Assembly (NCBI GenBank): GCA_000091205.1 | Contig: AP006499.2 | DNA: 64,000 bases | Direction: 5' to 3' (one strand) | Origin: Cyanidioschyzon merolae | Taxonomy: Eukaryota | Made by a program: the position numbers and the translations under genes | In this document: in pieces, positions 1 through 64,000 of the stretch | Position numbering within the stretch: the stretch's first letter is position 1 | How the letters are laid out: each line of letters begins with the position of its first letter | Notes under the pieces: model-generated | Told to the model about the DNA's origin: nothing | What the model saw: only the letters and a program-made list of their open reading frames with translations | Databases searched by the model: none

Positions 1-901
1 GCACATACTCACGCTTCTCACGGCATTGAATCATCTCAAGAAGCCACTTCGCTGCGCGCCCCTTGTCCCATTTGACTGCCGGTCGTAGTTCAAACACACA
101 TTTTCCGCGGGTTTTTCGGAGACCGTACTTGTACGCAATAGAATCCACAATTTTCTCGATTGTTGGCACATGCGCTGGGTCGCAGCGTCGATAATGGATC
201 GAAATCGAAAGAAGGTTATCCTCTATGCCGATGCCCCGAACAGCGTATCTCTCGGTAAGCAGCCGATCGACCTGACTCAGAAAACTTGGATCGAAAACAG
301 GCGGTGACGACGGCTCTGGCTGAATCGGCAGCGGAGGCAGCAACATGCTCCCCGGTGCTCCACAGTCGTCAATGTTACTGCACGCCATCTGCTTTGGAGC
401 CTGAACATTGGCGGTAACTGTTTCTTGTCCATCTACTCGCCGTTCGGGCTCAGGCAGATCCGATGCAGGCTCTTCGAGGCCGAAAATAGATCGCAAATGC
501 CTCGCGGCTTCACGTAGAACCGGTATGACTTCTTCCGCTATATGATAGCGGAAATATGCATCCTCTGGATCTTTAGTCTGCATCGCATCTGCAAGGGCGC
601 TGATCTCTCCATTCTCCAAAGAACTACCATTTGAAGGACGCGATTTTCGAAGAGGTACTTCTATGTCAAACCCATGCGAACCTGCATAGTATACGCCTTT
701 GATTCCAACAAGTTGTATAATTTTCTCCCGCGATCTACCTGTGACGATGGCGACGGGATATAGTCGCGCTAGCTCTTGTAAAATGCCGCGAACGCGCTCG
801 CCAAGCACAGCGCCATTTGGATCTTCTACGATGGCTGTTAACGTTCCATCATAGTCGAGGAGAAACGCGAACGTGTCTGCACGCTTTAAAAGACTATCCA
901 T
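1..901 (-). CDS. Trehalose-6-phosphate phosphatase (HAD-superfamily TPP domain) protein. N-terminal part only; the CDS runs off the left edge of the window, so it is absent from the ORF track.
   Basis: Reverse-complement translation starting at the ATG at 899-901 gives MDSLLKRADTFAFLLDYDGTLTAIVEDPNGAVLGERVRGILQELARLYPVAIVTGRSREKI...YYAGSHGFDIEVP...CVFELRPAVKWDKGRAAKWLLE. These match the TPP signature blocks: LDYDGTL (HAD motif I), VAIVTGRS, YAGSHG, and the ELRP...WDKG block. There is no stop codon before position 1. Confidence 0.75.
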   Translation of the reverse strand, partial: MDSLLKRADTFAFLLDYDGTLTAIVEDPNGAVLGERVRGILQELARLYPVAIVTGRSREKIIQLVGIKGVYYAGSHGFDIEVPLRKSRPSNGSSLENGEISALADAMQTKDPEDAYFRYHIAEEVIPVLREAARHLRSIFGLEEPASDLPEPERRVDGQETVTANVQAPKQMACSNIDDCGAPGSMLLPPLPIQPEPSSPPVFDPSFLSQVDRLLTERYAVRGIGIEDNLLSISIHYRRCDPAHVPTIEKIVDSIAYKYGLRKTRGKCVFELRPAVKWDKGRAAKWLLEMIQCREKREYV

Positions 902-3900
902 ATGGTCTAGAGCACTTGGTAGGGACTCAGCGCGTCTGCTGATTCGGGGACTTGGTCGACCTCTGTCGAAGCTCCGGGTAGGCTCCATGTTATTGCCAGA
1001 GGAACACACAAGCGCCTGTCCAGAATCAGCGAATACCTTTCGCAGAAGCACACAATTGAAGTCCAAACGTGTAGCGATTCGAAATTGGCACGAAAGCTCC
1101 ACCAGTTTCACAGGGCGCGCACAGTTCAGACGGGTGCTAGACGTGTTCCCAAATGCAAACGACTCGATGCGAGGCAACCGTTCTCAACGATGCCCCAGGT
1201 GTTCCTCACCGCGGATAGAGAAACAGAAGCACAGTTTGGAGACGGCTGCTCAAAAAATTGCTCTCTGACTCCGAACACCACGACGGTACGGCAGCGGGCA
1301 ATCGTAAAAACGTGCTTCCGGAACGTTCCCTTGCTTGCCGGAACTAAAATAGTGTAGCCCGCGGCACTGCGTACAGCGCAGCGTAGCGATCGTTGCGATG
1401 GCGAGCGGCTCGTCGATCTTGGTTGAAGCCGCGTTCCGCTCATTTTCGTGACTGCGACGGTGGCGGATGTTACGGCCATGGCCATAGCCATAGCCATAGT
1501 AAAAGAGCGCTCCACTCGTGCCAAATTACGCTGGAACACTAAAGTGCTTCCAGTTTTCCTGGGTCTCGAATTTTAGGCCCGCTTTTAAGTAAAAAGCGCC
1601 GAATTTCCGAGAACACCAACGAGATCTTACGGAGTCAAGCATAGCACTAGGAATCCCGGTCCTCGATTCAGCGTGGCTTCCTGGGTTTTGCCGCTGGAAT
1701 TCGTTGTATCACTGGACTCAAGATGCTTCACGACGCCCTCGAACTAGGGATGATTAACTTCCTGTTATCATTATCCTGTATATGAGTGCAAGCCTCCACA
1801 CGTTTCCTTACCATATGTCTAGCGTGCTCAAGTCATGCATTCTCCAGGATTTCCATATTTCTGGTTCGAGGGGATTCATAGGCGCAGCGATTTGAGCCAC
1901 TGGATTAAAGACGAAAAATACTTGAAGCTATTCGTTAAAACCCTGTTCATCATTCCATGCCGAAAGTTCAGAAAATGTGGCATATGGAAAGATCAGTACC
2001 ATTTGAAACACCTATCCGCCTCTCTTTGTGGTCATCCACGCAAAGTCATTCCATAGCAATACCTTAGCGCTCACGAGCTACGTTGCAAGAGGCTCCCGTC
2101 CCATTTGTTTACATGAAGAAGGGTCCTGGACTCGGGATTCACGCATCGAATTGATCGCTTGTCTTCGTATATTCATAACAGATTTGCACGATGGAGGCGT
2201 AGACAAATCGAAATTGTCGACTTTTCTCCAGCCTGGTTTTTCCTTCCGGTAGGGTTTCGTCATCGACAACATCGCGTTCCCAGTCCTCTGTCAGGTGGAG
2301 CAGCGTGCGCTTGGGCGTGCCGCAGACAGAATATTCTCCGAGGGCATCGCTCGGGGCAAGCCCGAGCTCCCAGGGTACGGCGCCATACGCGGAAGCGGAC
2401 GGGAGTTTGGATCGCATTCTTCTCCGCCTCTCGGGGCCATGTTCGGCGACTTGAAGCAATTTTTCACGCCCCATATAGCGACGTCTGGAGGCGACGTTTT
2501 GGTTGACGTATGGGAAAATCTTTCCAGTGCAAAATTTTACCGTTGCGAAGTACGCATCGAGGATGTACATGAAGAATACGAAAATGCAGTTGAACTGTAG
2601 ATCTCCTAACCAATTGTGGATGAAATCTGGCCAAAATAGCCGAAATGAGCGAAATCGGATCTTGAACGCCACCGCCAGCATCCTTCGACTGCTGAGAACG
2701 GAGCCGGAAGGGCAGGAGAGACCGGAGTTTTCAAATCCCGAGACCAGAAAGAGGAAGAGAAACAGTTGCACAAAATCCCATTTATGCTGGAGTTAATGAT
2801 CGCACGAAGAGATCGACACTCAATAGTGCAAGGTAGAGTGAGATAGATGAATTCGTCGCATGTTAGTCTAGCATGGGTGTATAGGATGTTAATCCCCGCT
2901 ACACAAGTGAGTTGAGATACTCGGCAAGGCGTCAGCTCTCCTAGATGCAGACGCGAGACGTGCATTTGGTTCGGAGAAAAACCAGCTTTGCACGAATCTT
3001 GCTTGGTACGCTTCAGGGAGTCGAGTTTTGATGCGAAGAGGCTAGGTTATAGTCAACTGACCTCAACAGATTATTGCATACATCTAGAAAGGAGATCGAA
3101 TGCAAAAGGGTCCTAACATGTTGAAAAACCCCGCAAGCTAGCATGCATCAAGATCATTCGGAGATCCTCTCTAGGACGTCAGTGTGGGGCGGTGCAAACC
3201 GAATTGCTATTCCTGATTTTTCTTTGTTTCTGTGCATTTTCACGGACTGCAGTCGCGTTACCATCATGGGAAGGCTCTAAAATCCGCAAACGCGAAACAA
3301 GCGTGCTGGCATTAAATGCGAACCTGATCCACAGCTATTGCTCTCGCCCTTGTCCAGGATTCCACCATGGATTTCGCACTTAACATATGTGATGTCACCG
3401 CCTTTTCTATCTCCTACATCAAAAAGCGAACTATGTACATATTTTTCATAACATTGATCAATTATAAAAACTTTCGAAGTTAAAATCGGAATTATATGCA
3501 TTTTGAATGCGTAGTTACGTGATGTTTTCGGGCAAGACTCTTCTAATGCAGAGATTGCCTTCCGGAATGGATGCATTTTTGTGAAGCTCGCGCATCAGTC
3601 CTCCCACTCGAAGGACTCGTAAACGGAGCCTTGGTTGTTTGGTCTCGTCTTTTTAGACGAGATCGCGCTGCGTAGACGATATTCGAACAGCATTTTGCGT
3701 GAAAGATCTGGTTATCGCAAGTACTTGTATCAGAAAGAGTAGAACGAGAGCTCCCTTGAGACTCAATTTTACCGACTGATACGTGTGGACTTCGCAATTC
3801 TTCCCTAAACTTTGGAATTTCATGAGGGAGTTAGCTAGATTGACGGGTTCTTGAAGAATAACGCCATCTGACCTCGATATGTGCCTGCTCCTACGGAAAC

Positions 3901-5121
3901 TTTCCACGTGTTCGTTTGTTTTGCGCAGATGCCATCGCGGAAGTCCCTCACCGTGGACAAAATCTCTTCCATGGCCAACGTCTTTTCTAATATTTTCGAT
4001 GATCCGTTACCAGAAATGGTACTTGGTGGAAGCGAACTGGTACCGTTCTGCTTTTCGCCGGCGAATACGGTCAGGCGATGGCAAATACTTCGTTGTGAAA
4101 GAGATTCCTCTGGTTCTAAATAGGATGACACGTCGTGTTATCGATCAGCACAGCCTGAATGAGCATACAGAACACCCGCAAAAGCAACTCCGAACGCGGT
4201 CTGAGGATTCAAGGCATGGTTATTCTGGGCGAAAACCGACAGCAGCGCAATTCACGATGTGAGGTACCAGTATTATTTTCTGAACAGAACAACTCGAATA
4301 TTACTGGTGATGATCTGTACATATCCAAGCAACCTCCGAGTCCTGACTCGCGCTCCAGTGCGATGCATCAGTTGGCGACGAAGACACTGGCCTCGCAAGC
4401 TTGTACGAATCGTTGGATTCTCGCTTCCAATCGGGTCTCAGTTGCCACACGATGAAATTATCGAGCTTCTGTGGCAATCTCCGCAGAGCCCGGGCATTGA
4501 TCGCGGAGGAATAGCAAGTGCTTTGTGATGAGGACGTTTTGGGCGGACCAGTAGCAGCGTTATCCACGCGAATTCTATTACGCTGAGCTATTCCGTTCAG
4601 CACAGTCTCATTTTCCCTCTCGTCTACAGTTTCGAAAGGGCTATCAGACATGGTTCCAAAGCCAGACGGCAATACACCTCGCACGTTGTGCTTCTCCCCG
4701 CCGTGGTTCACCAAGAAAAGCTGTTCGTTACTCTCTTCCAGTTTCAAAAGCGTATCAATGGAAACGTCGTTGCCCTCTTCGCAGATAGCAGCAGCCAACT
4801 CGGAAGCTAGCATGCTCCCGCTTTCGGCCTCCGAGTAAACTAGAAGGAGCATTTCGCTCATAAATTCGCTGCATTTGGCGCATTCAAGAAATTATAGCTG
4901 TGCAGCTCGCTTTTCTTGACAGCCAGTCTTGCCTCTGCAACAGTTTACAGATGCTGAGAATATGGTAGCACGATCCCGATATGGCGATTGTGTTCGATGC
5001 GACTTCGCCCAAACGCACTTTTCGGGATTTGTGTCGATGGGAACTATGCATGCAGCGCTCGTCTGGAAAAGCGCCGCGTTTGTGCCCTCGCACCCAAGGC
5101 AACACAGATGACGGACAAAGC

Positions 5122-5770
5122 TTTTAAAGTTTGACAGAACGTTTACATTGACTATTGATTCCAGGTTGTGGGATGGATATTGGCATTCGGGAAAGAGCCC
5201 ACCATGCTGCGCCCTGCTTCGAAGTTGCATCACGCAGACTTATTCTTGGATATACTGGTCGTTTCATGAGCTCCATCGTTCGCCGAGCCTGCCCTAGTGG
5301 CCCACGGTAGCGCCCATAGCGTTTGCGCGGATGCATCGCCGAGACAGAGCGGCTTTGCCATACCGCTGGAGGCGTCGGCTTGAGGCGTGGATCATCCGAC
5401 ACGGGATCGGGATTCATCGTCATAACGTGAGCCTGCGAGCTGCGCAGAAAGACACACTGCCTGCCGGAGCGGAACGCGATATGCTACGAGTCCACCGCGA
5501 CCAGGGCGACGCCCAGACACAGTATACCCGCTCCTAGTCCCAGAATAAAGTGCGTTGCGGACGAGCTGCTCGGGTCTCGCCGCATCACGACTCGATGCAG
5601 AGGCGTATGGAGCGTCTACCAGACAGACTCGTTAGGCTCTAGGGACATTCCGCATAGAAGGTAAACTTTCGAAAATACGGAAAACTTTGCTCCTTCCAAC
5701 GTTTACAGTAGAGGGAGAAAGAAAATTTAAAAAGTTGCTATTTAATGGTTAGTTTCGCTTCCTTTATGGG
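5122..5770 (+). repeat. Copy A of a non-coding dispersed repeat family, lacking the 5' ~200 bp module. Shares conserved blocks with copies at 25941-26585, 37474-38290 and 51131-51985.
   Basis: Conserved blocks read directly in the sequence: 'tgacagaacgtttacattg', 'ggatatactggtcgttt', 'gctcctagtcccagaataaagtgcgttgcggacgagctgctc', 'ggtaaactttcgaaaatacggaaaac', and 'gttgctatttaatggttagtttc'. No conserved ORF. Confidence 0.7.
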
Positions 5771-7051
5771 CGACGCTTTGTCGTCCATCATGCAGGATCG
5801 GTATATCGCACCAAACTCGCTAGGGGTGCACGGAGGCTGGCAATGCTCCAAGCAAGGATCGAGATCTCTCACGTTGTTATTCCTAGTGATACGACATACA
5901 TGACTCTAGGGAGTCTTGCTGGAACGCACCGACGATGTGCGGAATCTGTATATGGACTGAGTGCTCCTGCAAAGATCTCTCGTGACGCAGGATCGATGCG
6001 CTTAACCAGACGCGCCGAAAGTGTCGATGCTGACAGTTGCCGGGCCATGGAATCTACTCTCTATCGGCATTATTGCAGTTCCTAGTTCAAGAATATCCTC
6101 ATAATCAGCACCGGTATCGCCCGAGTCCTGTTTTTGTGTTGATTGTGATCCTCGAATGATAGAGAACAGGGCAGCCTCGTAAATTCTCGTGGCAGTACTT
6201 GGAACGATAATGGGGACATACGCTCGTGCGGGGATCACTGTACTGTAAGCTGGAGCCGAGTCGACCATCGGCATTCACATCGCTGTGTGTTTCGAACACA
6301 GCAGTCGGCAAACACCACGTCAGTGCACTTATATAAGTATCATTGTAAACTGTTATGACCAGTCGGCAGCTTCCAGATTTCGCAATTCGAACGCTGTCGG
6401 CACTCGAGCTTCAATTGAGCAGATGAACACGGAAAGCAGTTTCAGAGTTCACGCACGATACAGTTTAGAATCTGCACTCACAGAGGTTTCAGATTTTTGT
6501 AAATGGTACATTATGTGGATATTTCAGGTACCATTGAGCGGATGCGCATTCGAAACTGACCGAAGCAAGGCCTACTTGCAGCGAATCGCTGAATCTGACA
6601 CAAACGCACGCGGAGAACGAGCGTTGAAACTTAATCATCCGCAGATCACGTGCTTAACTGCCCCGAAAAAGCCCGAAACGTGGTCTGCTCCAGCAATGCC
6701 TGACCGAGAGTGTGCGGTCAGGCATATGCCAGGGTTCGATTAGAGCGAATCGATGGCATACAGAATTGTATCGAGTCGACGAGATTATATTCTATCCAGA
6801 AGAGCAAATAGGATTATAGACGCTTTAGCAACGAGTGATACCGGTCATCACCAGCTCCTATCTTTGAAATGAGGGTTCATTGTACTGAAAAAGAGGCAAA
6901 ACTCTACCCGCGGCTCTCGAACTGCGAGTGAAACATTTTCCAACGCTGTAGTCCGACATCGAAATAGTTGACCAGCATCGCGTTGCCGGCACTGCGTTCG
7001 CTTGCTGTGCACAGCTTATGAGTAGACGACAGCTACCGGTTTTGCACAGAA

Positions 7052-10000
7052 TTGGTAGGTCGATACTGCATGAGTGATCCGTTCCGAAACAAGCCAAATG
7101 CAAGAGCAACTGTTGAACAAGACGATTTGAAAGCAGTGAACGCTTTCTTCCGTACGCTTGGTCACGTCTCGTGCGATCCGAGTGCGATCGTTGACATCGG
7201 ACATTCGTTACTCTCTCTTCTAGAGAGTTCCCTGACAGACGTGGATTTAGAAAGTGACCTTTTCGATCTCATAGGGAATCCAGAGGTTGCCGCGGAGCTC
7301 CTCAAACTACGTCCAAGCGTTCAAAGGCACAGTAGCTCCATAAGAGCAGAACTAACTGGCAGCTATGGACGAGAACGAACAAAAAAGACGAAGCAGCAGA
7401 GTCCGGAGAAGTTTCTACCCAGTTCGAGTCTGAGCGGCTTACAATATTCTTCTCCCTTCGAAGCAAAAGGCAGAACTCGCACGGATAGTGCCACCCATGG
7501 CGGGGCGTTCAGGCAACGAGCTCCTTTTTTATCCGGCTCGGTTACCTCAACCACGTCCGCGACTGCAGACTCCATCCAAGAGCTCTCGCCAGACTTTCCC
7601 GGCAGCGACAATCCTTTCGTTGCTAAGCCTACATATCCCGCACCGAAATCAAGCAACATCGAGTTCCGGTCAGAGGAGCTTTATAAGGAAATCTTTGTAC
7701 CGCCACCGCAGCCTTGCTCTGCGGCCCAGCAGCGGTTGAAGGTTGCGGAATGTTTGGACCCTCCGTTGCGAAGAATTTTCGAGCACACAGAGCATTTCAA
7801 CCCTGTACAGAGCACCGTGTTTTCTGCGGTCTACCACACGAGCGAGAACCTGCTCATCTGTGCGCCAACCGGAGCTGGCAAGACAAATATCGCACTTCTG
7901 GCTATTGGGAGGGAGATTCTCCACCGAATGCATGAGCGTGCATGGCGTTGCGTGTATATCGCACCCATGCGTGCTCTGGCCTCGGAGATCGTGCGGAAGC
8001 TTGCGAACTCGCTGAGATCGCTATCCGTCGAAGTGTTGGAATACACCGGGGATACGAATCCGACGCTTCCTAGCTTGAGACGAAGTCAGGTGTTAGTGAC
8101 CACTCCCGAGAAATGGGACGTTCTCTCACGAAATAGTGCGCATTGGCAATCGGGGCTCGCTGCTTCGATTCGTTTGCTCGTCATTGATGAGATCCACCTT
8201 CTACACGATAATCGAGGTCCGGTACTCGAAGCTGTGGTTGCAAGAACGTTACGCTTAGCGGAAATTCAGCAAACGAGAGTTCGCATCGTCGGATTGTCAG
8301 CAACGCTGCCGAATTATGTGGATATCTCGGCGTTCCTCCGGGTGACTCCCGAAAAAGGGCTTTTTTACTTCGACGCTAGCTATCGACCTGTCCCCTTGGG
8401 TCAACGCCTCATTGGAATGCGAAAAAGGCGAGATCGAGGTTCCGAGTCTGCCCTTATCGAGGTCTGTTACGAAAAAGCTCGCTCATTCGTTACATGTGGG
8501 CACCAGGTCATCATCTTTGTCCACTCACGAAAGAAGACCAAACTCCTTGCCGAGGACCTGCTGAAGATGGCACGGGAGCGGAACGAGGCGTCTCTTTTCG
8601 TACAGTCAGAGCGCAGCCAAGATCAATTGCCTAGAACGATTCGATCAGCGGACCTGCGGATGCTCTTAATGCATGGCGTTGGTATTCACCACGCTGGTCT
8701 CGCTCGTTCAGATCGCATCGCGACCGAGACGCACTTCCGAGATGGGTCGATCACTTTGTTGGTAAGCACAGCCACTCTCGCATGGGGTGTCAATCTGCCT
8801 GCCAGGGCCGTCATCATCTACGGCACGAAAATCTATGATGCAAGTCGCGGGGGTTTTGTTGACATTGGCGTCCTCGATATTTTACAGATTTTCGGAAGAG
8901 CAGGTCGGCCGGAATACGACAGCTATGGAGAAGGAATCATACTGACGGAAGAGCAACGTCTTCCGTTTTTCTACCGACTCCTCAGCGTCCAGATGCCGAT
9001 CGAGAGTCAGATGTTGAACGGGTTCGCTCTTGTTGATCATCTGAATGCCGAAATCGCCACGGGGCACGTCACGTCGGAGCACGAAGCCCTGGCGTGGCTG
9101 GCATGTCTGTACCTTTCGGTACGCCTTGCCAAGAATCCACTTCATTATGGTATTGCTTGGGAAGACGTGCAGCGAGATCCAACGCTCTCAGCTTTTAAAT
9201 ATCAGCTGCTGAAGAAATCGATTGATGCTCTTGTTATAGCGGGCCTCGTTTCTGTTGATAGCGAGCTGTCGCAGCTGGAACCAACAGACTGGGGCATCGT
9301 AGCGAGTAGATTTTACGTATCGCACCAAACGATGCAGATCTTCAAAGAGAATCTGAGACAGGATGCGTCTGCGAGTCAAGTGATTCGATGCATCAGCTCG
9401 TCATCAGAATTCGAAAATTTGGCCTTACGAGAAGAAGAAATCCCTGAACTGGAAACCCTCTATGCTGACGCCTGCCCATATGAATATCCGCGGCATGCAA
9501 ACATCGCGATTAGATCCAAATTAGAGGATGAGTCGGAATATTTCTTGAATGGCTACACAGGCAAGGTATACATTCTTCTTCAGTCATATATATCACGAGC
9601 TACTGTGCATGATTTTGCATTGCTTTCAGACATGCGATATATCGAGGAGTCAGCAACAAGACTCTTCGGTGCAGTATTTGAGATTGCTCTCCGTCAAGGC
9701 TGGCCTGAACTTGCTCGAAACGCCAGTGAGTTGGCGCGAGCCGTTGAGCGACGTCTCTGGCCTTTTGAACATCCCCTTACACAAATGCAGAACGTTCAAG
9801 CCTCTGTTGTGGACCTTATCAAGAACAGGAATATACCGCATGATATTCAGATTTTGCGAAGACTATCGAACGAGCAATGGACGGATTTACTTGGTTCACC
9901 TTCTCACGTGCAAATCATGGCAGAAATAGTGTCGGAGTTTCCGTACTTAGAGGTATCTGGTCACCTGTCCGCGCTGGCGGAGCAGCTCTTTCGTATCCAA

Positions 10001-12646
10001 ATAAGCTGCACACCGTGCTGGAAGTGGGGATCCCGGCTACACAGTACACGCACGAGCGAAGCTGCACGGTACACGCTCATGATCAACGATGTGGATGCGG
10101 GTGTAATGGTCTATTCTCAGAGTGTCACATTCTCGAAGAAGCAAGTTCAAGAGCGCGAGACATCATTTTTCGAAATTTATCTGAGCCATGGCGGTCAATG
10201 GCCACAAACATTTGAAGCGGTGTTCCTGTCGGAGGAGTGGCTCGGGGCAGACCAGAAATACGTCCTCCAAACAGATGCCCCTGGTCCGCCACAGAGCCAG
10301 CTAATACGGACGCCACTTCTGAACCTGCGCCTGCTGGGCCGGGAGGCACTCGGATTCGGCCTCGGTGCAGCGTGCGACACATTATTTCCAGGTCTGTCGC
10401 ATCTCAACCCGATCCAGACGCAAATTTGCCACAGCGTTTTGCACTCGGACGCGAGCTTGTTCATTGGGATGCCACCGAACGCTGGGAAGGATCTTGTGCT
10501 GTTACTGTGCATCCTGCGTCAACTACGCGCCAAGCGCAGTGCCCACTGCCGAGTGCTCTACCTCAGTCTTGCTTCGAATAATATGGATGACATGGACGCA
10601 TGTCTCCGCAGGTGGCTCTCCGTGTTGGATGTTCGCCTGCTTGACCTGAGCGATGGCTGCAAGGCAGGGATTCATGACCCAATGGTCGTCTGTTGCGTGA
10701 CGCCCAAGCAGCTGCTCGACTGGCTCCTCGATAAAACAGAGTCAGCGATTGCGTTCTTTGACAGTGTGGATCTTGTGCTGGTCGACAACATGCACCACTT
10801 GAACGAGGACAATGGTGTACTCGCTGAGAGTGCTCTAGTTGCCGTGCGTGCCGTTACTCGAAGATCGACGCGACTGGTTGCCTTTGGGAATCTCATTGGT
10901 AACGCAATGGATCTGGCTTCATGGCTATCTACAAGTCGTATGTACAATTTCGCACTGGAGCATAGCCCTACGCCGATAGCGTTTAGTGTGATCCCTTTCC
11001 GAGAGCGGAACATCGCAGAACGTTTTGCGCGAATGGATCAAACCATTCGTAAGATCGTTCAACATCACAACGCGGAGCAAGTTATTGTGTTGGTGCAGTC
11101 GGATAGGGAATGCATCGAGACCGCTCGTCGGCTGCTGCACGTGGCTGCAGCTGACGGGACATCCCATAGAGCGGGCATAGAAGGACATCTACTAGATGTT
11201 TCTGTTCTGAATGCGGATATTGGCCAGTTCCTTGCTTTCGGGATCGGTGTTCTGGTAGGTGAAATGAATAACGTGCTTCAGAGCCTCATGCAAGATCTTT
11301 TCTCAGCCCGGAAACTTTCATGGTTAGCCGTAGCTTTTCCACTTCTAGATGAGCTGCGATGCAGTGCACCAGTTGTTGTTGTGAAAGGCACGGAGTGGCA
11401 CCTTACAGCTGGCGGAACATGGAAGCATTTGAGTCCAAGCGTACTATTGAAAATCCTGCAACGCTGCGGTTGCCAGGAAATACAACGCGGTTCATTTTAC
11501 CTCCTCGCTTCAGAATCGCGCAAGGCATACTTTCAGAAGCTACTAGAATGTGAAGTTCCCGTCGAGGCAGGCATTCGCACTGAGGAAGACCTTGGCTTGT
11601 TTCTGTGTCAGATGGTTGCAGGCGATCTTGTGTCGGAGCCAGAGGAGAGCTTTCAGCTGACGCGGGAAACGTATCTTTCGCGGCGTCTGGCCCAGAATCC
11701 GAGCTGGTATCCCTGGGTAACCGCGAACGACAATGAAATGCGAACAGTTGTGGAAACGTCTCTCTTGAGGATGGCCAGCATTGGTCTCCTTAGAATCCAA
11801 GCGAGTAGCTCAGCGGTGCTAACCCTCGAACCAACCACGCTTGGTAAGCTGGCTTGTTTCTTCTCTCTGAGACCAATTTTTTTCGAACGCATTAACAATT
11901 TACTGAGTGAGATGAATCAAGAAAAACGCGAGCAGAAAGCCCATGATTTGGCGCATGAAGACCATGCTTGTATGCCCGATTCTTGCAAAGTGGAGGATTC
12001 GATTCCAGACGCTGCAAAGGAAAGCGACAATGGCCCGGCGACCCAAGTGATTCCATATAATGTCGTCCGCTTCGAGACGGCCGCCAGAGAACTGCTCTAC
12101 ATAGGTCTGCGCGAGATAGCACCGCACTGCTCGAGCATGGAGCTGGCGGTGGCGGCGGCAGTCGTAGCGGCTGAAAAGGGTTTTGATCCAGCCGTGTCCC
12201 CCTTGCTAAGATTCGCTAAGGTAGAACGGAAGGAGCACAGGCGAAGCTCCCATGCGCGCCCAACCCCTCGAATTGCGCTGAACGTTAGCAGCGTTGAACG
12301 TGTTCAGCTGAACTGGATCCAGGTGAGTCTTTGCTTTCGGAAAATCGAGCTGGAAGGCATCAACAGGACTCAGCCCGAACGCATATACGCATCGGCACTA
12401 CCTGCTTCCTGCCCGGTTACCAAATTGGTCTGCTTCGCATTTTCTGCTGTGACTGAAGAACTCTTGGGATATGGGATTTCGGAAGAAACTGTTCTCCACG
12501 TAGATCTTGAACTACGGCGACATATTCCCGCTGGTGGCAAACTCAAGCTGAAGCTTTTCTGTTTTCCGGTGGAGCTGACGCATGAAATAGGTGTGAGCTT
12601 GAGCGACGAGCAAATGAGCGCGTCGTCTTCCACCAGAAAGCAGTAA
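7052..12646 (+). CDS. Ski2-like DExH-box RNA helicase with two tandem helicase cassettes (Brr2/ASCC3 family). The first cassette is canonical; the second is strongly degenerate. Single exon, 1864 aa.
   Basis: Cassette 1 carries motif I '[18 protein letters not shown]', motif II '[21 protein letters not shown]', plus SAT (LSATLPN) and the Ski2-type QIFGRAGRP motifs. Cassette 2 has a degenerate motif I '[10 protein letters not shown]' and a degenerate motif II 'LVDNMHHL'. Overall length and architecture fit the Brr2/ASCC3 family. The N-terminal region before motif I is only about 275 aa. Confidence 0.8.
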   Translation: [1864 protein letters not shown]

Positions 12647-13283
12647 GGCTACCATAAACCGCGCAAGGCACCCTACGGTGAGATCATCTGTTGGTGCACC
12701 TGTGCATGACTGCTGGTCCACGTCGAGTTGAGACTCTGATTCCGCGTAATTACGAAGAATCTCTCGGGCTGACGACGAGCATGGAAAGCAAAGCGTTCAA
12801 CTGCAGACGCTCCCAAACTCTGTGGATGCTCCCGGGTACATGCCAAGAGGTCACTCAGAAGTACTTGAGGTCGCAATTACTCTGCATACGAGACTCAAAG
12901 CCGACAATGGGAAGCAATCGCAAACTTGTCAGGGGACATGGCGATCATGAATGTAAAAGCACGCAGGTGCGGGAGAAAACTCTCGAGCGTGCCGAAATAA
13001 TTTTCTAGCATGCAAGAGATCCGAAATGCGGTATCCCTCACCGCAGGCTGCAGCAGGTACCAGCATCAAGCCAAGGGCATTTGGCATCCCTAATGACTAA
13101 TTTTCCTCGAGACGAATGCGTTGACGAAAACCCTGCGAATGCGAGTCATCTAGCGATTTGAACCGCATTCACTGCGCTGGTAAATGTGCGCATGCTCACT
13201 AGTCCCCACAGCGAAGTGCATTTTGTATACGGCTGCTATGGGCAAGTCTGCAATGACTCCGACTCCGGCCGAACGTCGCACTT

Positions 13284-14219
13284 TCAGACACTGGAACGCG
13301 CGCCAGCTTTCCGGTCATGTCCATGGCAATCTGCCGGAGAGTCCATGAAGCAATGAATATCCGGCGGAAACGAGGCATCTGGCCACTGATCATCGCCACC
13401 ATGGAGCCACTGATCTCGTTTCTCCGCGATGAGCGCGAAATACTTCCGATCCTCATCGGGAACATGCAGAATCTCTGCGAGCTTTAACCAGACGAGTTCG
13501 TCTTGAGGCCGCAATGGGTTTCGTGAGCTCGTCGATAATCCAGGAATGTTGGCGCCGCTTGAAGTATTCGTGTCTATGGGTCCACGGTGCACTCCATCGA
13601 GCAACGTTGCTGCGACGTCGTCAGGGCTGCATACCTGCTCAACCTCGGAGTCCGACGACCACGAATCAATGACGGATGTCGACCCTTCGGAATCAGTGAT
13701 GGTGGCGTCCTGGTCCGCCGAAGAAACGCTTAGAGCGAGCTGCGCAGCAGCGACAAACTCGACAGCCTCTACGGGCTGCGAGCGCTCCTCGGTACTCGTC
13801 TCCGGTTCCTCTATTCGAGTTGAGGCACTCGTTACACAGGTTAGTAAACCCTCAACTCTCGGTTCGAAATCATCGGAAGTTGCACCCTGAGCATATGAAG
13901 CTCTACCCTCTCGAAGGATGCTGAGCTCGCTAACCAGCCGGTTCCGCAACGTCACTGCGGACACATAATCTCCCTTTAAAGACTCTGACTCTTGCGCGAC
14001 TTCAACGCTCCCCTTGACTGATTTTTGGAACAGAAGCAGCCTGCCAAGCGGGCGATAAATGGATCCCGAACCAAAGGATCCCATTTCTAGACAGCACACT
14101 GCTTCGGTCTGATGCTGATAGGAACCGAAAGAAACAAGTCGGTAATGGACTTCGATGTGGAGGCTGTTAACGCGCACGTTAGGGACGAGCGGCCGATCGG
14201 ATGCTGTCGTTCGGTGCAA
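13284..14219 (-). CDS. Hypothetical acidic, Ser-rich protein (311 aa); no recognisable domain.
   Basis: Long ORF in a gene-dense stretch, lying divergent to the UBTD-like gene about 58 bp away. Composition is coding-like and low-complexity acidic. No family signature recognised. Confidence 0.35.
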   Translation of the reverse strand: MHRTTASDRPLVPNVRVNSLHIEVHYRLVSFGSYQHQTEAVCCLEMGSFGSGSIYRPLGRLLLFQKSVKGSVEVAQESESLKGDYVSAVTLRNRLVSELSILREGRASYAQGATSDDFEPRVEGLLTCVTSASTRIEEPETSTEERSQPVEAVEFVAAAQLALSVSSADQDATITDSEGSTSVIDSWSSDSEVEQVCSPDDVAATLLDGVHRGPIDTNTSSGANIPGLSTSSRNPLRPQDELVWLKLAEILHVPDEDRKYFALIAEKRDQWLHGGDDQWPDASFPPDIHCFMDSPADCHGHDRKAGARSSV

Positions 14220-14276
14220 GGCACGCGGACGTCCGAAACTTGAACGTTAAAGCGAATATCGCTGAGCGTTTCGCTC

Positions 14277-14831
14277 TTGGAGGTTTCTGACTCGTTTCGA
14301 GCAGAGCACTGCACCTCTGTGGATCTTGTGATAGAATATGGGGAAATGACACTTGAGAAAAAAGAGTACGGTGCGCCTGGTTTCTGGCCTGGGTCGATGA
14401 TAGGCAGGGTGCACGCGTTCGAAACGCCGGCCCCGCTGACGAGAGCACAGCTCGACCGGCTTCGCGACGAGTTCTTTGAGACCCGTACAGAAGGCCACCT
14501 GGAAATTTGGACTGCTATAAGGGCTGCTTCTCATGCACAAGAAGCGGGCGACGATGAGTTGGCATACGCAATTATCACGGCTGTTGGGATCCTGCCTGCG
14601 GAGGTGGGTCCTGCCGGTGAAGGGCTTGGCGAACGTATCCCCTTTGCTGAACAGCCTCTGGACCGTCTACTCGGGATGATATGCGGTTGTTGTTTTCCGG
14701 CTTTTACGCGTTACCGGACGTTGGAACGTGTATATGACCAGCGTGGTTTTCTGTACGAAACGCCGAAAGAGTGCATTGCGACACCGTCGAACGTGCTGCC
14801 AGATGAAAGCACTGAAGCCTCAGCACGCTAG
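14277..14831 (+). CDS. UBTD1/UBTD2-like (ubiquitin domain-containing protein) homolog. Only the N-terminal domain is present; no C-terminal ubiquitin-like domain could be found.
   Basis: 'LDRLRDEFFETRTEGHLEIWTAIRAASHAQEAGDDELAYAIITAVGILPAEVG' aligns with the human UBTD2 block '[54 protein letters not shown]'. 'ERVYDQRGFLYETP' aligns with UBTD2 'ECYDELGNRYQLPVY'. The ORF stops before where the UBL domain would be expected. Confidence 0.6.
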   Translation: MEVSDSFRAEHCTSVDLVIEYGEMTLEKKEYGAPGFWPGSMIGRVHAFETPAPLTRAQLDRLRDEFFETRTEGHLEIWTAIRAASHAQEAGDDELAYAIITAVGILPAEVGPAGEGLGERIPFAEQPLDRLLGMICGCCFPAFTRYRTLERVYDQRGFLYETPKECIATPSNVLPDESTEASAR

Positions 14832-15489
14832 AAAGCAAAATGGATGGCGGTCTCCTGCAAGGCAATATCGAGAGGCAGGTAGCCTGCTAAGTCGCGCGCC
14901 GTTTGCGCGGCGCGTTGCTTTCGCAGCGCATACGAGGCTCTTCACCGAGGCTATTTGTTAGTTGATCCGTCGCCTGCGAGCTTGCGCAGTTCTGAGGTTA
15001 CGGGCGAAACGCCTCCGACAGCATGATGGATACGAAAAGATTTTGCAGACGCTACTTTGAGAGCGAGATTGTTGCTCATGGCTCTTAGCAGAAACCGTGA
15101 AAATGTTCCTTGGCGCCGTTCGTTGCACCGATGTCAGACGATAGTCTTTCAGTTGAATTTTGTTTCAACCTCAATGCAGTGTATAGCAGTAGATCGAAAT
15201 TACTGTGCAATGTACCCTATAGATCGTGTACGATTTGTCTGTAGGATATATTCTTTATTAAACAGTGCAAGCAGATCTGCATTCCTCATTCAGCTCTATC
15301 ATACAACGGTGTTCAGAATGTTGAGGAACACCGAAAGGAAGAGTTATATGCGCTCCGCGCCGAAAACCGATCTGCCCAGAGCGTGCCTCCGGTCAAATGT
15401 AGAAAACGATCCTTTGATTACCTTTTACGGAAGGCAAAATCAACGACAGTAACAGCTGCGGGTGTCTCTGTTGCTCTACAGCTTGTTTT

Positions 15490-16048
15490 TTGGTTCTGAA
15501 ACCCCCGCGATACAGCCGCGAAAAAAGCGCCCTAGTTCATTCACGGCCAACTTGCACAGAAATCGCAATAACGGAATTCCTGGAACGTCGCGATCGATAT
15601 GGAGCACATCTACGTCGGTTTGATTTTTCAGTCGATGAGACTGCCTTCGGAAGAAGCTGTCGGAGCGGTTATGTGTATTTTCGGAGCGGAGCGCCTGTTG
15701 TATGTACGATCGAACTCGAAGAGAATGACGACATCATCATTTGTTCTAGCCGCCGTGGATTCATTAGGCGGCCTCAGTTTCGCTCGTAGAGAAGGCTCGT
15801 CCAACAGCGACCACCGCCTGGAGTCATTGAAAGCATTTCCCCTGACGTCTGGCGAAATACTTCTACTGGACCACGTTGCATTCAACTATCCCCAATGCGT
15901 CCGAGCCTTTGGTAAATCTATCGAAGTACAGCTGCTTTTCGTTCCCTCTTTCTCTCCGGGGTTCAACACCATCGAAGGGGAGATTTCAATCGTGAAACGT
16001 AATAATCGCTCCACTGGACGAATCGGTGGAGCCTTCAGCACACGGTGA
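15490..16048 (+). pseudogene. Tc1/mariner (IS630-Tc1-mariner, DDE_3) transposase relic, frameshifted.
   Basis: Two overlapping ORFs in different frames. The first carries the first-Asp region 'FDFSVDETAFGR'. The second carries 'ILLLDHVAFNYPQ' (the DNA-x-H block) and 'FVPSFSPGFNTIEGEISIVKR' (the LPPYSPDLNPIE...W..K block). Homologous peptide fragments recur at 17.1, 30.2, 45.6 and 47.3 kb. Confidence 0.7.
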
Positions 16049-16099
16049 CACGTCGGGACACATGTCGTCATGCTTCCGCGAGTCCTTCTCCCTCCGGGA

Positions 16100-16600
16100 A
16101 GGTCCTCACCAAAGGACATAAATAAGTGCATTCATTTTCTAAAATAAATTACCTAAAGAAAAAGCATGGATATGGAAGTTGAGGATCCTTGGGGGTCGTC
16201 ATCGGTGGCTGCCGGTAAAAAACGAAGAAAGTCACTTTTTCCCGATCATTGAGCACAGAAGAGAAAGTGAAGAACAAAAAGAAGAGGGCAGATAGGCGAG
16301 AAGAGGTATTTGCAGGACAGGACGACGACGAGACCCTGGTGACACGGAGGGCACAATTTCTAGCAATCCTTGCAATGATGAGTTCAACCAGCGGCAACTC
16401 ACGCAAGGAGTTTGTGAGCCGAGATTTCAATGTCGCCATCATTATCAGACGTTGTGTCGTGCTGAAGACGAGACCCGACGAGCTGCAGCGATCCTACTTC
16501 GCGAGGCAGCCTCTCAGGCTCTAAGTGTGCTGTGCAGAACTGAAGCCGAGAGCAGGTGGCCGGTCGAAAATGGCGGGGAGGCGTCTGTGAATGAGTATAT
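16100..16600 (+). mobile_element. Truncated 3' fragment of a TnpB/Fanzor-like element: the RuvC-III coding tail plus a conserved downstream non-coding segment.
   Basis: ORF 16249-16524 ends with 'FVSRDFNVAIIIRRCVVLKTRP', to be compared with 'FVNRDFNAAVNIRRYAVLENRP' at 53.6 kb. The downstream 'aggtggccggtcgaaaa...gaggcgtctg' is conserved with 53790-53850. The upstream 'gtgcattcattttc...gcatggatatggaag' is conserved with 31300-31350. Confidence 0.6.
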
Positions 16601-17099
16601 ATATACAGTTTTTGGCCGTGAGAAGTTTTTGCTTTACATGAAAATGTAAGATGAAATACTCGCTATGTTCCTATTTTGCGTTATTTTCGAACTGTTTGAT
16701 TAAATGCACAGTCTCGACATTCGAATTGCACCAGTAAATGCTTACGGATTCATAGGCAATTTTGGGATCCTCCGTCTCCCTTCCGGAGGATGTTCTTTGA
16801 CGCTTCGCAGCTGGAACTCTTGACGATCTCGGAATCGAGATGATTTGCGATGCACTCGAACAAGCAATCGTAAAATAGCTGATATGGTTATCCATTTCAT
16901 ACGTGCAAGCATATAGTCTTCTCCGTTCCGTATGTGCAGCAAGCTTACATCACGCATGTTTAAAGATTTTCTTGCTTCTATTTCAACGCAATTTGCTGGC
17001 GCAGCAATTTGCGTCGTTACATTGACGCAGAAAAATCATGATGTAGTTCCTTAACGACTTCTGCATTGGCTTACATAGAAAGTTTAATGAAACCATCAC

Positions 17100-17500
17100 G
17101 AAATATAATCGCATCCGTTCGAACGAGAAATCCTCCTTTCATGGTGGCCATCGACGAGACGTCTTTCGATATTAGCGAAATACCTTTCACGGGAAATGTT
17201 TTCAGAGACGTCGGTGCTTTCTGTTTGCGCGGAAACTGATTTTGAGCTCGCGCTCCAGTCAGAGCAATGATCGATTTCAGTGGAGAGATTGTCAGTGCTT
17301 CACACAAATGGAACGTAGACAAATCGAAAAGTCTCGATATTCCCACCGATAATTTTTTCATCAAGGACAACGCACCGTTCGACAAATCGTCTATTATACG
17401 GAACAGCATGCACTTGCACATGCAGCCGAAGGAGTACTTGCTAGCGGATCGCCAAGCTCAAGCCGATGATCGAACGGAAGGAGATAGGGCTCGCTAACGG
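17100..17500 (+). pseudogene. Tc1/mariner DDE_3 transposase relic, fragmentary and frameshifted.
   Basis: Plus-strand peptides 'MVAIDETSFDISEIPFTGNVF' (first-D block) and, in another frame, 'FFIKDNAPFDKSS' (DNA-x-H block). A conserved 'AIDILRLLTTELEGYERP' motif follows about 640 bp later at 17740-17830. The same spacing is seen at 30.2 to 30.9 kb. Confidence 0.5.
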
Positions 17501-18456
17501 AAAAGGTCACTCATGCTAGCCGCTTGTACCCGTCCAAAACATGGAGTGAACAATGAAGCATGCGTTTATGCGCGTCATGGTGGCTCTCGGAGGAGGTTTG
17601 GTGGATACACACGTAAACCTGAATAAAGCCATGTGTACCCGTAGAGAATGTCGCCACAAGGCTGGATACATGGATGCTGAAAATGACACGAGATGTGCAG
17701 ATCGCAGATACAATATGGCTGTGAAATGCATGAACAAGAGCCGGAAATTGCGAAATCAAGACAAACGCGCTGCCATCGACATCCTTCGATTGCTGACAAC
17801 GGAGCTGGAGGGGTACGAGAGACCACGAGTTTTTATAGCCAGAGATAGTAAAGTGGAAATGGAACAGTCACCGGAAAGCCCTCAAAAGCTGGTTTTCATG
17901 AGAGTTGGTAGACGCTCAACCTTAAGAGTATACTCCCGAGATAGCTGGGTGGACCAGTTCCATTTTAGTCTGCCATCGGTGCGAGGCCGAGTCAGGTGCA
18001 CTCAGATCTTACGAGTTTAAAGCTCCATCCAAAGAGGCAAATATCGGAAATGTTTCTGTTGTTTTCACTGTAAAACCAAGCTGAAAGCAGAAAATCTGAT
18101 CATTCCAGACACGATTCAGCATTTGAGGAGACGTACGTGATACGTGACGTGAACACTGGGCCTCGGACGGCAGGTCTACCGTTGTTAAAAATCGCGGACG
18201 AGTATCCGTGGGTCAGTTGCCAGCAGCAGCTTTCCCAGGTAAATACTCAGATCCATGAACACGATGTGTTACAGCTGGAGATTCGCTCAGAGCAGCTATG
18301 GATCATGGTCGTTGAAACGCAGTACAACTCTGCCTTCTGTTGCGTTGTCCGCGACGGCCCACCCAGTAGTTTCTAGAGGATTTTAGAAACTTACATTTCT
18401 CTATGTTGGATGTCAATGGTACCGCACAAGGTCTCCTGGGTCCAGAGGCTGTCTTT

Positions 18457-19302
18457 TCAGGGTGTCTTGGATACGTTTGGGTGTGACTCCTTTGCGGGTA
18501 ATGCCATGGGTGTCTTCCTGCGCAAAAGTCTCGAGAAATGCGCTGTACCACCTAGTCGTCCCACTGCAGCAGCTAGCGTCGATGCACCAAAGCGCTTCAT
18601 GGTTCTGTATGTTGGCGCTCGATCCGGTGGAAGGCGATGTGCGGCGATGAATGTTTTTAGCTCGACAAGGGTACGCCTCTTGTCATTCCAGTATCCATTG
18701 GGTCTCCGATGAGCTTTCAGTCCGAGTTGCTCAGCTACCTTGGGAAATCCCCCGTGTTTGCGGATCGCACGGATGAGATCTGAGCGATGATGAGCCGCCA
18801 GCTGCCCAGCTGTAGGCATCGTGTCCTTTGCCTCGAGATGTTCGGCGATGAAGCTTTGTAGTTCCTTGGCGAGATTATCAAAGTCTTTCCAGTAGTTGTG
18901 TGGCATCATGCGTCCACGCCGCAGATCGACCGCAAAAGTCACATATAAACTTCTTGGTTGAGAGACGCACGCAGGTTTCAGGTTCAGCTTCGCTGCTACG
19001 GCCTGCCAACCGCCGTGCAGTCGAATAGGGTAAAGTAGATCTGGTCGGGGAAAGCTTGCGGATATAAACTGTTGCTCGCTAGGTAGCTGGTTCAAATTAT
19101 CCCAACCGTTCAGGCGAAGAAACTCGCGGACTTCTTTCTCGAGGTTTGCAGCATCTTTCCAGTAACCCCGTGGTTTCCGTTTCCTCGTACCAGTCTCATT
19201 CTGCTCCCGTTGACTTTGAGGCGGTGTCAGTTCGCACTTGACCCCACACTTCAAGCGAGACGAAATCCTTGTGTGCGAGAGGTTCACGCTTGCTAACCAC
19301 AT
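18457..19302 (-). CDS. Unrecognised tandem-repeat protein with three ~70-aa repeats. Paralog of 61803-63110.
   Basis: The repeats are 'RKPRGYWKDAANLEKEVREFL...', 'PHNYWKDFDNLAKELQSFIAEHL...MPTAGQLAAHHRSDLIRAIRKHGGFPKVAEQLGLK' and 'RPNGYWNDKRRTLVELKTFIAAH...'. Consensus: P-x-GYW-x-D...N-L...E-L...F-I...LP(T/S)...L...R-x-DL-x-x-A-I-x-x-HGG...A...LGL. The same repeat architecture appears in ORF 61803-63110. Confidence 0.6.
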   Translation of the reverse strand: MWLASVNLSHTRISSRLKCGVKCELTPPQSQREQNETGTRKRKPRGYWKDAANLEKEVREFLRLNGWDNLNQLPSEQQFISASFPRPDLLYPIRLHGGWQAVAAKLNLKPACVSQPRSLYVTFAVDLRRGRMMPHNYWKDFDNLAKELQSFIAEHLEAKDTMPTAGQLAAHHRSDLIRAIRKHGGFPKVAEQLGLKAHRRPNGYWNDKRRTLVELKTFIAAHRLPPDRAPTYRTMKRFGASTLAAAVGRLGGTAHFSRLLRRKTPMALPAKESHPNVSKTP

Positions 19303-19469
19303 GAGAGCTTAGTCGGTCGCTTGTGACGTGGGATAAAATCCCGTACGAAAACGACGACTGGAGCGAATGGCTCTCGAGCCGACGCCCTCAACCGTGCGGC
19401 AATGCCATTCGGTCGCGGTGATGCATCCACACGGGAGCTACTGGCGCTATCGCGGGCGATCACTGTCGG

Positions 19470-19560
19470 CACTCGGGGCACGATGGAATGTATGAAGCGA
19501 CCAGTATATCCGAGAAGAAGTATGAGTTACGGAACTTGGAAGCAGGGAGTTTGATGGATG
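19470..19560 (+). repeat. Short ~90 bp conserved module 'ggcactcgg.gc..gat.g.a...tatccgagaagaagtatgRgttaYggaacttgga'. It is also the 5' module of repeat copies at 26398-26500 and 51131-51235.
   Basis: Direct sequence comparison of the three loci. Non-coding. Confidence 0.55.
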
Positions 19561-20810
19561 CTTCACTGCGCGCTGATATCAAGCACACTGTCGGGGAACG
19601 CATGCCTGTGTAGACGTTTTGCCCATTGTAAAAAACCTGTGCGAGGTTCCAAAGTCTACCATATGCGATGCCGCATTTATACTTCTTCCCAGCCTCGCTC
19701 GGTTGCGCTGGTGCGGCAGCAATTCTGCGTAGACATCGAGCACTAGTGTGCTATCTTTCCATCCTCACACGATCCGTGTGTGTGACCAAACTCCCAGGGA
19801 TCCGCGGATGCTGCCGGGAATCTTGGTATGGATCGGGCGCTCTTAGGGGATTTCTTCTAAAACTTAGGATTTGTACATATGACCAGACCTGCTTGGATGC
19901 GCACCTATCGATGACAACTTTGTCGTGGATCGAGCGCTCCATTGCGGGCAGGTCACGTACAGGCCATTGAACGAATCGATCCAAGGCGTTTCATACAAAA
20001 ATACGTTGAACTCGCCTGGATAGTTGCACAGTCGCCAAAATCATAACACAGAAATGCGCAGCCGCGAAGATTTTCTGGCGGTGTACAATCGGAGCAAGTC
20101 TGTCCATTATTGTAACGGCTGCGACTTCACGCGTACAGTTCATCCACATGGGTTCCAACCGTGTCGCGAGTCGCTGTCCTGGAGCGGAGCAGCAAAGCGG
20201 AACAGGAAATGCAACATGTACCGGCGAACAAGCAGTGCAGATTGCCTCGCGCAACACGATGATAGTGGTGAGGCTTTCGAGTCGTCCGGATTCGGAAAGG
20301 TGACGTCCCCCTCCCAGCAACTTCAGAGAATTTGCTCGCTGCTTGATCCAGCCGGCGATCATTTAGGAAAACGCGCATTCCGGATCCAGACCACTGGAAA
20401 TATAGCAAAAGGGACTGAGTTCAAGCTCTTCCACCACAAGACCGGCGGTTCACTCGAGCATAATCAAGCTAGATATGCTATTCGACAGAGAGCTCCATCA
20501 TTTTTAGGACTCAGGGAGACCAGCTGGAGGCTGCCTCTCTCTGGAAAAGCACCAGCACGCAGGACTGGTTCAAAAGCTACCCATGTCAAAATTCGCGTTA
20601 TGAAACTGAGCTGAAAATCAGCTCATCTGAACGAAGGTTTCCACGCTCAATTGGCCCATTCAGCAAGCCGCTCTGAGCAACCAGCTAACATTAAAGTCAA
20701 AAGTTGTACCATTTTCGTTGTAAACGCACACACGCCGCGAAAGCGAGTTCGTCACATGCGCCATTCGAGTGCTCACACACCGCGTCTCCTCCAGAACTGC
20801 AGTTGGCCCC

Positions 20811-22529
20811 TTAGTGCAACTTCTTGTCGAAATCATCCAAAAGCTCCTGGTTTTGCTCGATTAAACTCTTTGCCGTTGTGTACGTTATATCCTCTGCTTG
20901 GATCTTCCTCAGATTGGAGCGCAAATAGCGAGCGCTCTCCAGCTTACGAAGTACATTCGGGTCCCGCTTCTGTAAAAGCTGATACCAGGCCTTTCGGGCA
21001 CGATTTCGCCGCTGAATGCGCTCATTCTCTTTCCGCTGGCGATACCACCTTACAGCAGGAATGATCAGAAAAGCGAGCGCATAGGCCAAGAGCGGAGGGT
21101 ACAACCACTTCAGAAACGGAAGCGGTACTGCTCTCAGCTGAGCCATATACTCCCCAAGCGTCACTGCACCGAGCAGATTTAGAACTCCAAGACCTGCTGC
21201 CCCCAGAATCTGGCCAGATGAGGCCTTGGAAAACACATATTCCTGCTCCTCGATGTAGCCCTTGTCGTAGTGGCTCTGCTCACTTGACGCTGAACCGGAC
21301 GTGGAGCCACTTCCCGATACGGTATTCAGCAAATCAGGAAAAACGTACACAATATCGCCGTCGTCGGTTACTTCGGGTCTACCGCCGAACCTCTCAAGCA
21401 CTGGCAGCATGAAAGATTCGTCAACATAAACAGCGCCTCGCGACTCGGGCGGTTCAGGGACATCGAGCAACGGTGCGATTTGCTCTGCGGTGACGGCACC
21501 GCCCAGCCGACGAATCGTTTCTCCGATCCTCCTCCAGCGGTAGGTTTCCAGATCGGCGTTCGGGTTCCCGTCGCCGAACAGGAAAGAGAAGATGCTTTCG
21601 AGAAATGACATGCCCCCTTCGCGCCTGCGTCCCGAATATCCATGATTTGCGTAGAAGATAAGGTCAAATGGACTGGGGCCCATCCAGACGTAGAGACTAC
21701 CCCCACCGTAGCTGCGATTATAGCTCGAGCGGCGGTCATCCTCGCGACTTTGGACAGAGCTCGATATCGCAACAATACTGGTGTAGATAATGAAGATGGA
21801 CGCAATGAGTAAAATGCCAAACGATATGCGCACGAGATAGTTCAGGAACGGTGAGATCTTTTCCCAACGATTGCGCAGCGCAAAAATGATACTCTCTTGA
21901 AGAAGCACACGGCGAACGTTGGACGGAAATGCGTATACGAGCTCGCCATCACGCGATACTTCTAGGTGCCCACCAGCGACGTTTGCAAGCGCGACAAGGC
22001 AGCGCTGTGCGGTCGGGAGGCCTAACCCAGTGCGAGCCGCCACGTCTGCGACGGTGACCCTGCCTCCTAGCGACTCCACAGCTCCGAGAACACGATCATC
22101 AACGGCGTTCAGACCGAAGCTTTTTGATTCTTCACTCTGTTCATAGACACAGCGCAAGGCATGAGCAGAAGCTGCTGCTCCTGCTGCCACCGGAAACGAC
22201 ACACTGCGCCGCTCCGGTCGTCGTACTCTGTTCAAGACGAGCTCCCCGGGTGCGCACAGCCTGCGTAAACCCCGTGCCACCGAAGCGGATTCTGTACACC
22301 GCCCCAGAACTGTTACGCATCTCGTGCACGTACGAACGGTAGTGCGATCGTGTCCACCGGGTACCAAACAAAGCCACATGGGCAGTTTACCCCTGGTGCT
22401 CACAGAAACCAGCTCGAAGTCGTCCAGGTACAACGATGTGAAGTGGCCGGATGTGGGCGTTGCCCCTGGTCGACCGGCCATGATCTGAAGCATCGCGCAA
22501 ACGTCGCTGCCGCAACTAGCATCAAACAT
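20811..22529 (-). CDS. Polytopic membrane protein with winged-helix-like N-terminal region; conserved plant/cyanobacterial-type protein of unknown function. The true start is probably an internal Met.
   Basis: Hydrophobic segments 'ISFGILLIASIFIIYTSIVAISS' and 'ILGAAGLGVLNLLGAVTLG...LAYALAFLIIPAV'. The motif 'SIFSFLFGDGNPNADLETYRWRRIGETI' resembles the FVFGDGDPN motif of plant and cyanobacterial membrane proteins, but I cannot name the family with confidence. The N-terminus overlaps the divergent FAH gene with only 5 bp between the start codons. Confidence 0.5.
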   Translation of the reverse strand: MFDASCGSDVCAMLQIMAGRPGATPTSGHFTSLYLDDFELVSVSTRGKLPMWLCLVPGGHDRTTVRTCTRCVTVLGRCTESASVARGLRRLCAPGELVLNRVRRPERRSVSFPVAAGAAASAHALRCVYEQSEESKSFGLNAVDDRVLGAVESLGGRVTVADVAARTGLGLPTAQRCLVALANVAGGHLEVSRDGELVYAFPSNVRRVLLQESIIFALRNRWEKISPFLNYLVRISFGILLIASIFIIYTSIVAISSSVQSREDDRRSSYNRSYGGGSLYVWMGPSPFDLIFYANHGYSGRRREGGMSFLESIFSFLFGDGNPNADLETYRWRRIGETIRRLGGAVTAEQIAPLLDVPEPPESRGAVYVDESFMLPVLERFGGRPEVTDDGDIVYVFPDLLNTVSGSGSTSGSASSEQSHYDKGYIEEQEYVFSKASSGQILGAAGLGVLNLLGAVTLGEYMAQLRAVPLPFLKWLYPPLLAYALAFLIIPAVRWYRQRKENERIQRRNRARKAWYQLLQKRDPNVLRKLESARYLRSNLRKIQAEDITYTTAKSLIEQNQELLDDFDKKLH

Positions 22530-22534
22530 GCGTT

Positions 22535-23827
22535 ATGAATGAGGCAACTGCTATCGTGCCGATACAGGAGAACTCGGACTTTACACTTTATAACCTTCCG
22601 TTCGGTGTTTTTCGAAAGAAAGGGGAAGCTTCACGTGAAGCGCGAGTTGCTGTCGCCGTCGGACGAAATGTGCTCGATCTATGTGCGCTTGCTGAGACGG
22701 ACCTCTTCGAGGCTTGCAGTCCGGACACGCCGTTACGTGGCGCTGCGGCAGACGTTTTCGGACAGGAATCGTTGAATCGATTTATAAAACTTGGAGAGCA
22801 ATGTTGTTCGGAGACCAGACGTCTCGTTCAGCGCGCACTCTCAAGGGACAGCGGTCTCTGTCCGCAGCTGGAGCGAGCGTTGGAGAACTCGCGCGCAGAC
22901 GCTTTTCTCACCGCTCAAGACGTAGTAGACGTGCTACTGCCTGTAGAGATTGGTGATTACACGGATTTTTACGCGTCGAAAGAGCATGCATCCCACCTAG
23001 GCCAGATGATGCGCGGTCCTGGACATGAACTGACCCCGAATTATGTGCACTTACCGATTGGGTATCATGGACGAGCCTCTTCTGTAGTGGTTTCAGGAAC
23101 GCCGATCACTCGGCCTTGTGGGCAAATCAAACCTGAGGGGTCGGATTGTCCTGTGTTTAAGCCAACGGAACGCCTCGACTTCGAACTAGAGCTTGGCGCT
23201 ATCATCGGAAGGGATAGCATATTGGGCGAACGAATTCCCGTAGAGCATAGTCGACAGTACATCTTTGGATACGTGCTCGTTAATGATTGGAGTGCTCGCG
23301 ATATTCAACGCTGGGAGTATCAGCCTCTTGGCCCGTTCAACTCGAAGAATTTTGCAACGACGATTTCACCCTGGGTCGTGACACGCGAGGCTCTGGAGCC
23401 ATACCGCGTAGCGGCACCGCATCAGGATCCTCCTGTTTTGCAGTATCTGAATGAAGATGCGGGCCGAACGAACCTGGATCTGAATCTTAGCGTGATGCTG
23501 AATGGTATCACCATTAGCCAGTGCAATTTTCGGGGCATGTACTGGACCTTCGAACAAATGGTCGCGCACCACACCTCCACTGGCTGCAACTTGCGCTGCG
23601 GAGATCTCCTGGCGAGCGGCACAGTTTCTGGTGCAGAACCGAACACCTACGGCTCAATGATAGAACTGACCTGGGGTGGCAGACATCCGCTGAAACTGCC
23701 AAACGGAAAACAACGCACGTTCCTCGAAGACGGCGATGAAGTTGAGCTGCATGGGTATGCGGGAGCGGGCTCCCGCCGCGTCGGATTCGGACGCTGTCAC
23801 GGATGCATCCTACCTGCCGTCGTGTGA
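22535..23827 (+). CDS. FAH: Fumarylacetoacetase (fumarylacetoacetate hydrolase, tyrosine catabolism).
   Basis: N-terminus 'IVPIQENSDFTLYNLPFGVF...ARVAVAVGRNVLDL' matches the FAH N-terminal domain (canonical '[21 protein letters not shown]'). The C-terminal FAH fold blocks 'DFELELGAIIG', 'IFGYVLVNDWSARDIQ' and 'GDLLASGTVSG' are present. 430 aa, the typical length. Confidence 0.9.
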   Translation: MNEATAIVPIQENSDFTLYNLPFGVFRKKGEASREARVAVAVGRNVLDLCALAETDLFEACSPDTPLRGAAADVFGQESLNRFIKLGEQCCSETRRLVQRALSRDSGLCPQLERALENSRADAFLTAQDVVDVLLPVEIGDYTDFYASKEHASHLGQMMRGPGHELTPNYVHLPIGYHGRASSVVVSGTPITRPCGQIKPEGSDCPVFKPTERLDFELELGAIIGRDSILGERIPVEHSRQYIFGYVLVNDWSARDIQRWEYQPLGPFNSKNFATTISPWVVTREALEPYRVAAPHQDPPVLQYLNEDAGRTNLDLNLSVMLNGITISQCNFRGMYWTFEQMVAHHTSTGCNLRCGDLLASGTVSGAEPNTYGSMIELTWGGRHPLKLPNGKQRTFLEDGDEVELHGYAGAGSRRVGFGRCHGCILPAVV

Positions 23828-24089
23828 AACCCTGCAGCATGATGTCAAGACTGAGGATACGGAGTAGCAGCTCGGCGCAGGCCAGGTATGCTGCTAGGCA
23901 GTGCGGCTATGGTGATGCACTCGAGTCTGACGAGATCTAGTTTGCATTTCAGCTGCGGAAGCCGTATGGTGCTCGAAAATGGTACTCAGGCGCTCTGGAC
24001 TAGGCGGACTCGTAGCGGCCGATCTGGAGCTCTTTCGGGAATAAAGGGTCTTCGTTTCTAGCTCGCACGTCAGTTTCAGGTGGTCGTTG

Positions 24090-25610
24090 TCACACACTAA
24101 GCAGCGATAAGTATCCTCTCGTATCTGTGAGGGCGATCATGCTGAGTGCAAGGTGAAGATCTCCTTTGGCAAGCGTGGGGGAGCCCGGTATAAATGCATC
24201 CGGAGACGGCTCCGACTGGTGTTCACATCGGAAAGGATGCATGTGCCAGTCAGGGGCGAGTGTTGCCGTCTTCTCATCATAGCTCCACATAACCGCAGTC
24301 GGACTTCCAAAAGAGATGAATTGATGAGGTCCAACCGAACGAATATCGCCTACGGAAGCGAATGGGCTCTCTCTATAACGTCCAATTTCCCGGAACGTTC
24401 GGAAATCCAGTATGGACAAGAGACCGTCCGCATAGCCGAGCAAAACAACTGGTGCGTCACCTGCTTCATGATCATGAGCAAAGAGGCCGTCCCGTTTCGT
24501 CTCTAGTACGCAGATTGCCGCCTGCCAAGTTGGCATGCGCATGTCAACCAGGTAGAGCGCACCGTCATCGGTTGTTACCGTGCATGTCTCCTTGGATGAG
24601 CTATTCGTACACGTCGGGCGGACACTGCTCGTTGGGCGACCAATAGATACGCGACCGATCTCGGCACCATTAGAGACGGTGTCTGCGCTTGCCAGTGGCG
24701 CGCCAGATGCTTCGGCAAACAGCCTCTCAATCGAGGTCAGGAGTACTTGACCATCATGACTGATTGTGAACATGCAGTCATTTCCGTCTGTAAGAACTAT
24801 TTCACGGATGGCATCCCTGTGCAAGCGTGTCGTCCGCGGCGGCATATCTGGACCGAGCCCGAGGCTTTCCGCAGTCGTGTGCAGGGCAGCTACGTGCCCT
24901 GTGGAAAGCCCCAGCAGCACGGTATTCCTTCGTGCGTAGACCAAATCCTGCACGGGGTTGTTGAGGGCGCAGGCCCACCACTGGTATGTCTCATTGGCGC
25001 CTTGTCCGCAGGAACCCTGCTGGCCGCCGCCAGATGCGGCATCCATCGGGAGGGATTGTGAGCTCGGATCAGGCTGTAAACTCACATGAATGAGGCGATT
25101 GCCTTGGCTGTTCGACGAATCTGGTTCCGTGATCCCGAATACAACTGCATCCGCATCTGGTGACAGCGCCGGACGCGATAGTGCAGAACACCTGAACGGA
25201 TCGAGATTGCCTGTTCGCTGCCCAATGCGTGCAGCATGGATAACCAAACGGGGCGCCCGGCTTGGGGATATGGCGCAGAGATCACAGAGGCCATCCGGAT
25301 GATCCATGCGAAGCTCAATGTGTTCCTGGAAAGTCGATGAATGCAGGACGCCGCTGCAACTTGATGATTGCGCACAATGGGCATCATTGTCAGTGGTGCA
25401 GATCCCAATCTCAGGCATCGTTTCAAGCAAAGAAGCGCAGAAGATCTGGTCTAGACTTGGGTCGTTGTCAAAACGGTATCGTGAACGCACCCCAAACGAA
25501 GCGTGCTCAACTGCCGCTCTAGTTTGCGAGAGATCAGTGCATCTACTGTTGTTGCCTGCGGCATAAAGTGCGCCCGTGTGATTCTCAGAGTGTTTGTGAC
25601 TTTGCTCCAT
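24090..25610 (-). CDS. Hypothetical protein (506 aa), possibly a beta-propeller-like fold.
   Basis: Long ORF with repeated hydrophobic beta-strand-like segments 'DGQVLLTS', 'GALYLVDMR' and 'VVLLGYADGLLSILDF'. No family signature recognised. Confidence 0.4.
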   Translation of the reverse strand: MEQSHKHSENHTGALYAAGNNSRCTDLSQTRAAVEHASFGVRSRYRFDNDPSLDQIFCASLLETMPEIGICTTDNDAHCAQSSSCSGVLHSSTFQEHIELRMDHPDGLCDLCAISPSRAPRLVIHAARIGQRTGNLDPFRCSALSRPALSPDADAVVFGITEPDSSNSQGNRLIHVSLQPDPSSQSLPMDAASGGGQQGSCGQGANETYQWWACALNNPVQDLVYARRNTVLLGLSTGHVAALHTTAESLGLGPDMPPRTTRLHRDAIREIVLTDGNDCMFTISHDGQVLLTSIERLFAEASGAPLASADTVSNGAEIGRVSIGRPTSSVRPTCTNSSSKETCTVTTDDGALYLVDMRMPTWQAAICVLETKRDGLFAHDHEAGDAPVVLLGYADGLLSILDFRTFREIGRYRESPFASVGDIRSVGPHQFISFGSPTAVMWSYDEKTATLAPDWHMHPFRCEHQSEPSPDAFIPGSPTLAKGDLHLALSMIALTDTRGYLSLLSV

Positions 25611-25940
25611 AACACAACCTGTTGTGCTCGCTGTCTATTCTCGTTCTCCAGTCGAACTGAATGAAAGCTAAAAGGCATCGCGGATGACAGTCGGACAGGA
25701 AACGCTCGACAATGAACCCTACCGGCTGACCGCAGCGATGCGAAGCGGCGCATCAGCGTACAGGCGCGATCGATCCCCTGAGCGCCGCGCGCGGCAGCGA
25801 AGGGTTCATGCGCCGCTGCTCGCCGCGATGCTCGCATCCGATCCGTTCAGAACTGTGGATAGAAAGCATGATCTAGTTTGTGAATATATGTCTATTAATT
25901 GCATATTATGTACTGATTCTGGTTGATAAGTGGTTTTTTC

Positions 25941-26585
25941 GATGACAAAAAAATTCGTTTCCATTGGCTATGGATCCCTGGTTGCGCGATGGATAATGGT
26001 ATTTGAAAAAGCGTCGATGATGAAGCACCTATGCTCAAGTTCCATTACCCACACTTCCTCTCGGATATACTGGTCGTTTTTTACATGCTACCATGTGCTG
26101 AATGCCTGCCGTGAAAACCCTCCGTGGTGCTTACACCCCTGGAGCAGAGCCATCACGGAGACAGAACGGCGTTGCCATCCGACTAAAGGGCGTCGTCTGG
26201 AATTGTCGTTCACCCGACATATGGTCGGGATTCGGGATCATTCTGTGAGCCTGCATGCTGTGCAGACAGACGTACTGCCCGAGGCAGCGCGAAGCGATAT
26301 ATAAATAGCTCACTGCGACCAGGGCGATGTCCTCAGTCGGATGGCGCAGCTGTTCTGTCTCCGTGATGCTTCTGCTTTAGCGGTATGAGCGCTACGGCAG
26401 GTGCTCACGGCAGGTACTCGGCGCAAGATAGCATGTACAAAACGGACAGTATATCCGAGAGGAAGTATGGGTAATGGAACTTAAAGGTAGGTGCTTCATC
26501 ATGGACGCTTTCCCCAAGGGCATTATACATATGCCGAATTCTGGGAAGCATGTTCAATGTAAAAGTTTTGTCATCGAAAAATCAA
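25941..26585 (+). repeat. Copy B of the non-coding dispersed repeat family, rearranged.
   Basis: Shares the 'cgatgacaaaaaaattcgtttccattgg', 'ggatatactggtcgtttttta' and 'cattctgtgagcctgcatgctgtgcagacagacgtactgcc' blocks and the 5' module 'tatccgagaggaagtatgggtaatggaactt' with the other copies. It contains a perfect 19-bp internal inverted repeat, 'catcacggagacagaacgg' at about 26150 against 'ctgttctgtctccgtgatg' at about 26350. It ends with an inverted copy of the 'atgacaaaac.tttacattg' block at 26555-26580. Confidence 0.65.
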
Positions 26586-27149
26586 TCGGCGGCATATTCT
26601 AGCAAAACTGATTATCATGCACGCACACTTTTCATGGTCAAAATAGGCTCGCAGAGACTCGTTGGGGAATAAGAAGAGGACTCTCGATGAGTTCGTGGGA
26701 CCAACGGGCCATCGTTTCGGTATCTTTCTCGCCGGCAATGATGAGCTTACTATATCAACAGGTTGAAAAATCTCAGCGCAACGCGCTTCGTTTGCCGGTA
26801 TTCGAATCGGCCACGCAACCGCCGTCCTTAACTTTGCGTCCAAATTTCTAATCTTTTTCAGGTATCGCTATTCTGTTGAAATTTAGTTTCAGCGAACCTC
26901 TGCACTGTGAAGTCATCGGTGGTCGTGCAGGAAGCCCGGTGTATATAGGCTTGAATGTGAGGAAAGAGGTCGTTCTGGGATCAGCACCCAACGTGCACGA
27001 ACTATTCCGTGCGAGGCGCTTTTTGCTGCCGACGAGTGTTGTCGCACTCTTGCAGTGTAGCTGACAGACGGCTTTCGTGCCTAATTTTTTGAAACTTACT
27101 AAAGTGAGTCATCATCGACTTCAGAAAGCCTTAGTTTTCAGGAAAATCA

Positions 27150-29546
27150 GTGAGCATAGGCCGAAGAAGACGCGCTCCAGGGCGAAAAGCGCCCCACAAA
27201 ATTGATATGGTGCGCCGCAAAGACTGGAAACAGCGCAAACAAAGCAGCATACCTTCTCTTTACCGGGATGTCTTCGAGAGGGCCGAAAGGGAGTTTGCGA
27301 ATGAGCAGCGAGAATATGTGTTAGCGTTGGTCGCCGAAAACCGAGCACGGTTACAACGCGAGAGATCTGGGACGCCACTGCCTGTGGCCTCCGCAGAGAA
27401 CGAAATCCTTCGACGCAGAATCGACCAGTCACCAACCAGTCGCGACGATAATGGAAAGCTACGACTCCAGAGATGCCGGAAAATTGTTTTTCCGCATGTC
27501 GACCCTCTTCCGGACTCAACAGCGTATATTCCAATTAGAAGAAATTTCGCGGCATCGGACATTGTCACGAGCAACCTTTTCTTGCCCTATCTCGGGGACA
27601 CAAAGAGGAATATCGAGTCTGCATACCAAATTATTTCTGCGGTAGATGAAATTCGTCGACTGCAAGAAAACCAGCACGACGGGAGTGGTGATGAGATAGA
27701 CACCGGGTCGCTGGCTGCCTGGAGACGAGGATTTTCCCATGGAATACCAGTGCCGCAAAACTTGGGGCCAGTGTTAGAGTGCGGCTCGCTGTCCATAATG
27801 GAAGAGCGAGATTCTGTTGCGTTGTGGACCTGGATGCAGTCGCAGAAAATGGCGCTCTACTTGCTTCGAAAGACTGCGAGCCAATTCGGTGAAGTCCAGG
27901 AAGCGCTGCAGTATTTAAGCACATACACTTCAACTAGCCTCACGGATCTGAAGTCAGTGCTTGCCGAGCAAGAGATTCAGAACAGAGAACAAGTTGCACC
28001 AGTCCATGGTCGGTCGCCAAATCAACATTGTTCAAATGTATGTCTTGCCGAAGACAGCACGGATTCCCTGCTGGGTATCTGCGAGTCCGACACGATGCGC
28101 AGCTTGTTTTGTAGGCGATGCTATATGTACGACTGTGCAATGCACGGCTCACATCACCCACTGCCAAGAGTGAGAAGACCACGTTTAGGATTGTTCGAAT
28201 TCCCAAGTGCAGAGGTCACATTTTGTAGTGGTCGCTGCTTTCGACGACTCTGGCCGAACGGTATCGGTAGTATCGAAGGTGAGCTGCGCTCAGATGCCAC
28301 CCGAAGATCGGAGACACCAGAAAAAGCGGATCGTATCGATTTTGATCTCAATCAAGTGGTGTGTGCCGCATACGAGTTGCCCTTGCTCCAGACGGGTCAG
28401 GAAATATTTGATAATGATTTTTGTCGTATCCGGCAAGTTTGCCTTCCATGGCGATCATGCGTGGAATGTGCGATGCTCGCGATGAAATATTATCGTGAGG
28501 GCGGCATGCAGAAAAAGCCCTCTGGACAAGTGAAAAGCAACGACATGGTGCAGACTAACCATGAAGACGCTGCCTCTCACCAGACGATGAGTGCCGCTTC
28601 CGAACTGAGACCTAATGCAGTTCGGCACGTTACCAGTACTGCAGCGCCCGACCACAGGAATGACGCCAGCTCCAGTGGCCTTGTCAGCGATGTTAGCCAC
28701 TTCGCACTCGCAAACGGAAGTGTCGACCGCCTCCACGGACAGCAGAGACGCTCCTGTGATATTCGGCTGTGCAGGGCTTCGCGTCCTATGAACCAATTAT
28801 CTGCAGGACGCTCGTTCGTGTATCGCCCATGCGATCACGAGGGCGCTTGCTCGAAGGAAACCTGTGAGTGTGTCATCAAGGGGCGGTTCTGTGAAAAATA
28901 CTGTTGCTGTGCATCGGTTGTGATGGGTGAATCGTGTCCCAGGGCCTTTAAAGGCTGCAAATGTCGAACGAAATGTAACAACAAGAAATGTCCCTGCTTT
29001 GCGGCGGACCGCGAATGCGACCCGGACTCTTGCACCGGCTGTGGTGCTCGCGACCCGGAGGATAAGCACAGGACTTGTGAAAACATGAACTTACAGCTGG
29101 GCATCCAGAAACGACTTTTACTCGGTCGCTCAGATGTCCACGGATGGGGTATCTTTGCCAGTGCGGTCATTCCCAAAGGTGCCTTTATTGGAGAGTACTG
29201 TGGCGAAATTGTGAGCCAGCTCGAGGCGGAATGGCGAGGCCGGATTCATGATCATACAACTGGCGTATCATACCTTTTCGATCTCAACGACGAGCAATGC
29301 ATCGATGCCCATCGGGCCGGCAAGCGCACAAAGTTTATCAATCATAGCCGGATTCCGCCTCGAAAGAATTGCGTGGTGCGTTATCGGATTGTGAACGGGG
29401 ATATTCGAGTTGCGCTCTATGCAGATCGTCAGATCGAAGCAGGCGAGGAGCTATTCTTCGATTACGGCTATGAATCGGGTACGAACGCGCCATTGTGGGC
29501 GCGCGCTGAGGGCGGAAGCTCTAGCACGCTAGCGAAAGCCTCTTAG
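27150..29546 (+). CDS. Enhancer-of-zeste-type histone-lysine N-methyltransferase (PRC2 catalytic subunit-like; CXC + SET domains).
   Basis: Cys-rich CXC region 'CSKETCECVIKGRFCEKYCCCASVVMGESCPRAFKGCKCRTKCNNKKCPCFAADRECDPDSCTGCG', followed by the SET domain 'GWGIFASAVIPKGAFIGEYCGEIVSQLEAEWRGRIHD...YLFDLND...IDAHRAGKRTKFINHS...NCVVRYRIVNGDIRVALYADRQIEAGEELFFDYGY'. This is typical of the E(z)/EZH family. Confidence 0.9.
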   Translation: MSIGRRRRAPGRKAPHKIDMVRRKDWKQRKQSSIPSLYRDVFERAEREFANEQREYVLALVAENRARLQRERSGTPLPVASAENEILRRRIDQSPTSRDDNGKLRLQRCRKIVFPHVDPLPDSTAYIPIRRNFAASDIVTSNLFLPYLGDTKRNIESAYQIISAVDEIRRLQENQHDGSGDEIDTGSLAAWRRGFSHGIPVPQNLGPVLECGSLSIMEERDSVALWTWMQSQKMALYLLRKTASQFGEVQEALQYLSTYTSTSLTDLKSVLAEQEIQNREQVAPVHGRSPNQHCSNVCLAEDSTDSLLGICESDTMRSLFCRRCYMYDCAMHGSHHPLPRVRRPRLGLFEFPSAEVTFCSGRCFRRLWPNGIGSIEGELRSDATRRSETPEKADRIDFDLNQVVCAAYELPLLQTGQEIFDNDFCRIRQVCLPWRSCVECAMLAMKYYREGGMQKKPSGQVKSNDMVQTNHEDAASHQTMSAASELRPNAVRHVTSTAAPDHRNDASSSGLVSDVSHFALANGSVDRLHGQQRRSCDIRLCRASRPMNQLSAGRSFVYRPCDHEGACSKETCECVIKGRFCEKYCCCASVVMGESCPRAFKGCKCRTKCNNKKCPCFAADRECDPDSCTGCGARDPEDKHRTCENMNLQLGIQKRLLLGRSDVHGWGIFASAVIPKGAFIGEYCGEIVSQLEAEWRGRIHDHTTGVSYLFDLNDEQCIDAHRAGKRTKFINHSRIPPRKNCVVRYRIVNGDIRVALYADRQIEAGEELFFDYGYESGTNAPLWARAEGGSSSTLAKAS

Positions 29547-30129
29547 CAAGATCCGTGAAGAGAGACGCTACATTCCGGTATGGTTGGAGAGATACAATAG
29601 GATTTTGCTGGGAGCCGAGATGCCTGCAAAGGCGCCGCAAAGCTGCTCTGCGTCCATGTGAGAACTGCAACTGCAACGCATTCACCGTTGTAGCGAGCGC
29701 CCTGCGGAAGGCTCGACCCCCGACTGGGTCACTATACAAGTCTCAGATAAAAATGGAGCATTGAACTGCTAGCACTGTTGCTAGCGTTCAATTTTTAGCC
29801 CAATCATTTCTTAGATGCGCATCCTCCGCACTCAAACTAAAATAATAAAAGTTTACAGGTTCACTCGTGGTTTTTTTAGATTCTCGTTCGTTTTTCCGTG
29901 GTAGCTTGTTCGACTCTTTGTTGCTGGAATGCGTTTCTTTGTCGAAATCATAATGATTCACGACGCCATTGAACAAGGGTTCGTAAAGTACCCGATTATA
30001 TTATCCAGTTGATACGTCCAAGATTCCATTTTTCTCCTTTCTTTGCGTCTAGTACGATGAAACAGCGCATTCTTCAAGTGTTTGACCTTTCTGCTTCAAG
30101 ACAGCTGGAGCGCGTAGCAACTTGCACCG

Positions 30130-30400
30130 CTGGATTGACGACGACGAAGAAAATTCGACATCGTCCCTTGAATAGCGTTTCGTAAACGCACGCCAAACGC
30201 TCACTGAACCAATCACAGCAAGTAATCGATGCGGTTCGAAAAGCAAGTCCTTCCCTCTTGATCGCCATCGACGAAACGGGATTCCGCCGCAATTATAAGC
30301 TATCTCTCACGGGACACGCTCCCAGAGGCACCCATCTCATTTTCCGCGCGGAAAAGGTTCTTGGACTAGAACTAGAGTCGTCGCTGCGATCGCTTCCACT
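30130..30400 (+). pseudogene. Tc1/mariner DDE_3 transposase fragment.
   Basis: Plus-strand peptide 'LLIAIDETGFRRNYKLSLTGHAPRGTHLI' (first-D block). The motif 'MNILLLLKTELEGQEN' follows at 30890-30990, matching the same spacing seen at 17.1 to 17.8 kb. Confidence 0.5.
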
Positions 30401-31259
30401 CGGGATTCCGTCACCGCTTTGAGCCTGGGGGCGTACACGGATCGAGATCTCTCGAGCGCTTTCACAACCTGGAGCTTCCTTCTGGTACTTGTTTCAGCAT
30501 GGTCAACATAGCGTTCCGTGAATCCTCTATCGAATAGAACAGCGAGCACTCGGGCGCGCAGCAGACATAGTACTCGCCAAGTAGTCACCCAGCTCAAGCA
30601 CGTCATCGTAGAGTTCGCCGTCGGACCCGGAAACGGAGGAGCGAACGGACAGGACCCTTTTCTGGCTGTCAAATTGGCATGTGCCGAACGATGAAGAAAG
30701 GGTTCATGATCTGCAGGGCGACCCTTTGAGGAACAGTTTTCGGGTATATCGGGGAACACTTGACCACAATCAGATGTCATCGCCGCGATGAGCGCACCGC
30801 GACTTTACGCGAGGAAGACGCAAATGGCAAGCAAAGCGTAGATCGCCTCTCCCGTTCGAGCATTAAATGCGTGAGCAGCAGCCGGAAGCAGTGAAATGGT
30901 GGCTTTGACACTGCCATGAACATCCTTCTACTTCTGAAAACGGAGCTAGAGGGACAAGAGAATTCTGCGTTGCTACAGGCGCATATGAGAGAGACAAGGG
31001 AAGTAGTCAAACATCATGCCCACCAAGACTGGTATTGACGAAAGTGAGAAGCGACCCAAAGCCTAGTCTTTTCTCCCGAGTTAGAGGGTCGGTCCTCGTT
31101 TGTTCAGAAGTGAGTGTAGATCTGCCTCCACGTTGGGGGCCTATTAATGAAATGATTCATAATCCGCGTCCTCCTGCTGGCAAACCTGCTCTTTCTACTT
31201 ATGGTCTATCACCTCAATTTAGTTCCAATCTCAGGTGAGCGTCATCGAATGCTTTTTCG

Positions 31260-31700
31260 CAGTTTTCAGCAGGAGCATTGGAGTGCATTCATTTTGAAGG
31301 AATGAATAATCCAAGGTGAAGCCATGGATATGCAGGACAGAGATCCTGTTGTCCCAGTGTTGCCGTATACGACCAATAAAACGAAAAATCTATTTCACGC
31401 GAACCATCGAGCGAAAAGAGCATAGAACGAACAAGAAATAGAACTGGGGAGATGGGCGATAAAAGGTGTTTGCTGGACTGGACGATGCCGAGACTGAACT
31501 TGCACTGAATACACGAGTTCGATGAGTCCCTGCATTGATGAGTTCAACCTGGTTCAATCAATACAAGAGGTTCACGCAGCGTGACTGCAACGCTGCTAGC
31601 AGTATCAGACGATATTCGATGCTCAAGACGGGACGCGAGGAGCTGACACGATCCACACTTGTTGGACAGCCTCTCAGGATTGAAGTCTATGGCGAGATGC
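31260..31700 (+). mobile_element. Second truncated TnpB/Fanzor-like 3' fragment (degenerate RuvC-III tail plus conserved flank).
   Basis: The 5' boundary block 'gtgcattcattttgaagg...gccatggatatgcagga' is shared with 16113-16190. 'gcattgatgagttcaacctgg' is shared with 16375-16395 ('gcaatgatgagttcaaccagcgg'). The peptide is 'FTQRDCNAASSIRRYSMLKTGRE'. The downstream 'gacagcctctcaggattgaagt' matches 16503-16525. Confidence 0.55.
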
Positions 31701-34279
31701 TGCAATTGATAGCATACGGCAAGTCGATATGGGCTGAGATGCATCTCTCGGGTGGATGCTCATTGACCCTCTATGGTCGCGGAACGTTTGCGATGCATTG
31801 TGCATCCTGGGGATCGCTTGGCGTCTCGCTCGAGGAAACTTCGCCTAGCCTCCTTCGCATTGATGCAACTCGTCAGGCAACTATTTCCAGTCTCGAACGC
31901 GGGGTTGCGAGCGGTCCACATTCCCCTGAAATTTTTTTTACCAAACCTTCGTGAGACACGACAACTAATTTTGGGATAAAGTATGGGATCCGGCTTGATC
32001 CTCGGATCAGAGAATATGATACATACGCTACTCTGAATCCCTCGGCACGACGCCGTACCACGTCGCTAATCAAAGCATGTACTTCGCTGGTGCGAACAGT
32101 ATCAGACCGACCTAAAACAGCAATATTGCGTGCTCGTCAACGCCGAGCGTTACTTCAACCGCACCTTTTGGGTGCTGTAGCCCTACTTTACTGGCTCGGA
32201 AAATTGGAGACTGATGAAACGGAATCTTGGGATGGCGATGGAAGCAACTGACTAGCTCGTGGTGGAAGACATCGAAGTAGCAGAGAGTTCGGAACAGATG
32301 TCGCAACGATACTTAGCGTCCCGTCAAATCGTCGATGTTTGTCGTGATGATCTCGGCCACGGAACGACGAACCTCTTACTCAAAGGATGGTGAAAAGGTG
32401 ATGCACCCTTCATTGCATCTTGCGCTGCCATTCGTTCACGAATGGAGTTATCCAGAGCCAAGCTTACCCTCCCTTCGAATCAGAGCACACCAGCCGCAAC
32501 ACGCGTCTCTTTGGTGTGGTTCTCGTACGGTACATCAAGACCCAGAAAATAACTCAAGATATTTGCATAGTGTACTGAATAGCCTCCTTCGCGAGCTATA
32601 GCTCGAATTTGCGAGCAAGTATCAAGCATTCGAAAAAGTTCGCCAAGGCTATTGGGAAAGCTTGTCCAAGCATTCTGTTTCACAGAAAGGAATTAGATAG
32701 AGGATGAACGGGTGATGGAGACCAACGGAATACACATCTGAAAGAACCATGTGAAACTTTAGCCTAACTCGATCGCGGAGACTCATTTCCGACCGTAAAA
32801 GGTAGATGAAGCGCAAGAATTCGCGGTAAGTGGGAAACCCTGCTTACATTAAAAACGTGGTAGTCTCCATATCTCTCAATCGCCGGGAACGGAGCCAAAG
32901 ACCTGAACGGAAATCGGATGAAGCTGCTCATGTCTTGTAGGGCTCGGTATTATCGGGAGCCGGGCGTGATGTCCAACAGATGGCGTTCGAACAAATGGAG
33001 CACCAGCATAGTCGGAACCCGTCACGACGCTGCAAGCATCATATCAAGCTGAGTTGGATACATTTTGAGCCTCGCTCAGAGGGCATTTTAGCTCCCAGAT
33101 AGCTTATGAGCGGAATTTTTGGCGGGCATACATGAAAACGTGCTGGGGCCGCCAACAGATTCGGTTGTTCACAGGCCATAGGCTTGCATGAGCCAAAATT
33201 TTCAATCACTTTCAAAATGAAATGAGCGACAAATCGGGACGTTTGGTTGAAGCCTACGGCGCTGGACGTGATGAGGCGCACATGCGCTGCGCTTGTACTC
33301 CTTCGGCGAGAGCATGTAAAAATTGTGGGAATTTGATTCTGCATCGGTCCAATTGCCGTATTCAGGACGTCATACTCGAATCACGAGCACAGGTGTACGG
33401 TTGAACTGGAACAGAGGGAGAGAGTGAAGCAAAGCCGGATGCATGAGATGGTGTCCAATAAACTGACCCAAGCTCAAGTGGCGAGGCATTTGACGGTGAG
33501 ACGCTTGTGTCTTGTGATTCCACCAGCAGCAAATGCGCAAAATAAGTTGCTGCTCTGAGCCTTCAGCGTCTTGATCAACTTCCGCATTTGTCTCGTGCTT
33601 CTGAAGCGTCCAGTGGCTTTCTGTCGAGTAAACTTTTAGGGGAATGGAATAGAACTCAGCGTTGACATTCTGCAGAAATGCTGTAGGCTTCCAACGAAAA
33701 AATAGGTAACCAGAAGAGTGGAGACAGGATTATTGGGACGTGCATGGCGCTGTTGTGCTAGGGTCAGCAATTAGGAGAGGTGGGTGCTCCTTCTAGATGC
33801 ACTGGGACGGCTTTCCTCGGTAACTGGTGAACGATTATCATTTTACATGGCATTCATTACTGAGTATACTCAGTGTTGAAAATGAACCGGATTTCTACGT
33901 CCTCAGTTCAGAGAGTGAATCCAAAATCAGCCTTGCTCCCTAAGTGTTGTTATTCTTCAACGTCTTGATGCCGCCCCCGTAGCCACATACGACGTGCAGG
34001 ACAATCCCATCGAGTACTGGAAGCTGGCACCGGATCGCAGCAGCGCACGAAGCGATACACCAAGCAAGGAGACCTGCACCAGTAAATGCGGCTGGCGAGG
34101 TAATCAGGACAAGCTCGCCATAATGTGTATGAATGTCTTTCACAAAAGATACCTGCATAGGTGCCGAGCAAGGAAGCTGCCAACGCTTCTACTCTGTCGC
34201 TGCCTTCACGCTGTACATATAGAAGTCAATCGCCGGCATCCAGCGGCTTTCACGAGTAGAGCCCTGTCACGGATTCAGC

Positions 34280-35497
34280 TCATAAACGCGAAATATTGCT
34301 ATCGATGCTTGATATTCTCTTATTTGCCTTACGGTATCGGGCAAGCGCAAAGTGCGCATCCAGGTAAACATCCGCGTGTGCGTCAACGGACTTGGTAATC
34401 GGGTCTGCGTAGCCACCACCCATACAAATGACGATTCCTGCCTCAGATTCCTGAAGAATATAGTCGAGCACGATTTGATTTCGAAGTCGCAACCCGGCCC
34501 TCGTGAGCGCAAGGCGACCGAGCTTATCTTCAGCGAGTGCGTCGACACCTGCCTGGTAAAAGACGAGATCTGGATCATGCTTCGCCATGATACGTGGCAA
34601 CCAGACTTCTAGGATCTGTAGATAATCGGTATCATCGGTATTGTCCTCAAACTCAATATCCAAGTCGCTCTTTTGCTTTCTGAAAGGATAGTTGCCGTGC
34701 CCGTGAAATGAACAGGTAAACACGCGACTATCTCCTTGGAATATCGCAGCCACACCGTTCCCCTGGTGCACATCGAGATCGAGAACGAGTATTCTTCTAA
34801 CCTGTGCATAATCGCGGAGCGCTACTCGAGCTGCAATTGCGATGTCATTGAAGACGCAAAAGCCCTCTCCATGGTCCGGAAACGCGTGATGCGTTCCGCC
34901 AGCAATCTGAGCTGCACACCTGCTGCGACCCTCGACAACATCACGCATGCAGGCTACGGTGCCACCGACGGATGCCAGGGTCCTTTGCACAAGGGCTGTG
35001 CTCCACGGGAATCCGATACGTCGAACCTCTATATCGGAGAGTTTGCCCTTAATAAACCGGTCAACATAGTCCTTAGAGTGAACGAGCAGAATATCGTCTA
35101 ACTCGGCGAGTGGAGATACCAGAAAAGGTACTCCTTTGAAAGAGCTGTCCGCTTCGAGCTTCCTCCTGACTAATTCATACTTTGCCATAGGGAAGCGATG
35201 CCCGGCCGGCAGCTCTACCGCATATACGTCCGCAAAGTATACTCGCAGCGCTCCGGCGCTCCCTATCTCTGCCGCGTGAGCGCAGCGCGAGCTTCGGTGT
35301 CTGGGCCAGGTGGTGATTTTTGGGCGGAATGCGAGTTTTCTGTAGAAAGGATTAATCCAGCTACTTAACCGCGAAGCCTGCAAATACATAGCGTTCTGTG
35401 AAACTGGACAAGAAGACAGCGTGCAGGACGAGAGCTGTGTTCGCAGCACTGGAACGCAGCGGCACACCACGCACCGGGTGCAGGCGTGCCTCGGCAA
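34280..35497 (-). CDS. Class IV (HDAC11-like) histone deacetylase / arginase-deacetylase superfamily. The true start is probably an internal Met, because the ORF overlaps the divergent VPS36 gene.
   Basis: 'IGFPWSTALVQRTLASVGGTVACMR...QIAGGTHHAFPDHGEGFCVFNDIAIAARVALRDY...RILVLDLDVHQGNGVAAIF...RVFTCSFHG...YPF' and 'DLVFYQAGVDALAEDKLGRLALTRAGLRLRNQIVLDY...GIVICMGGGY' align block-for-block with human HDAC11: GFCAYADI, DLDAHQGNG, VVYNAGTDIL.GDRLG, SGGY. Confidence 0.85.
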   Translation of the reverse strand: MPRHACTRCVVCRCVPVLRTQLSSCTLSSCPVSQNAMYLQASRLSSWINPFYRKLAFRPKITTWPRHRSSRCAHAAEIGSAGALRVYFADVYAVELPAGHRFPMAKYELVRRKLEADSSFKGVPFLVSPLAELDDILLVHSKDYVDRFIKGKLSDIEVRRIGFPWSTALVQRTLASVGGTVACMRDVVEGRSRCAAQIAGGTHHAFPDHGEGFCVFNDIAIAARVALRDYAQVRRILVLDLDVHQGNGVAAIFQGDSRVFTCSFHGHGNYPFRKQKSDLDIEFEDNTDDTDYLQILEVWLPRIMAKHDPDLVFYQAGVDALAEDKLGRLALTRAGLRLRNQIVLDYILQESEAGIVICMGGGYADPITKSVDAHADVYLDAHFALARYRKANKRISSIDSNISRL

Positions 35498-36974
35498 TAG
35501 AGGACTTTTCAGGTCTATGGCGGTTCCCGCCAGTTCTGAGGCCTTGCAGTGCTTTGACTTGACAACTTCCGGTTTGCCAGTGTTGTGGGGTTCAGAGAAA
35601 CTTCAGGTCGTTGCGGAGAGAGTAACCGTCGACCTGAGTTCGACTGCAAGTGCGAGCGACTCTCGTCTAGAGGGCACCACCGTGTACGTCACTTCGCAGC
35701 GACTGCTCTTGAAACCGCAGCATCAACAGCAGCTATTTGGTACGGATCTCTCAGATGTAACCTTCATAAAAGCAAGCAAGTCGGGTAGTTTTCTGCTCTG
35801 TGGAGCCTGTGGGAGAACGAGTTCCGCGCTTGTTCGGGTTGGAAAGGGAACACTGCTACGCTTTCACTGGGCAGCAGACCCCAGCAGCGTGGCGAGCTTT
35901 CTCAACAACCTGCGTAGCGCTGTCGAGCTGCATAAGAACGCGAAACTTAGACAACAAGGCACTTTGCGTTGCAAAGATATTGCTGGAAATGACTTCGAAG
36001 CTCGCCCTGCAGGTGTAGCCGGCGTTCGGGCAGCGGAACAGCGCCTAAGAGACGAGCGTAAGCAGCTTCTCAACAGGGCGTTTACCGATATGAACCACCT
36101 TAGTGTCGATGCCGAGAACTTGCGCGCGATGAGTGAGGCGCTGGTTCGCGAAAGCCAGAGAATGAGACACGAAGCATTGAGTCAGGACCCGGAAGCGCTG
36201 CTCTCCGTGATGCTCCGTGACATGATGCGTTTCGCCGAGGATCGTGTTCGTATTGCTGCTGAACCGTCGGAACGCTCGAAGAGTTCAGAGTATTGTTCAC
36301 ACCTGGCGAGGGATCTTTACGATTTTTTGGAGCCGATTGTTGCGAAGAACGGTGGGCTTCTGCATATTTTCGACGCATATGTTCTTTACAACAGCACCCG
36401 ACCAGTCACAGATATTGTTCCAGCGGATGATCTATGCGATGCCTGTGCACAGTGGCCCATTCTTGGTCTCCGCCTTCGACTTGAAATGATGGAATCTCAG
36501 CTCGTCATCCGTACGACAGAAACGGTACCTGTTTCACAAAGATTACTCGAACGAATCAAGGAAGTTGGGTTTATGACCTCACTGCAGGTTGCAGATCAGT
36601 TCCATATACCTGTGCAAGTGGCAGCGTGGCAATTAGAGTCCGCAGAACGCGAAGGTTTTCTCTGTCGTGATGAAGAGGAAACCGGCTGCGTGCGGTATTT
36701 CCTGAATGAATTCGATGCAATCTATGCCGCGGAAATTGGTCGCGAGACGCCAGCAACCGGTACGGCTGGTAACGAATTGTTGCCTACGCCTCAGACAAGC
36801 GCAAATGAGCACATTCTAGAAACCGCTCGTGCTTTTACGCCACCTATTTTTCCAAATACAGCAAACATCAAATCAGATGCCATGAGTGTTGAGACGCTTC
36901 GTCGGAGACGAAGCGCTCAACCGGACCAAGACACCCCAAAGAGTCTTTCTGAGTGGGACGCGACTCCCCAATAG
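35421..36974 (+). CDS. VPS36: ESCRT-II subunit VPS36 (GLUE domain plus tandem winged-helix C-terminus), with an inserted coiled-coil region. The true start is probably the internal Met around 35517.
   Basis: N-terminal GLUE-like 'TSGLPVLWGSEKLQVV...TVYVTSQRLLLKP' matches human VPS36 '[21 protein letters not shown]...GTLLLSTHRLIW'. The middle 'LLHIFDAYVLYNSTRP...DLCDACAQWPILGLRLRL' matches 'IMSLTEVYCLVNRARG...[20 protein letters not shown]'. The C-terminal 'EVGFMTSLQVADQFHIPVQVAAWQLESAEREGFLCRDEEETGCVRYFLNEF' matches '[50 protein letters not shown]'. Confidence 0.8.
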   Translation: MQDESCVRSTGTQRHTTHRVQACLGNRGLFRSMAVPASSEALQCFDLTTSGLPVLWGSEKLQVVAERVTVDLSSTASASDSRLEGTTVYVTSQRLLLKPQHQQQLFGTDLSDVTFIKASKSGSFLLCGACGRTSSALVRVGKGTLLRFHWAADPSSVASFLNNLRSAVELHKNAKLRQQGTLRCKDIAGNDFEARPAGVAGVRAAEQRLRDERKQLLNRAFTDMNHLSVDAENLRAMSEALVRESQRMRHEALSQDPEALLSVMLRDMMRFAEDRVRIAAEPSERSKSSEYCSHLARDLYDFLEPIVAKNGGLLHIFDAYVLYNSTRPVTDIVPADDLCDACAQWPILGLRLRLEMMESQLVIRTTETVPVSQRLLERIKEVGFMTSLQVADQFHIPVQVAAWQLESAEREGFLCRDEEETGCVRYFLNEFDAIYAAEIGRETPATGTAGNELLPTPQTSANEHILETARAFTPPIFPNTANIKSDAMSVETLRRRRSAQPDQDTPKSLSEWDATPQ

Positions 36975-37473
36975 CGCAGTGCCACCATGTGCGACATTTC
37001 ACCGCATTGCACCCTACTGTTTTCGGTTGGAACACGAGTTCCCACGCCGGCTACCCGAAAACTGCGTGCCGAACGAGCCGTCAAGCGTTCGTAGACGACG
37101 AGACACTTTTCGGATCTCCAGACTAGAAAGTTCTTATTTTTTTGTAACAGTAAAACTACTTTGGCTGTTTCGTTTCGTCATCAGTTTCGCTGTTCTTGAA
37201 CGTAGATCGAATCCAATCATAAGGCTCGATGAACCAAAAAGCTGTCAGGCCCACTAGCAGACCCCAACGTGCTGCTGCTCCAACATCTACTGGACGTAGC
37301 CGACGGAAAAGCTGCTGCAAAGCTGGTACACCTCGAGGTCTCGCTGCGTTCATATCACAAACACAAGTGTCTATCCCCGGAGCACCTCGAAAACAACTCG
37401 TACAGCGGTCAGTCGTCCGGGATGCGCGATGTGCCCTGGCGGCCGCACGCGCTGCGCATTGTCCGTTTCTTTC

Positions 37474-38290
37474 TCGATGATAAAATTCGGTTGACCATGG
37501 ATCCCAGATTGCGGGACATATAATGATGATTGAAAACGCGTCCATCTTGATGCATCTTTCTTCGAGTTCCATTGCTTTCACTTTCTTTCGAATATACTGG
37601 TCGTTTTTTACTTTCTATCATGTACCGAGTGCCTGACTGCGCCCACAGTAGCGCTTATACCGGTGGAGCTGATGCAGCACGGATACAGAACAGCTGTGTC
37701 GTACCACTGAGGGTTTCGGATCGAGGAACGATTCACCTGATACGGAATCAGTGCGGACAATCATTCTGGGAGCCTGAAAAGTGGGCAGAGAAACCTGGTG
37801 CCTGCAGCAGCGCGGACCGATATGCTAGGAGATAATTGCAATATTGGCGACGCCCAGACGCAGTATCCTAGTACTTGTCTAAGAATAAAGAGTGTTGCCG
37901 ACAAGCTGTGCAGGTCTCGCCACAGCACCTGCCACTCGAGGGAGTATGAAGCACTAGCCCGGCAGACCCGTCCGGTTCGCGGGACCTTCCACACAGAAGG
38001 TAAAGTTTCGAAGATACGGAAACCTTTCCCCCTTCAACGCTTTCCATGAAGGTCGAAAGAACCTGTTATTGAGTTGCTATTTAGTGGTTAGTTTCTGTTC
38101 TTTCGACAGTGGATCGGGATTCGCTTTCATTCTGGGAGCCTGCAGACTGCGCAGACAGACCTACTGCCTGCGACAGCACGGAGCGATACGCAAGGAATCC
38201 ACTGCGACCCAGACGACGCTTAGACGCAGCATATCAGCTCCTAGTCCCAGAATAAACTGCGTTCCAGACAAGCTGCTCAGGCCGCACTAA
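37474..38290 (+). repeat. Copy C of the non-coding dispersed repeat family, carrying an internal tandem duplication of the ~190-bp 'cattctgggagcctg...tagtcccagaataaa...gacaagctg' unit (about 37737-37930 and 38125-38290).
   Basis: Shares the 'tcgatgataaaattcgg', 'cgaatatactggtcgtttttta', 'tgcctgactgcgcccacagtagcgc', 'ggtaaagtttcgaagatacggaaacc' and 'gttgctatttagtggttagtttc' blocks with copies A, B and D. The ORFs called here (37156-37581, 37229-37480, 37798-38049, 38069-38290) are not conserved between copies. Confidence 0.7.
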
Positions 38291-38666
38291 GCGCATTCCC
38301 TGCAAAGCCATGCCTTCTCTCGGAGTCTAGGATCGTTCACAGGAACCAGTTTATCCCAGCTACGCCATTGTTACCGGCAGCTGGACTATCATGCCCAGCG
38401 AACCTCATTGACAAACATTGTACATGTTCACGTCCGGATCTCGTCGACGTCTCGCGTACGCAAAGCGACGATTTCGCGCACGATCCCTGACTGCGTGTGC
38501 GTACGTCACCTCGTTACATATGCCGCCGCAGCTGCGCTGTCGCCACGTTAGCTGCAAGCACTTTGTTCTGTTAAGTTTGTGAAGTTTTAGTGCTCCAAGA
38601 AACGAGCAAGTTCCTGCCTGCGGAAACGTAACGCTAATCGAAGGGGCAGCGGTTAGGACTGAGGCA

Positions 38667-40484
38667 GTGTTTTCAGCAGCGCTGCAAAAATCGCAGAAGA
38701 ACTGCAGCACGCAACGGGAAATGAGTCCAACGATCAGATTGCTCGGAACTGAACCATCTTGTATGCTGTCCAGAACGGTATCCAAGCGCCTTGCGCGTCG
38801 AAATGTCAGATACATACTGTTGCTTGTCGTTCTAACCGGTGTCCTGTCAGGTTTTCTCTTCCTGCGTAGCACTTTCTCCACGTACTATGCGGGTGAAAAA
38901 CTGAGACAGTGTGAAGAACGGCTTGCGAAAGGAGAGGCTCTTCTGCTACAGCGGCGTGTATCAAATATGGACGAAAATACAGAACAGCCTCCTAGAAGGG
39001 TTGCGGCTAAACACTTCTTGCGATCTGTGCTTGTTTTCGATGCCGTGGAGCACTTCAGCTCGGTCATCAATACAAATGCTCCAGGACGAGCAACGTTCCT
39101 GGGAACTAGTTCCCGAGGACGAGGTAGACCAGGATGGGCATATGAACCACGTCCCTTACTTCTGAACTTGTCCAATGGCGCCTGGTATTTGCCTTTGGAC
39201 GGGGAACCGCCATCGATTCCGGCAGTATTGTTATGGTTAGACAGATCCAGGAATGAGCGAAGGCTGCTCGTATGGACGAGCACAACCGCGGGGATTGCGT
39301 ATAACCCTCCTCGTGAGTGCGCGGAAGCTGGATCCACCTGCCAACTGGAACTCATCACATCGAGTACAACCCTTGCGGGTTCCTGTAATGTTGAGAAGCG
39401 CAATCTGAGCCTTTTTCTGAGCGCAAATGGAGCAGCAGGCACCTCATGCCTAGCAGAGGTTCGAATGCAGGTTACACTTACAAGCACAAACGCGCAAGAA
39501 TGGGAACCAGAACCGTCTCTACAGACGCTCGCAATCGTGCGCCCGTTCACGGAGGACCAGATACCTAAGCTCATGCGATCTCTGGATCAATGGAATGATC
39601 CATGGCGCTTCCCGTGCGAACGAAGCGGAGACTTTGACCGCCCGGACCTCGTATTCTACGCAAACAATGAACAAGCTCTCGTGTCGGCTCGAGCCGTTTT
39701 TCAGCGCAATCATTCATGGTCTTCCTGTTTCCAACGGGTGCGCTGGATTGAAGCCAATGTTGAACCAACCGTCGACGTTCATCCAGATGGCACCTGCTTC
39801 CAGTTCTACAGCATCTTCGATGATCCGCGATTCCGGAACTACTATCAGTATTTCTTTCTGATGGAGCCTGACGTCCACCCGATACGGGCTTTTTGGTTGG
39901 ACTCGATTCAGAGACAAATCAAACTCAGTGCACCTCAGGCCACGTTCTGGATACGCGGCTCCACATCAAAGTGTGCCGGTTGGTACGCAGCGAACGACTT
40001 TCATATTAACGGAAATGCCCTATACAACCTCTCATCCCGACAGTTTCGCGATTATCTGATACGTGTGCAACGCGCGTTTCAGCCGCGAGGCCACGTTCGC
40101 CACGCTCCGGGCTGCTCTGGCGGCTATGGTGGATTCGATCATTCTATCTTCCATTATGCCGTAGAAATAGCTTCGAAAAATTCGCACAAGTGGAAAATGT
40201 ATCAAAAGCTGTGTTTCGACGATCGGAAATCACCTGTTTGGAATTTCTGCAAACACAGATTTCTGCCTTGGCGAGTATACACGGAGAGTAACGGAAGTGC
40301 GTCCCTCGTACACAGCAGCTGGGGTAATAACGTAGATTTTTGGGACCCAGCAGTTCACGGCATCAAACGGCTTGAAACTAGTATGCTTGAAATGATCCGC
40401 CTTTGGGAACAGGATCCTTTTCCACTACATCCTCGTTTTCGTGCTTTTGCGCTGCTACACTGTCGCAAAAGGCAGCTTTTTTAA
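38667..40484 (+). CDS. Type II (signal-anchor) membrane protein of the secretory pathway, possibly a glycosyltransferase-like protein; family not recognised.
   Basis: N-terminal basic stretch followed by the single hydrophobic anchor 'YILLLVVLTGVLSGFLFL', then a large luminal domain containing a candidate DxD-like acidic motif 'YFFLMEPDVHP'. 605 aa, single exon. Confidence 0.45.
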   Translation: MFSAALQKSQKNCSTQREMSPTIRLLGTEPSCMLSRTVSKRLARRNVRYILLLVVLTGVLSGFLFLRSTFSTYYAGEKLRQCEERLAKGEALLLQRRVSNMDENTEQPPRRVAAKHFLRSVLVFDAVEHFSSVINTNAPGRATFLGTSSRGRGRPGWAYEPRPLLLNLSNGAWYLPLDGEPPSIPAVLLWLDRSRNERRLLVWTSTTAGIAYNPPRECAEAGSTCQLELITSSTTLAGSCNVEKRNLSLFLSANGAAGTSCLAEVRMQVTLTSTNAQEWEPEPSLQTLAIVRPFTEDQIPKLMRSLDQWNDPWRFPCERSGDFDRPDLVFYANNEQALVSARAVFQRNHSWSSCFQRVRWIEANVEPTVDVHPDGTCFQFYSIFDDPRFRNYYQYFFLMEPDVHPIRAFWLDSIQRQIKLSAPQATFWIRGSTSKCAGWYAANDFHINGNALYNLSSRQFRDYLIRVQRAFQPRGHVRHAPGCSGGYGGFDHSIFHYAVEIASKNSHKWKMYQKLCFDDRKSPVWNFCKHRFLPWRVYTESNGSASLVHSSWGNNVDFWDPAVHGIKRLETSMLEMIRLWEQDPFPLHPRFRAFALLHCRKRQLF

Positions 40485-41028
40485 GCCTTTCCTGACCCTG
40501 CACTGCATCTAGACGAGAGCAGCTGTTCCGACGCATGGGCGGATGGAAGTTCATATTTATTTTGTATGTAAGAACCTCAGCAGCGGAAATCGGAATCCAT
40601 GGAAGCTCTCCGCTGCAGCCCACTGGAAGCATCCGGCACAAGAGACACCGAGGAGCTTTCTGCGGACCCCTGGAACGCAGCTCAGATCCTGGGAATTCCA
40701 CAATCATCAAATTGAAGCGTTCTGGTAAACCCCTTGCCTTCTTTGAATAAGGAAGAGTAGCCATGCGCCATGGGCGTCCAGTGTCTGCATCATCAAGGGC
40801 ACTGCCCTTTCGGAGAAGCGGACCCGCGGTGCCGGCGGGGCCCCCGTTCGGTATCCGTAGGGATTCACGGCTCCAGCGCATGCCACGCAGAGCACTGCAA
40901 CTGGTGGTGCATACCAGTCTAGTTGATCAGCAGAGCGCCACGCGATACATCCTCGAAGCGTACGAGCAATAATCTGGAACCTACGCCCGGTGCCTGCGAT
41001 GCACTTAGCACTCTACGATGCAGCTAAT

Positions 41029-42762
41029 CTAGCTCGTTTCCCGAGGAGCCTTCGTTAGCACTACGAAAGATCTCGTCGGCAAGCGCATCGAACAGCCTGG
41101 AATATAAAAGGCTCTGCAGAGGCCTCTCGCCTGATTCCTGTCGAGAAAAGTTGCAGTCGCCAGCAGCGTCCAGTTTCTGAACATTGCGGGTGGCGCCTTG
41201 ACGTCGTTCACCAAACCCGCGAAAAAATCACACTCCTCCGCAATGCTTGCAACGAAACGATCATCGTAGACAGGCGCATTCCTATCGTTCATGCCTTCTG
41301 GTACGATATTCGTGGATACGAACGGCTTCGGAAGAAGACTTGAAGCATTCATTCGTACAAAACGCAAGGTTGTATTTCCTGGAAGAAAAAACGATGAAGG
41401 AAAGTGGTGCCACTCATCGCCCATACACAACGTGCATGCAGATTGTGCACAGTGCATTTTCGCAAGGTGCCTGAACACCTTAAACGGTGCTGCGTAGAAA
41501 CGCTGCTGACCTATAATTCGAGACCAGCTGGCAACGACACCCAAGACCAGCAAAGCCCTCATCAGAAACCTGCCGATGCGTCTCGTTCCACGCTCAAAGC
41601 TGCGCCAAACGACTGTGCATCGAGCGGCGCCCCAGCACACAAGTGGATAGATCGGATAGAGAAATCGCTCCTCCTTGTGCGCTTGTGCCGAGAAAACAGC
41701 TAACCAGGAAAGAAAAGCGCCAAACACCAGGGCCTCTACCTTGCAGAGACGCCAGTCTGCTGAGGAAGCGAAACCAGTACGCTTTCCGAGGAGCCGCAAT
41801 ACGTGGAGCAACTGCACTGCGGCGTACCAAACTGCGAAGGCGAAAAGCAGAGGGAAATTCAAGTTACTGTTTTTGATATAGTACGACCAGGGCTCTGTGC
41901 CGAAAACCTCAGGTCCTCTGTCCTTGTTCGGGAACACATTGTACAACACGAGACGCATAGGTGCGACGACGATGCGGCCATAGTACGCGCTGTCTACGAG
42001 CGTCATGACAGCCAGAGTGCTAGCAGCATAGACTCCTGCTAACACAACGAATCGACCCGGTGGCAGCCGCCTTTCCACTGGTAGCAGAAGCGGAATCCCC
42101 AGGAGTCCGACGAACGGCCAGCCGACGAGCACCGCGTTGGCCACGAGCATCATGGAAACAAGTTGCTTGCCGCTAAGCCACGATGCGTACGCAAACATGA
42201 ACTGAATCATCGTGAAGCTGGAGGGCAGGACCGATGGACTTGCATAGAACATGCCAGCTGACATCGCAGACAGCAAAAGATACCAATTCCCCGTGTTCGA
42301 TGCCTGGTACAGCTGGTCCATACTGAAAGCAAGCGAGACCTCAGCAACGAAGCAGGAACCGGCGTTCACGATGCGGATTATCTGGAAAGCAGCTGTTTTT
42401 TCGGAGCCTAGGCCACGGCCGATCCAACGCCACCAAAGAACTGGAATCTTGAAGAGCAACAAATATAGATAGCTGCGAAGTGCATACTCTGGCGAGTACT
42501 CCCAGGTTTGCAATCCGCTTCCGTATAGGAGAAAGTGTAAGGGTTCCCAGTAGTTGAAGACTTCGTCGCAGTCCGTGATGACGGCAAGCTCTGCGGCTCC
42601 GATCCTCACAACCAGTAGCATCGCAATCAGTAGCAAGCGAGCACACCGCTGTCTGCTCCGAATACCTGCTTGGTGGGAGCTATCCTTCAGGTGGTGCGTC
42701 GTGGCAACGACGTTCCCGATCCCCAGGTTTTCTGGCGCTCGACGCCTAAAAGCACGGCGCAT
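41029..42762 (-). CDS. ALG9: ALG9 alpha-1,2-mannosyltransferase (GT22 family; dolichol-linked N-glycan biosynthesis).
   Basis: 'ITDCDEVFNYWEPLHFLLYGSGLQTWEYSPEYALRSYLYLLL' matches the human ALG9 signature 'ISDCDETFNYWEPTHYLIYGEGFQTWEYSPAYAIRSYAYLLL' almost exactly. Downstream blocks are also conserved: 'VGWPFVGLLGIPL' (LGWPFSAALGLPI), 'DSAYYGRIVVAPMRLVLYNVF' (DSYYYGKLVIAPLNIVLYNVF), 'HKEERFLYPIYPLV' (HKEERFLFPVYPLI), 'MGDEWHHFPSSFFLPGN', 'VPEGMNDRN', 'LCRAFYIP'. Confidence 0.9.
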   Translation of the reverse strand: MRRAFRRRAPENLGIGNVVATTHHLKDSSHQAGIRSRQRCARLLLIAMLLVVRIGAAELAVITDCDEVFNYWEPLHFLLYGSGLQTWEYSPEYALRSYLYLLLFKIPVLWWRWIGRGLGSEKTAAFQIIRIVNAGSCFVAEVSLAFSMDQLYQASNTGNWYLLLSAMSAGMFYASPSVLPSSFTMIQFMFAYASWLSGKQLVSMMLVANAVLVGWPFVGLLGIPLLLPVERRLPPGRFVVLAGVYAASTLAVMTLVDSAYYGRIVVAPMRLVLYNVFPNKDRGPEVFGTEPWSYYIKNSNLNFPLLFAFAVWYAAVQLLHVLRLLGKRTGFASSADWRLCKVEALVFGAFLSWLAVFSAQAHKEERFLYPIYPLVCWGAARCTVVWRSFERGTRRIGRFLMRALLVLGVVASWSRIIGQQRFYAAPFKVFRHLAKMHCAQSACTLCMGDEWHHFPSSFFLPGNTTLRFVRMNASSLLPKPFVSTNIVPEGMNDRNAPVYDDRFVASIAEECDFFAGLVNDVKAPPAMFRNWTLLATATFLDRNQARGLCRAFYIPGCSMRLPTRSFVVLTKAPRETS

Positions 42763-45539
42763 CTGACGAGGGCAAGCAAGCCTTTAGGAGCCTCCTCAGT
42801 AGGAGGCTCTCTATCTCGTGACGCAAAGATCAGCGGCGGAAACCCGAAAACAGAATCCGCCTGTTTGATGCGGTACAAGGCATCCGGTATTCTGGCGGTT
42901 GCCCGGCACACGCCTGCGCTACGTCCGAGATGCTTGTAATGCTTTCGCTGGGCAAGGAGGCTGTATTTTGAAAGCTTTCAATTTAAAGTGTACATTTACT
43001 AATTTTTGTACCACGTACCGCTAAACTTCGTGCAGGTTATCTTTTTCAAGCAGTTTGGTGTCAGATATGGCAGCTAAAGTGAGCAAACCTTCTATATGGA
43101 AGATGTTGGCGATCGTCGTTCCAGGAGAAAGTTTTTGATCGAGTTGCAACGGCGTAGTGGTGCTGGGAACGATAACTAACCGTTTCGCTTCGAACTTGAA
43201 CGGCGAAGTAACCACAGTGTTTCGTTTTGGGCGCTTGCATGGAATATTTTATGATTCAAGTTCCCATTGGAGGTGAGACTTTTTACTCAGTGGCAAAACG
43301 CAAGGAGGCCGAGCGGCGACTCGCGCGCTTGGCCTCAGAGTCACCAGGGAGCAGTGCCGATTCTTCTGTCCTCGGCTCCAACGTACCCGCAACGCCAGGA
43401 CTGGAACGAGCTGGAGACGTCTCGTTGAGTCATGATGAAGAGGTTTCTAGCGAAAAACCGAAAAAATGGCCCCGAGTATGAGAAGCTTGCCGCACGGAAA
43501 GCGCCATGCTTGCGGTGCCGTTCACATGGTAATATTAGGTGCTTTCGCGTGAACGCGGTTGCCCTGCCATGTTTTTCATAGTGGAGCATTCCTTAGTCAA
43601 TCAGGAGATACAAGGACACAAGAACAATGCTGGTACTCAGGGTGTGGGTTCCAAAGCGGCATATGCGCCGTTTGGATTGTATCACGTCACAACGGGACTG
43701 GGCGTATGCAGAGATTGCAGCATACATGAACGCTGCCGTTGACCAGAGATGAAACCTCAACTACCGACGAGTTATCGGAATGCAGCACCTGCTGCTGCCC
43801 TGAGCAACACGTCCTACCCCGTTGCTTGGTCAAATGTTTCGCTCGTTTGCATGAGGAATCCTATCTGGATTGCTCTTGTCATGCAGACATATTCAGCAAT
43901 ATCCAATAGCGGAACCCTAGTACAGCTCACCAGTTGTGCGGGAAGATCGTTCCCAGTACATACGTATGGTGCTGGAGCCTCACCAGAATCCTGAACGCAC
44001 CACGCGAGACTCCATTGCCCCCTTTCCTGACCACTGAGTTTTTTCCATCGGAAGTCGTTAGTGTTTCAACGCAATGCCGAAACTGGGAACTGAACGATTC
44101 CATAGAAACTTTGCTCGACAGAGCCGGTTAACGCTGTTTAGCCCCGAGAAATTTCCGGAGTTTACTCGATTTGTTCAAGTTTCGGTGGAGAGAGTGCATG
44201 CGCGCATGGTTGCTGGTGGAATCAGACCAAAGCATGCCACTCACCTTCGTTTACCTCACCATCTGAAGGTCGGTTGTTCTGGAGTGACGAAAAATGGCGT
44301 TGTCTACGAGCCGGGCAGCATAGCGTGGAGAGGAGAAGCCACGAAGTGTGTTTCTCCTCAGGATGAAGTCGTACGCGATCCTGCACATGTCGTATTTCGT
44401 AGGTGACCGCAGTATTGAATCGCCGTACGCGCAAACATTATCGGGAAACACACTTATCCCTTCTGTACGAACACCATTTTACTCTTCGTTGGCGACACAT
44501 ACATAGTTCTAAGCTTTCTCTCGAACCAAGTCTCATCGAACGAGAAGAGCATCCGTCCTTAACGTAACAAGAGTTCGCGCGTCAGAATCGAATCCACTGT
44601 GTATTGTTCAAGGCGCAACGCTCTCCCACAGACGCACTCTTTTTTTCCTCGGCCATCCATGTCTCTTCTTCACCGCTCGTATTGACAGTGCGAAAACCAC
44701 AAATCATGGAACTGGGTTTTTGATGTTTCTCAGAGAACGCACGAACAGGACTGGAATGACCTGGAGAGAGTCGTACAGAGAAAATTTGCTGAGTTCTATG
44801 TTGAGTGCGCGACGTTCAGACTAGGGACACAGCAAAGACTGCTTCAACTACTTGCTGAACATTAATTGGCTGACTTGGATAAGTAAACCCGTTTTTCGAT
44901 AGGTAGCGGTGATTCCATGACGTCTCCCCGCGATGTTTCTCCGCCCAAACGATACACCCTTTTCGAAGAATAGTCGGAAGAAAAAACAAAAACAGAAACT
45001 GCGTGCTTGTTCAAGAGTACTGGAATTCACTGCTCACCGAACATAGCAACGAGACTTGTCATGGCGAAAGAATCTAAGGGCGTGTCAGATTAAAACAGAC
45101 CACTGAACTGGGCGCTCTGTTCATCGCTTTCGATTTCCGAACTGTTTCATGTACAGCCCCGACATTTGATGCGCGGTTCGAAGAGCTTACGAATGCATAT
45201 ACTTTTAGAACTCTATGCTGACTTCTCGGAATGTTTACTTCGATGCTCTTCTACTGGAATTCGTGACATCAGTGTAATCAAGATGATTCGAAACGCCCCC
45301 GAACAATGGTTCGTGCACTAAGCAACGTCATTATCAAATGAATACGTACATGCCTCGACTGTTCTCCTTTGCTTACGTGTCGCCAGCTTCAATCAAGCAT
45401 ACTTCAAGGTTCGAAATTTTCGTTCCGAGCTAACTCCTGTACGTTGCGATTCTAGCGCCTGACTTGATGATAAGAGCGACTCAACGTCGTCCGCTGAGAA
45501 CTTTTCTGGAAGCTCATACGGAAAGTTCATTCAAGTTTT

Positions 45540-45620
45540 GACATCAAATTCTCGATTTCGCTCGAAAGACATATCCCTCCCTCTTGATGGCCATCGACGA
45601 GCCGGCATGAGTGAGCACGA
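45540..45620 (+). pseudogene. Very short Tc1/mariner DDE_3 first-Asp fragment.
   Basis: Plus-strand 'SLPLMAIDEPA', to be compared with 'LLIAIDETGF' at 30240 and 'MVAIDETSF' at 17130. Confidence 0.3.
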
Positions 45621-47179
45621 TGCTACATGTCAAGCAATATGATTCCAGAAACTCCCGTTTTTCTATCTGGATGGACAATTGGTCTTGGATTTGGACTTCA
45701 GTCATCACAGAGAACCGTTTCTATCCAAGGTACACCTCGGCTTTGCACGAAGAAGCTTAGGCTAATTAAAAAGTTCCCGGCACGGTCTCCAGTCTTTGTT
45801 TTCATTCTGATACCATTTTTAGGGAGAACAAGATCGAATTCCACGAATCCTTAATGGAAAAGAAGAGCGAGCGCTTCCACGTGCAACGGACATAGTCCTC
45901 CCCGAGCCAATCGCCCAGAAGAAATCAGGAATCTTAGAGTACGGTGCTGGACGCGAGAGCGGAGGAAACATCCAATGAAGCTTTCTGTGCCTATCAAGCG
46001 AACGCACCAACTGATGAAGAAAGCATTCACGTGCCGCAGCGCTGCGCTTCGATGAAGAGAAGGTGCGGTGGACGCATGGGAAACCGCACCCCAGCCCAGC
46101 GTGACCGGTGCGAAGGACACACCGAAGATGTACACAAAGCAGATGAAAATAACCAGAGGATCCCAGCTGGCAACGATCGTATATTTATGAAACGGACCGC
46201 CAACACCGGGACGCAGTGAATTCCGGATTTTGAGGCTGCCATCAATGTATCTCGACTGCTAAAATCGTAGCTGGAGGCACAGCAGAAACCAGCGCATTAG
46301 AAACTGAAGATAACAGAGTCGAAAAGGAAGCAGTGGTAGAAAGGATGCACAAATGCTAATGCTGATGGCAGTGGGAAAAGAATCAGAGTTTCAGACGAAC
46401 GCTAGACTTCGACAAGGCGATGCATTTCATTCGATCCAAACAGTTCAGTACAAAATATCAGTGAAATAGAAAATGTCCCGCGACCATGCAGGATCAATGA
46501 GCACCCACGGATAGATGCCTCCCAGGCTTTTTTGACCCGCTGTCTGCTATCGGTTTCAGCTTCTCACTGTACGCTTCGAGCGTGAGGGGATGTCCAACAA
46601 AATTTGGACCCCCAGCTCCTCGGGTCCCGTCTCCAGCACCGCATATCGTCTGATACTGATGGCGGCGTTGAAGTCTCGGTTCATAAACTCCATACGTTTT
46701 GATGCCTCTAGTTGATCTTATCAATGTGCGTATTCCCCGAGCTCGCGCTTTCAGTACCATTTGCTGCTCTGCCAACTCTCCGTGCGTGTCCAATGCCGAA
46801 GCGCTCCGTTGGCTTCTCTCCGTTACGGCCTTCTGAAGCGTACATTCCTGCTCTTTCCATAAGTTTGAACATGAACGCACTTCCTGACGCCTTTAGATGA
46901 TTACTTCCCCGGAGAGAGACGGACTTGCTGAGGGACTATGACATGTATTCCCCGTGTGTCACCGTGTGCTGAACGCATTAGCGATTCGCCCAATGGAGCG
47001 ATCACTGCGTACCAAGATAGAAAATACTCATAGGATGGGGTTGAACCACGGAGCTAACGGAGCAATGGAAAGCAACTGTATCCCTATAGAATTCGCAAAA
47101 GCTCGGGCGCAAGGGGAACGATGAAATGCAACGTTGTCCGATAGAATAGCGTCTCCAGACCTGCAGAGCAAAAGTCTTC

Positions 47180-47460
47180 AATTATTCCACAATGTGGAAT
47201 GGTGTTTTCTGAGCCTTCTATTCGAGTTCGATCGTACATTTAACAGGTTAACTGCTCTGCAAATACCCGGATAAGTTGTGACGGTTTCGTCCGAAGGACG
47301 TCTCATCGACCGAAAACATAAATGGACGTCCCTGTGTTTCATACCGATCGTAATGTTCCAGGAACGCTGTCGTTGCGATTGGAAGGAAGATGCCATTGCT
47401 TGAACGATGACTCTTTTTGAGATTGTATCCCAGTGTTTTCAGGATCATAGGCGCGACTTG
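47180..47460 (-). pseudogene. Tc1/mariner DDE_3 transposase relic, minus strand.
   Basis: ORF 47248-47448 (-) reads '...TAFLEHYDRYETQGRPFMFSVDETSFGRNRHNLSGY', which is near-identical in motif order to '...TEFLERRDRYGAHLRRFDFSVDETAFGRSCRSGY' at 15.5 kb. Confidence 0.55.
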
Positions 47461-48333
47461 GTGAGAAACAGAGACGCCTGTGGCGGCTATTATCGTCGCT
47501 GTTGCTTTCCGAAAATGGTGATCAACGGATCGTTTTCTAAGATCGACTGCAAGCGACCTCTATGAATATCGATCTCTGGCACGGAGTGCATCTACATTTT
47601 TCTTATAGTTTTCGCCAACCATCTGAGTACGTCGGTATGACTGTCCTAAACGAGGAATGCAGTCCTCCTTGGACTGTTCAGAAATGAATGTAAATGCTAC
47701 ATGCAAATCATCTACGATCTACACTATGCATTGCATTGCGATTTCGATCTCCTAGACATCGCAGCGGAAGTGAAACAGAATTTAGTACAAAGACTACAAG
47801 AACGGAAACCTCGGGCCTCTTTGATGGTAGCGTTCACGCATCCGATAGATGCCAATATGACACATCTGGTGAAAAAGCAGCTAAACATTCGCGTCGATTC
47901 GTTTTCTGGGTCTGTTCAGGGCATGGTGCTGGCATGTGCGTGCTGGCACTCACCAGCACTCACTGAACGTTGCTTTGCAGTCGCGAAATGCGAAAGCATC
48001 CCGCTCCAACGCGAGTTCGCGGTGATGAACTTGTCTTCAGCATCGCTTCCAAAGTCCGAATGCGACCAGCAAATGCCTCTTCATGGGAAGCTTGCGGCAA
48101 ATACCATCTCAGTTTGACATGGATGAATTCGTGCTCGACATTTCACGAGTGCAGCGCAAGAGGTCAATTCACTGTCCGCTTACACCTGTGCATGCGACGG
48201 CAACATAGAAACCGGAAACGAGTATTCTGCATTCACAGGAAATACCCTGCAGCATAGGCATCTGGATCCCATCCAATCGTTCAGAGCGCTTTTCCGCACG
48301 GCGCTGCTGAGGGCGCACTGATCCGTAAAACGC

Positions 48334-48690
48334 TTGGGATGTTTCGGTAGACATCTCGCTGCCTTTCGAGTCGAGCTTGTTGCGAGAGGAAAACCCAGCA
48401 GCCGGGGGACGTTCACGAGTTGCGTTTTTGCCATGAGCGCTGCGCGATCGTCTTCGACGAGCGTGGTGAGTCCGGCAGCGCCGGCGGACCCCTGTGCTAG
48501 GCTCAGGGAGGAGGCGCTGCGCTGCGTCGGGGAAGCCAAGCGCCAGCCTGGGGCACACGATACCTGCCGCGAAAAGAAAGAGTGCTATCGACGCTGTCGT
48601 GACCTTTGGCTGGCCGAAATACGCAAGGCACGACGTGAAGAGCGACTTCCGAACCCGGCGGTGACGGGCCAAACGCCGGACACCAGCTAA
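48334..48690 (+). CDS. Small twin Cx9C (CHCH-domain) protein; a candidate mitochondrial intermembrane-space protein.
   Basis: 'C-ARLREEALR-C ...13 aa... C-REKKECYRR-C' has exactly the Cx9C-(n)-Cx9C spacing. The N-terminus is Ser/Ala-rich. The overlapping minus-strand Arg-rich ORFs look like GC-driven artefacts. Confidence 0.4.
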   Translation: MGCFGRHLAAFRVELVARGKPSSRGTFTSCVFAMSAARSSSTSVVSPAAPADPCARLREEALRCVGEAKRQPGAHDTCREKKECYRRCRDLWLAEIRKARREERLPNPAVTGQTPDTS

Positions 48691-49675
48691 ACCTCGCTCT
48701 GGGTGGTAATCGTCCGCAACCTGTGCGGCCGACTGGGATGATTTCCACGTTGAAAGCACATTTGGACTTTGTTCGCTTTGGGGGAGTCTTCGCAGATCAG
48801 AGCTGTTGTCGTCGAGGCTACCCGCGGCCGCCAGCTCGCTGGTCGGCACTCGAGTCTGGGGCAGCCTGGTGCAGGCGACGTGCTGCGTTCGCTACAGACA
48901 GCGCGTTCTGCGGTGTCAGGACCTTTGTTATTCCAAGACCTCTTCTGGAGCGCAAGGCACCACAAGCGGTAACGAGCATCCAGTAGCAAGCAAGCAAGCT
49001 AGCATAGACGCGCCCCCGATAAAGTGCACATGTGCAAATATGCCTGCAGCGCTGCCGTCGACAACGGACTTGTCTATGTGCAGCCAGTGCATGACACCGA
49101 TATGCGTCCGTTCACGCTTCGTCTGCATCGGGCCAGCAACTGGTCTGATGATATTCTCCAGGCAGCGATTGAGATGAACCTGTCGTGGGGCTGTCTGTTT
49201 ATGGAAGCGCGCCATGTAGGTGTACCTGGCCAAGAGTTGGTCATGGAAACAAGGACGCCTCTCCATTCCGTCGTTTTGCGTCTCGTGTAGTACTCGAATC
49301 CGATATCCACCGGTGCATCCAAGGCGCTACGTTCAATGCCGTGGAGCGTGACCTGGAGACACTGCCGGGTTTCCGCTTCGTGCGTGCCCTTCCTGAGACT
49401 GTTTCGCACCGCGTTTCAACATGTATTCGGGAAGGACGCGTCTTTAACGCTGCTCCTCGGTTCCATCCATCACAGTCTGGTCATGAACAGACACGTCGAA
49501 CGTGCGCAGCAGAAACGGGAACCCCAAAAACATCTCGTTGCGAGGCCGTCTCCGCTGGCTCACAGGCCGTATGATCGCGCATTGCACTACGACCAAGTCA
49601 AGCTAAAAGCATGTCGTTTACCACTCGAGGTCTGTGCGACCGCGCTCTCCAACACACTAGGTATTTTACACAACA

Positions 49676-50398
49676 TCACTTCCACCAGGGCTTCTCACCA
49701 GTTCGAAAGTCGGTCTCCTTCCAGGGTTTGATCTGTACGAACCCGTCATCATCCACTTTGGTATGTGCCAGAGCGAGCGGAAGCGGAGCTGGACCGCGCA
49801 CCACCTTCCCTGTACGATCGTACTGCGAACCATGGCAAGGGCAAATGAACTTGTTCTGTGCTGCGTTCCAAGGCACCACGCAGCCGAGGTGCGTGCAAAC
49901 AGCATTCAGTGCGTAGGTTTCGAGCTCGCCGGCGTCGTTCACAACAAGATACGTGGGCTCCCCGTTCAGGCCTTGCACAAGATCACGAGAGCCGGGGGGA
50001 TGCGTCTTCAGATACTCCTCCTTCTTGATAGGCGTCCCGAGGGCGTCCTTGGCAATCGCGCCGCCTGAACTCTTGTTCTTCGACGGCGGCATGAAGTAGC
50101 TTGCGTATGTGCTCAGCATGATGCTTGCTGGGAGTCCAACTGAACCCAAGAGAATGAGGTTCAGCAGCGTGCGCTTCCCCATATCTGGTATGTAGTCGTC
50201 ATCGGAGCCCGAGGAGCCGCCACCGTCGCCACCGCTTCCGCTCCCTCCACGCGCGTTATCAACTGTACTCGGCAGCGCATACGTCATGCGCAGTGCCACA
50301 CGCTTCCTGCCCAGCGTTGTATGCTGACGTTCGACCGTACCAGGATAACACCGAGGCACCGTTCTAAACGTAAGGCTATTTGTTGTAAGCACGAACAT
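49676..50398 (-). CDS. petC: Cytochrome b6-f complex Rieske iron-sulfur subunit precursor (nuclear-encoded PetC with a transit-peptide-like N-terminus).
   Basis: '[72 protein letters not shown]' contains both Rieske boxes, CTHLGC and CPCHGS, and is b6f-type over the whole C-terminal domain. It also has the N-terminal membrane anchor '[20 protein letters not shown]'. The first ~70 aa are hydroxylated/basic with a Gly/Ser-rich linker, consistent with a plastid transit peptide. Confidence 0.9.
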
Positions 50399-51130
50399 TA
50401 TCCAGCGTTATACACAACAATGAAACTGCGAGTTGCAATCAAGTAAGAACGCAAACGTTCATGCAACACGAACGGAAAAATCGTTTCGTGATCATCGACG
50501 ATGGGCGGCAGCGTGCTCGCGATGCAGGGCTTCGAAGGATCGCGGCGTTCGGTGCAGCGGAATCGGGATGCCAGAGACGCCAGCACACTTAACCTTTCTG
50601 TGCCTGTGCTGGAAAAAAAGAACGCAGCTATCTCTTTGAGAGACATCAACATCTGGGAATCACTGTGGTAAATGAAGGCCAGCCACTTACTTTGAGTGTA
50701 GTGCTAGCAACTGATGGTCCCGTAACTGAGCTCCAGCACTCACCAGTTGTCAGCGAACTCATACTCTACCCCCTAGGTGGAAGGTCCAGCGAACCAGATG
50801 CGCACACGGGACCAGTGTTACGCGTACCTAATCACTGGTGGGTGCCAAGCACAGACCCGAGTCGCCAACCGACGGCAACGCTTTCCATGTACGATCACGC
50901 AGGAGAGAGGCGGCTCCCAGGATTCATCGTAACAGCCAAGTTTCTCCAATGTGTTGTGAAGCGAAAGCAAGTTTTGCATCCGCAGGCTGTCCGAGCACAA
51001 ACTGACAACGAGACCCAGTTCTACGTCAGGTGAAGCATGCCTCGAGCAGACGCCGTCTGCGGTACGGCAACGCCGTTCTGTTTCTGTGCTACGACAGCAC
51101 CGGCGCTACAAGCGCTATTGAGGCGGATGT

Positions 51131-51985
51131 TCACGGGCAGGCACTCGGCGCCCGATAGCACGTCTGAAACACCATTACATCCGAGAAGAAGTATGGGTTA
51201 TGAAACTTGGACGTAAGGCGTGGAATGACGAAAGTTCCACCGCGCGCAGGCATCAAGCGCACAGAGTCGCGGCACGCTCGCCTGTGTGAGAAGTTTTCAC
51301 ATGGAACAAAATCCGCTGCATTTGCTGTTGCCGCTGATTTTTCTCCAATGACAAAACGTTTACATTGTACTTGGATTCCAGATAGCGAGATGGATGGGTA
51401 TAGCTGATCGAAAAAGTGTCCATCATGATGCACTCTACCTCCATGCTCCGTTCCTTATACTTCCTTTCGGATGTACAGATCGTTTTGTGCGTTCTGTAGT
51501 GCGACCGAGTGCCTGCTTTGGGCACCCGCCTTAGCGCCTATACCACTGGGACGGATGCATCATGGAGATAGAACAGCGTTGCCATACCACTGAGGGCGAC
51601 GGATCGAGGAACGCTTTACCTGATACAGCGTTGGAGTCCAGAATAATTCTGGGAGCCTGTAGGCTAAACAGACAGAACTTTTGGCTGCGAAAGCACGAAC
51701 CGATATACTAGGAGTCTACTGCGATCTGGGCGACGACCAAACACAGCATCCCGCATCTAGTCCCAGAATGAACCGCGTTGCGGACGAGCTGCTCAGGTCT
51801 CGCCACAGCGCCCGCTACTGGGGGGAGCACGAAGCACGAGTCCGGGAGACTCGTCCGGCTCGCGGGACTTTTCGCCTAGAGGGAGGATTCTTCAGAATAT
51901 GGAAACCTTTTCCGCCTTTTCAAAGTTTATCGTAGAAGGGGAAAGAAATTGCCGTATCGTTGCTCGCTAGTCGTGAGTCTCTTTT
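51131..51985 (+). repeat. Copy D of the non-coding dispersed repeat family (the most complete copy). It lies immediately upstream of the TnpB/Fanzor-like reading frame.
   Basis: It contains the 5' module 'ggcaggcactcggcgcccgatagc...catccgagaagaagtatgggttatgaaacttgga'. Further blocks are 'atgacaaaacgtttacattg', 'ggatgtacagatcgtttt', 'cattctgggagcctgtaggctaaacagacag', 'tagtcccagaatgaaccgcgttgcggacgagctgctcaggtctcgccacagc' and 'ggaaaccttttccgcc'. It ends about 225 bp before the first in-frame codon of the Fanzor-like frame (52211). Confidence 0.7.
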
Positions 51986-52210
51986 CTTTGTTCAACATAG
52001 CGCAGTCGATTTGCGCACCAGGGAGATCTGTCAGTTTCGAGTCACGACGCGTATGCTGCCGTTGAAGGGAAACGCGATCCTGATCAATAGCGTGCTGCTC
52101 TAATGTGCAAGTTGTACTTGCGTTAAAGACGTGGCAAAGTACAGTTCTTCAGTTCATTTGTGTTTCAAACCTCAAACAAGTGTATTCAACTGTTTTTTCG
52201 CAGTATATAA

Positions 52211-53776
52211 CTGAAGCGTTCAAAGTCCGTTACAAAAAATAAAGAAGGAAAGTCATGGAAAACCAAGTCGACGATCCTGGAGGCCCAGTGTGGCTGGCCG
52301 CCAGAAAAAAAACAAAAAAATAGTGCCGAGTCCAGAAGAAAGCGAAGTGAAAAAGAAGCATTAGGGGAGGCTCTACGTCGAAGGCAGCAAGAAAGACGTC
52401 TGTACAACGAGATGGCGGTGAAAGCCTGTCTTCGTAAACATACCAAGGATCCGTACAAGGAAAAGTTGCGAGGCGCTATCAGAAACCGTGTCGAGTTCTA
52501 ATCCATGAGTATTATAAAGGCGTCATCAGTACGAATGCATTTGGTGTCGGAGATGTACGGAGACGTGACGCACATGGAAACAGTCGAGGTTCCGGATGCG
52601 TTTTCCGACAAGACTTCTATTCGTCACCTGATGCTTGGTACAGGGGAATCGTCGACGAAAAAAGAGCTAGTCCATGCCTTCCACGAAAACTTTGCAGATT
52701 TCCGCTTCGAGGGTACTCGATACAAGGGTGACGGAAGTATTTACACATACGGGGCGATGAAGTACATCACGAACCTGAGGAACCATTTGACTATGAACCC
52801 GGAGCGTTTCATGATACGCACCGTCTTTGCGCTGTACCCGGGACTGTCTCGCAAAGGAGTATGGGCGATTATCAATGGGATCACGAACGATCGCAAGCAT
52901 GAAGATGACAAGGAGGCGGATCTCGCGACGAAGAAAGTGCAGGATAACGACTCTGTCGTTCACGCGGACCCTGGGAATACGAATATCATAACCATCGCAG
53001 CACCCAAGCGTGGGGAAGATGGTACTGACGGTACCTTGCGTCAGAAAGATATGTGTCTTTTGAGGTTCTCGAGAGCAAGATACTATCGAGAATCCGTTAT
53101 AATGAATGCGAGAAAGAAAATCGACACATGGAATGCAGGAATGAAGGATCACCTGGAAGCTTTGAGGGAGGTGACGAGCCACGGGGCGGACTTTACAGCT
53201 TCTCGGAAATTCATGGAAGTTCGTGTTGCTCATTGGGATGCGCTGTAGAAAGAATATACAAAGCCCCGGCGGGCTCGTTTGCGTATGAATTTGTATTGTG
53301 GGAGGCAGCGTGCATTCGCAATCTTTTTCAATGAGTTGCGTGCCCTGAAGGAGGACGAGCGTCAAAGTCTCGTAGTAGCATACGGAGCAGGGCGCTGGAA
53401 GACCCAAAAAGGATGTACACCAGCTCCAACGACAAGAACGTACAAGGAGTGCGCACGGCGTTTTGTTACGGTGCCTGGAGATGAGTTCCGAACATCGTAT
53501 GTGCATCATGAACTGTGATGTACGCTTCAGAGAGTGGAGATGGAAAAGTGCCAGAGGAGCCCTGAGGATATAAAAAAGTACGGAGCGCTGACAGATGAGC
53601 AAATGGAAAGGAGGGCGAAAGTTCGAGGATTGCTTGCATTAGTAAGTACAACCAGTGATGGCAAGAAACGTATGGAATTCGTGAATCGTGACTTTAATGC
53701 CGCCGTCAATATAAGGAGATATGCGGTGCTGGAGAATAGACCTCCAAAGAAGACACAACAGGACTTAATTGGATAA
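52211..53776 (+). pseudogene. TnpB/Fanzor-like (OrfB_IS605-type RuvC RNA-guided nuclease family) gene, about 520 codons in one frame. It is interrupted by three in-frame stops: TAA at 52498, TAG at 53246 and TGA at 53516. It is probably a decaying element gene, though I cannot exclude very short introns.
   Basis: All three ORF-track segments (52505-53248, 53279-53518, 53534-53776) and an upstream segment (52211-52497, '...KRSEKEALGEALRRRQQERRLYNEMAVKACLRKHTKDPYKEKLRGAIRNRVEF') lie in the same frame. Motifs: RuvC-I-like 'VVHADPGNTNIITIAAP' (compare GIDxGxxN); RuvC-II region 'LVVAYGAGRW...YKECARRFVTVPGDEFRTSYVHHEL' (compare IvxEdL...YKA...V.VdE.yTSk.C); RuvC-III 'MEFVNRDFNAAVNIRRYAV' (compare D-x-N-A-A-x-N-I). 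The zinc-finger region is degenerate. Confidence 0.6.
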
Positions 53777-54140
53777 TCACTCAAGGTGGAATTATATGAG
53801 ACAATATTGGAAGCGGTAGTAGGTGGCCGGTCCAAAAAACTAAGAGGCGTCTGCACGTCAGCTGAAGATGTCTAGTCTAGGGCGGGTCACTCGCCGCTAT
53901 TGTACACGGCCGCTGGTGGCAACGTTTTTCGTTTGAAAGGCGTTTGCTGTCTGTCGATCGAAGCCACCATAGGCTCACACCTAACTAGAAGCCCCGGTTT
54001 GAAACTGCATAGGCAGCGTATAGAGATCCAAATCGTCGACAAGCCACTTCTTCTCAATGCTCGCGAGCGAGCAGTTGCAAGTATTTGGAGGACACACTCG
54101 CTCGAACTAACGCACCTGTCACTGCGAGCGGTTCCACATC

Positions 54141-55748
54141 ATGGTTGTTGTAGCGCACTTACTCTACGTGACGGTTTCCGTGCACGCAACTTTAGACGAG
54201 ATTCTTAGCGGTTGGGGTCGGAACTTAAAATGCGTCCTAGATCGGAGGCGCCCTGGCCTCGCAGGGCCTAGAGACACCCGGCCTCGACCAAGGTCAGGCG
54301 GGCACGTTCTTGACGCATTATTCGCACGCAAGCTTCCTTTTCCACCCAAGGACTCGTTTGATGGGTGGTGCACGGCGCCACTTCAGACGATGGCTTCGCT
54401 ACCTTCTCCGTGGCCCATCGTGGCGATAAAGAAGCGTCGGCGAATCGTCTTTGCAGGGTTCTCGGTGACGCGGGCAGTTTTCAAAAGGATAACTGAGTCG
54501 TTTCAGCAGCGCTGGCTGGCGAAAACCGGAGAAGATGTCGACTTCGGTCTGAGTTTTGCGGGATCTGGTATTCAGTCACGGGCCATTCGGGACGGTCTTC
54601 CAGCGCATGTATGCTGCTTGGCGCTCGTGGATGATATCGAAAAGCTCGCACGCGGGGGCTTCATTGACCAGGCGTGGCGGATGCGAACCCCCTACAACGG
54701 TATTGTTGCCCGCTCGCTGACGGTGGCTGGATACCGTCCTCAGTTGGACGCATCTCCGTCGACGGATAAGATATGCGAGTGCTTCTACGATATTTTGGCG
54801 AAGAATCTTGCAGTCATTACAGCGAATCCGAAATCAGCGGGAGCTGCACGGTGGAATTTTTTAGGGTTGTGGTCCGCGGCGCGCTCCGGAACTATGCGCT
54901 TCGAACCGACATTTATTCAGAATGCGCTGCAAGCGAGGGACTCGACAAAGAACGCGATCCTCCATCGAATGCTCGAGACGGAGAATGACTGGATTGCTTT
55001 GGCCTTTCTCAGAGAGGTGTATCTCCGGGCTCCGGTGCTCCCGCGGGACGGACGCGATGCCACCGATGTCTTTCTGCGCCAGGAGCTGGGTGACGTGCTA
55101 ATAACGTACGAGAATGAGGCCATTTTGGCTCAGATGCGGGGTCTTCCCCTCGCGTACAGCATACCATCAGCGGAAGCCAACTGTCTCATTGAGTTCCCCA
55201 TCAGCGTAGTGGACCGGAACGCAGACCGCGAGAAAGTTCGGGATGTCGCTGATGCTTTTGTGGAATATTGTTTCAGCGACGAAGCACAACAGATTTTTGC
55301 TGACTACGGATTTCGCCCGGTTTCTGAGCGAGTGTTTCAACAAGTTCGGGAAAGATTTCCATCCCCCAGTATTTTAGAGACTGTAGATGAACACTATGGT
55401 GGATGGAGTGCCGTCATGCAGAAATTTTTCGTCACCGGGGCAGTCTTCGATATTCTTTTAGAGCAGGTATCACTTGAGCTCTTGCGTAGAAGGAGAAGTC
55501 AGAGGCGATGGATCTTCGGTGGCAGGCGCGGCCGAGGTGCACAGCAGGGCAACATTCCACACCACAAGCACGCGAACCTGGTCATGGACTCTGACGAATC
55601 CGAGCAAAGCACCAACTATGCATCAATGCAAATCCCGAGAACGAATCTCGTCGTCGTCGAATACGAGCAGCAGCAGCAGCAGCAGCGTCTATGTCGAGAC
55701 GGGATATCTGACGAGCGTTGCATACGCGCGGCTTCTTGGCTGCAGTAA
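54141..55748 (+). CDS. sbp: Sulfate/thiosulfate-binding protein (Sbp/CysP-type periplasmic-binding protein) homolog. It has an N-terminal extension, possibly a targeting peptide, and a low-complexity poly-Gln C-terminal extension.
   Basis: 'VDFGLSFAGSGIQSRAIRDGLPAHVCCLALVDDIEKLARGGFIDQAWRMRTPYNGIVARS' and 'ITANPKSAGAARWNFLGLWSAA' match the E. coli Sbp blocks 'IRQSHGGSGKQARSVIDGL.ADVVTLALAYDVDAI..RG.ID.NW...LP.NSAPYTSTIVF' and '[22 protein letters not shown]'. The C-terminal about 100 aa are Arg/Gln-rich, and 'EYEQQQQQQRL' is encoded by (CAG)6. Confidence 0.8.
   Translation: MVVVAHLLYVTVSVHATLDEILSGWGRNLKCVLDRRRPGLAGPRDTRPRPRSGGHVLDALFARKLPFPPKDSFDGWCTAPLQTMASLPSPWPIVAIKKRRRIVFAGFSVTRAVFKRITESFQQRWLAKTGEDVDFGLSFAGSGIQSRAIRDGLPAHVCCLALVDDIEKLARGGFIDQAWRMRTPYNGIVARSLTVAGYRPQLDASPSTDKICECFYDILAKNLAVITANPKSAGAARWNFLGLWSAARSGTMRFEPTFIQNALQARDSTKNAILHRMLETENDWIALAFLREVYLRAPVLPRDGRDATDVFLRQELGDVLITYENEAILAQMRGLPLAYSIPSAEANCLIEFPISVVDRNADREKVRDVADAFVEYCFSDEAQQIFADYGFRPVSERVFQQVRERFPSPSILETVDEHYGGWSAVMQKFFVTGAVFDILLEQVSLELLRRRRSQRRWIFGGRRGRGAQQGNIPHHKHANLVMDSDESEQSTNYASMQIPRTNLVVVEYEQQQQQQRLCRDGISDERCIRAASWLQ
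55668..55685 (+). repeat. (CAG)6 microsatellite encoding poly-Gln inside the Sbp C-terminal extension.
   Basis: Read directly: 'gagcagcagcagcagcagcagcg'. Confidence 0.9.
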
Positions 55749-55831
55749 GCCGACGACGACGAACAGATACTGATTGCACGTATCCAACGAATAGGTCGCA
55801 GACGGTCCAACTGCTCGCTACGCAACCAGCT

Positions 55832-57838
55832 TCAATGTTTGCGTGTTGCGCTGCTTTTGGCGAGAAGCGCGTTGATAGCGCCGTAAAACTGTTTGGAAGC
55901 ATTCAAGTTGAGATCACGCGGAACGCAGACTCGTTGGCGAATATGCTCGAGAGCGCCCCTTGCAACAGGATCCGACACAGGAGGTGTGCCTTCAACGGTT
56001 CCGTGAATCAGCACCTGTGCAACACTGCAAAGCGCTACCTCAATGCTATCCGCATCCGGCGCGTTGTCTCGGCAATGCTTCCGCATATCGTTGACGATGC
56101 GAGAGAAATTACGAATGATCGCAGCTGCTGCCTCGAGTCGAGATTCACGGACAGTCGCGGGGCAGGTGCTCTCTGAGCTGTACTCGACCCAGGGTGTGCG
56201 TTCAGCTTCGTGCAGCACTTGCTCTTGGACGCGAGTAGCCTCTGCAGACTCGGAGCGCGCGGTGGTGCATCGTCCTATTTGCGGAGGTAGGTTCAGAACC
56301 GTTGAATACGCGTTTGCTTTCAAGTACGAGGGCCGCTCCTCGATTGCCTGAAACCATGCCTCTAATCGCGGCCAGCGAGCATTTCCTCGGATCTCTATTC
56401 CCTTCCAAAACGGTATGCTGTACTCGATACGCTCCAGAAAAGGAGCAATCGCACAGTCAACGAGGCCGGGTCCATGCTCGTTCCCCTCAGCGAGCACAGA
56501 GAGAAAAGGGAACCGCGGTGATTCACGAAGCGCGTACTCCACAGCATCCATTGTTTGCAAAAACTGCTCACGGAGGCGATCTGACAGGAACGTGGACCCT
56601 GTCAGATAACGAAGCCAGTCGGAGAAGAGCCGGCGCTCCAGCCTCAAAAGCTCCGTTTTGCGACGTGTTTCGGCTGGGGAGCGGGCGTAGGCGGCTGGAT
56701 ATTGGCTGAACATTGGATGCTCTTCAAAAAATTCCATAATATCCATCGACTCGGTGAGCAGGGCACCGGACGGCTGAAGTTTCACCGCTGGCAAGAGTCC
56801 GCTTGGGACCATGTCTAGGTACCATCGCGGTTTGGGGTTCTCCTCCGTCTCGTAACAGCGCATTGGTATATGGACAGTACGATAGGGAATCTTTCGTTCT
56901 TCCAAATAAAACTGGACTCGCTGGCAGTACGGACACCATAGCGCGGGGTCCCGGTACAGAACGACGGGAACCTCGTCATCACCGAGCCCCGAGTCGAAGA
57001 CCCGACAGACTTCCTCGAAAGAGAAGTGAACGAGTCGCTTCGCTTGCCTTCGGTCAGGTTGCAGGATCCCTTGTGGAACCTTTTGGGCAAGTTTCAAAAG
57101 ACGCTCAGCCAGAACGCTACGGGCCAGTGTGTCGCTCATCTTCACTGCAGCGGACCTGTTGCACTGCGCTACCTCACGTGGTGAACGACGGACTCCAAAC
57201 AGTTTAGATAGAGCGCCGTTTCCGAGACCCTCACAGCTCAATGAAAACAGTACCTGCATCGAAAGCTGGTCCGTTGCTCGTCTAAAAACCCGTATTTCAC
57301 CCAGTTTCCGCAGAGATACAGTGAACGTTTTAGAGATTTTGCTGTTCAAGCCACGCGCACAAAACTGGATGCTTTGCGTTGCCAAGGCACCTGATCGAGA
57401 ATGAACGCTTGTCCATGCCATGTCATTTGATCCATATTTGAGTCTACGAATGCCCAAGCAGGGACATGCAATATATCGGGTACAGTTGTCTTTCCTGTAG
57501 GCTGTACAGAGAGTCAAGTGGCGACTGTCGGAAGGTGTACACTTGTCGAGTTTCGACCAACACGCTCTCTCGAGAGCAAGCGACGTGTTTCTCGAGGCGC
57601 GGGTAGAAGTTTCCCGATAAAGAGTGCGCCGGTTTGATTGCATCGGGTCTCCGACGTTCTCACAGACGTGGCCTGAAGGAGTGTGCTGCTGCTTTATCGG
57701 TCGCCCTGGATTGTTGCACAGCCGCGACTCTGAAACACAACCCCTGGACAAGCGATCGCCAATGAGACGTGAGCCAAACAGGTTAAAATATTCCTCCCTT
57801 TTCGTCGACTTGCGAAGACGAGAAACTAATGGGAGCAA
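55832..57838 (-). CDS. Grx2-like glutaredoxin / GST-fold protein with long N- and C-terminal extensions (668 aa).
   Basis: 'VPVVLYRDPALWCPYCQRVQFYLEERKIPYRTVHIPM...DMVPSGLLPAVKLQPSGALLTESMDIMEFFEE' carries a CPYC active site in a thioredoxin-fold N-domain. It aligns with E. coli Grx2 'LYIYDHCPYCLKARMIFGLKNIPVELHVL...VPILQKDDSRYMPESMDIVHYVD'. A helical GST-C-like region follows. Confidence 0.55.
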   Translation of the reverse strand: MLPLVSRLRKSTKREEYFNLFGSRLIGDRLSRGCVSESRLCNNPGRPIKQQHTPSGHVCENVGDPMQSNRRTLYRETSTRASRNTSLALERACWSKLDKCTPSDSRHLTLCTAYRKDNCTRYIACPCLGIRRLKYGSNDMAWTSVHSRSGALATQSIQFCARGLNSKISKTFTVSLRKLGEIRVFRRATDQLSMQVLFSLSCEGLGNGALSKLFGVRRSPREVAQCNRSAAVKMSDTLARSVLAERLLKLAQKVPQGILQPDRRQAKRLVHFSFEEVCRVFDSGLGDDEVPVVLYRDPALWCPYCQRVQFYLEERKIPYRTVHIPMRCYETEENPKPRWYLDMVPSGLLPAVKLQPSGALLTESMDIMEFFEEHPMFSQYPAAYARSPAETRRKTELLRLERRLFSDWLRYLTGSTFLSDRLREQFLQTMDAVEYALRESPRFPFLSVLAEGNEHGPGLVDCAIAPFLERIEYSIPFWKGIEIRGNARWPRLEAWFQAIEERPSYLKANAYSTVLNLPPQIGRCTTARSESAEATRVQEQVLHEAERTPWVEYSSESTCPATVRESRLEAAAAIIRNFSRIVNDMRKHCRDNAPDADSIEVALCSVAQVLIHGTVEGTPPVSDPVARGALEHIRQRVCVPRDLNLNASKQFYGAINALLAKSSATRKH

Positions 57839-57999
57839 AGAAGCACCAAGTCCATAACTTCCTCTTTCTATATATCAGGATGATTACGAGTCCATCAGAG
57901 GCTCCAGCACGCCATCCGTACGGGGCTCTGAAGCCACGGAAACCGGGACCCCGAGACCAGTCGCTACTGTGGTCATGCCTGATGCGGGATATGTATCCA

Positions 58000-60900
58000 T
58001 TAAGCCTCGGCCTCAGGATACTGCGCGGCAAGAATAGACACCAGTTGCTGTGCGGCCGAGAGAGCCAGAGCGAAATCCGATTGAGCTTGTACGGAGATGC
58101 TCCGGCTGGTGAAGCGCTGTATCGCTGAACACTGAGCCCGAATTGCTTGCTCATGTTTCCGCAACGAGTTCACCGGGATCTTGCATAGACACTGCAGCAC
58201 ACGCGTAATCGTCGCCCAGGTGATGCCGCGGACCAGTTGAAGTGGCTCATGCTCGCGGGCAGTTCCCGGGGATTCTCTCCGACGGGCGTTTGTGCGAAGC
58301 GGCTGAGGAAGCAAGCGCGACATCGTAGCCCAGATCTTATCAGTGCGACTGCTTGCGAACCACGGCACGAGAATGAACGCGAGCTCGATCACATCACATG
58401 CAGCTATGCGCACATCCGCACGAGTTTGGAGCATGCAGCGCGGCACGTGATCGAGAACCCTGGCTACCATGGGCAGGAGCAACCTCTGGTTCGACGCGAG
58501 GCTCTCTAACAAGCCGTGCAGGAGCTGCAAGGCGGCGCGGCGGAGCTCTGGGCTCTGCCTCTCAGTGGCAGCGAGTGCAGCGCTCCCGACACTTTCGACG
58601 ACCTGTGCGAGACGGAGCAACGAGGGATCCTCTTCGACGTCATCTGCATCGGCGCGGTGCTCGCTGTCGCTCCGCAAGCATGGGTGTCGACCGAGCACTG
58701 CGCAAACCGTGTCCAGCAGTTCCAGGTTACGCAATGCACGCTCCTCAGACAGAAACGCGATGCCGCGACCGATATCCACCAGCTCATCCGAGACAAGTAC
58801 GAGAGACTCTGGCCCCGCGATCGAAAAGAAAAACCGTCTCGCCGATTCAGTTGATACAACTCGAATGAGGAAACTCAACTGCGCCCGAACCAGAGACTCG
58901 ACGCTGGCGAAGCCGGCGGCAGTTGCAAGAACCTGCAACGTTTGTGATGCCGCCGTCGCCAGGGCATTCGTGTCAGCAGCACTGCCGGAACCAGGTTCGA
59001 GTTCAGAATCTGCGGCAAGCGACGCATTCCGAGGGATCTTATCTTCTACAGGGGCAGTCATTTGGCTAGCTGAGGTTGCAACGGGCAAACTGACTGAGGC
59101 TACAAAAGCCATATACTTGTGCAAACAGCGACGCCGGAAATCCACAACGTCTCGCGCTGCCCAAGCAGCATATACCCGTATGCCCCGAAGGATCTGGATG
59201 AGAGTCGCGGGATCGTGTCGAGATTCCTCGCCGATTTCCAGATAGACAGAGAGAAGGTCGTCGCCATTCGATCGATTGGACACAGCCTGGCTTGCGTCCG
59301 GATGCTCTCGGGAAAGCGACCCCTGTAATAGGTTGTTAGCGAACGACAGCAGACTTTGTAAATGCTGGGCTTGGGCATCGCTTTTCCGACTATCAAGACG
59401 GCCGAGCATAGGGTCCAGAAGCGGGTCCATGGCTCCCGCATAGCCCAGCAACTGAACCAGATCACAGCGTTCCCCAGGGAAGAGGCGAGCGTTTGGCGGA
59501 GCGCCCTCGCTAGCGGCTTCCAGGATCCAAACCCCTGGGCTAGCAGGGCCCGCACGTGCATCACTGTCATGAATAGCTAGCAGAAGATCGAGGATATTCC
59601 TGCGCTCGTAGAGATACTGAACAAGGCGCGGCAGCGCAGACGCTCTTTGACACTGTCCCAGGTACACGAGAAGGCCAGCAGCGCACCTCATTCGCCTGCG
59701 ATGCCAAGGACGCTCCGGGTCGTCGGAGAATTCCCCCAAATCCTCGCCGATCCCGTCTAGCGCTCTTTCCGCTAATACGCTATCATAGAGCGCTTCGATA
59801 AATCGCAGTGCACGGGCAGCGAGCACAGCAACCTGGTGATGTTCGCTCGTGAGATATAGCGCCAGGTTTGCAAACAGCATTGGCACGTCATCTGCAAACG
59901 CATCCTGCATCCGAATGGATTCGAGCACTACAGTGCAAAGATACACACCAGCCGCCTGCACCAACGCCGACGGATGATGGTGCAGGGAGAACGCATTGCA
60001 GTTTTCGACGAGAATCCGATTGAGAAGCGCTTGCAATTTTGGAGCTACAGCGTGAATCCAGTGCTTTGTGTCCGCTTTGGAAGGCACCGGGGAAGCGTGC
60101 TCGGGAGAGACGATGCCCACTGCGGACTTGGTTTGTTGCCAGTTGCATCCGCTGGTGACTGACGCTGGCGCCGTCATCGATCCAGTTACCTCTGTTCCTA
60201 GAGAAGGTTCCAGTGCACGTGCGAACAGGGTCCCAAAGCATGTAGCAGCCTCTGCAATAACCAGCGCTCTTGTTTGGGCATCGCCTGCAATGACCGAGCA
60301 CAAACCCGAACTGATACCAGGTAAGCATTGGCGCAACTCGTCTTGAGGCAAGAATGCAATAAATCTGTGCAAGAGGCGAATGGCGCTGCTTCGCTGCTGC
60401 CATTGTGCTCTGGAACGAGACAGCTCCAAAAGGAACAAGAGAATACAAGAGATGGCACCGCGGCCTGCACGCTTCAAAGCCTCGGATAGAACTGCACACG
60501 GAAAACAATGTCTGCAGCCGGCCGTGAGCCTGCGCTGCGCACGAGGACCACCCTTGAGGCACGTCGCTTCCTTGAAAGCAGCATTCGCCTCCGCCGCTTC
60601 TCGTATAACTGGGCAGGCATTCTGCTTCGGCTCTAGTTTGCGTTGATTGTCGTGAGCAACGGCCCAGAGGCGGTCTACATGGCTGCTCTGTCCATTGGAA
60701 TCAGAGGCATGTTGCATCGAGTCATTGTTGGGAGGAGATGGATTCCGCGTTCGAACTACAGTATCCGGTATGAGCACGCCTCCCGCATTATCATGCTGCT
60801 CTGGCAGGTCCAGCTGCGCCAGACGCTTTGGTTCACCGGAAGCATCCCCTACATGAGAGTGAATCTGGCTTGCAAGCGGGCTGCTCAAATCGTCATCGAG

Positions 60901-61650
60901 CGCAAAGTTTTCATGATCGAGCCTGCCTGTTTCGAGCGTCACCTTCCTGGATGATAAGCTCTTCAGATTCTCATTGAATGTCGAGCTTCCATTGCCGAAC
61001 ATGCCTGACTCGAGCGACAGTTCCTGGGTTGACGGCTCGCGAGCCACGGGCGCTTCGATCCCGCGCGTTTGGTCAGTCCGAGCGCGAGCCCAGCTGGCTA
61101 CACAACGGAGTGCAACCTGCGCGGGCTCTGTGAAAACTTGCGAACAAGTGCCCGTTGTGTGCTTCCATACCTGAGGCGAAGACCCGGAAACCATATTAAG
61201 AGGAAGACTCTCGAAACGTCGCCAAAGTGCTGCCTCCAGCTGTGGAACGGAAGCGTCAACAACTTGCTCATCCAGAGGCGCGCTCTGAACCGAAAACGCT
61301 GTGCTCAAAGTTCGGATCAGCGTGTCGGCTAGGGCCGTTCTGGAGTCAACAAGTCGCTCTAGTACAACAGCAACGGAAAAGAAGAGTGCCGAGAGCACAG
61401 AAACACAGACTTCTGTGCTCCGCCCTAGGCACTGCGAATCAATTTGAACCCTCTGCAGCACCTCTGTGGTGTGCACAAGACTTTCGCGGACATCCGAAAA
61501 TGAAGTTTGCGACCGAACTCGCTGTAAATGAGAAGCCAGCTCGAGAAGCGTTCGGATGAACGCTGCGTTTCCAGGTTGCTCCGTAGAAAGCAGCAGCCGT
61601 GCTTTTTGCCGACAATTTGCTGGTTTCCGAGCACGTTCGTCTTGGTTCAT
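58000..61650 (-). CDS. Large alpha-helical repeat (HEAT/ARM-like) protein, 1216 aa. Function unknown; possibly a TTI1-like scaffold.
   Basis: Single uninterrupted 3.65-kb ORF, Leu/Ala-rich with periodic amphipathic helices throughout. No catalytic motif. Confidence 0.5.
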   Translation of the reverse strand: MNQDERARKPANCRQKARLLLSTEQPGNAAFIRTLLELASHLQRVRSQTSFSDVRESLVHTTEVLQRVQIDSQCLGRSTEVCVSVLSALFFSVAVVLERLVDSRTALADTLIRTLSTAFSVQSAPLDEQVVDASVPQLEAALWRRFESLPLNMVSGSSPQVWKHTTGTCSQVFTEPAQVALRCVASWARARTDQTRGIEAPVAREPSTQELSLESGMFGNGSSTFNENLKSLSSRKVTLETGRLDHENFALDDDLSSPLASQIHSHVGDASGEPKRLAQLDLPEQHDNAGGVLIPDTVVRTRNPSPPNNDSMQHASDSNGQSSHVDRLWAVAHDNQRKLEPKQNACPVIREAAEANAAFKEATCLKGGPRAQRRLTAGCRHCFPCAVLSEALKRAGRGAISCILLFLLELSRSRAQWQQRSSAIRLLHRFIAFLPQDELRQCLPGISSGLCSVIAGDAQTRALVIAEAATCFGTLFARALEPSLGTEVTGSMTAPASVTSGCNWQQTKSAVGIVSPEHASPVPSKADTKHWIHAVAPKLQALLNRILVENCNAFSLHHHPSALVQAAGVYLCTVVLESIRMQDAFADDVPMLFANLALYLTSEHHQVAVLAARALRFIEALYDSVLAERALDGIGEDLGEFSDDPERPWHRRRMRCAAGLLVYLGQCQRASALPRLVQYLYERRNILDLLLAIHDSDARAGPASPGVWILEAASEGAPPNARLFPGERCDLVQLLGYAGAMDPLLDPMLGRLDSRKSDAQAQHLQSLLSFANNLLQGSLSREHPDASQAVSNRSNGDDLLSVYLEIGEESRHDPATLIQILRGIRVYAAWAARDVVDFRRRCLHKYMAFVASVSLPVATSASQMTAPVEDKIPRNASLAADSELEPGSGSAADTNALATAASQTLQVLATAAGFASVESLVRAQLSFLIRVVSTESARRFFFSIAGPESLVLVSDELVDIGRGIAFLSEERALRNLELLDTVCAVLGRHPCLRSDSEHRADADDVEEDPSLLRLAQVVESVGSAALAATERQSPELRRAALQLLHGLLESLASNQRLLLPMVARVLDHVPRCMLQTRADVRIAACDVIELAFILVPWFASSRTDKIWATMSRLLPQPLRTNARRRESPGTAREHEPLQLVRGITWATITRVLQCLCKIPVNSLRKHEQAIRAQCSAIQRFTSRSISVQAQSDFALALSAAQQLVSILAAQYPEAEA

Positions 61651-61775
61651 CTAGACCGAAGGACTCTTAGAAGACGACGCTATGATGTTCACGTTGGATA
61701 CACGCCCACGCTCTCCTGTGCAAGCGTCAAACACCATACTCGCAATGCTTCGGCTCACGAGCACTCCTACGAGCA

Positions 61776-61800
61776 CTGCTGCTGCTGCTGCTGCTGCTGC
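61776..61800 (+). repeat. (CTG/GCT)n microsatellite, about 8 units.
   Basis: Read directly: 'cactgctgctgctgctgctgctgctgcg'. It lies in the promoter/5' region between two divergent genes. Confidence 0.9.
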
Positions 61801-61802
61801 GA

Positions 61803-63110
61803 TTGCATCCCTCGACTGTGCCGGAAGCCTGCCGCCAAACTCGTACCGGCAGTGATGGTACGCTGTCGTGCGCTTCGGGCAGGATCGACCGCTCTATGAG
61901 CGCTTTCTTGATCCTTTTTTTGAAGCAGCACGATCCAAATAAGAAAGCTGATGATGCACCGCATCGAGCGCGACAGAAAAGCGGTTACTGGAAGGACCTT
62001 GTCCTGGTAGCACAGCAAATTAGGTTGTTTCAGTCAAGGTTCGGGCTCCCGAACGATCGTCTTCCAACTGAATATGAGCTCCGAAGGCACGGATATAACG
62101 GAGGTCATACGATTCTCCGAGCACTTCGATTGCACGGTGGTAAACGGGCGTTTCTGCAGAAACTTGCGCGTTTAGACGATCCAGAGGCAAAGGCGCCGTT
62201 CGCCTCCTGGCAGGAGGCGAGTCCGCAGCGAAAAGTTTCAGATGCTCGTCGGGTCGCTCGGTCTCTGAAACCAGAGTTGGAAGGACTTGCTCGGAAGCTC
62301 GGGTTACCTGGAAAGACCCTTCCGAACTTGTCTTTGATCCGTGAATACGAGCCGCTTCTGGCCAACGTCATTTGCAGTACGCCGGGCGGCTATGCCGCTA
62401 TTGCTCGCGAACTGAACTGTTGCATTGAGCAGCAAAAGCCGGTCAGCTGGGCGAGCATGCGTAGATTAAAGCCTCTGCCTCTCCAAGAGCTGAAACGGGA
62501 GCTCTTGAAATTCATCGCGGAGCGAACGGTCACGCCGGGCGTGATGCCCCCGGAGCGTATCCTGGCAAAGGCTGGACGCTTCGACTTGATTATTTCCATA
62601 GAGTACCACGGCGGCAGTCGAGCAGTGGCTGAAATATGCGAGCTTCGTGACTCTGCCAGCTGGGAATACGTGCTGGAAATGCGTGATCTGTTGCGAGAAT
62701 TGCGTGCCTATTTGAACCTTGCCAATAAGGGCAACGAAATGCCGAGCATCGCTGAACTCCAGCGACAAGGCCGTGAGGATCTCGCACGACTCATTCGACG
62801 ACACGGGGGTCCGCTCGTGTTTGCAGCGAGGTTCGGGCTGTATGTGCCTCCTTCTCGCAGAAGGCGAGAGGCGGATCTGAAATGGGGCCCGTTCTCCCTG
62901 GCGCTTGCCGTCCGGCTCCTGGATGCCTGTTACCAGCGGGGCAGAGCAGTCGATGGAATCCCTGAACTCCCGCCTCTATCCGAGTTGGATCTTGAGCTGC
63001 AGACCGAGATTGCCGAGTACGGAGGACCAGATACGGTTGCCCGTCGCCTCGGATTGGCGTTTGCACGTCCAGACGGAGCGTCTGGCACCTTGCGTGAGGA
63101 TCACTGCTGA
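61803..63110 (+). CDS. Unrecognised tandem-repeat protein, paralog of 18457-19302, with at least four ~70-aa repeats (435 aa).
   Basis: Repeats such as 'RQKSGYWKDLVLVAQQIRLFQSRFGLPNDRLPTEYELRRHGYNGGHTILRALRLHGGKRAFLQKLARL', '...MPSIAELQRQGREDLARLIRRHGGPLVFAARFGLY' and '...ELPPLSELDLELQTEIAEYGGPDTVARRLGLAF' share the GYW / LP(T/S).EL / R.DL..AI..HGG / LGL signature with the 18.5-19.3 kb gene. Confidence 0.6.
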   Translation: MHPSTVPEACRQTRTGSDGTLSCASGRIDRSMSAFLILFLKQHDPNKKADDAPHRARQKSGYWKDLVLVAQQIRLFQSRFGLPNDRLPTEYELRRHGYNGGHTILRALRLHGGKRAFLQKLARLDDPEAKAPFASWQEASPQRKVSDARRVARSLKPELEGLARKLGLPGKTLPNLSLIREYEPLLANVICSTPGGYAAIARELNCCIEQQKPVSWASMRRLKPLPLQELKRELLKFIAERTVTPGVMPPERILAKAGRFDLIISIEYHGGSRAVAEICELRDSASWEYVLEMRDLLRELRAYLNLANKGNEMPSIAELQRQGREDLARLIRRHGGPLVFAARFGLYVPPSRRRREADLKWGPFSLALAVRLLDACYQRGRAVDGIPELPPLSELDLELQTEIAEYGGPDTVARRLGLAFARPDGASGTLREDHC

Positions 63111-64000
63111 CCCGTTGTGCGTGTGTTGCGCTTAATTCCATGTAAAATTTTGGTGTGCTTGTTCCAGATCGTAGAATGGTAGGTTTTGTTTGCATGAAGA
63201 CCGTCTAGAGTCGGAGGAAACACGCCGCGAGTCCGCAATCGTCTCATTCACTGAGGCTGGAGCACCGAATCTGCATCCTCTGGGTCGGATCTCCTGAGAA
63301 TACCCCAGAAAGCGGAATGGTTGCATCTTTTCGGGAAACTGGCGCGTGGAGCATCCTTCTTCTGCGTCGCATATCTTCAGAATAGCACAGAAATCTGAAT
63401 GCTTGAATCATGTTCGGAAGGAGGATGCTTCCGAACTGGGCGAACGAAAGCACTGTGCAGTGCACATGAGGTCATCGCGAGCGCTGCGATGCGCATAGCT
63501 CCACTCATGCTCCGTGCTGCCTTAAACACACAGGATGGTCAGACGAAACCATCGAGAACTTGCACAGTTTATGGCGCTACCAATGGAGCTACAAGTACAT
63601 GGAGTGACCAAACGAAACCGACAAGGCTTGGCACGAACTTTGCCGCTGCATCCGCTGCCTACTGATAAAGAGCGCTGCATTTGGCAGGCGCCCCGCTTCA
63701 AAAAGTCGCCTCGTTTTGCCCTGGGGCTCGTCGCTCAGAATCCGTCTTTAGAAGGTAAGTGGTTTACCCTGTGAGTTGCAGACGAAGACTCTGCCCCATC
63801 ACCGCGGCACGTAAGTGGCTTGAAGCAATTCCTCACTGGGCAATACAAGAGCTCCTCTGTTCTTCCTAACACAAGTATGCATCCGGCAAGTGCACGTGCG
63901 GAGCTAGCGCCAGCGTCGTGACCGACGGGTGATACGCAACACTCCCAAAGTGTATGTATTGGTTCAGCCGCTGCCACCGTTCTGTGGCAAGTCCCTAGCT

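Follow-up and report, generated by a model that had tools for sequence, protein, structure and literature searches.

Organization of the locus

A window of 64,000 nt from the red alga Cyanidioschyzon merolae 10D, to which an exact protein match assigns it, was analysed, and all coordinates given here refer to this whole stretch of DNA. A tandem of two decayed repeat units occupies positions 15141–17982: F1 (15141 to ~16646, plus strand) is followed by one copy of F2 (copy C; ~16626 to 17982, plus strand). The right boundary of F1 is uncertain by ~20 bp because F1 abuts F2 copy C, the border lying within 16626–16648. The segment is intergenic. An Rfam search of positions 14500–18600 returned no match. 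The first-pass annotation had treated the locus as one mixed island of transposase and Fanzor relics; the items it listed were all recovered to within a few bases and the relics are real, but they belong to two distinct elements rather than to one. All copies of F1 and F2 are pseudogenes.

Structure and copies of the F1 unit

F1, delimited by blastn to a second copy (47753–46513, minus strand) and by a four-copy alignment with loci L004 and L009, is a decayed and internally deleted combination of a DDE_3 transposase gene and a Fanzor1 gene of the CMe-1 type. Its left end reads TA|GTCTTTCAG (TA at 15142–43), and the leftmost segment (15141–15184, plus strand) is homologous to CMe-1A consensus positions 787–831 (blastn, 84% identity over 45 bp). 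The transposase pseudogene follows at 15188–16048 (plus strand; frame translations), with its catalytic core at 15568–16045. An ORF at 15599–16048 matches Pfam DDE_3 (E 1.3e-7, 32 bits; cut-off 28.6 bits), bearing out the DDE_3 relic originally proposed at 15490–16048. The first-Asp block 'FSVDETAF' lies in a separate frame (15490–15789), and one frameshift near 15720 is therefore indicated. Residues D (VDET), D (LLLDHVAF) and E (NTIEGE) of the frameshifted gene are recognisable.

Downstream of the transposase, a spacer and the start of the Fanzor1 gene (16124–16229, plus strand) are homologous to CMe-1A 869–969 (blastn, 74% identity over 107 bp); the Fanzor1 ATG is at 16167 ('MDMEVEDP...'; compare the CMe-1 protein start 'MEKEVEDPGGP'). 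Approximately 400 internal codons are deleted ahead of the C-terminal tail (16252–16524, plus strand), which carries the RuvC-III motif 'RDFNVAIIIRR' at 16420–16452. The Fanzor tail noted earlier at this position was upheld by blastn to the published Fanzor1 consensus CMe-1A (positions 2839–3083; 69% DNA identity over 247 bp, E 6e-20), and tblastn located relatives of the tail within the window at 31418–31681, 46613–46702 (minus strand) and 53522–53743.

At least five copies of F1 exist as a unit, four full and one 5'-truncated. In the full copies, which occupy different loci and genomes, the DDE_3 gene is followed by a 120-bp spacer and then by the Fanzor start codon. The second copy in the window (46451–47794, minus strand; DDE_3 at 47370–46962, Fanzor tail at 46702–46613) shares the TA at its right end (46449–50) with F2 copy D. 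The truncated copy (31118–31790, plus strand) lies directly after F2 copy B and comprises the final ~100 bp of DDE_3, a Fanzor ATG at 31326 and the tail at 31418–31681, retaining the same deleted Fanzor as the full copies. The ends of F1 are only weakly defined, the candidate terminal inverted repeat (TIR) being a short GYCTTTCA match (7/12 positions).

The F2 family and its transposase remnant

F2 is a ~1.37-kb repeat with four copies in the window (67% mean identity), all on the plus strand: A (1513–2881; TA at 2882–83), B (29737–31116; flanked by C-TA at 29735–36 and TA-G at 31117–18), C as given above, and D (45077–46448; flanked by TA at 45075–76 and 46449–50). Further copies were found in related metagenome genomes (L001, L005, L006/7, L008–L015); a locus search with the F2 consensus protein returned only two loci. 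On alignments of 4, 7 and 12 copies and TIR analysis, F2 was classified as a non-autonomous mariner/IS630-type element, in which the first two-thirds of a DDE_3 gene are joined, in a different frame, to the final ~125 codons of a Fanzor1 gene.

The DDE_3 relic of copy C (17096–17437, plus strand; tblastn with the F2 consensus) has its first Asp in 'VAIDETSF' (D at 17153–55), its second in 'IKDNAPF', and two in-frame stops. As a single copy it gave no Pfam match. It aligns to the family consensus over 120 codons, and the consensus matches Pfam DDE_3 above the cut-off (E 1e-10 to 4e-10, 40–42 bits), so that the relic first reported at 17100–17500 is substantiated through the family. Coverage is limited to profile positions 3–101 of 146, and the third catalytic residue has consequently been deleted. 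Just upstream, the consensus has sub-threshold matches to HTH_Tnp_Tc3_2 and HTH_33 (E 0.012) and to HTH_32 (E 0.024). We also considered 'AIDETxF' as a Fanzor RuvC-I motif, with the 650-bp gap to the tail fitting a RuvC-I to RuvC-III distance; this was rejected because the block and ~100 residues match DDE_3 positions 3–101.

A second Fanzor1 lineage

The Fanzor1 C-terminal fragment of F2 copy C (17448–17840, plus strand; Cas12f1-like_TNB, hhalign) runs from the 'VVAYGAGR'-equivalent strand via a TT-x-x-C zinc ribbon to RuvC-III. The recurrent motif 'ILRLLxTELEG' had been listed apart from the Fanzor tail, yet it is itself the Fanzor tail of this second family: it is the stretch directly past the RuvC-III aspartate (consensus NRDFNAAINILRLLTTELEGQERP) and not a transposase end. 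Besides copy C (17755–17825), it is present as described in copies A (2652–2730) and B (30890–30975), with an additional site in copy D (46200–46291), and these sites match each other within the window at tblastn E 1e-17 to 1e-26. In copies C and B it lies 640–656 bp downstream of 'AIDETSF/AIDETGF', in keeping with the ~650 bp noted for two loci; copies A and D carry a mutated first-Asp block. The proposal that motif and 'IAIDETxF' block derive from a single ancestral element, with the motif near its 3' end, proved right, as both reside in a single repeat unit whose internal junction is identical in all readable copies.

The F2 consensus bears the signature 'LTTAKCHRCE...CMKC...RNRDFNAAINIL', corresponding to the Fanzor1 C-terminal signature [TS][TS]-x-x-C4 zinc finger-x(5,50)-RD (Bao & Jurka 2013, PMC3627910), and matches Pfam Cas12f1-like_TNB at 33.4 bits (cut-off 26.3 bits). 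In hhalign, the F2 tail profile aligned to the Fanzor1 profile over 121 collinear columns (E 8.8e-5, probability 60%); an earlier 6-row F2 profile had given 30 columns at 14% probability, improved upon with 12 more copies. PDB sequence searches, run with either the consensus or a 19-row profile of the F2 tail, returned no Fanzor, TnpB or Cas12 chain. RuvC-I is deleted in both F1 and F2. Relative to CMe-1A, the F2 Fanzor is a separate and far more divergent lineage. In the 12-copy alignment the 3' region of F2, the part where a structured guide RNA (omega-RNA) of a Fanzor1 would lie, was conserved no better than the remainder.

Termini of F2

A repeat search for TIRs in single copies yielded nothing consistent, and the two ends within single F2 copies match at only ~55–65%; the F2 TIR hence rests on multi-copy consensus reconstruction. 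The ends of the consensus match as an inverted repeat at 21/26 positions, a score that one shuffle in 2000 attained. When 23 F2 ends were aligned together they gave cTA|CACcCgTGTCAGAttAAAATGGAAC, with conservation ceasing outside the CTA, and the right TIR of copy C fell at 17958–17982 (plus strand; GTTCCATTTTAGTCTGCCATCGGTG). Of 22 ends, 10 have an exact TA just beyond the TIR and most others are one substitution off, in the context C-TA / TA-G, and the TA-to-TA length is 1369–1380 bp in copies A, B and D. By this reconstruction, F2 is bounded by a ~25-bp TIR with C-TA / TA-G flanks, around both the DDE_3 and the Fanzor fragments. The 'CTA' could itself belong to the element as its extreme end, instead of being target plus duplication; the target preference of IS630 is CTAG.

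F2 resembles deletion derivatives of IS630/Tc1/mariner transposons in its DDE_3 remnant, its ~25-bp TIRs beginning CAC..., its TA flanks and its C-TA-G context, as well as in the amplification of one internally deleted master copy. It differs from them in the fragment of an RNA-guided nuclease gene inside and in a unit length greater than that of typical MITEs. A published MITE survey reported none in C. merolae (PMC3964958).

Probable origin from a composite transposon

In F2, the point where DDE_3 sequence passes into Fanzor sequence ('LKPVIVGYGAGR') is common to the copies, even inside single called ORFs (P0134, P0136, P0138), and is identical wherever readable, in the four window copies and about eight copies from related metagenome genomes. 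A shared junction together with a ~25-bp TIR flanked by TA indicates that both fragments lay inside one mariner/IS630-type element. This lends support to the composite ancestor suggested in the first-pass annotation, and we therefore consider it likely that the locus is a transposon graveyard holding two long-dead, non-autonomous deletion derivatives of the mariner/IS630 (DDE_3) type, whose ancestors carried Fanzor1 directly downstream of the transposase on the same strand.

Fanzor and DDE_3 fragments from unrelated elements could instead have piled up in gene-poor gaps, the scenario named in the first-pass annotation as the one that would overturn a composite origin. F1 and F2 do adjoin at three window loci and at L009, in three differing relative arrangements, and this adjacency is probably co-accumulation of that kind. 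As an account of the DDE_3–Fanzor pairing itself, co-accumulation is very improbable: the junction is constant per family in every readable copy, across unrelated loci and more than one genome, and the F2 TIRs enclose both parts. Segmental duplication of one locus is argued against by the differing genes that flank F2 copies at separate loci.

Gene calling in some metagenome copies yields ORFs running across the junction (P0136, 280 aa), and these might suggest a present or recent functional fusion, or a domesticated protein with a DDE_3 domain and a Fanzor zinc-ribbon tail. We regard this as extremely unlikely, given that every window copy has stops or frameshifts, even the 12-copy consensus can be read across the junction only with a frameshift, the DDE_3 part lacks its final third, RuvC-I is missing from the Fanzor part, and no conserved intact ORF was found in the databases searched.

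The composite ancestor was further supported by comparison with PUl-1 and PUl-2 of Pythium ultimum, Mariner elements that code for a Mariner transposase and Fanzor1 (Bao & Jurka 2013, PMC3627910). The PUl-1 transposase is likewise a Pfam DDE_3 protein, and its order and strand (TIR, transposase, ~120–130-bp spacer, Fanzor1, ~140 bp, TIR, with TA flanks) recur here: F2 encloses both parts in its TIR/TA, F1 has the same order, and the distances from TIR to transposase ATG, across the 130-bp spacer and from Fanzor stop to TIR match those of F1 and F2. The PUl-1 Fanzor tail 'NRDVNAARNMLELLKSGLKE' also resembles F2 'NRDFNAAINILRLLTTELEG'. PUl-1, however, is intact (3620 bp), whereas F1 and F2 are 1.4–1.5-kb deletion derivatives full of stops; protein identity is low (DDE_3 22–26%, Fanzor tail 23–39%), and the host is an oomycete rather than a red alga.

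We infer the intact composite ancestor from its deletion derivatives, and likewise the mobilisation of F2 in trans and TA duplication. F2 would have been born by a single deletion, starting about two-thirds along the transposase gene and ending ~125 codons short of the Fanzor stop, leaving an out-of-frame chimera that retained both TIRs; transposase supplied in trans may then have copied it to TA (C-TA-G) sites. F1 would have retained the whole transposase gene and lost ~400 codons from within its CMe-1-type Fanzor1. Among 5.8 billion proteins or 1.84 billion cluster representatives we found no intact composite, intact F2-type Fanzor or intact related DDE_3 transposase; protein searches starting from the DDE_3 part of each family, or from the F2 Fanzor, recovered pseudogene ORFs only.

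Relation of F1 to CMe-1A

The only Fanzor1 family reported in C. merolae is CMe-1A, an unclassified family of ~150 copies without TIRs and with a 3169-bp consensus (PMC3627910). A near-complete copy lies in the window at 51348–53942 (plus strand; consensus 3–1553 plus 2124–3169; blastn, 83–87% identity to the consensus), and this copy is the nearest relative of the F1 tail. Its Fanzor1 pseudogene (52255–53776; translation) has three in-frame stops and one frameshift, and it is the only place where all three RuvC motifs (ADPGNTN, DEFRTS, NRDFNAA) occur. F1 and CMe-1 retain 'NRDFNAA' without zinc-ribbon cysteines, as does the published CMe-1 protein; the F2 Fanzor differs in keeping the CxxC...CxxC ribbon that CMe-1 has lost. 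Pfam on CMe-1-type Fanzor proteins gave nothing but a precomputed weak DUF8286, so their Fanzor identity rests on the published CMe-1 description.

The Fanzor start, tail and 3' region of F1 are homologous to CMe-1A at 69–84% DNA identity. The two differ in that F1 carries a DDE_3 gene between the equivalents of CMe-1A ~831 and ~869, at a 37-bp CMe-1A gap, and in that F1, whose left end corresponds to the internal CMe-1A point ~787, is without the first 786 bp of CMe-1A, which include TE-N2_CMe, a sequence with ~70 copies. Neither the near-complete copy nor the published consensus contains a DDE_3 gene or TIRs (PMC3627910).

This insertion-like placement of the DDE_3 block, and a CMe-1A itself devoid of DDE_3, would suit secondary chimeras, in which a DDE_3 transposon and a Fanzor element unrelated to it, nested through chance insertion once each for F1 and F2, were fused by deletion and amplified without ever having been an autonomous two-protein element; the side-by-side landing of F1 and F2 demonstrates that such encounters occur. 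We judge this a possible but unlikely origin. The two families have diverged in both parts, yet keep the same order, strand and PUl-1-like spacings, and inspection of the four-copy alignment showed no TIRs around the F1 DDE_3 block alone. The distinction from a composite ancestor is also partly semantic, since chance nesting is functionally how a composite arises.

Under the preferred composite origin, a mariner–Fanzor element is hinted at as the ancestor of the unclassified CMe-1A family. The fuller version, in which CMe-1A is the transposase-less descendant of a mariner/IS630–Fanzor1 composite and F1 preserves the ancestral state, is speculative and we hold it to be rather doubtful. If correct, a Fanzor1 lineage went on amplifying, with intact ORFs kept, after loss of its DDE partner, which would suggest either that it is mobilised in trans or that its maintenance works by a mechanism dependent on Fanzor.

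Fanzor1 genes within Tc1/mariner transposons are already documented (PMC3627910, PMC10530073), and the architecture is accordingly not new; with everything at the locus a pseudogene, there is no bearing on active genome-editing enzymes. New for C. merolae are a second, extinct Fanzor1 lineage, a mariner-type family bounded by TIRs and TA, and a plausible class of transposon from which CMe-1 may have come. These families should be of use for repeat annotation in Cyanidiales genomes and for reconstructing the moves of Fanzor between transposon hosts.

Two repeat families in the island and its setting

Every element listed by the first-pass annotation, which had placed DDE_3 relics, a Fanzor tail and a recurrent 'ILRLLxTELEG' motif at 15490-18100, was found in the window; the island is better read as two dead elements in tandem than as one. 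Self-comparison of the window, combined with alignments, separated two decayed families: F1, a DDE_3 transposase pseudogene with an internally deleted CMe-1-type Fanzor1, and F2, a truncated DDE_3 with an out-of-frame Fanzor1 3' fragment. F1 was present at 15141-~16646 (+) and 47794-46451 (-), with a 5'-truncated copy at 31118-31790 (+). The four F2 copies, all on the (+) strand (A, 1513-2881; B, 29737-31116; C, ~16626-17982; D, 45077-46448), were ~1.37 kb each with a mean identity of 67%.

The first DDE_3 relic, ORF 15599-16048, scored over the curated Pfam DDE_3 cut-off, and a 'FSVDETAF' block upstream of it lies in a different reading frame; the Fanzor tail follows at 16252-16524 (translation '...SRKEFVSRDFNVAIIIRRCVVLKTRPDEL'). 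The second relic (17096-17437) had no match when searched singly against Pfam, but could be aligned over 120 codons to its family consensus, which does match DDE_3. The motif at 17755-17825 was seen again at 2652-2730 and 30890-30975, and a fourth site (46200-46291) was added.

The island is flanked by a UBD-domain gene (14319-14831; Pfam UBD, E 4e-20) and by the annotated 'repeat-protein gene', a 281-aa ORF at 18457-19302 (-) with three internal '(R/P)xGYW(K/N)D...L..E(L/V)..F' modules and no significant Pfam match. GC falls from ~0.55 to ~0.47 over 15-18 kb of the window, and an Rfam scan of the F1/F2-C region returned zero RNA families. Window 12163-18222 is 99.9% identical to a metagenome contig (L002), and the fumarylacetoacetase ORF at 22535-23827 is identical to XP_005538094 of C. 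merolae 10D. Farther along, F2 copy B begins ~190 bp past the stop codon of an intronless long ORF (27150-29546 (+)) whose product, to judge from reading its sequence, resembles a SET-domain histone methyltransferase of the E(z) type.

F2 joins DDE_3 and Fanzor1 fragments

One frame of the F2 consensus reads '...PPLFVAIDETAFHSSMIPLTGYAPRGSR...SGTCFIMDNIAFHKSS...RTEYSP' and matched Pfam DDE_3 at 40 bits, over only profile positions 3-101 of 146, with weak Tc3-type HTH matches directly upstream. Past a frameshift the consensus continues '...KPVIVGYGTGRGNGGGHRGEPSVPVKGMYRAMKQAFTRHRAALGGGVLVDVWEHLTTAKCHRCEGRTEAVYKEDENGKRSVDRNFRLCMKCVDNSRKQRNRDFNAAINILRLLTTELEGQERPAY...stop'. This second part satisfies the Bao-Jurka signature [TS][TS]-x-x-C4-x(5,50)-RD and scored 33 bits against the Pfam profile for the zinc ribbon of TnpB/Fanzor, Cas12f1-like_TNB (cut-off 26.3 bits). 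Over 121 columns (hhalign E 8.8e-5) it is collinear with the C-terminal ~130 residues of Fanzor1 proteins of the CMe-1 type ('VVAYGAGR' to 'NRDFNAAINI...RP'), and it is collinear as well with the Fanzor1 tail of PUl-1, the Mariner-Fanzor1 element of Pythium ultimum. These matches identify 'ILRLLxTELEG' as the segment that directly follows the RuvC-III aspartate in a divergent, second Fanzor1. The suggestion that the motif shared an ancestral element with 'IAIDETxF' was upheld, its nature now being that of a Fanzor tail; a reading as a transposase C-terminus was rejected on its position in that tail by Pfam, hhalign and signature.

The junction between the two fragments ('...LKPVIVGYGAGR...') was identical in all four window copies where readable, and likewise in L001, L005, L006/7, L008, L009, L010 and L011, related metagenome loci with differing flanking genes from several metagenomes; L012-L014, a single locus from three samples, covers the tail portion only. 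Single called ORFs (P0134, P0136 and P0138) cross the junction. The DDE-Fanzor linkage is thus intrinsic to F2. A frameshift was still required at the junction in the 12-copy consensus, which implies that the F2 master copy was already a non-coding chimera, fitting an out-of-frame deletion.

Conservation of F2 started and stopped abruptly, about 1.38 kb apart, in 7-copy and then 12-copy alignments. The consensus left end (ACACTCGTGTCAGATTAAAATGGAAC) and reverse-complemented right end (ACACCCATTTCAGAATAAAATGGGAC) matched at 21/26 positions, equalled by 1/2000 shuffles. Joint alignment of 23 ends gave cTA|CACcCgTGTCAGAttAAAATGGAAC, with conservation absent farther out; TA was exact at 10/22 ends, and where it was intact the outer bases read C-TA...TA-G, resembling CTAG, the IS630 target. 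For copies A, B and D the TA-to-TA length was 1369-1380 bp. The left and right ends of any one copy matched at just 55-65%, as such decay would lead one to expect. We conclude from these alignments that F2 is a mariner/IS630-type element whose TIR pair encloses both fragments; the flanking TA is a candidate target-site duplication.

F1 and its adjacency to F2

Three stretches of F1 correspond to CMe-1A, the published C. merolae Fanzor1 family: window 15141-15184 to consensus 787-831, 16124-16229 to 869-969 (holding the Fanzor ATG at 16167), and 16346-16587 to 2839-3083. These matches indicate that F1 is a CMe-1-type unit that carries ~940 bp of DDE_3-coding sequence between consensus ~831 and ~869 and has lost about 400 Fanzor codons. 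Its DDE_3 gene may be either ancestral to CMe-1 or captured later. The layout is common to four full copies, two in the window and one each in L004 (same metagenome as L002) and L009 (a related genome), and the truncated copy at 31118-31790 carries the deleted Fanzor as well. F1 starts as TA|GTCTTTCAG... and finishes as ...TG|TA, with a brief inverted match (GYCTTTCA) to the 3' end of CMe-1A; as element ends these are suggestive only.

F1 and F2 meet at three points: F1 precedes F2-C at 16626-16648, F2-B precedes the truncated F1 at 31117, and F2-D faces an inverted F1 with a single TA at 46449-50 common to both. L009 1700-5585 repeats the last arrangement, F2(+) then F1(-). The two side by side are not a higher-order unit. 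In a genome this compact few gaps are tolerated, and the contacts between F1 and F2 have the look of co-accumulation there or of a mutual preference in insertion. They suggest that the elements insert beside one another's ends or that permissive sites are very scarce.

The proposed composite DDE_3 and Fanzor1 ancestor is supported by the common junctions and by the TIR pair around both F2 fragments, an ancestor that we infer rather than observe. PUl-1 has the order TIR, 308-aa Mariner transposase, ~130-bp spacer, Fanzor1, ~150 bp and TIR (PMC3627910), and its transposase is a Pfam DDE_3 (E 4.5e-17). F1 matches it in transposase-spacer-ATG geometry, and F2 in both end geometries, the distances from left end to first Asp (about 530 bp) and from Fanzor stop to right end (about 140 bp). 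Neither the two DDE_3 families nor the Fanzor of F2 had an intact relative among 5.8 billion proteins or 1.84 billion cluster representatives. Autonomous Mariner/Tc1-Fanzor associations also appear in later surveys (PMC10530073, PMC10711439).

CMe-1A and TE-N2_CMe copies

For C. merolae, Bao & Jurka (2013) listed a single family of Fanzor1, CMe-1A, which they left unclassified and which has no TIRs. Its copies, about 150 in number, are ~80% identical to a consensus of 3169 bp, the first 635 bp of which are another repeat, TE-N2_CMe (PMC3627910). Comparison with the published consensus (supplementary file 2 of PMC3627910) located an internally deleted CMe-1A copy at 51348-53942. Its Fanzor1 frame (52255-53776) retains ADPGNTN, DEFRTS and NRDFNAAVNIRR, and is broken by three stops and one frameshift; the frameshift disabling the N-terminus lies inside a long A-run at 52300-52320 (agaaaaaaaacaaaaaaatag). 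Copies of TE-N2_CMe (77-86% identity to the published consensus) account for the window's other repeat family, at 5132-5764, 19373-19563 (-), 37475-38281, 51025-51215 (-) and, as a head-to-head inverted duplication, 25940-26327 with 26325-26576 (-).

The left end of F1 (TA|GTCTTTCAGTTGAA..., 15144) corresponds to an internal CMe-1A point, consensus ~787 (window ~52140), preceded in the consensus by 'GTATA'; CMe-1A may therefore itself combine two parts, a 5' module of 786 bp and a Fanzor unit. In L001, a related and apparently intact CMe-1A-type Fanzor1 ORF of 752 aa (P0001) has three additional tandem ~75-bp repeats of consensus 2117-2195 ('...ATQEVEDNDFIVD...') at 9153-9374, immediately upstream of the RuvC-I motif.

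Follow-up and report, generated by a model that had tools for sequence, protein, structure and literature searches.

A probable ancient composite DNA transposon, decayed and internally deleted, with mariner-type transposase and Fanzor1 remains in Cyanidioschyzon merolae 10D

We analyzed a window of 64,000 nucleotides from contig AP006499.2 of C. merolae 10D. The sequence from 15141 to about 16655, referred to here as copy c16, is in all likelihood a single copy of an ancient composite DNA transposon, now inactive, that has decayed and lost part of its interior (Table 1). A sequence-only reading had taken its 3' part for a solo tail, reduced to the last 60-80 codons of a Fanzor-like gene and followed by a conserved non-coding segment proposed as a candidate guide RNA (ωRNA). 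We found that c16 keeps a DDE_3 transposase pseudogene, the Fanzor ATG and ~45 N-terminal codons, and is not a solo tail. The flagged segment is the C-terminal extension of Fanzor1 (...EVY.EKLKPIAGGRSKK.GRRL...) and is former coding sequence in c16. The idea that this segment, or the c16 copy, specifies an ωRNA is not supported.

Table 1. Parts of copy c16 and the related copies in the window.
Feature	Position	Strand	Remarks
c16, left end and transposase 5' leader	15141-15207	+	begins TAGTCTTTCAGTTGAAT; like the left TIR of intact relatives (TATACTCTGTATACTAAAT)
c16, DDE_3 (Tc1/mariner/IS630-type) transposase pseudogene, frameshifted	15208-16045	+	N-terminus MYPIDRVRFV
c16, intergenic sequence and Fanzor1 5' UTR	16046-16165	+	conserved AAGTGCATTCATTTT; aligns with c31, c46, L079 and CMe-1A consensus ~1316-1400
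c16, Fanzor1 ATG and ~45 N-terminal codons, frameshifted	16166-16310	+	MDMEVEDPWG...KKRRK; ends at deletion junction near 16300-16320
c16, Fanzor1 C-terminal remnant	16311-16521	+	RuvC-III RDFNVAIIIRR at 16420-16452; runs to ...FARQPLRL
c16, premature stop TAA	16522-16524	+	c16 only; GAA or GAG (Glu) in other copies
c16, former reading frame, still in frame	16525-16590	+	VCCAELKPRAGGRSKMAGRRL, then TGA at 16588-16590; includes flagged segment 16554-16589
c16, decayed 3' non-coding end	16591-16655	+	least conserved part of the element; right end ~16640-16660
c31, another copy of this deletion derivative	31262-31830	+	5' UTR, ATG, same junction, tail
c46, same layout (DDE_3 pseudogene and Fanzor tail)	46455-47796	-	internal deletion larger than that of c16
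c53, CMe-1A copy	51338-53944	+	TE-N2_CMe-like 5' part and Fanzor1 pseudogene; right end 53944

The similarity shared by c16, c46 and the metagenomic locus L079 starts at 15141. From this left end to the transposase ATG there are 67 nt in c16 and 53 nt in the intact metagenomic relative L003, and positions 15141-15184 also match nucleotides 1279-1323 of the consensus of CMe-1A, the Fanzor1 family of C. merolae described by Bao & Jurka 2013 (PMC3627910). The ORF at 15599-16048 matched Pfam DDE_3 with 32 bits against a gathering cut-off of 28.6 (E = 1.3e-7). When the transposase of the intact elements was searched against the window with tblastn, nearly the whole protein (aa 98-376) aligned to 15198-16042 (E = 4e-36). 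The c16 transposase pseudogene is ~70% identical to those of c46 and L079. The Fanzor N-terminus of c16 (16166-16250) is like the start of c53 (MENQVDDPGG...KKTKK) and that of the published CMe-1 protein (MEKEVEDPGG).

Self-comparison of the window identified four related tails, at 16269-16586 (c16, plus strand), 31429-31789 (c31, plus), 46870-46470 (c46, minus) and 53518-53944 (c53, plus). At ~70% identity, 15188-16586 aligned with 47753-46513 of the minus strand. No DDE_3 part aligned upstream of c31. The ORF of c16 at 16249-16524 (plus strand), whose C-terminal end reads ...KEFVSRDFNVAIIIRRCVVLKTRPDELQRSYFARQPLRL before the stop, has 91 codons, is uninterrupted and keeps the RDFN motif, as might be expected of a small protein domesticated from the Fanzor C-terminus. 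However, it starts with TTG inside the frameshifted N-terminal remnant and is without RuvC-I and RuvC-II, the equivalent ORFs of c31, c46 and L079 are each broken differently, and its identity of ~0.7 is that of the flanking pseudogene. We regard domestication as exceedingly improbable.

c16, c31 and L079 (= L059) all carry the Fanzor 5' UTR, ATG and ~45 N-terminal codons, and in all three these pass at one identical junction into the last ~85 codons. We infer as follows how the deletion arose, in which order events took place and that the element is without function today. The ancestor would have consisted of a left end, a DDE_3 transposase gene, a Fanzor1 gene (a TnpB-like RuvC nuclease) and a short 3' non-coding end. 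Loss of ~600 Fanzor1 codons, presumably through abortive gap repair, would have brought the initial ~45 codons next to the final ~85. Such deletions are typical of cut-and-paste DNA transposons; the element ends survive them because transposition needs the ends in cis. The junction common to c16, c31 and the metagenomic copy shows that the deleted form multiplied, as a non-autonomous subfamily; neutral decay would thereafter have left all copies ~70% identical to one another. Known cut-and-paste derivatives that lost their interior and became non-autonomous include Ds, from Ac, and MITE precursors. The c16-type copies are like these in that the ends were kept, the interior was lost and the deleted form multiplied, but the deletion lies within a passenger nuclease gene and the transposase gene stayed.

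Preferential retention of 3' tails, which had been read as a sign of a guide RNA, was not borne out. In the window, solo 5' parts (TE-N2_CMe-like) are no fewer than tails, and the dead c16-type tails are no better preserved than the remainder of the element. Identity among these dead copies was 0.68-0.70 in DDE_3, 0.62-0.71 in the RuvC-III tail and 0.58-0.72 in the flagged segment; over the parts of the element it was flat, at ~0.65-0.72, and it was 0.43-0.64 from the flagged segment to the right end. The tail was retained because a DNA transposon was internally deleted.

That the element is Fanzor-like was confirmed, and the family to which the c16 tail belongs is Fanzor1 as judged from profile and motif comparisons. 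A word-indexed metagenome search returned 106 relatives, many of which bear the precomputed Pfam label DUF8286, and an exhaustive profile search returned 2,765 cluster representatives. A 60-member profile matched the Fanzor1 structures 9cf0 (Parasitella, E = 5.5e-22), 8gkh (Spizellomyces, 2.4e-14) and 9cer (Guillardia, 9.5e-10) in PDB. The D (xDPG), E (DEFRT) and RD (RDxNAAxNI) columns of the 60-member alignment are invariant; this RuvC triad corresponds to D421, E592 and R658-D659 in the numbering of the metagenomic protein P0055, and the RD..NAA..NI motif aligned to the Fanzor1 PDB chains. The Fanzor1 structures were reached only with the 60-member profile: a 15-sequence profile had no match in PDB, and the conceptual c53 protein alone had none in PDB (phmmer), NCBIfam or Pfam. 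Searches of Pfam with individual window ORFs gave no match for the Fanzor pieces. PF07282 (Cas12f1-like TNB), for the zinc-finger domain that Fanzor1 has between RuvC-II and RuvC-III, matched 13 of the 60 family members, with the CMe-1 and P0055 proteins lacking a Pfam match, and an AlphaFold2 model of P0055 built from 15 sequences had a pLDDT of 45.6, too poor for a fold search. In c16 itself the RuvC-III RD motif (16420-16425) alone is retained and RuvC-I and RuvC-II are deleted; c16 is therefore a Fanzor1 remnant and no functional member.

CMe-1A, the only Fanzor1 family listed for C. merolae by its authors, was described as ~150 copies with ~80% identity to a ~3-kb consensus (3169 bp), without TIRs and of unknown classification, with TE-N2_CMe as its 5' 635 bp and a CMe-1 protein of 734 aa (PMC3627910). 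We rebuilt the consensus from 20 metagenomic copies and obtained the same left end (CGATGACAAAACGTTTACATTGACC...), the same right end (...TTTTGAAAGGCG) and the same protein C-terminus as published. Copy c53 belongs to this family, since its ends and protein C-terminus are as published and its 5' part recurs as separate repeats; the TE-N2_CMe-like part has five separate occurrences in the window. Its identity to the reconstructed consensus was 83-87%, and its Fanzor1 pseudogene is interrupted by a single frameshift and by in-frame stops and lacks consensus positions 2052-2693 through an internal deletion. The c16 tail, from the same genome, shares homology with the CMe-1 C-terminus, with ~68% of nucleotides identical. 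Because the identity of c16, c31 and c46 to CMe-1A reaches only ~68% and their 5' structure is different, with an upstream DDE_3 pseudogene and without the TE-N2_CMe 5' part, we consider them an older, distinct but related subfamily and not CMe-1A proper.

For analysis of the tails we fetched 79 loci of the window's CMe-1A subfamily and aligned 69-73 distinct tails. The shared right end that had been proposed for these elements stood for CMe-1A, where the 3' boundary is sharp and common to the copies: consensus identity falls from 0.75-0.9 to ~0.41 past ...TTTCGAAAGGCGT, and the right end reads ...GAAAGGCG. In the c16-type element the right end and target-site duplication could not be pinned down exactly. 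The right end of c16 was placed only to about ±15 nt; three-way similarity fades beyond ...TTTACATGA, with a pairwise identity of 0.43-0.64.

The stretch past the c16 stop (AGGTGGCCGGTCGAAAATGGCGGGGAGGCGTCTG) resembles sequence in c53 (53.8 kb), c31 (31.7 kb) and c46 (46.5 kb, minus strand), so that its reported conservation with the 53.7-kb copy was correct. About 65 nt past the stop are alike in these three other window copies and recur in 61 or more distinct metagenomic copies, and for this reason the similarity is not due to chance. It is coding sequence, however. The sequence-only reading had named conservation that continues as coding sequence in other copies as the observation that would speak against it, and this is what we found: intact copies, the 69-copy consensus and the published CMe-1 protein all read through the segment (...VGGRSKKTGRRL...), and the reading frame of the predicted proteins P0009 and P0010 continues through it. 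The 69-copy consensus ORF ends in ...QPLKVELYEKKLEAVVGGRSKKTGRRLHVSWRRFV, with its stop 105 nt past ENFVG, and matches the published protein, whose C-terminus is ...VGGRSKKTGRRLHVSWRRFV; after its last stretch (...ENFVGQPLKVELYEKKLEAVVGGRSKKTGRRLHVSWRRFV) the stop comes only ~57 nt ahead of the right end. The segment merely looks non-coding in c16, because a change of GAA to TAA at 16522 ended the ORF early.

Substitutions in the aligned tails carried the signature of selection on protein. Per-nucleotide variation within the flagged segment was at its maximum at third codon positions. The third-position excess was 2.8 in the RuvC part, 2.05 in PLKVELYEKKL (measured on QPLKVELYEKKLEAVV), 1.5 in the flagged segment (AVVGGRSKKTGRRLH), 1.22 in GGRSKK...RRFV and 0.97 after the stop. 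The pN/pS ratio was 0.21 in the RuvC part (control frames, 1.4-1.7), 0.24 in PLKVELYEKKL, 0.44 in EAVVGGRSKKT, 0.85 in GRRLHVSWRRFV (the 13 codons that end the CMe-1A ORF) and ~1 after the stop. The c16 segment resembles other copies by descent, and selection on the protein preserved it in the younger CMe-1A lineage. The GRRLHVSWRRFV codons showed no frame-specific selection, and because their overall substitution rate is somewhat below that of post-stop DNA, they may be under weak non-protein constraint in CMe-1A. We also considered unusually fixed synonymous sites in GGT GGC / CGT CTG and rejected them, as four-fold sites there vary as elsewhere; in the flagged segment as a whole, variation at four-fold sites was 0.197, versus 0.199 elsewhere in the ORF (p = 0.63).

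These results bear on the proposal that the segment is a non-coding ωRNA scaffold and that 3' tails were kept preferentially because they encode guide RNAs. In Fanzor and TnpB systems the guide RNA does originate in the 3' region next to the transposon right end, which in Fanzor is non-coding, as the sequence-only reading supposed (PMC10530073), the segment is common to all four window copies, and the CMe-1A copies have the same 3' boundary. The segment nevertheless forms part of the reading frame of intact copies and of the published protein, with a pN/pS of 0.24-0.44 and no extra constraint on synonymous sites, and signs of a folded RNA were absent. RNAalifold on 65 tails gave a consensus of -2.6 kcal/mol with no pair inside the segment and only a 5-bp post-stop hairpin, c16 from 16425 to 16660 folded no better than shuffled sequences (z = -0.46), and an Rfam search of c16 gave no relevant match. 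Three hand-picked stems (CAGTAGTGG/CCACTACTG, CCGGTC/GACTGG and CGTCT/AGACG) were rejected, with 83.3% of positions paired versus 81.3% in shuffles and no excess of double changes. The absence of covariation in CMe-1A is weak negative evidence, because most copies are dead and evolving neutrally. Considering also that c16 is no solo tail, that conservation is flat across dead copies and that 5' fragments are no rarer than tails in the window, we judge a non-coding scaffold very unlikely.

Intact relatives of the composite element were found in metagenomes. At loci of P0055 (699 aa), a DDE_3 transposase gene is followed by the Fanzor1 gene on the same strand; a further three lineages have the same layout, and one of their transposases shows a faint Tc3-type HTH match. 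A 3.64-kb unit is common to six contigs at 98-100% identity with differing flanks. It has imperfect TIRs (TATACTC...TGGAACACC) and ends in ...CATGAGTATA, 183 nt past the Fanzor1 stop. Junctions of the intact relatives read flank-GT/TATACTC...GAGTATA/flank, so the TA could belong to a target-site duplication or to the TIR. Neither c16 nor c46 yielded TIRs in an inverted-repeat search; decay at ~70% identity may explain this failure in c16.

In the intact relatives Fanzor1 stops at ...VGKTLRR and is followed by a ~160-nt non-coding module under strong constraint. Between L003 and L012, identity is 74% for the protein and 45.5% at four-fold sites, but 88-92% from ~25 nt past the stop to the right end. 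RNAalifold predicted a stem, P1, with four compensatory pairs, and more helices in this module. Its helices were 92.6% paired versus 83.0±1.7 in shuffles (0/500), and nine pairs had double changes versus 5.1±1.4 in shuffles (2/500); slid controls gave 32-51%. These figures come from six sequences of ~4 lineages, with the structure predicted from the same alignment. The module is probably an ωRNA, and conservation far above that of synonymous sites, together with the compensatory changes, makes it a good candidate for work on mariner-associated Fanzor1. The ωRNA idea is in this sense plausible for the family as a whole, with indirect support from the intact relatives. No counterpart of the module was recognisable in c16, and the literature searched contained no report of an ωRNA for a C. 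merolae Fanzor.

The constrained post-stop module of the relatives, with its covarying helices, raises the possibility of dual use. In the C. merolae lineage, disappearance of the ancestral stop could have let the Fanzor1 ORF run on into the 5' portion of an ancestral ωRNA module. On this view the segment would encode protein and at the same time be the homologue of P1, and Fanzor1 from intact copies could have used guide RNAs provided by the tails of deleted ones. When aligned on flanking motifs, CAGGTG...CGTCTG of c16 is in register with P1, and by inspection of the sequence GGTGGCC...AGGCGTCTG in c16 is like GGTGGCC...AGGCACCG in L010, with the same register and 6/6 pairs possible. Variation at the P1-register positions in CMe-1A is all wobble-compatible (92.8% paired). 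It is established for TnpB that the ωRNA overlaps the 3' end of the ORF. Fz1 scaffolds can moreover be very small (PMC11423790).

Against dual use, shuffled controls pair equally well (85.7% for the P1-register stem in CMe-1A versus 86.2% in shuffles), double changes are absent and four-fold sites are unconstrained. The motif matches are short, and c31 and c46 keep just 3/6 of the P1 pairs. The protein alignment places L-EAVV-GG-RSKK opposite L-VHRV-GK-TLRR, the C-terminus of the family, and because of this coding homology is favoured. We hold dual use to be distinctly improbable. By a related proposal, the ΔFanzor tails were once guide-RNA-only satellites in which the ωRNA took up the final ~230 nt, RuvC-III through right end, GGTGGCC...AGGCGTCTG being the P1 homologue overlapped by the extended frame and Fanzor1 of intact copies having served in trans. 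This we think quite unlikely.

In the 57 nt between stop and right end of CMe-1A we found a GGCG-loop-CGCC hairpin in which one pair covaries (GC:24 / CG:23), the well-conserved block CGCCACTACTGTACA and a terminal palindrome in two sequence variants; the mean thermodynamic z of -0.91 is unremarkable and lends them little support. None of these features is kept in the 3' end of c16.

Composite elements of this kind have precedents. Mariner-linked Fanzor1 includes PUl-1 and PGv-1 (Bao & Jurka 2013, PMC3627910), and Fanzor1c-Mariner/Tc1 associations have been described (Jiang et al. 2023, PMC10530073). As in these Tc1/Mariner Fanzor1 elements, a mariner-type transposase and a Fanzor1 gene are combined here in one element, and the intact metagenomic relatives (L003-L012, L092) have TIRs and both genes on one strand. 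c16 differs in being decayed and internally deleted, and neither TIRs nor a TA target-site duplication could be demonstrated in it. Like Fanzor/TnpB ωRNA (fRNA) modules, the flagged segment lies in the region from the 3' end of the nuclease gene to the right end. It differs from them in being coding in c16 and CMe-1A and in having no detectable structure or extra constraint, and CMe-1A has just ~57 nt of non-coding DNA from stop to right end. Saito et al. reportedly placed such modules at the transposon right end in 2023. The same location was given by Jiang et al. 2023 (PMC10530073) and Xu et al. 2024 (PMC11423790).

As originally flagged, c16 is of little importance, because it is a dead fragment of an already described family and its supposed guide RNA turns out to be coding. 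Copies of the c16 type and the intact metagenomic relatives jointly link the "unclassified, TIR-less" CMe-1 Fanzor1 lineage to mariner-type (DDE_3) elements. This link, the ΔFanzor non-autonomous subfamily and the candidate ωRNA of the intact relatives are the modest additions made here.

An exact look-up of one window ORF returned no match on record. Six window ORFs, among them fumarylacetoacetase, CYME_CMQ155C and CYME_CMQ169C, are identical to proteins of the red alga C. merolae 10D, which identifies the source of the window. Long ORFs are sparse in the window, and its G+C content is ~52%.

The 3.64-kb mariner-type Fanzor1 elements represented by metagenomic locus L003 encode a DDE_3 (Tc1/mariner-type) transposase of ~300 aa and a Fanzor1 protein of 699 aa, and they have been active recently. 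We observed that a ~160-nt 3' non-coding module was 88-92% identical across L003-type lineages, versus 45.5% identity at four-fold sites, and that it contained covarying helices; pairing is possible between an internal TATATAC and a terminal GAGTATA. Judged from these sequence comparisons, the module is a strong candidate for the guide RNA (ωRNA). L003 and its relatives came from metagenomes, several of them saline. The precomputed Pfam label of this Fanzor1 family's proteins (P0001, P0009, P0055 and others) was a weak PF26935 (DUF8286), and a separate Pfam search returned no match. Because the profile of this family matches solved Fanzor1 structures, DUF8286 appears to cover a Fanzor1 lineage.

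CMe-1A, the C. merolae Fanzor1 family, lacks TIRs. Within its final 57 nt are the conserved block CGCCACTACTGTACA and a hairpin whose stems are conserved, whose loop varies and which has one covarying pair, and the terminus is a palindrome in two sequence variants, GTTCGA-CTT-TCGAAC or CGTTTTTC-TTTT-GAAAGGCG, both of which fold. These features could represent a putative end-recognition structure or a minimal ωRNA. In a comparison over window 53752-53955, metagenomic contigs L085 and L072 were seen to have the insertion orthologous to the CMe-1A copy c53, with shared flank and stop mutations; those hot-spring-type metagenomes therefore contain close relatives of strain 10D, and the decay of c53 is older than the divergence of 10D from those relatives.

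Coordinates of repeats and element features
Feature	Location	Strand or note
Mariner-type Fanzor1 element, 3.64 kb	L003:851-4494	relatives L004-L012, L092, L093
CMe-1A right end	e.g. window 53880-53944	also L013-L091
(TA)n run GTATATATATATAC	window 16602-16615	decayed 3' part of c16
TE-N2_CMe-like copy	window 5132-5753	+
TE-N2_CMe-like copy	window 37467-38103 and 38127-38289	+ (first interval)
TE-N2_CMe-like inverted pair	window 25934-26327 / 26581-26325	+ / -
TE-N2_CMe-like copy	window 19546-19373	-
TE-N2_CMe-like copy	window 51215-51025	-
Other repeat family	window 16760-17000	+
Other repeat family	window 29873-30113	-
Other repeat family	window 45227-45422	+
Other repeat family	window 1677-1876	-

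TE-N2_CMe is a ~640-bp repeat that makes up the 5' part of CMe-1A (Bao & Jurka). The sequence-only reading had proposed preferential retention of 3' tails, which was not confirmed, as solo 5' parts were at least as frequent as Fanzor tails within the window. The two copies at 25.9-26.6 kb lie head-to-head.

The short (TA)n run in c16, a decayed, internally deleted mariner-Fanzor1 copy, is probably a local microsatellite expansion, because the other copies lack it. Three of the c16-type copies have a member of another repeat family within ~1.3 kb. A Pfam search of that family gave no match. The motif IDETSFD is encoded in its ORF at window 17066-17239, and window 29955-30353 showed a weak tblastn match to a DDE_3 transposase query (E = 0.005). 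By sequence, this family may represent a further decayed DDE element of a different kind, in which case the c16-type loci would be transposon clusters.

What the first reader, a model, noticed from the sequence alone, without database searches (positions are those of the whole stretch)
18457..19302. Unrecognised ~70-aa tandem-repeat protein family (GYW...HGG...LGL), two paralogs in the window
ORFs 18457-19302 (-) and 61803-63110 (+) both consist of 3-4 tandem ~70-residue repeats with a shared signature: P-x-GYW-x-(D/N)...N-L...E-L...F-I...LP(T/S).(G/E)-(Q/E)-L...R-x-DL-x-R/A-A/L-I-R-x-HGG...A..LGL. I do not recognise it as PPR/OPR/HPR/mTERF/SAP or any other named repeat. The helix-rich, basic composition suggests a nucleic-acid-binding solenoid, perhaps organellar given the algal context.
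Basis: seen in the sequence. Interest (0 to 1): 0.55.

Follow-up and report, generated by a model that had tools for sequence, protein, structure and literature searches.

The report
Red-algal tandem helix-turn-helix repeat proteins
Two unannotated genes of the red alga Cyanidioschyzon merolae encode basic proteins made only of tandem ~65-residue four-helix repeats; the repeat is a divergent form of a known but unstudied one that bacteria and archaea attach to DNA-cutting and DNA-remodelling enzymes, and the algal proteins probably bind DNA in the plastid.

Summary
ORF 18457-19302(-) encodes 281 aa with three ~65-residue repeats. The second gene starts at ATG 61896, not TTG 61803. It encodes 404 aa with five repeats, three strong and two degenerate. 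Both are identical to Cyanidioschyzon merolae 10D "hypothetical proteins" (BAM82056.1; CMQ170C).

The repeat is not an unknown family. A single-repeat profile finds 4,269 protein clusters. Of 63 top hits that carry an extra non-repeat domain, 25 match Pfam PF18780 (HNH_repeat, "homing endonuclease associated repeat"), and the six matches whose coordinates I checked lie in register with the repeat. A profile built only from red-algal repeats aligns to repeats of PF18780-positive proteins at 99.4% probability. W1 and W2 themselves get no PF18780 match.

In prokaryotes the arrays stand alone or are fused to Mrr or DUF559 nucleases, SNF2/ResIII helicases and methyltransferases. AlphaFold gives a confident four-helix unit with only weak resemblance to helix-turn-helix domains and no close solved structure. 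The algal proteins have no catalytic domain and are strongly basic. All of them carry a short, poorly conserved N-terminal extension that four prokaryotic stand-alone arrays lack. An aromatic residue near its start fits red-algal plastid transit peptides.

Best reading: nucleus-encoded, probably plastid-targeted DNA-binding repeat proteins. This is a new member of a known kind, of moderate interest.

The parts
18457..19302 (-). W1 gene, 281 aa plus stop; identical to C. merolae 10D BAM82056.1 / XP_005538092.1 / UniProt M1UVL6, 'hypothetical protein, conserved'
19174..19302 (-). W1 N-terminal extension, aa 1-43 (MWLASVNLSH...). AlphaFold predicts disorder for aa 1-37. It has 10 K/R against 3 D/E and is poorly conserved. 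It is a candidate plastid transit peptide.
   Evidence: F-based (aromatic) N-terminal targeting motif described in PMC7038456. The targeting role is inference.
18958..19173 (-). W1 repeat 1 (aa 44-115)
   Evidence: pLDDT about 90-96
18904..18957 (-). W1 linker (aa 116-133) with the motif PRSLYVTF. The motif is conserved in the W1-type orthologues found here and is absent from every other family protein fetched. AlphaFold confidence is low.
18697..18903 (-). W1 repeat 2 (aa 134-202), the best-conserved unit. Single-repeat AlphaFold model pLDDT 90.4, with helices at 8-22, 32-37, 41-49 and 53-60.
18499..18702 (-). W1 repeat 3 (aa 201-268)
61896..63110 (+). W2 gene, 404 aa plus stop; identical to CYME_CMQ170C. 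The true start is the ATG at 61896, not the TTG at 61803.
61896..61976 (+). W2 N-terminal extension, aa 1-27 (MSAFLILF...). Orthologues begin MSAFVL, MSAFIL and MFVLAPV.
   Evidence: The targeting role is inference.
61977..62192 (+). W2 repeat 1 (aa 28-99)
   Evidence: i-E 2e-16
62253..62441 (+). W2 repeat 2 (aa 120-182), degenerate. It has lost GYW but keeps EL...G..LP...LL..VI...GG...IA.EL.
   Evidence: i-E 4e-4; sequence inspection
62478..62666 (+). W2 repeat 3 (aa 195-257)
   Evidence: i-E 1e-18
62658..62861 (+). W2 repeat 4 (aa 255-322)
   Evidence: i-E 2e-20
62967..63071 (+). W2 repeat 5 (aa 358-392). Only the C-terminal half is scored (...IAEYGGPDTVARRLGL). The N-terminal half (from about aa 335) is degenerate.
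   Evidence: i-E 1e-3; sequence inspection

Best explanation
W1 (BAM82056.1) and W2 (CMQ170C) are nucleus-encoded, catalytically inert DNA-binding proteins of Cyanidioschyzon merolae. Each is a short N-terminal targeting peptide followed by three (W1) or five (W2) tandem ~65-residue four-helix units of the PF18780 'homing-endonuclease-associated repeat' type.

In bacteria and archaea the same arrays stand alone or are attached to nucleases, SNF2/ResIII helicases and methyltransferases. I infer that they serve there as the DNA-recognition or DNA-tethering module.

The red-algal lineage kept only the array and added an N-terminal extension that fits the aromatic-residue plastid transit motif of rhodophytes. 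The most likely job is therefore binding plastid DNA, either as a nucleoid-architectural factor or as a site-specific factor. Helices 2-4 of each unit (PTxxxL - GRxDLxxAI - HGG - xxxVAxxLGL) would act as a helix-turn-helix or helix-hairpin-helix-like DNA contact. Successive units would read or clamp successive stretches of the duplex.

Shown: the repeat anatomy, family membership, fold, basic charge, lack of a catalytic domain, conservation across red algae, and prokaryotic domain partners. Inferred: DNA as the ligand, plastid location, and binding mode.
For: Repeats and paralogy.

Family:
- The exhaustive single-repeat profile search gives 4,269 clusters at E<=1e-3, with arrays of up to 13 units.
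- 25 of 63 multidomain hits match PF18780, best E 6e-35.
- The matches are collinear with the units.
- The red-algal-only profile aligns to PF18780-positive repeats at hhalign 99.4%, E 7e-22.

DNA-enzyme partners (counts):
- P0074 = Mrr_cat + ResIII + Helicase_C + 7 repeats.
- P0102 = 6 repeats + DUF559.
- P0064 = 7 repeats + SNF2 + methyltransferase.
- P0024 = 13 repeats + SNF2.
- A Melainabacteria protein has 5 repeats followed by ~860 further residues that I read, by eye only, as helicase- and methyltransferase-like.

HTH character:
- Recurrent sub-threshold hits inside the units to YdaS/Cro, HTH_50, HTH_1, Sigma70_r4, ARID and HhH-GPD.

Fold: pLDDT 90 for one unit and >90 for all three units of W1.

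Charge: pI 10.6 and 9.7. All algal relatives have pI 9.2-10.6.

Real, constrained genes:
- Orthologues in Cyanidiococcus at 59% and 68% identity, with the W1 gene in conserved synteny.
- W1-type orthologues with the same architecture and linker motif in Hildenbrandia (Florideophyceae) and in two further sources, a Tara ocean metagenome (P0004) and P0005.

Targeting:
- Four prokaryotic stand-alone arrays begin directly at repeat 1: MKKPNNYW, MRKPNGYW, MPAKPPGYW twice.
- The red-algal members and two other eukaryote-looking members (P0142, P0154) have a 27-55-residue, poorly conserved extension; in the one protein modelled, W1, it is predicted disordered.
- Nearly all of these extensions carry an aromatic residue within the first few residues: MWLASV, MSAF[LVI]L, MFVLAPV, MPFLFIVSP, MVLNFATAPF..YVAFCHSFA, and MASFIVTP in P0154 if it starts at its internal Met15.
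- This fits the F-based (or other bulky aromatic) N-terminal plastid motif of rhodophytes (PMC7038456).
Against: - No experiment and no targeting predictor was available, so the transit-peptide reading rests on a motif judged by eye.
- W2's extension is short (27 aa) and contains three acidic residues.
- W1 has W rather than F at the start.
- Pfam PF18780 does not match W1 or W2 directly.
- Some partners, such as Methyltransf_8 and Methyltransf_11, are not specifically DNA enzymes.
- No cyanobacterial affinity of the algal proteins was seen. Identities to many prokaryotic phyla are all about 30-38%, so origin gives no support for a plastid role.
Confidence: 0.5

Rival explanations
1. Nuclear or cytosolic DNA-binding proteins, such as transcription or chromatin factors. 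The same repeat array binds nuclear DNA, and the N-terminal extension is just a disordered tail rather than a transit peptide.
For: Family, fold, charge and DNA-enzyme partners apply equally. W2's extension is short and partly acidic. The basic inter-repeat linkers (K/R-rich positions 65-68) could act as nuclear localisation signals.
Against: The N-terminal aromatic motif recurs in both paralogue lineages and in distant algal relatives, matching the rhodophyte plastid signal. The extension occurs in the eukaryotic members only, and its sequence is poorly conserved while its presence is conserved. That pattern is typical of targeting peptides.
Confidence: 0.2
2. Organellar RNA-binding helical-repeat factors. 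The arrays would bind plastid or mitochondrial transcripts in the manner of PPR, OPR or mTERF proteins.
Against: No match to any PPR, OPR, TPR or mTERF model. The period is 63-72 aa with four helices per globular unit, not 30-38 aa helical hairpins. Prokaryotic relatives are fused to restriction-type nucleases and SNF2/ResIII helicases, which act on DNA.
Confidence: 0.15
3. Decaying remnants of a horizontally acquired mobile element or homing endonuclease that lost its nuclease and now has no cellular function.
For: The family's prokaryotic members include nuclease fusions. A transposase-like fragment lies about 2.4 kb from W1.
Against: Both genes are intact ORFs with orthologues in Cyanidiococcus at 59-68% identity, the W1 gene in conserved synteny. 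The W1 type, with its specific linker motif, is shared with a florideophyte. That implies very long purifying selection. No other copies or fragments occur in the window.
Confidence: 0.03

Closest known systems
Pfam PF18780 HNH_repeat ('Homing endonuclease associated repeat')
   Same: Same tandem unit, same period (~62-66 aa) and same register. The signature matches: W near the start, EL..(F/I)I helix, G..(M/F)P(T/S), L, A(I/V), then (H/Y/F)GG...V(A/R)..(L/M)G. Homology is shown by profile-profile alignment at 99.4% and by PF18780 hits in the same proteins.
   Different: W1 and W2 get no PF18780 match even at E<=10. They are eukaryotic, lack any nuclease, helicase or methyltransferase partner, and carry an N-terminal extension. 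W1 also has a lineage-specific PRSLYVTF linker. The Pfam family has no characterised member, and I found only one paper that mentions it, as a repeat family without a structure.
Small helix-turn-helix / helix-hairpin-helix / SAP-like DNA-binding modules (Cro/YdaS-type HTH, winged-helix regulators, Slx4 CCD)
   Different: All matches are below the level that shows membership. The unit has an extra long N-terminal helix, a conserved GYW cap and an HGG turn. It occurs in long head-to-tail arrays.
PPR / OPR / mTERF organellar helical-repeat proteins
   Same: Nucleus-encoded, basic, helical, tandemly repeated, and probably organelle-targeted.
   Different: No sequence match. The period is about twice as long, with four helices per unit. 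No continuous superhelix is predicted. Relatives point to DNA rather than RNA.
[quoted passage not shown]
   Same: A nucleus-encoded plastid nucleoid DNA-binding protein of angiosperms (PMC7772139). A precomputed 'faint' PF25896 hit is on record for the prokaryotic family member P0003.
   Different: The hit was not reproduced by hmmscan at E<=10 and was never seen on W1 or W2. PEND also has a central repeat region and a C-terminal membrane anchor (PMC7845737), and W1/W2 show no such membrane-anchor region. This is an analogy and an untested lead, not a demonstrated relationship.

Membership tests
Pfam PF18780 HNH_repeat | Match to the Pfam HMM at or above the gathering score (26 bits) | tested here: not met
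   W1 and W2 return no PF18780 match even at E<=10. Red-algal orthologues reach only 13-21 bits. Only 4 of 48 single units match weakly. By contrast, prokaryotic relatives found with the repeat profile score 27-79 bits.
Pfam PF18780 HNH_repeat | Homology of the repeat unit to units of bona fide PF18780-positive proteins (profile-profile) | tested here: met
   A red-algal-only profile (34 units) was aligned with hhalign to 51 units from proteins scoring 43-79 bits on PF18780. Result: probability 99.4%, E 7e-22, 63 aligned columns. PF18780 matches are collinear with the units.
Pfam PF18780 HNH_repeat | Head-to-tail tandem arrays with a ~60-70 aa period | tested here: met
   W1 has 3 units and W2 has 5. 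Relatives have up to 13 units.
Pfam PF18780 HNH_repeat | Association with an endonuclease or other DNA-processing domain in the same protein (the basis of the family's name) | tested here: not met
   W1 and W2 consist of repeats plus short linkers only. Nuclease and helicase fusions exist in prokaryotic relatives, but nuclease-free stand-alone arrays are also common there.
PPR / OPR / TPR-like / mTERF alpha-solenoid repeats | 30-38 aa helical-hairpin (or three-helix) unit forming a continuous superhelix, with a match to the family HMMs | tested here: not met
   No Pfam or NCBIfam hit. The period is 63-72 aa with four helices per unit. The full-length model has pTM 0.43 with a disordered linker, so no continuous solenoid is predicted.
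Helix-turn-helix DNA-binding superfamily | Tri-helical core superimposable on known HTH domains; DNA contact by the recognition helix | tested here: inconclusive
PEND / PF25896 HTH_AT3G52170 | Match to PF25896, or homology to the At3g52170 DNA-binding domain | tested here: inconclusive
   Only a precomputed 'faint' hit on P0003 exists. hmmscan at E<=10 does not list it for P0003, W1, W2 or the orthologues. No At3g52170 sequence was obtainable for a profile-profile test.
Rhodophyte plastid-targeted proteins | N-terminal transit peptide with a phenylalanine or other bulky aromatic residue at the very N-terminus (PMC7038456) | tested here: inconclusive
   Aromatic residue at positions 2-8 in both paralogue lineages and nearly all algal relatives. 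The extension is absent from four prokaryotic stand-alone arrays and predicted disordered in W1. No predictor or localisation data were available.

The most novel reading that the evidence does not exclude
The GYW...HGG repeat arrays are modular DNA-reading devices, in which each four-helix unit contacts a fixed step of the duplex through its variable positions on helices 2-4. Red algae, and apparently other algae, captured a nuclease-free array from prokaryotic mobile or restriction systems. They sent it into the plastid as a nucleoid or gene-expression factor. That would be a rhodophyte counterpart of angiosperm PEND or of mTERF-type organellar DNA binders, and it may be anciently related to PEND's DNA-binding domain.
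Probability: 0.15. Interest if true: 0.7.

Novelty: new member of a known kind. Interest (0 to 1): 0.4.

Why it matters
The result assigns a family and a testable function to two "hypothetical, conserved" genes of a model red alga that can be genetically manipulated.

It also shows that the Pfam repeat PF18780 is much larger than its model detects. I found about 4,300 clusters at 50% identity across Bacteria and Archaea, and the family reaches into eukaryotic algae. The repeat is almost unstudied.

If the proteins do bind plastid DNA, they would be among the few nucleus-encoded plastid DNA-binding factors proposed for rhodophytes. HU is the plastid nucleoid protein of this alga named in the one review I consulted (PMC4758235). 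The prokaryotic arrays of up to 13 units, fused to nucleases and helicases, would also be worth examining as a possible modular DNA-recognition scaffold.

Tried and rejected
- **Direct family scans of W1/W2.** Pfam and NCBIfam gave nothing above cut-off. PHROGs gave nothing.
- **DUF7725.** Weak hits on W1 and its Cyanidiococcus orthologue only (E 0.011 and 0.002). They are absent from the other orthologues, so I treated them as chance.
- **NCBIfam 'carph-isopro'.** A hit on W2 of 24 bits against a cut-off of 38 covers only 16 residues of the last HGG/LGL turn. Not pursued.
- **PDB by sequence profile.** No hit at E<=10.
- **Foldseek with the full-length model.** Against PDB and viral BFVD, nothing at E<=0.001.
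- **afdb50.** The library was unavailable.
- **The search for homologous proteins with the repeat profile.** Only 8 short hits, because of the word index. It was superseded by the exhaustive search.
- **The search for related loci in GTDB genomes.** Two alignments were rejected as too variable. P0180 found no relative. I replaced this with a degenerate DNA motif scan.
- **Literature.** Nothing for 'homing endonuclease associated repeat' or CMQ170C. PF18780/HNH_repeat appears in one table only. No supplement was held for the C. merolae translation atlas.
- **PEND / PF25896 lead.** It could not be reproduced or properly tested.
- **Cyanobacterial (endosymbiotic) origin.** No signal. Cyanobacterial Myxacorys proteins carry the repeat, but they did not appear among the 40 best BLASTP matches of W1 or W2 in the pooled set.
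Full report
**Source and genes.** The window is nuclear DNA of the red alga Cyanidioschyzon merolae, chromosome 17 (locus tags CMQ...).
- The protein of ORF 18457-19302(-), called W1 here (281 aa), is identical to BAM82056.1 / XP_005538092.1 / UniProt M1UVL6, annotated "hypothetical protein, conserved".
- The second protein, W2, is identical over 404 aa to CYME_CMQ170C.
- W2's real start is therefore the ATG at 61896.
- Both genes have orthologues in Cyanidiococcus yangmingshanensis: CCYA03G1030 at 59% identity and CCYA03G1015 at 68%. The contig carrying the Cyanidiococcus-type W1 orthologue shows the same neighbouring genes, including the fumarylacetoacetase gene.
- These are real genes under constraint, not chance ORFs.

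**The repeat is real.**
- I built a profile only from prokaryote-like homologues (P0003, P0006, P0008, P0010), so W1 and W2 contributed nothing to it.
- It detects three units in W1 with independent E-values of 7e-12, 1e-24 and 1e-9. In W2 it detects three clear units plus two degenerate ones.
- With the larger 48-unit profile the unit boundaries are W1 aa 44-115, 134-202 and 201-268, and W2 aa 28-99, 120-182, 195-257, 255-322 and 358-392.
- The two degenerate W2 units have lost GYW but keep the EL...G..(L)P...L...(V/I)...GG...(I/V)A..L pattern.
- The consensus over 48 units and over 1,165 units is PxGYWxDxxNxxxELxxx(I)xxxxxxGx(M/F)P(T/S)xxxLxxxGRxDLxxAIxxHGGxxxV(A/R)xx(L/M)G(L/Y).
- W1 and W2 are paralogues (E 1e-11).
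- No third copy or fragment exists in the window.

**Which family it belongs to.**
- W1 and W2 get no significant hit in Pfam, NCBIfam or PHROGs.
- An exhaustive HMMER search with the single-repeat profile against 1.84 billion cluster representatives gave 4,269 proteins at E<=1e-3 and 972 at E<=1e-30. Arrays reach 13 units.
- I scanned 63 of the best hits that carry extra, non-repeat sequence. Of these, 25 match Pfam PF18780 HNH_repeat ("Homing endonuclease associated repeat"), with best E 6e-35.
- Further individual proteins, both pure arrays and multidomain ones, score 32-79 bits against a 26-bit cut-off.
- In the six proteins whose match coordinates I checked, the PF18780 match lies inside one of my repeat units and runs in the same direction.
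- To avoid circularity I built a profile from 34 red-algal units only. I aligned it with hhalign to 51 units taken from PF18780-positive prokaryotic proteins. The result was probability 99.4%, E 7e-22, over 63 of 69 columns.
- The red-algal repeat is therefore a divergent branch of the PF18780 family, with the same period. It remains true that Pfam's model misses these proteins.
- PF18780 is essentially uncharacterised. The only paper in the library that mentions it lists it among repeat families without a known structure. A profile search of PDB sequences finds nothing.

**Where else the repeat occurs and what it is attached to.**
- Source names among short hits include Woesearchaeota and Pacearchaeota.
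- A degenerate DNA scan of one genome per GTDB species for P-x-G-Y-W-K-D-F-x-N gave 15 loci. Ten of them encode genuine arrays.
- The ten come from Melainabacteria, Pirellulales (two loci), Chloroflexi and Anaerolineae, the cyanobacteria Myxacorys californica and M. chilensis, Pacearchaeota, Woesearchaeota and Bifidobacteriales.
- Many proteins are arrays and nothing else. Others carry enzymes that work on DNA (counts):
  - P0074: Mrr_cat nuclease + ResIII/Helicase_C + 7 repeats.
  - P0102: 6 repeats + DUF559 (Vsr-like endonuclease).
  - P0064: 7 repeats + SNF2 helicase + methyltransferase.
  - P0024: 13 repeats + SNF2.
- One cyanobacterial protein joins three units to an N-terminal region that looks, by eye, like a series of short helix-turn-helix modules.
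- I infer, but have not shown, that the array is a DNA-recognition or DNA-tethering module.

**Structure.**
- AlphaFold2 on W1, with a 13-sequence alignment, gives pLDDT above 90 for all three units. It predicts disorder for aa 1-37, the linker 114-127 and the C-terminal tail. pTM is 0.43, so the mutual arrangement of units is not defined.
- A single unit (W1 repeat 2, 48-sequence alignment) gives pLDDT 90.4 and pTM 0.73. It has four helices at 8-22, 32-37, 41-49 and 53-60.
- Foldseek with the full-length model finds nothing significant in PDB or in viral models.
- Inside the units, sub-threshold HMM hits recur to Cro/YdaS-type HTH, HTH_50, LysR HTH_1, sigma-70 region 4, ARID and HhH-GPD.
- The picture is a small helix-turn-helix-like or helix-hairpin-helix-like module with no close solved relative. 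No continuous PPR-like solenoid is predicted.
- Across 1,165 units the scaffold positions are nearly fixed: P1, G3, Y4, W5, N10, E14, L15, G26, P29, L34, G38, L42, A45, I46, H49, G50, G51, V55, L59, G60.
- The positions that vary most are 31-32, 35-37, 40, 43-44, 47 and 53, and by register I place them on helices 2-4. Basic residues concentrate at positions 39, 56-58 and in the inter-unit linker 65-68.

**What distinguishes the algal proteins.**
- They have no catalytic domain.
- They are strongly basic. W1 has pI 10.6 and W2 9.7; relatives range from 9.2 to 10.6.
- Four prokaryotic stand-alone arrays start directly at repeat 1: MKKPNNYW, MRKPNGYW, and MPAKPPGYW in two close relatives.
- Every red-algal member, and the other eukaryote-looking members P0142 and P0154, has a 27-55-residue N-terminal extension whose sequence is poorly conserved. 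In W1, the only one modelled, it is predicted disordered.
- Nearly all of these extensions carry an aromatic residue within the first few residues:
  - W1 and its Cyanidiococcus orthologue: MWLASV / MWLVNL.
  - CMQ170C and its orthologues: MSAF(L/V/I)L.
  - P0185: MFVLAPV.
  - P0005: MPFLFIVSP.
  - P0004: MVLNFATAPF.
  - Hildenbrandia: ...YVAFCHSFA.
  - P0154: MASFIVTP, if translation starts at its internal Met15.
  - P0142's first aromatic is Y at position 6.
- Plastid targeting is therefore my preferred reading. It rests on inspection only. W2's extension is short and partly acidic.
- The W1 lineage also has a conserved linker motif, PRS(L/V)(Y/F)(L/V)(T/S)(F/Y), between units 1 and 2. It is shared by Cyanidioschyzon, Cyanidiococcus, Hildenbrandia and two further proteins, P0004 (a Tara ocean metagenome) and P0005. 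P0142 has a near variant (PRSLNLIY). The motif is absent from every other family protein fetched here. Its role is unknown.
- Because Hildenbrandia is a florideophyte, I infer from red-algal phylogeny (my own knowledge, not tested here) that the W1 lineage predates the split of the main red-algal classes.
- P0143, a 607-aa protein from a compact contig that also carries a choline-transporter-like gene, suggests that the family also occurs in other algae.

**Mechanism and rivals.**
- Best explanation (confidence 0.5): nucleus-encoded, probably plastid-targeted DNA-binding proteins. The tandem units contact successive stretches of DNA through helices 2-4. The proteins act as nucleoid-architectural or site-specific factors.
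- Rival 1: the same proteins act in the nucleus (0.2).
- Rival 2: they are organellar RNA binders of the PPR/OPR kind (0.15). No HMM match, a different period and unit structure, and DNA-enzyme partners all argue against this.
- Rival 3: they are functionless remnants of a mobile element (0.03). Conservation across red algae argues against this.

**An untested lead.**
- The precomputed Pfam table lists a "faint" hit of PF25896 HTH_AT3G52170 on the prokaryotic member P0003.
- At3g52170 is PEND, the plastid envelope DNA-binding protein used as a nucleoid marker in angiosperms (PMC7772139; PMC6882211).
- I could not reproduce the hit at E<=10 on P0003, W1, W2 or their orthologues. I also could not obtain a PEND sequence for a profile comparison.
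- The link is therefore a lead and not a finding.

**Verdict.** The feature consists of two divergent, eukaryotic, nuclease-free members of a known but uncharacterised repeat family. Interest is moderate at 0.4. The family assignment is solid. The function is inferred and can be tested directly in a tractable organism.

Noticed in passing
window 17868 and downstream; loci L004 and L005: Two short public contigs (JGI 3300050365, Logan SRR29605751) are 99.7% identical to the window from 19579/19519 down to 17868. They then continue into an Arf-family GTPase gene that is not present anywhere in the window. This is either a structural variant in a related strain or a chimeric (possibly transcript-derived) assembly. 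The junction shares the bases GGTGA.
   Followed up: partly
window about 15599-16048 (+): An ORF of about 149 aa with a DDE_3 transposase (PF13358) hit on record lies about 2.4 kb from W1 (gene list of L001). It is possibly a transposon fragment. It is absent from the corresponding interval of the Cyanidiococcus-type contig L007, as far as the gene list shows.
   Followed up: no
window 61777-61800: A perfect (TGC)8 microsatellite sits about 95 bp upstream of the CMQ170C start codon. It lies in the 245-bp interval shared with the divergently transcribed 1,216-aa ORF at 58000-61650(-).
   Followed up: no
window 18904-18957 (W1 aa 116-133): The linker motif PRSLYVTF is conserved in the W1-type orthologues found here and absent from every other family protein fetched. 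AlphaFold gives it low confidence with hints of short strands. It may be a lineage-specific interaction or processing site.
   Followed up: partly
locus L008 (P0003) gene table: Precomputed faint Pfam hits on a prokaryotic array: PF25896 HTH_AT3G52170 (PEND), PF26683 Tyr_recomb_halo_N, PF14355 Abi_C and PF27111 Rv1352. This hints that several recent Pfam families may overlap with this repeat.
   Followed up: partly
loci L022 and L026 (Myxacorys cyanobacteria): Proteins of about 500 aa have an N-terminal region that looks, by eye, like a series of short helix-turn-helix modules, followed by three GYW...HGG units. This architecture was not seen among the top hits of the profile search.
   Followed up: no

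Follow-up and report, generated by a model that had tools for sequence, protein, structure and literature searches.

Fanzor remnants and their setting

The window, the whole 64-kb stretch of Cyanidioschyzon merolae 10D nuclear DNA that was analysed, holds three remnants of a Fanzor gene, which we label A (at 16.1 kb), B (at 31.3 kb) and C (at 46.9 kb, on the minus strand), together with a longer element, F, that serves as the in-window reference (Table 1). The other long open reading frames (ORFs) in the window are ordinary eukaryotic genes, encoding a Brr2-type helicase, an EZH2-like SET protein, TTI1 and ALG9, and two window ORFs are identical to the C. merolae 10D proteins BAM82065.1 (mannosyltransferase) and BAM82067.1 (chloroplast sulfate-binding protein). 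Old repeats are clustered in the intergenic stretches.

Table 1. Repeat-derived features of the window (a slash marks the boundary between the TA and the element)
Feature	Position	Strand	Basis or remarks
A, 5' terminus TA/GTCTTTCAGTTGAATTTTG... and leader	15142-15205	+	About CMe-1A consensus 786-865; profile 120-184 at 15121-15184 (nhmmer)
A, type 1 Tc1/mariner (IS630)-like DDE_3 transposase pseudogene	15206-16125	+	Pfam, tblastn
A, motif GTGCATTCATTTT, junction of transposase gene and Fanzor 5' UTR	16126-16138	+	CMe-1A position 871
A, Fanzor head (5' UTR, ATG at 16166, first ~60 codons, stops)	16139-16342	+	nhmmer, CMe-1A, translation
A, Fanzor tail (last ~80 codons, RuvC-III relic SRDFNVA) and mini-specific 3' segment	16344-16646	+	3' end approximate
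B, 5' terminus TA/TGGTCTATCACC... and uninterrupted leader, without transposase gene	31200-31282	+	nhmmer; alignments with F, L005, L012, L040
B, motif (31283-31295), ATG at 31324, Fanzor head	31283-31502	+	Alignment, translation, nhmmer
B, Fanzor tail, deletion junction as in A	31504-31806	+	3' end approximate
C, 5' terminus (47796), leader, type 1 transposase pseudogene	46962-47796	-	Alignment with A, tblastn
C, motif GTGCGTTCATGTT (46880-46868), very short head, tail	46455-46880	-	nhmmer, CMe-1A; 3' end approximate
F, CMe-1A element (TE-N2_CMe part and Fanzor1 pseudogene)	51348-53952	+	570-bp internal deletion, one frameshift, three in-frame stops
Type 2 repeats, four copies	1640-2860, 16716-17950, 29860-31100, 45180-46310	+	Consensus: DDE_3 fragment and TnpB/Fanzor C-terminal region
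TE-N2_CMe, solo copies	5132-5764, 19373-19563, 25940-26576, 37475-38281, 51025-51215		77-86% identical to first ~635 bp of CMe-1A

F is a copy of CMe-1A, a C. merolae element with about 150 old copies that are about 80% identical to a 3169-bp consensus (Bao & Jurka 2013, PMC3627910). As published, CMe-1A has no inverted repeats, its duplications are undetermined and it is unclassified, and its first 635 bp equal the repeat TE-N2_CMe (PMC3627910). The consensus, taken from the supplement of that paper and mapped onto the window, matches F, A, B and C at the nucleotide level (F at positions 3-1553 with 83% identity and 2124-3169 with 87%), and a map made by nhmmer with a DNA profile from 14 full-length metagenome Fanzor copies agrees, placing all four in one homologous family. 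The Fanzor pseudogene of F (52255-53776) displays RuvC-I (DPGNTN), RuvC-II (DEFRTS) and RuvC-III (NRDFNAAVNI) motifs, and its relatives in the protein collection are about 560-750 aa long and up to about 80% identical. Pfam gave no match on the Fanzor proteins, and the identification as Fanzor is therefore based on these motifs, the published consensus and the homologues. Solo copies of TE-N2_CMe account for the other repeat family in the window; the copy at 25940-26576 forms an inverted pair, head to head, with 196-nt arms that are 80% complementary.

For comparison outside the window, hot-spring metagenomes were scanned, the copies of which (with L-numbers, like the environmental contigs treated further below) derive from Cyanidioschyzon-like populations and not from the 10D assembly; contigs 99.7% identical to the window are present in the same samples. 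The scan returned 79 Fanzor loci among the matches listed, and at least 364 of 600 scored stretches encode a Fanzor relative. None of the 79 loci is a duplicate of A, B or C. The search for further units covered the flanking sequence of these loci and contigs reached through ORFs that had been called on transposase relics.

An earlier, sequence-only reading had described A and B as fragments that begin at the same internal position of the Fanzor gene and share about 500 bp. In the window, the 13-mer GTGCATTCATTTT has zero-mismatch matches only at the two motif positions listed for A and B in Table 1, and C carries a variant with two mismatches. From the motif on, A (to about 16646) and B (to about 31806) are homologous over about 520 bp (blastn, 69% identity over 260 bp, E 2e-21; global alignment score 98 vs -320 +/- 21 for shuffles), and for the 200 nt 5' of the motif the similarity is not significant (score -113 vs -139 +/- 15 for shuffles). 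The similarity between A and B and its sharp left edge are real. The shared start and the extent of the homology thus stood, but the start is not internal to the Fanzor gene. In the CMe-1A consensus, the motif (GTGCGTTCTTTTT) has position 871 and the Fanzor ATG, 35 nt downstream, position 906; in A and B the motif lies about 40 bp upstream of the ATG, and the ~220 bp that follow it align with F, L005 and the consensus over their 5' UTR, start codon and first ~60 codons. A similar sequence, GTGCATTCGC, at 53309 in F had prompted the idea that the motif is part of the Fanzor ORF, which was rejected on the alignment of the ATG region, where the motif falls in the 5' UTR.

Internal deletions and the junction with a transposase gene

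In the nhmmer map, the head of A corresponds to profile positions 223-425 (window 16125-16342) and its tail to 2341-2588 (16344-16588), while the CMe-1A consensus matches at 869-969 (16124-16229) and 2839-3083 (16346-16587). B comprises profile positions 135-324 (31196-31389) and 2353-2607 (31516-31763), with consensus positions 2849-3012 matching its tail, and the tail of C covers profile positions 2243-2592 (46853-46507) and matches consensus positions 2739-3082. Blastn aligns A 16269-16526 with B 31429-31686 without gaps across the join between head and tail, indicating that A and B have one common deletion junction (A type), which joins about position 1070 of CMe-1A to 2836. The tail of C begins further upstream in the Fanzor gene than those of A and B, at another deletion junction (C type) that joins about position 920 to 2740. 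A, B and C are internally deleted "head + tail" Fanzor remnants. They are not 5'-truncated tails, as had been supposed, since A and B keep the 5' UTR and first ~60 codons joined to the last ~80 codons. The recognition of Fanzor C-terminal sequence was correct, with the RuvC-III region reading SRDFNVA in A, QRDCNAA in B and NRDFNAA in C. This region is all that A and B retain of the Fanzor core, and C has in addition what is left of the zinc-finger stretch that precedes it. The deletions took away RuvC-I and RuvC-II, and stops or frameshifts are present in all three copies, none of which has a complete open TnpB-like core, and we regard all three as relics and not genes.

Homology between A and C runs straight through the motif and about 0.95 kb further upstream (A 15188-16142 aligns with C 47753-46864), and this common stretch is a ~0.9-kb Tc1/mariner-like DDE_3 transposase pseudogene, termed type 1. 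In A, an ORF at 15599-16048 matches Pfam DDE_3 (E 1.3e-7), and tblastn with the type 1 transposase consensus spans 15246-16045; the corresponding span in C is 47693-46962. Every single type 1 transposase copy is broken. A majority consensus built on six relics reads through as 264 aa of uninterrupted frame and includes an HTH region together with the motifs VDETSF, LLLDN and NPIEG; it matches Pfam DDE_3 with an E of 3e-21, identifying it as a DDE/HTH transposase, and it has full-length homologues of about 300 aa at 35-48% identity. The same junction between transposase gene and Fanzor 5' UTR (.../GTGCATTC-like) is seen in the sequence of A, C, L070, L045, L080 and L072, and is placed by profile coordinates in L088 and L090; not one of these metagenome loci is a duplicate of window sequence.

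The leader of B extends 83 bp upstream of the motif, to 31200, in register with the 5' UTR of CMe-1A and with F, L005, L012 and L040, and the part of the leader that is absent next to the motif of A sits about 0.95 kb upstream, before the transposase gene. A carries the transposase gene where the leader of B continues, and A and B consequently diverge at the motif. The apparent breakpoint is the join of the end of the transposase gene with the Fanzor 5' UTR, A having the gene and B an unbroken leader. A recurrent truncation point, as the sequence-only reading had suggested, is at odds with a boundary that coincides with this junction in A and with no junction in B. Independent 5' truncations of Fanzor copies at one internal hotspot would fit the fact that A and B can be aligned exactly from the 13-mer, with the preceding 200 nt lacking significant similarity; however, with the motif outside the ORF, the leader of B continuing in the CMe-1A register, the missing leader of A recovered before the transposase gene, and A and C homologous across the point, we consider this explanation extremely improbable.

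Element ends, related copies and a second family

A TA-led 5' end, TA/CAGTCTTTCAG-like and more generally (C/T)AGTC-like, is found in A, B, C, L070, L080, L040 and L088. It reads TACAGTCCTTCAC in L040 and is degenerate in A, B, C, L070, L080 and L088; the 5' end of L100 is diverged, and L090 is without the first ~7 nt. By alignment, the upstream flanks of A, C, L070, L080, B, L040, F and L005 are unrelated, and L088 likewise starts after unrelated DNA. We take this shared 5' end to be genuine and to lie at about position 786 of the CMe-1A consensus, not at 871. The flanks had been proposed as a place to look for a TAM-like motif or a target-site duplication; none was found there, and the TA at the 5' end is the only flank feature that is shared. 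Comparison of 5' ends with reverse-complemented 3' regions and a repeat finder revealed no terminal inverted pair in A, B or C, the local alignments giving matches that are inconsistent among copies, and neither a TA target-site duplication nor a 3' inverted repeat was found for any of the three. One inverted match in A seen by hand (14/19, 16650-16673) was discarded, as it is absent from the other copies. The age of A, B and C, at about 55-74% identity, may hide inverted repeats.

At the 3' side, three multiple alignments agree only to about 50 nt past GGGAGGCGTCTG, and the 3' ends given for A, B and C are approximate. These copies stop near consensus position ~3085-3100 with a different end of about 50 nt, and the 3' end of CMe-1A (...GTTTTTCTTTTGAAAGGCG) is present only in F among these elements. 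The right boundary of A is ambiguous because the ~80 nt that follow its tail (16637-16715) also precede type 2 copies. Segments of this kind lie at 29760-29850 and 45080-45170 as well; they resemble the 3' ends of C, L045 and L070, and also precede the CAGTCTCGACATTCGAATTG-like start of the type 2 copies T2c and T2d. In full-length CMe-1A, the last ~90 nt of 58 copies hold a strongly conserved CCACTACTGTACAC block (e.g., 53870-53950 in the window and 8340-8431 in L005), followed by a terminal hairpin, which directly precedes the element end ...GGCG and exists in two versions, CGTTCGA-CTT-TCGAACG and CGTTTTTC-TTTT-GAAAGGCG, that could pair in different registers. RNAalifold on the 58 3' ends gave no consensus structure, and these hairpins were recognised by eye only, without demonstrated covariation.

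Units of about 1.5 kb, consisting of a transposase relic and a vestigial Fanzor gene, occur at 10 or more unrelated loci, those in the metagenome being L070, L080, L045, L072/L076, L088, L089, the L090 group (a single locus that recurs in ten samples) and L100. The A-type deletion is common to A, B, L040, L045, L070, L088 and L090, and the C-type deletion to C and L072/L076. A transposase-less form of about 0.6 kb (B type) is represented by two copies only, B and L040, which have the A-type junction and the same 5' terminus as the transposase-bearing copies, share one structure (profile positions 135/137-323/324 and 2353-2601/2607) and have unrelated flanks. The suggestion that B belongs to a non-autonomous sub-element with its own ends fits this form, with its common 5' terminus, although the shared motif is not the end of that element. 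The units are pairwise about 66-74% identical and the tails 55-68%, levels consistent with an old burst followed by neutral decay.

Two metagenome loci show further unusual arrangements. In L089 (15-1055), an internally deleted type 1 unit is followed by an inverted Fanzor head (profile positions 141-366, opposite strand). Positions 1-125 of L012 are nearly identical to window 31228-31352, that is, to the leader and head of B (blastn, 100% over nt 1-72); past about 125 nt, L012 switches abruptly to an ordinary full-length CMe-1A copy that is 84% identical to L005. This switch is either an assembly chimera at the contig end or a recent recombination of the locus of B with a full-length copy.

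The copies in the window are regularly spaced, with A and B 15,160 bp apart, steps of about 15.2 and 15.4 kb from A through B to C, and type 2 copies at distances of 15,117, 13,113 and 15,330 bp, as might be left by an old segmental or tandem duplication of about 15 kb in place of transposition. Self-comparison with blastn and tblastx, however, found no other sequence repeated at those offsets. Moreover, C is inverted, the 5' flanks are unrelated, and the same units are found at no fewer than 8 other loci with different neighbours, leaving duplication a highly improbable source of A, B and C.

The type 2 repeats likewise combine transposase and Fanzor sequence. Their consensus contains a DDE_3 segment (E 1.2e-10, profile positions 2-117 of 146) fused to a TnpB/Fanzor C-terminal region with VIVGYGAG, two CxxC pairs and NRDLNAAINI, and it scores 28.1 bits against Pfam Cas12f1-like_TNB (cut-off 26.3). 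In tblastn, type 1-related transposase queries do not match the type 2 repeats, single copies of which are too decayed to be recognised. We interpret type 2 as a second, independent deletion derivative with a transposase head and a Fanzor tail, from a family apart from type 1. This bears on the earlier statement that both A and B lie 3' of Tc1/mariner relics: the relic before B (29.9-31.1 kb) is of another kind than the one before A, namely a type 2 copy, with a Fanzor-like tail of its own, that ends about 100 bp before B. The related hint of a composite element was sound for A and C, in that the relic at 15.2-16.1 kb is in the same repeated unit as the Fanzor remnant, but not for B, the relic upstream of which belongs to the separate family.

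A type 2 unit comes after the type 1 unit in both A and L080, in the same arrangement, and a larger composite of type 1 and type 2, or an end sequence common to both, is possible. Directly downstream of B lies a much older Fanzor pseudogene, G (31815-32396 and 32882-33645, plus strand), that matches residues ~90-275 and ~437-692 of a distant Fanzor1 of the L085 type at 27-41% identity; L040 has a relic similar to G at 8263-9108. On the minus strand, at 44119-44244, lies a further, short relic of a Fanzor C-terminal region (tblastn E 3e-5 with the L087 Fanzor).

Ancestry, possible function and comparison with known elements

Three unrelated environmental contigs each carry a type 1-like transposase gene (42-45% identical) and, 190-225 bp downstream of it and in the same orientation, a Fanzor1 gene encoding 577-702 aa, the C-terminal half of which is 43-52% identical to the CMe-1 family. 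Terminal inverted repeats of 34 nt enclose one of these contigs, L087 (3384 bp). In the Mariner-Fanzor1 element PUl-1, too, the transposase gene comes first and Fanzor1 second (PMC3627910), and the PUl-1 transposase matches the type 1 consensus with an E of 1e-9 and that of L087 with 6e-22. These intact distant relatives, including the one enclosed by terminal inverted repeats, make it probable that the ancestor was a two-gene Tc1/mariner-Fanzor1 transposon. The Cyanidioschyzon-like data contain no transposase-bearing copy with a full-length Fanzor gene, and the two-gene ancestor rests on the distant relatives.

A different origin for the transposase gene would be a secondary, nested insertion, in which a Tc1/mariner element landed once in the Fanzor 5' UTR and the composite then spread. 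At the place of the ~0.9-kb gene of A and C, the leader runs on unbroken in B, L040, F and every full-length CMe-1A copy, and in L070 and L080 it is nearly complete on both sides of the gene, as this scenario would predict. The 0.9-kb segment, however, is essentially just the ORF, with no inverted repeats or TA duplication of its own, and distant relatives at 42-52% protein identity keep the order of transposase then Fanzor with similar spacing, one of them with both genes inside a single inverted-repeat pair and PUl-1 with the same layout (PMC3627910). We therefore consider a nested insertion unlikely.

The reading that we favor, and hold to be probable, is that A, B and C derive from a single old DNA-transposon lineage, a relative of CMe-1A, and have decayed neutrally. 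The ancestor would have consisted, in order, of a TA/CAGT-type 5' end, a short leader, a DDE transposase gene of about 295 aa, a spacer of about 200 bp, a Fanzor1 gene of about 700-750 aa and a 3' end. Internal deletions, perhaps arising by abortive gap repair, took most of the Fanzor gene and fused its 5' UTR and first codons to its last codons, and the copies may have spread by cut-and-paste through the DDE transposase, acting in trans on the B type. A and C would then be Fanzor-deleted descendants of the two-gene element, and B and CMe-1A transposase-less descendants. A counterpoint to this reading is that B has the A-type deletion yet lacks the transposase gene, with edges like those of full-length CMe-1A, which requires either a second identical deletion or recombination; the B type may be a form that lost the transposase gene, or a recombinant with a CMe-1A-like copy that had none. 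With about 55-74% mutual identity and many stops and frameshifts, all copies are now dead.

Nothing in the sequence suggests a present function for these copies, every one of which contains stops and frameshifts. Known Fanzor/TnpB systems have a guide RNA that overlaps the 3' end of the gene (PMC10530073), and some function, such as that of a guide-RNA (omega RNA) gene or a cis-acting end, might accordingly have preserved the Fanzor tail. In favor of this, the two independent deletions (A type and C type) both leave the last ~80-110 codons, and the type 2 family likewise keeps a transposase head and a Fanzor tail. However, deletion derivatives of DNA transposons as a rule keep both ends. The mini tails, moreover, have no conserved RNA structure (structure conservation index 0.10; alifold energy -9.4, within the range of shuffles at -3.6 +/- 2.2, minimum -9.7), A, B and C are without the two terminal hairpins of full-length CMe-1A, Rfam and tRNA scans gave no match, and all copies are heavily mutated. 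We thus judge a retained function of the tail to be very improbable.

A broader form of this idea starts from type 1 and type 2 as two independent lineages in which the multiplied forms kept the transposase part and the Fanzor 3' end only. If CMe-1 derives from a two-gene Tc1/mariner-Fanzor1 element, the Fanzor 3' region of the multiplied forms could carry a part needed in cis and not be a passive leftover; such a part could be the element end, or a guide-RNA template for a Fanzor protein acting in trans. We regard this as improbable.

What lies at the A, B and C loci are ordinary, dead derivatives, produced by deletion, of a transposase-Fanzor1 transposon lineage, and the earlier misreading is corrected to the extent that there is neither a truncation hotspot nor a TAM-defined sub-element at these loci. 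The genome that contains CMe-1, a family left unclassified in 2013 and described then as lacking inverted repeats, also contains relatives of it with a Tc1/mariner transposase gene and a TA/CAGT-like end, and these relatives tie this Fanzor1 family of C. merolae to Mariner-Fanzor1 composites already known. The Fanzor part has been known since 2013, and the link to a Tc1/mariner transposase and end appears to be absent from that report (PMC3627910). This is a modest addition on the origin of the family, and neither a new mechanism nor a new kind of system; it is of use for the transposon annotation of a model red alga, and the consensus transposase is open to resurrection.

Among known elements, CMe-1A shares genome and Fanzor lineage with A, B and C, the heads and tails of which align to its consensus. 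In contrast with CMe-1A, which has no transposase, A and C carry a DDE_3 transposase gene before the Fanzor start. All three begin at consensus position ~786, without the TE-N2_CMe-derived 5' 635 bp that F has, and about 1.7-1.8 kb of the Fanzor gene is missing from them, as are the ~70 nt that end the consensus. MITE-like deletion derivatives resemble these copies in keeping the ends and losing the middle, in the occurrence of one junction in several copies and in the existence of a ~0.6-kb transposase-less form (B and L040), but the B type has no demonstrable inverted repeats or duplications and is known from two copies; a published MITE survey reports none in C. merolae (PMC3964958). The PUl elements differ in having clear inverted repeats of 24-33 bp, TA duplications and intact Fanzor genes (PMC3627910), whereas in A, B and C only the 5' TA/CAGT-like end is seen, the Fanzor gene is vestigial and all copies are degenerate. 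The likeness to PUl-1 and PGv-1 lies in a transposase gene followed by Fanzor1 on one strand, a DDE protein of about 300 aa and a TA at the 5' boundary (PMC3627910), and, as illustrated by the Fanzor-only PUl-4 (PMC3627910), transposase-less derivatives exist in both groups.

Follow-up and report, generated by a model that had tools for sequence, protein, structure and literature searches.

Introduction

In the genome of Cyanidioschyzon merolae the Fanzor1 element CMe-1A is present about 150 times, each copy approximately 80% identical to a ~3-kb (3169-bp) consensus, the 5′ 635 bp of which are 95% identical to the whole of a separate element of about 70 copies, TE-N2_CMe (Bao and Jurka, 2013, PMC3627910). 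Neither CMe-1A nor TE-N2_CMe has TIRs, both are of unknown class, and their TSDs could not be determined (PMC3627910). A transcribed 3.2-kb interspersed repeat, present in 253 copies that make up ~5% of the genome and containing an ORF that resembles WSV486 of WSSV, had been reported before (Nozaki et al., 2007, PMC1955436). Since WSV486 is the shrimp-virus Fanzor of Bao and Jurka (2013, PMC3627910), the 3.2-kb repeat of Nozaki et al. is CMe-1A. The literature as a whole gives 70-250 copies, located on all chromosomes (PMC3627910; PMC1955436). For the Fanzor1 elements CRe-1-3 of Chlamydomonas, the Helitron2 relatives were shown to insert downstream of TTTT and to generate no TSDs (PMC3627910).

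CMe-1A and TE-N2_CMe have been listed as "class unknown" since 2013, and their class is left here as it stands in the literature. The parent repeat was reportedly already described in the genome paper of 2004, as it was in that of 2007. The present analysis concerns a stretch of 64,000 nucleotides of C. merolae DNA, referred to as the window, in which an initial annotation made from the sequence alone had marked an unrecognised repeat family, one copy of which abuts a Fanzor-like gene, and had read it as a MITE or foldback element, a structured ncRNA family, or the left-end region of the Fanzor transposon. The family is in fact known, being catalogued in Repbase and in the 2013 literature (Bao and Jurka, Mob DNA 4:12), and the false "novel element" flag is hereby removed, a single catalogued TE family and its rearranged remains accounting for the five loci in the window.

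The window is ~51% G+C with long, intron-free ORFs, and its gene content is eukaryotic, including a Brr2-like helicase, an Ezh2-like SET protein, Vps36 and nuclear PetC, the ORF of which (49676-50398, minus strand) has 99% identity with the cytochrome b6/f Rieske protein of C. merolae 10D, which assigns the window to the nuclear DNA of C. merolae or of a very close strain. A search of the window for tRNA genes found none.

Materials and methods

The reference was the 3169-bp CMe-1A Fanzor1 consensus in Additional file 2 of PMC3627910, which was aligned to the window with blastn. A search with the consensus Fanzor1 protein gave 43 relatives, all of them in metagenome-derived assemblies from JGI, ENA or Logan, and a scan of metagenome contigs gave about 80 (80-83) related loci totaling ~1 Mb, a few of which are named below by number (L013, L020, etc.).

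Results and discussion

The repeat family is real and non-coding

Self-comparison of the window revealed a dispersed repeat of ~0.64 kb at 5132-5764, 25935-26581, 37470-38294 and 51340-51989, the copies of which are pairwise 65-75% identical over 380-650 nt (E values of 1e-47 to 1e-99), together with inverted partial copies at 26325-26576, 19373-19635 and 51026-51330. The dispersed family annotated at four places is thus present, with a unit of ~0.64 kb, but the copies are not all in the same orientation as had been stated, since three partial copies are inverted (26325-26576, 19373-19621 and 50767-51228 when aligned to the consensus). In the self-comparison the borders of the repeat are the limit of similarity between copies, and because similarity stops there the copies are not segmental duplications. 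Every frame of every copy contains 5-13 stops, leaving no conserved ORF, as the annotation had correctly noted, and the mismatches between copies are without a three-base pattern that would indicate codon periodicity. The repeat family is real and non-coding.

The repeat matches the 5′ module of CMe-1A and is probably TE-N2_CMe

The ~636-bp unit is, with high probability, TE-N2_CMe, a non-coding and non-autonomous element with the same sequence as the 5′-terminal module of the ~3.2-kb Fanzor1 element CMe-1A. Like the repeats in the window, TE-N2_CMe resides in C. merolae, is ~635 bp long, lacks TIRs, is non-coding and is dispersed, and its sequence equals the first 635 bp of CMe-1A, where copies A and C of the window align end to end at 77-79%. 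The presumed match to TE-N2_CMe itself is based on the published statement of that equivalence (PMC3627910) and on the agreement in length and boundaries. Nothing substantive differs between the two, the window copies being ~21-23% from the consensus where ~20% is quoted for the family, except that several window copies are truncated, inverted or juxtaposed. Relative to CMe-1A, copies A, B, C and E are entirely without the Fanzor part, whereas copy D follows the consensus collinearly, across the Fanzor ORF and as far as the 3′ end. The window copies are dead relics, old and decayed, of an interspersed repeat already known from C. merolae, and nothing points to a host function.

Solo, truncated and inverted copies in the window

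Two copies are solo and of the TE-N2_CMe type. Copy A (5129-5764, plus strand) matches consensus 4-636 at 5132-5764 (79%, E=1e-149), with a T-rich tract immediately 5′ of it and a 3′ flank that has no similarity to the remainder of CMe-1A, while copy C (37475-38103, plus strand) matches consensus 1-636 (77%, E=2e-138) and is abutted by a fragment of 177 bp (38105-38281, plus strand; consensus 269-445, 84%). This fragment had been annotated as a ~190-bp tandem duplication in copy C; since it is 84% identical to the consensus and only ~71% identical to the homologous part of C, it probably comes from a second copy and not from a local duplication. Copy E (19373-19621, minus strand) is an inverted partial copy consisting only of the 5′ ~255 nt (consensus 7-255, 73%, E=2e-40), and its 5′ end accounts for what had been taken for a lone 90-bp 5′ module at 19470-19560; on the minus strand both the T-tract and the 5′ terminus can be seen, and no Fanzor unit adjoins the copy.

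Copy B is composed of a truncated plus arm (25940-26332, plus strand; consensus 1-385, 78%, E=2e-86) and a truncated, inverted minus arm (26325-26576, minus strand; consensus 1-248, 82.5%), which are 80% complementary over 196 nt. The perfect inverted repeat reported inside it is present but measures 20 bp (26053-26072 and 26447-26466), not 19, and its TIR-like end is the 5′ end of the inverted partial copy. The foldback and "TIR" of copy B are two truncated copies placed tail to tail.

An old and diverged inverted partial copy (50767-51228, minus strand; consensus 74-534, 64.5%, E=2e-43), also present at the orthologous site in L084-L087, lies head to head with copy D and supplies the "5′ module" at 51171-51221. 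Copy D as first delimited (51131-51985) is a real copy but merges this older fragment, which extends to 51228, with an element that truly starts at ~51346-51348. B, E and 50767-51228 are truncated and/or inverted, and in all three the consensus-position-1 end is kept (the aligned part of 50767-51228 being consensus 74-534). The hairpin, TIR and foldback oddities of the family are adjoining truncated and inverted copies; the internal inverted repeats that had been quoted are present as blocks, but come from inverted partial copies or from decaying ancestral hairpins.

Three of the four main repeat loci (5129-5764, 25940-26576 and 50767-51989) lie between divergent ORFs, with PetC (minus strand) to the left of copy D. 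The spacer location is not significant with four loci and probably reflects tolerance of insertion in a compact genome.

Copy D is the 5′ end of a decayed Fanzor1 element

The TE-N2-equivalent 5′ module of copy D (51348-51989, plus strand, with the start at ~51346-51348) is part of a collinear 83% match and belongs to a whole CMe-1A element (51348-53942, plus strand), which consists of the 5′ module, a 270-nt leader, a frameshifted Fanzor1 ORF and a 3′ hairpin region. Consensus 3-1558 is found at 51348-52908 as one collinear match (83%) and consensus 2124-3169 follows at 52895-53942 (87%), consensus 1559-2123 being absent by internal deletion. The ORF, with an ATG near ~52255, is frameshifted; a tblastn search of the element with the consensus Fanzor1 protein gave 65% and 83% identity, and RuvC-like motifs are visible in the ORF fragments. 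Copy D is therefore the true 5′ end of an internally deleted and frameshifted CMe-1A, and the suggestion that the repeat is the left-end region of the Fanzor transposon is borne out by the collinearity of D with the consensus from position 3 through the ORF to position 3169.

At the D site, three related lineages either have the element (L084, L086, L087 and L034/35) or diverge ~25 nt before it and lose synteny (L085). Past the D element, none of the four lineages compared is syntenic. This pattern suggests ectopic recombination at the D repeat, or an assembly chimera. The 5′ part of the element is 92% identical to the orthologous L084 element and its TE-N2 part is 97.5% identical to L035, and its 3′ part (52895-53942) is 81-83% identical to L084 (5854-6851), with the ORF part 73% identical to L035. 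Orthology to the element at this site in the related lineages does not extend to the 3′ part (81-83% versus 92%). The D element resembles a recombinant of two CMe-1A copies, the junction of which coincides with the 1559-2123 deletion.

Divergence between lineages at this locus is strongly mosaic over a few kb (49234-52908 compared with L084, L085, L086 and L035). Between Cyanidioschyzon lineages it is 3-5% in the PetC 3′ flank, 14% at PetC 4-fold sites and 20% in the spacer 50399-50766, and the old TE fragment near D diverges by 4% in one lineage and 16% in another, a mosaic that suggests recombination between Cyanidioschyzon lineages. The TE-N2 part at D is 97.5%, 91% and 92% identical in different lineages, compared with 14% divergence at PetC 4-fold sites, but because divergence is mosaic along the locus this conservation of the repeat cannot be interpreted in terms of purifying selection.

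The 5′ module is a separable cassette

More than 25 independent 5′ modules were found in the ~1 Mb of related contigs, where full-length CMe-1A elements (1-3169) are numerous and consensus 1-~640 is found several times as a solo copy; the flanks of these copies, with orthologous duplicates removed, are unrelated to each other. Consensus 634-644 is where the solo copies stop (A, C, L013, two in L028, and L074/78), and local alignment of solo-copy 3′ flanks to consensus 600-3169 gave only noise. For this reason the possibility that solo copies are internal-deletion derivatives that retain the last ~25 nt of CMe-1A was rejected.

Conversely, the Fanzor unit (consensus ~648-3169) is found behind at least four different, unrelated upstream regions (e.g., L020 ~1900-2240, L045, L048 and L074). 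These include TE-N2 in direct orientation, the 5′ part of TE-N2 inverted, such that position 1 and its A-run abut consensus 648, and a type represented by GTCGGACACGTGTCC. Because the Fanzor unit has several upstream regions, the 636-bp module is a separable cassette, and this arrangement points to a modular exchange of left ends among Fanzor units. NJ analysis of the 5′ modules (23 independent ones; mean JC distance, 0.42) yielded a star-like tree, which points to an old burst, and solo and Fanzor-linked copies are intermixed in it with no separation. TE-N2 may be an independent lineage, or may arise repeatedly from CMe-1A.

Terminal features and mode of transposition

A T-rich tract of ~8-11 nt, with the consensus GATTTTTTTTC directly followed by CGATGACAAAACG, precedes nearly every independent 5′ end, including all six 5′ ends in the window. 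In an alignment of the flanks, conservation upstream of the tract is at background; "GA" often precedes the tract and its length is fairly constant, and the T-tract may belong to the element rather than to the target. The check for TSDs and TIRs that the initial annotation had proposed was run on flanks and termini and found neither: the best flank-to-flank 10-mer match scored 7.53 versus 7.42 in mismatched controls, and the 5′ (CGATGACAAAACG...) and 3′ (...TCTGTTCTTT) termini are unrelated in A, C and at least 20 copies elsewhere. No empty site was found among 83 loci, nor in the PetC-orthologous loci of three related lineages. Truncated copies, both in the window and in the related loci, are consistently anchored at the consensus-position-1 end, and no convincing 5′ hairpin was seen. 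In the CMe-1A consensus, 10 nt at the 5′ terminus are matched by a site that precedes the 3′ hairpin (GACAAAACGT / ACGTTTTGTC). This match overlaps the Fanzor stop codon, at ~70 nt from the end; most copies do not conserve it, and it may be due to chance. A long TIR, in which the 5′ flanks would be an inverted start of the Fanzor unit, was also considered and rejected, as L038, a head-to-head arrangement, is the only locus to show it.

The lack of TIRs and TSDs, the T-tract and the truncation anchored at position 1 exclude a cut-and-paste mode that relies on TIRs and TSDs. The terminal features may, as a tentative proposal, fit a 5′-anchored single-strand mode (HUH or rolling-circle, Helitron2-like) better than cut-and-paste. 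Because there are no TIRs or TSDs, and given the T-tract, the 5′-anchored truncation and the 3′ hairpin of the Fanzor unit, it is conceivable that the 636-bp module carries a cis-acting 5′ end that would be used by a trans-acting enzyme, and one such enzyme might possibly have mobilised both the short element and the composite of TE-N2 and Fanzor unit. An extended model, in which CMe-1A and TE-N2 would be Helitron2-like (HUH) elements, the 636-bp module would be an exchangeable left-end cassette and the guide RNA would lie in the 3′ hairpins and read into the TTTGYTG flank, is decidedly speculative. Were this extended model true, a red alga would have an RNA-guided nuclease that is tied to a rolling-circle carrier, and the target motif of the nuclease would be defined.

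The non-autonomous Helitron2 carriers of Fanzor1 in Chlamydomonas, CRe-1/2/3, resemble CMe-1A in having a Fanzor1 cargo, no TIRs, a T-run directly 5′, a hairpin-bearing 3′ end and families that share one end only. They differ in that the candidate asymmetric terminal repeat of CMe-1A is 10 nt and lies ~70 nt from the 3′ end, not 20-30, that the T-tract in C. merolae may belong to the element, and that 3′ ends are over-represented in the CRe families, whereas 5′ ends are over-represented in the C. merolae family. We know of no RepHel partner in C. merolae.

The T-tract can also be viewed from the opposite strand as the short A-rich 3′ tail of a SINE-like or non-LTR-dependent retroposon, an unlikely reading in which the partial copies ending at 248, 255, 385, 494 and 581 would be 5′-truncated retrocopies and non-LTR RTs would be the machinery. 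Almost all independent copies do have an A/T tract beside position 1, the end at which truncated copies are anchored, but there is no TSD signal above the mismatched controls, and the tract is short and nearly constant in length, unlike variable poly(A) tails. To our knowledge, moreover, all characterised Fanzor carriers are DNA transposons, which was counted against such a retroposon. C. merolae does contain 26 non-LTR elements, three of which have an intact RT (PMC1955436), but the transcript of the retroposon would be antisense to the Fanzor ORF, which is intact in some CMe-1A copies (PMC3627910). The terminal features fit a retroposon less well than the 5′-anchored single-strand mechanism.

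RNA structure in the repeat and at the 3′ end of the Fanzor unit

The 636-bp unit might alternatively encode a functional structured ncRNA family, either the Fanzor omega-RNA or another, which is very improbable. The ancestral sequence does contain hairpins, the two best of which are ATTCTGGGAGC / GCTCC..CCCAGAAT and a 10-bp stem, CTTTCCCCCT / AGGGGGAAAG, near the 3′ end of the unit, with 77% of cells paired across copies, and the parent repeat was reported to be transcribed (PMC1955436). Against this, Rfam gave no match to the whole window at gathering thresholds, nor to 50700-52300 at E<=1, and RNAalifold with 23 independent copies gave -1.42 kcal/mol, which is essentially no consensus structure. 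The pairing of the repeat hairpins (77.0% of cells, compared with 77.6% in column shuffles) and their covariation are not above shuffles, 436/500 and 376/500 of which reach the observed values, and the single-copy MFE is unremarkable against dinucleotide shuffles (z = -0.61 and -1.64). The copies are ~35% different, with stems broken at random, and the repeat hairpins are a property of the ancestral sequence that is decaying at random in the copies. The structured ncRNA offered by the initial annotation thus finds no backing in Rfam, in a consensus fold or in covariation beyond shuffles.

The omega-RNAs of TnpB and Fanzor are normally located at the 3′ end, where the scaffold overlaps the 3′ end of the nuclease ORF and the right end of the element, and the guide lies in the flank. 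The repeat is situated 270-900 nt upstream of the ORF start and is also present without any ORF, whereas a covarying hairpin is found at the 3′ end of the Fanzor unit, outside the repeat under study (53870-53955, plus strand). This hairpin, just after the Fanzor stop codon, is 87.4% paired compared with 83.7% in shuffles (1/500 reach this value) and has 5 double-sided changes where 1.6 are expected (1/500 shuffles), and it is accompanied by a conserved flank. Specifically, in most independent copies ...GAAAGGCG is followed by a conserved TTTGYTGYSGSTG, and a conserved TTTGYTG... runs ~13 nt past the end of the published CMe-1A consensus (53943-53955; 32 independent 3′ ends in the related loci), so the published consensus appears to stop ~13 nt short. 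Two subfamilies of CMe-1A have different but equally self-complementary terminal hairpins, CGTTTTTCTTTTGAAAGGCG and CGTTCGACTTTCGAACGGCG. Based on its position, conservation and covariation, the region 53870-53955 is a probable omega-RNA or right-end signal.

For specialists, the 5′ T-rich boundary, the ~13 extra 3′ nt, the covarying 3′ hairpin and the swapping of 5′ cassettes are minor additions that may assist in classifying CMe-1A and in finding the omega-RNA and TAM of C. merolae Fanzor1, a nuclease of a thermo-acidophile that is present in ~150 copies and might be of interest for genome editing.

Foldback structure and local duplication

A MITE or foldback element with TIRs that moves by cut-and-paste, the first of the readings offered by the annotation, draws on copy B, with its complementary arms and its outer ends that are inverted copies of the same terminus. 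This reading is extremely improbable, however, as copy B consists of consensus 1-385 and 1-248 tail to tail, and A, C and the copies elsewhere have unrelated termini and no detectable TSDs. That the repeats are merely intergenic or regulatory DNA duplicated locally and confined to the region, as five loci in 64 kb that are mostly intergenic between divergent genes might suggest, can be dismissed, since the family is a true dispersed repeat with neither duplicated flanks nor confinement to the window: the flanks are unrelated, other contigs carry dozens of copies beside different neighbors, and the literature places its 70-250 copies on all chromosomes (PMC3627910; PMC1955436).

Other Fanzor-related sequences in the window

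A second, much more divergent Fanzor-like coding remnant is located at 32900-33678 (plus strand), with 32-40% amino acid identity to residues 453-709 of the CMe-1 protein, and belongs to a Fanzor family other than CMe-1A. Three further loci (15561-16587, plus strand; 31200-31746, plus strand; 46513-47380, minus strand) join consensus ~786-1071 to ~2839-3083 and have the appearance of an internally deleted CMe-1A derivative. Two of these three are preceded by a repeat of ~0.5 kb (15561-16058 and 46949-47380; 71-73%, inverted), and derivatives of the 15561-16587 type probably constitute a further non-autonomous family, whose 5′ cassette differs. The ~0.5-kb repeat also matches L034 at 8172-8866 (query positions 4980-5674 of L034:3193-13124).
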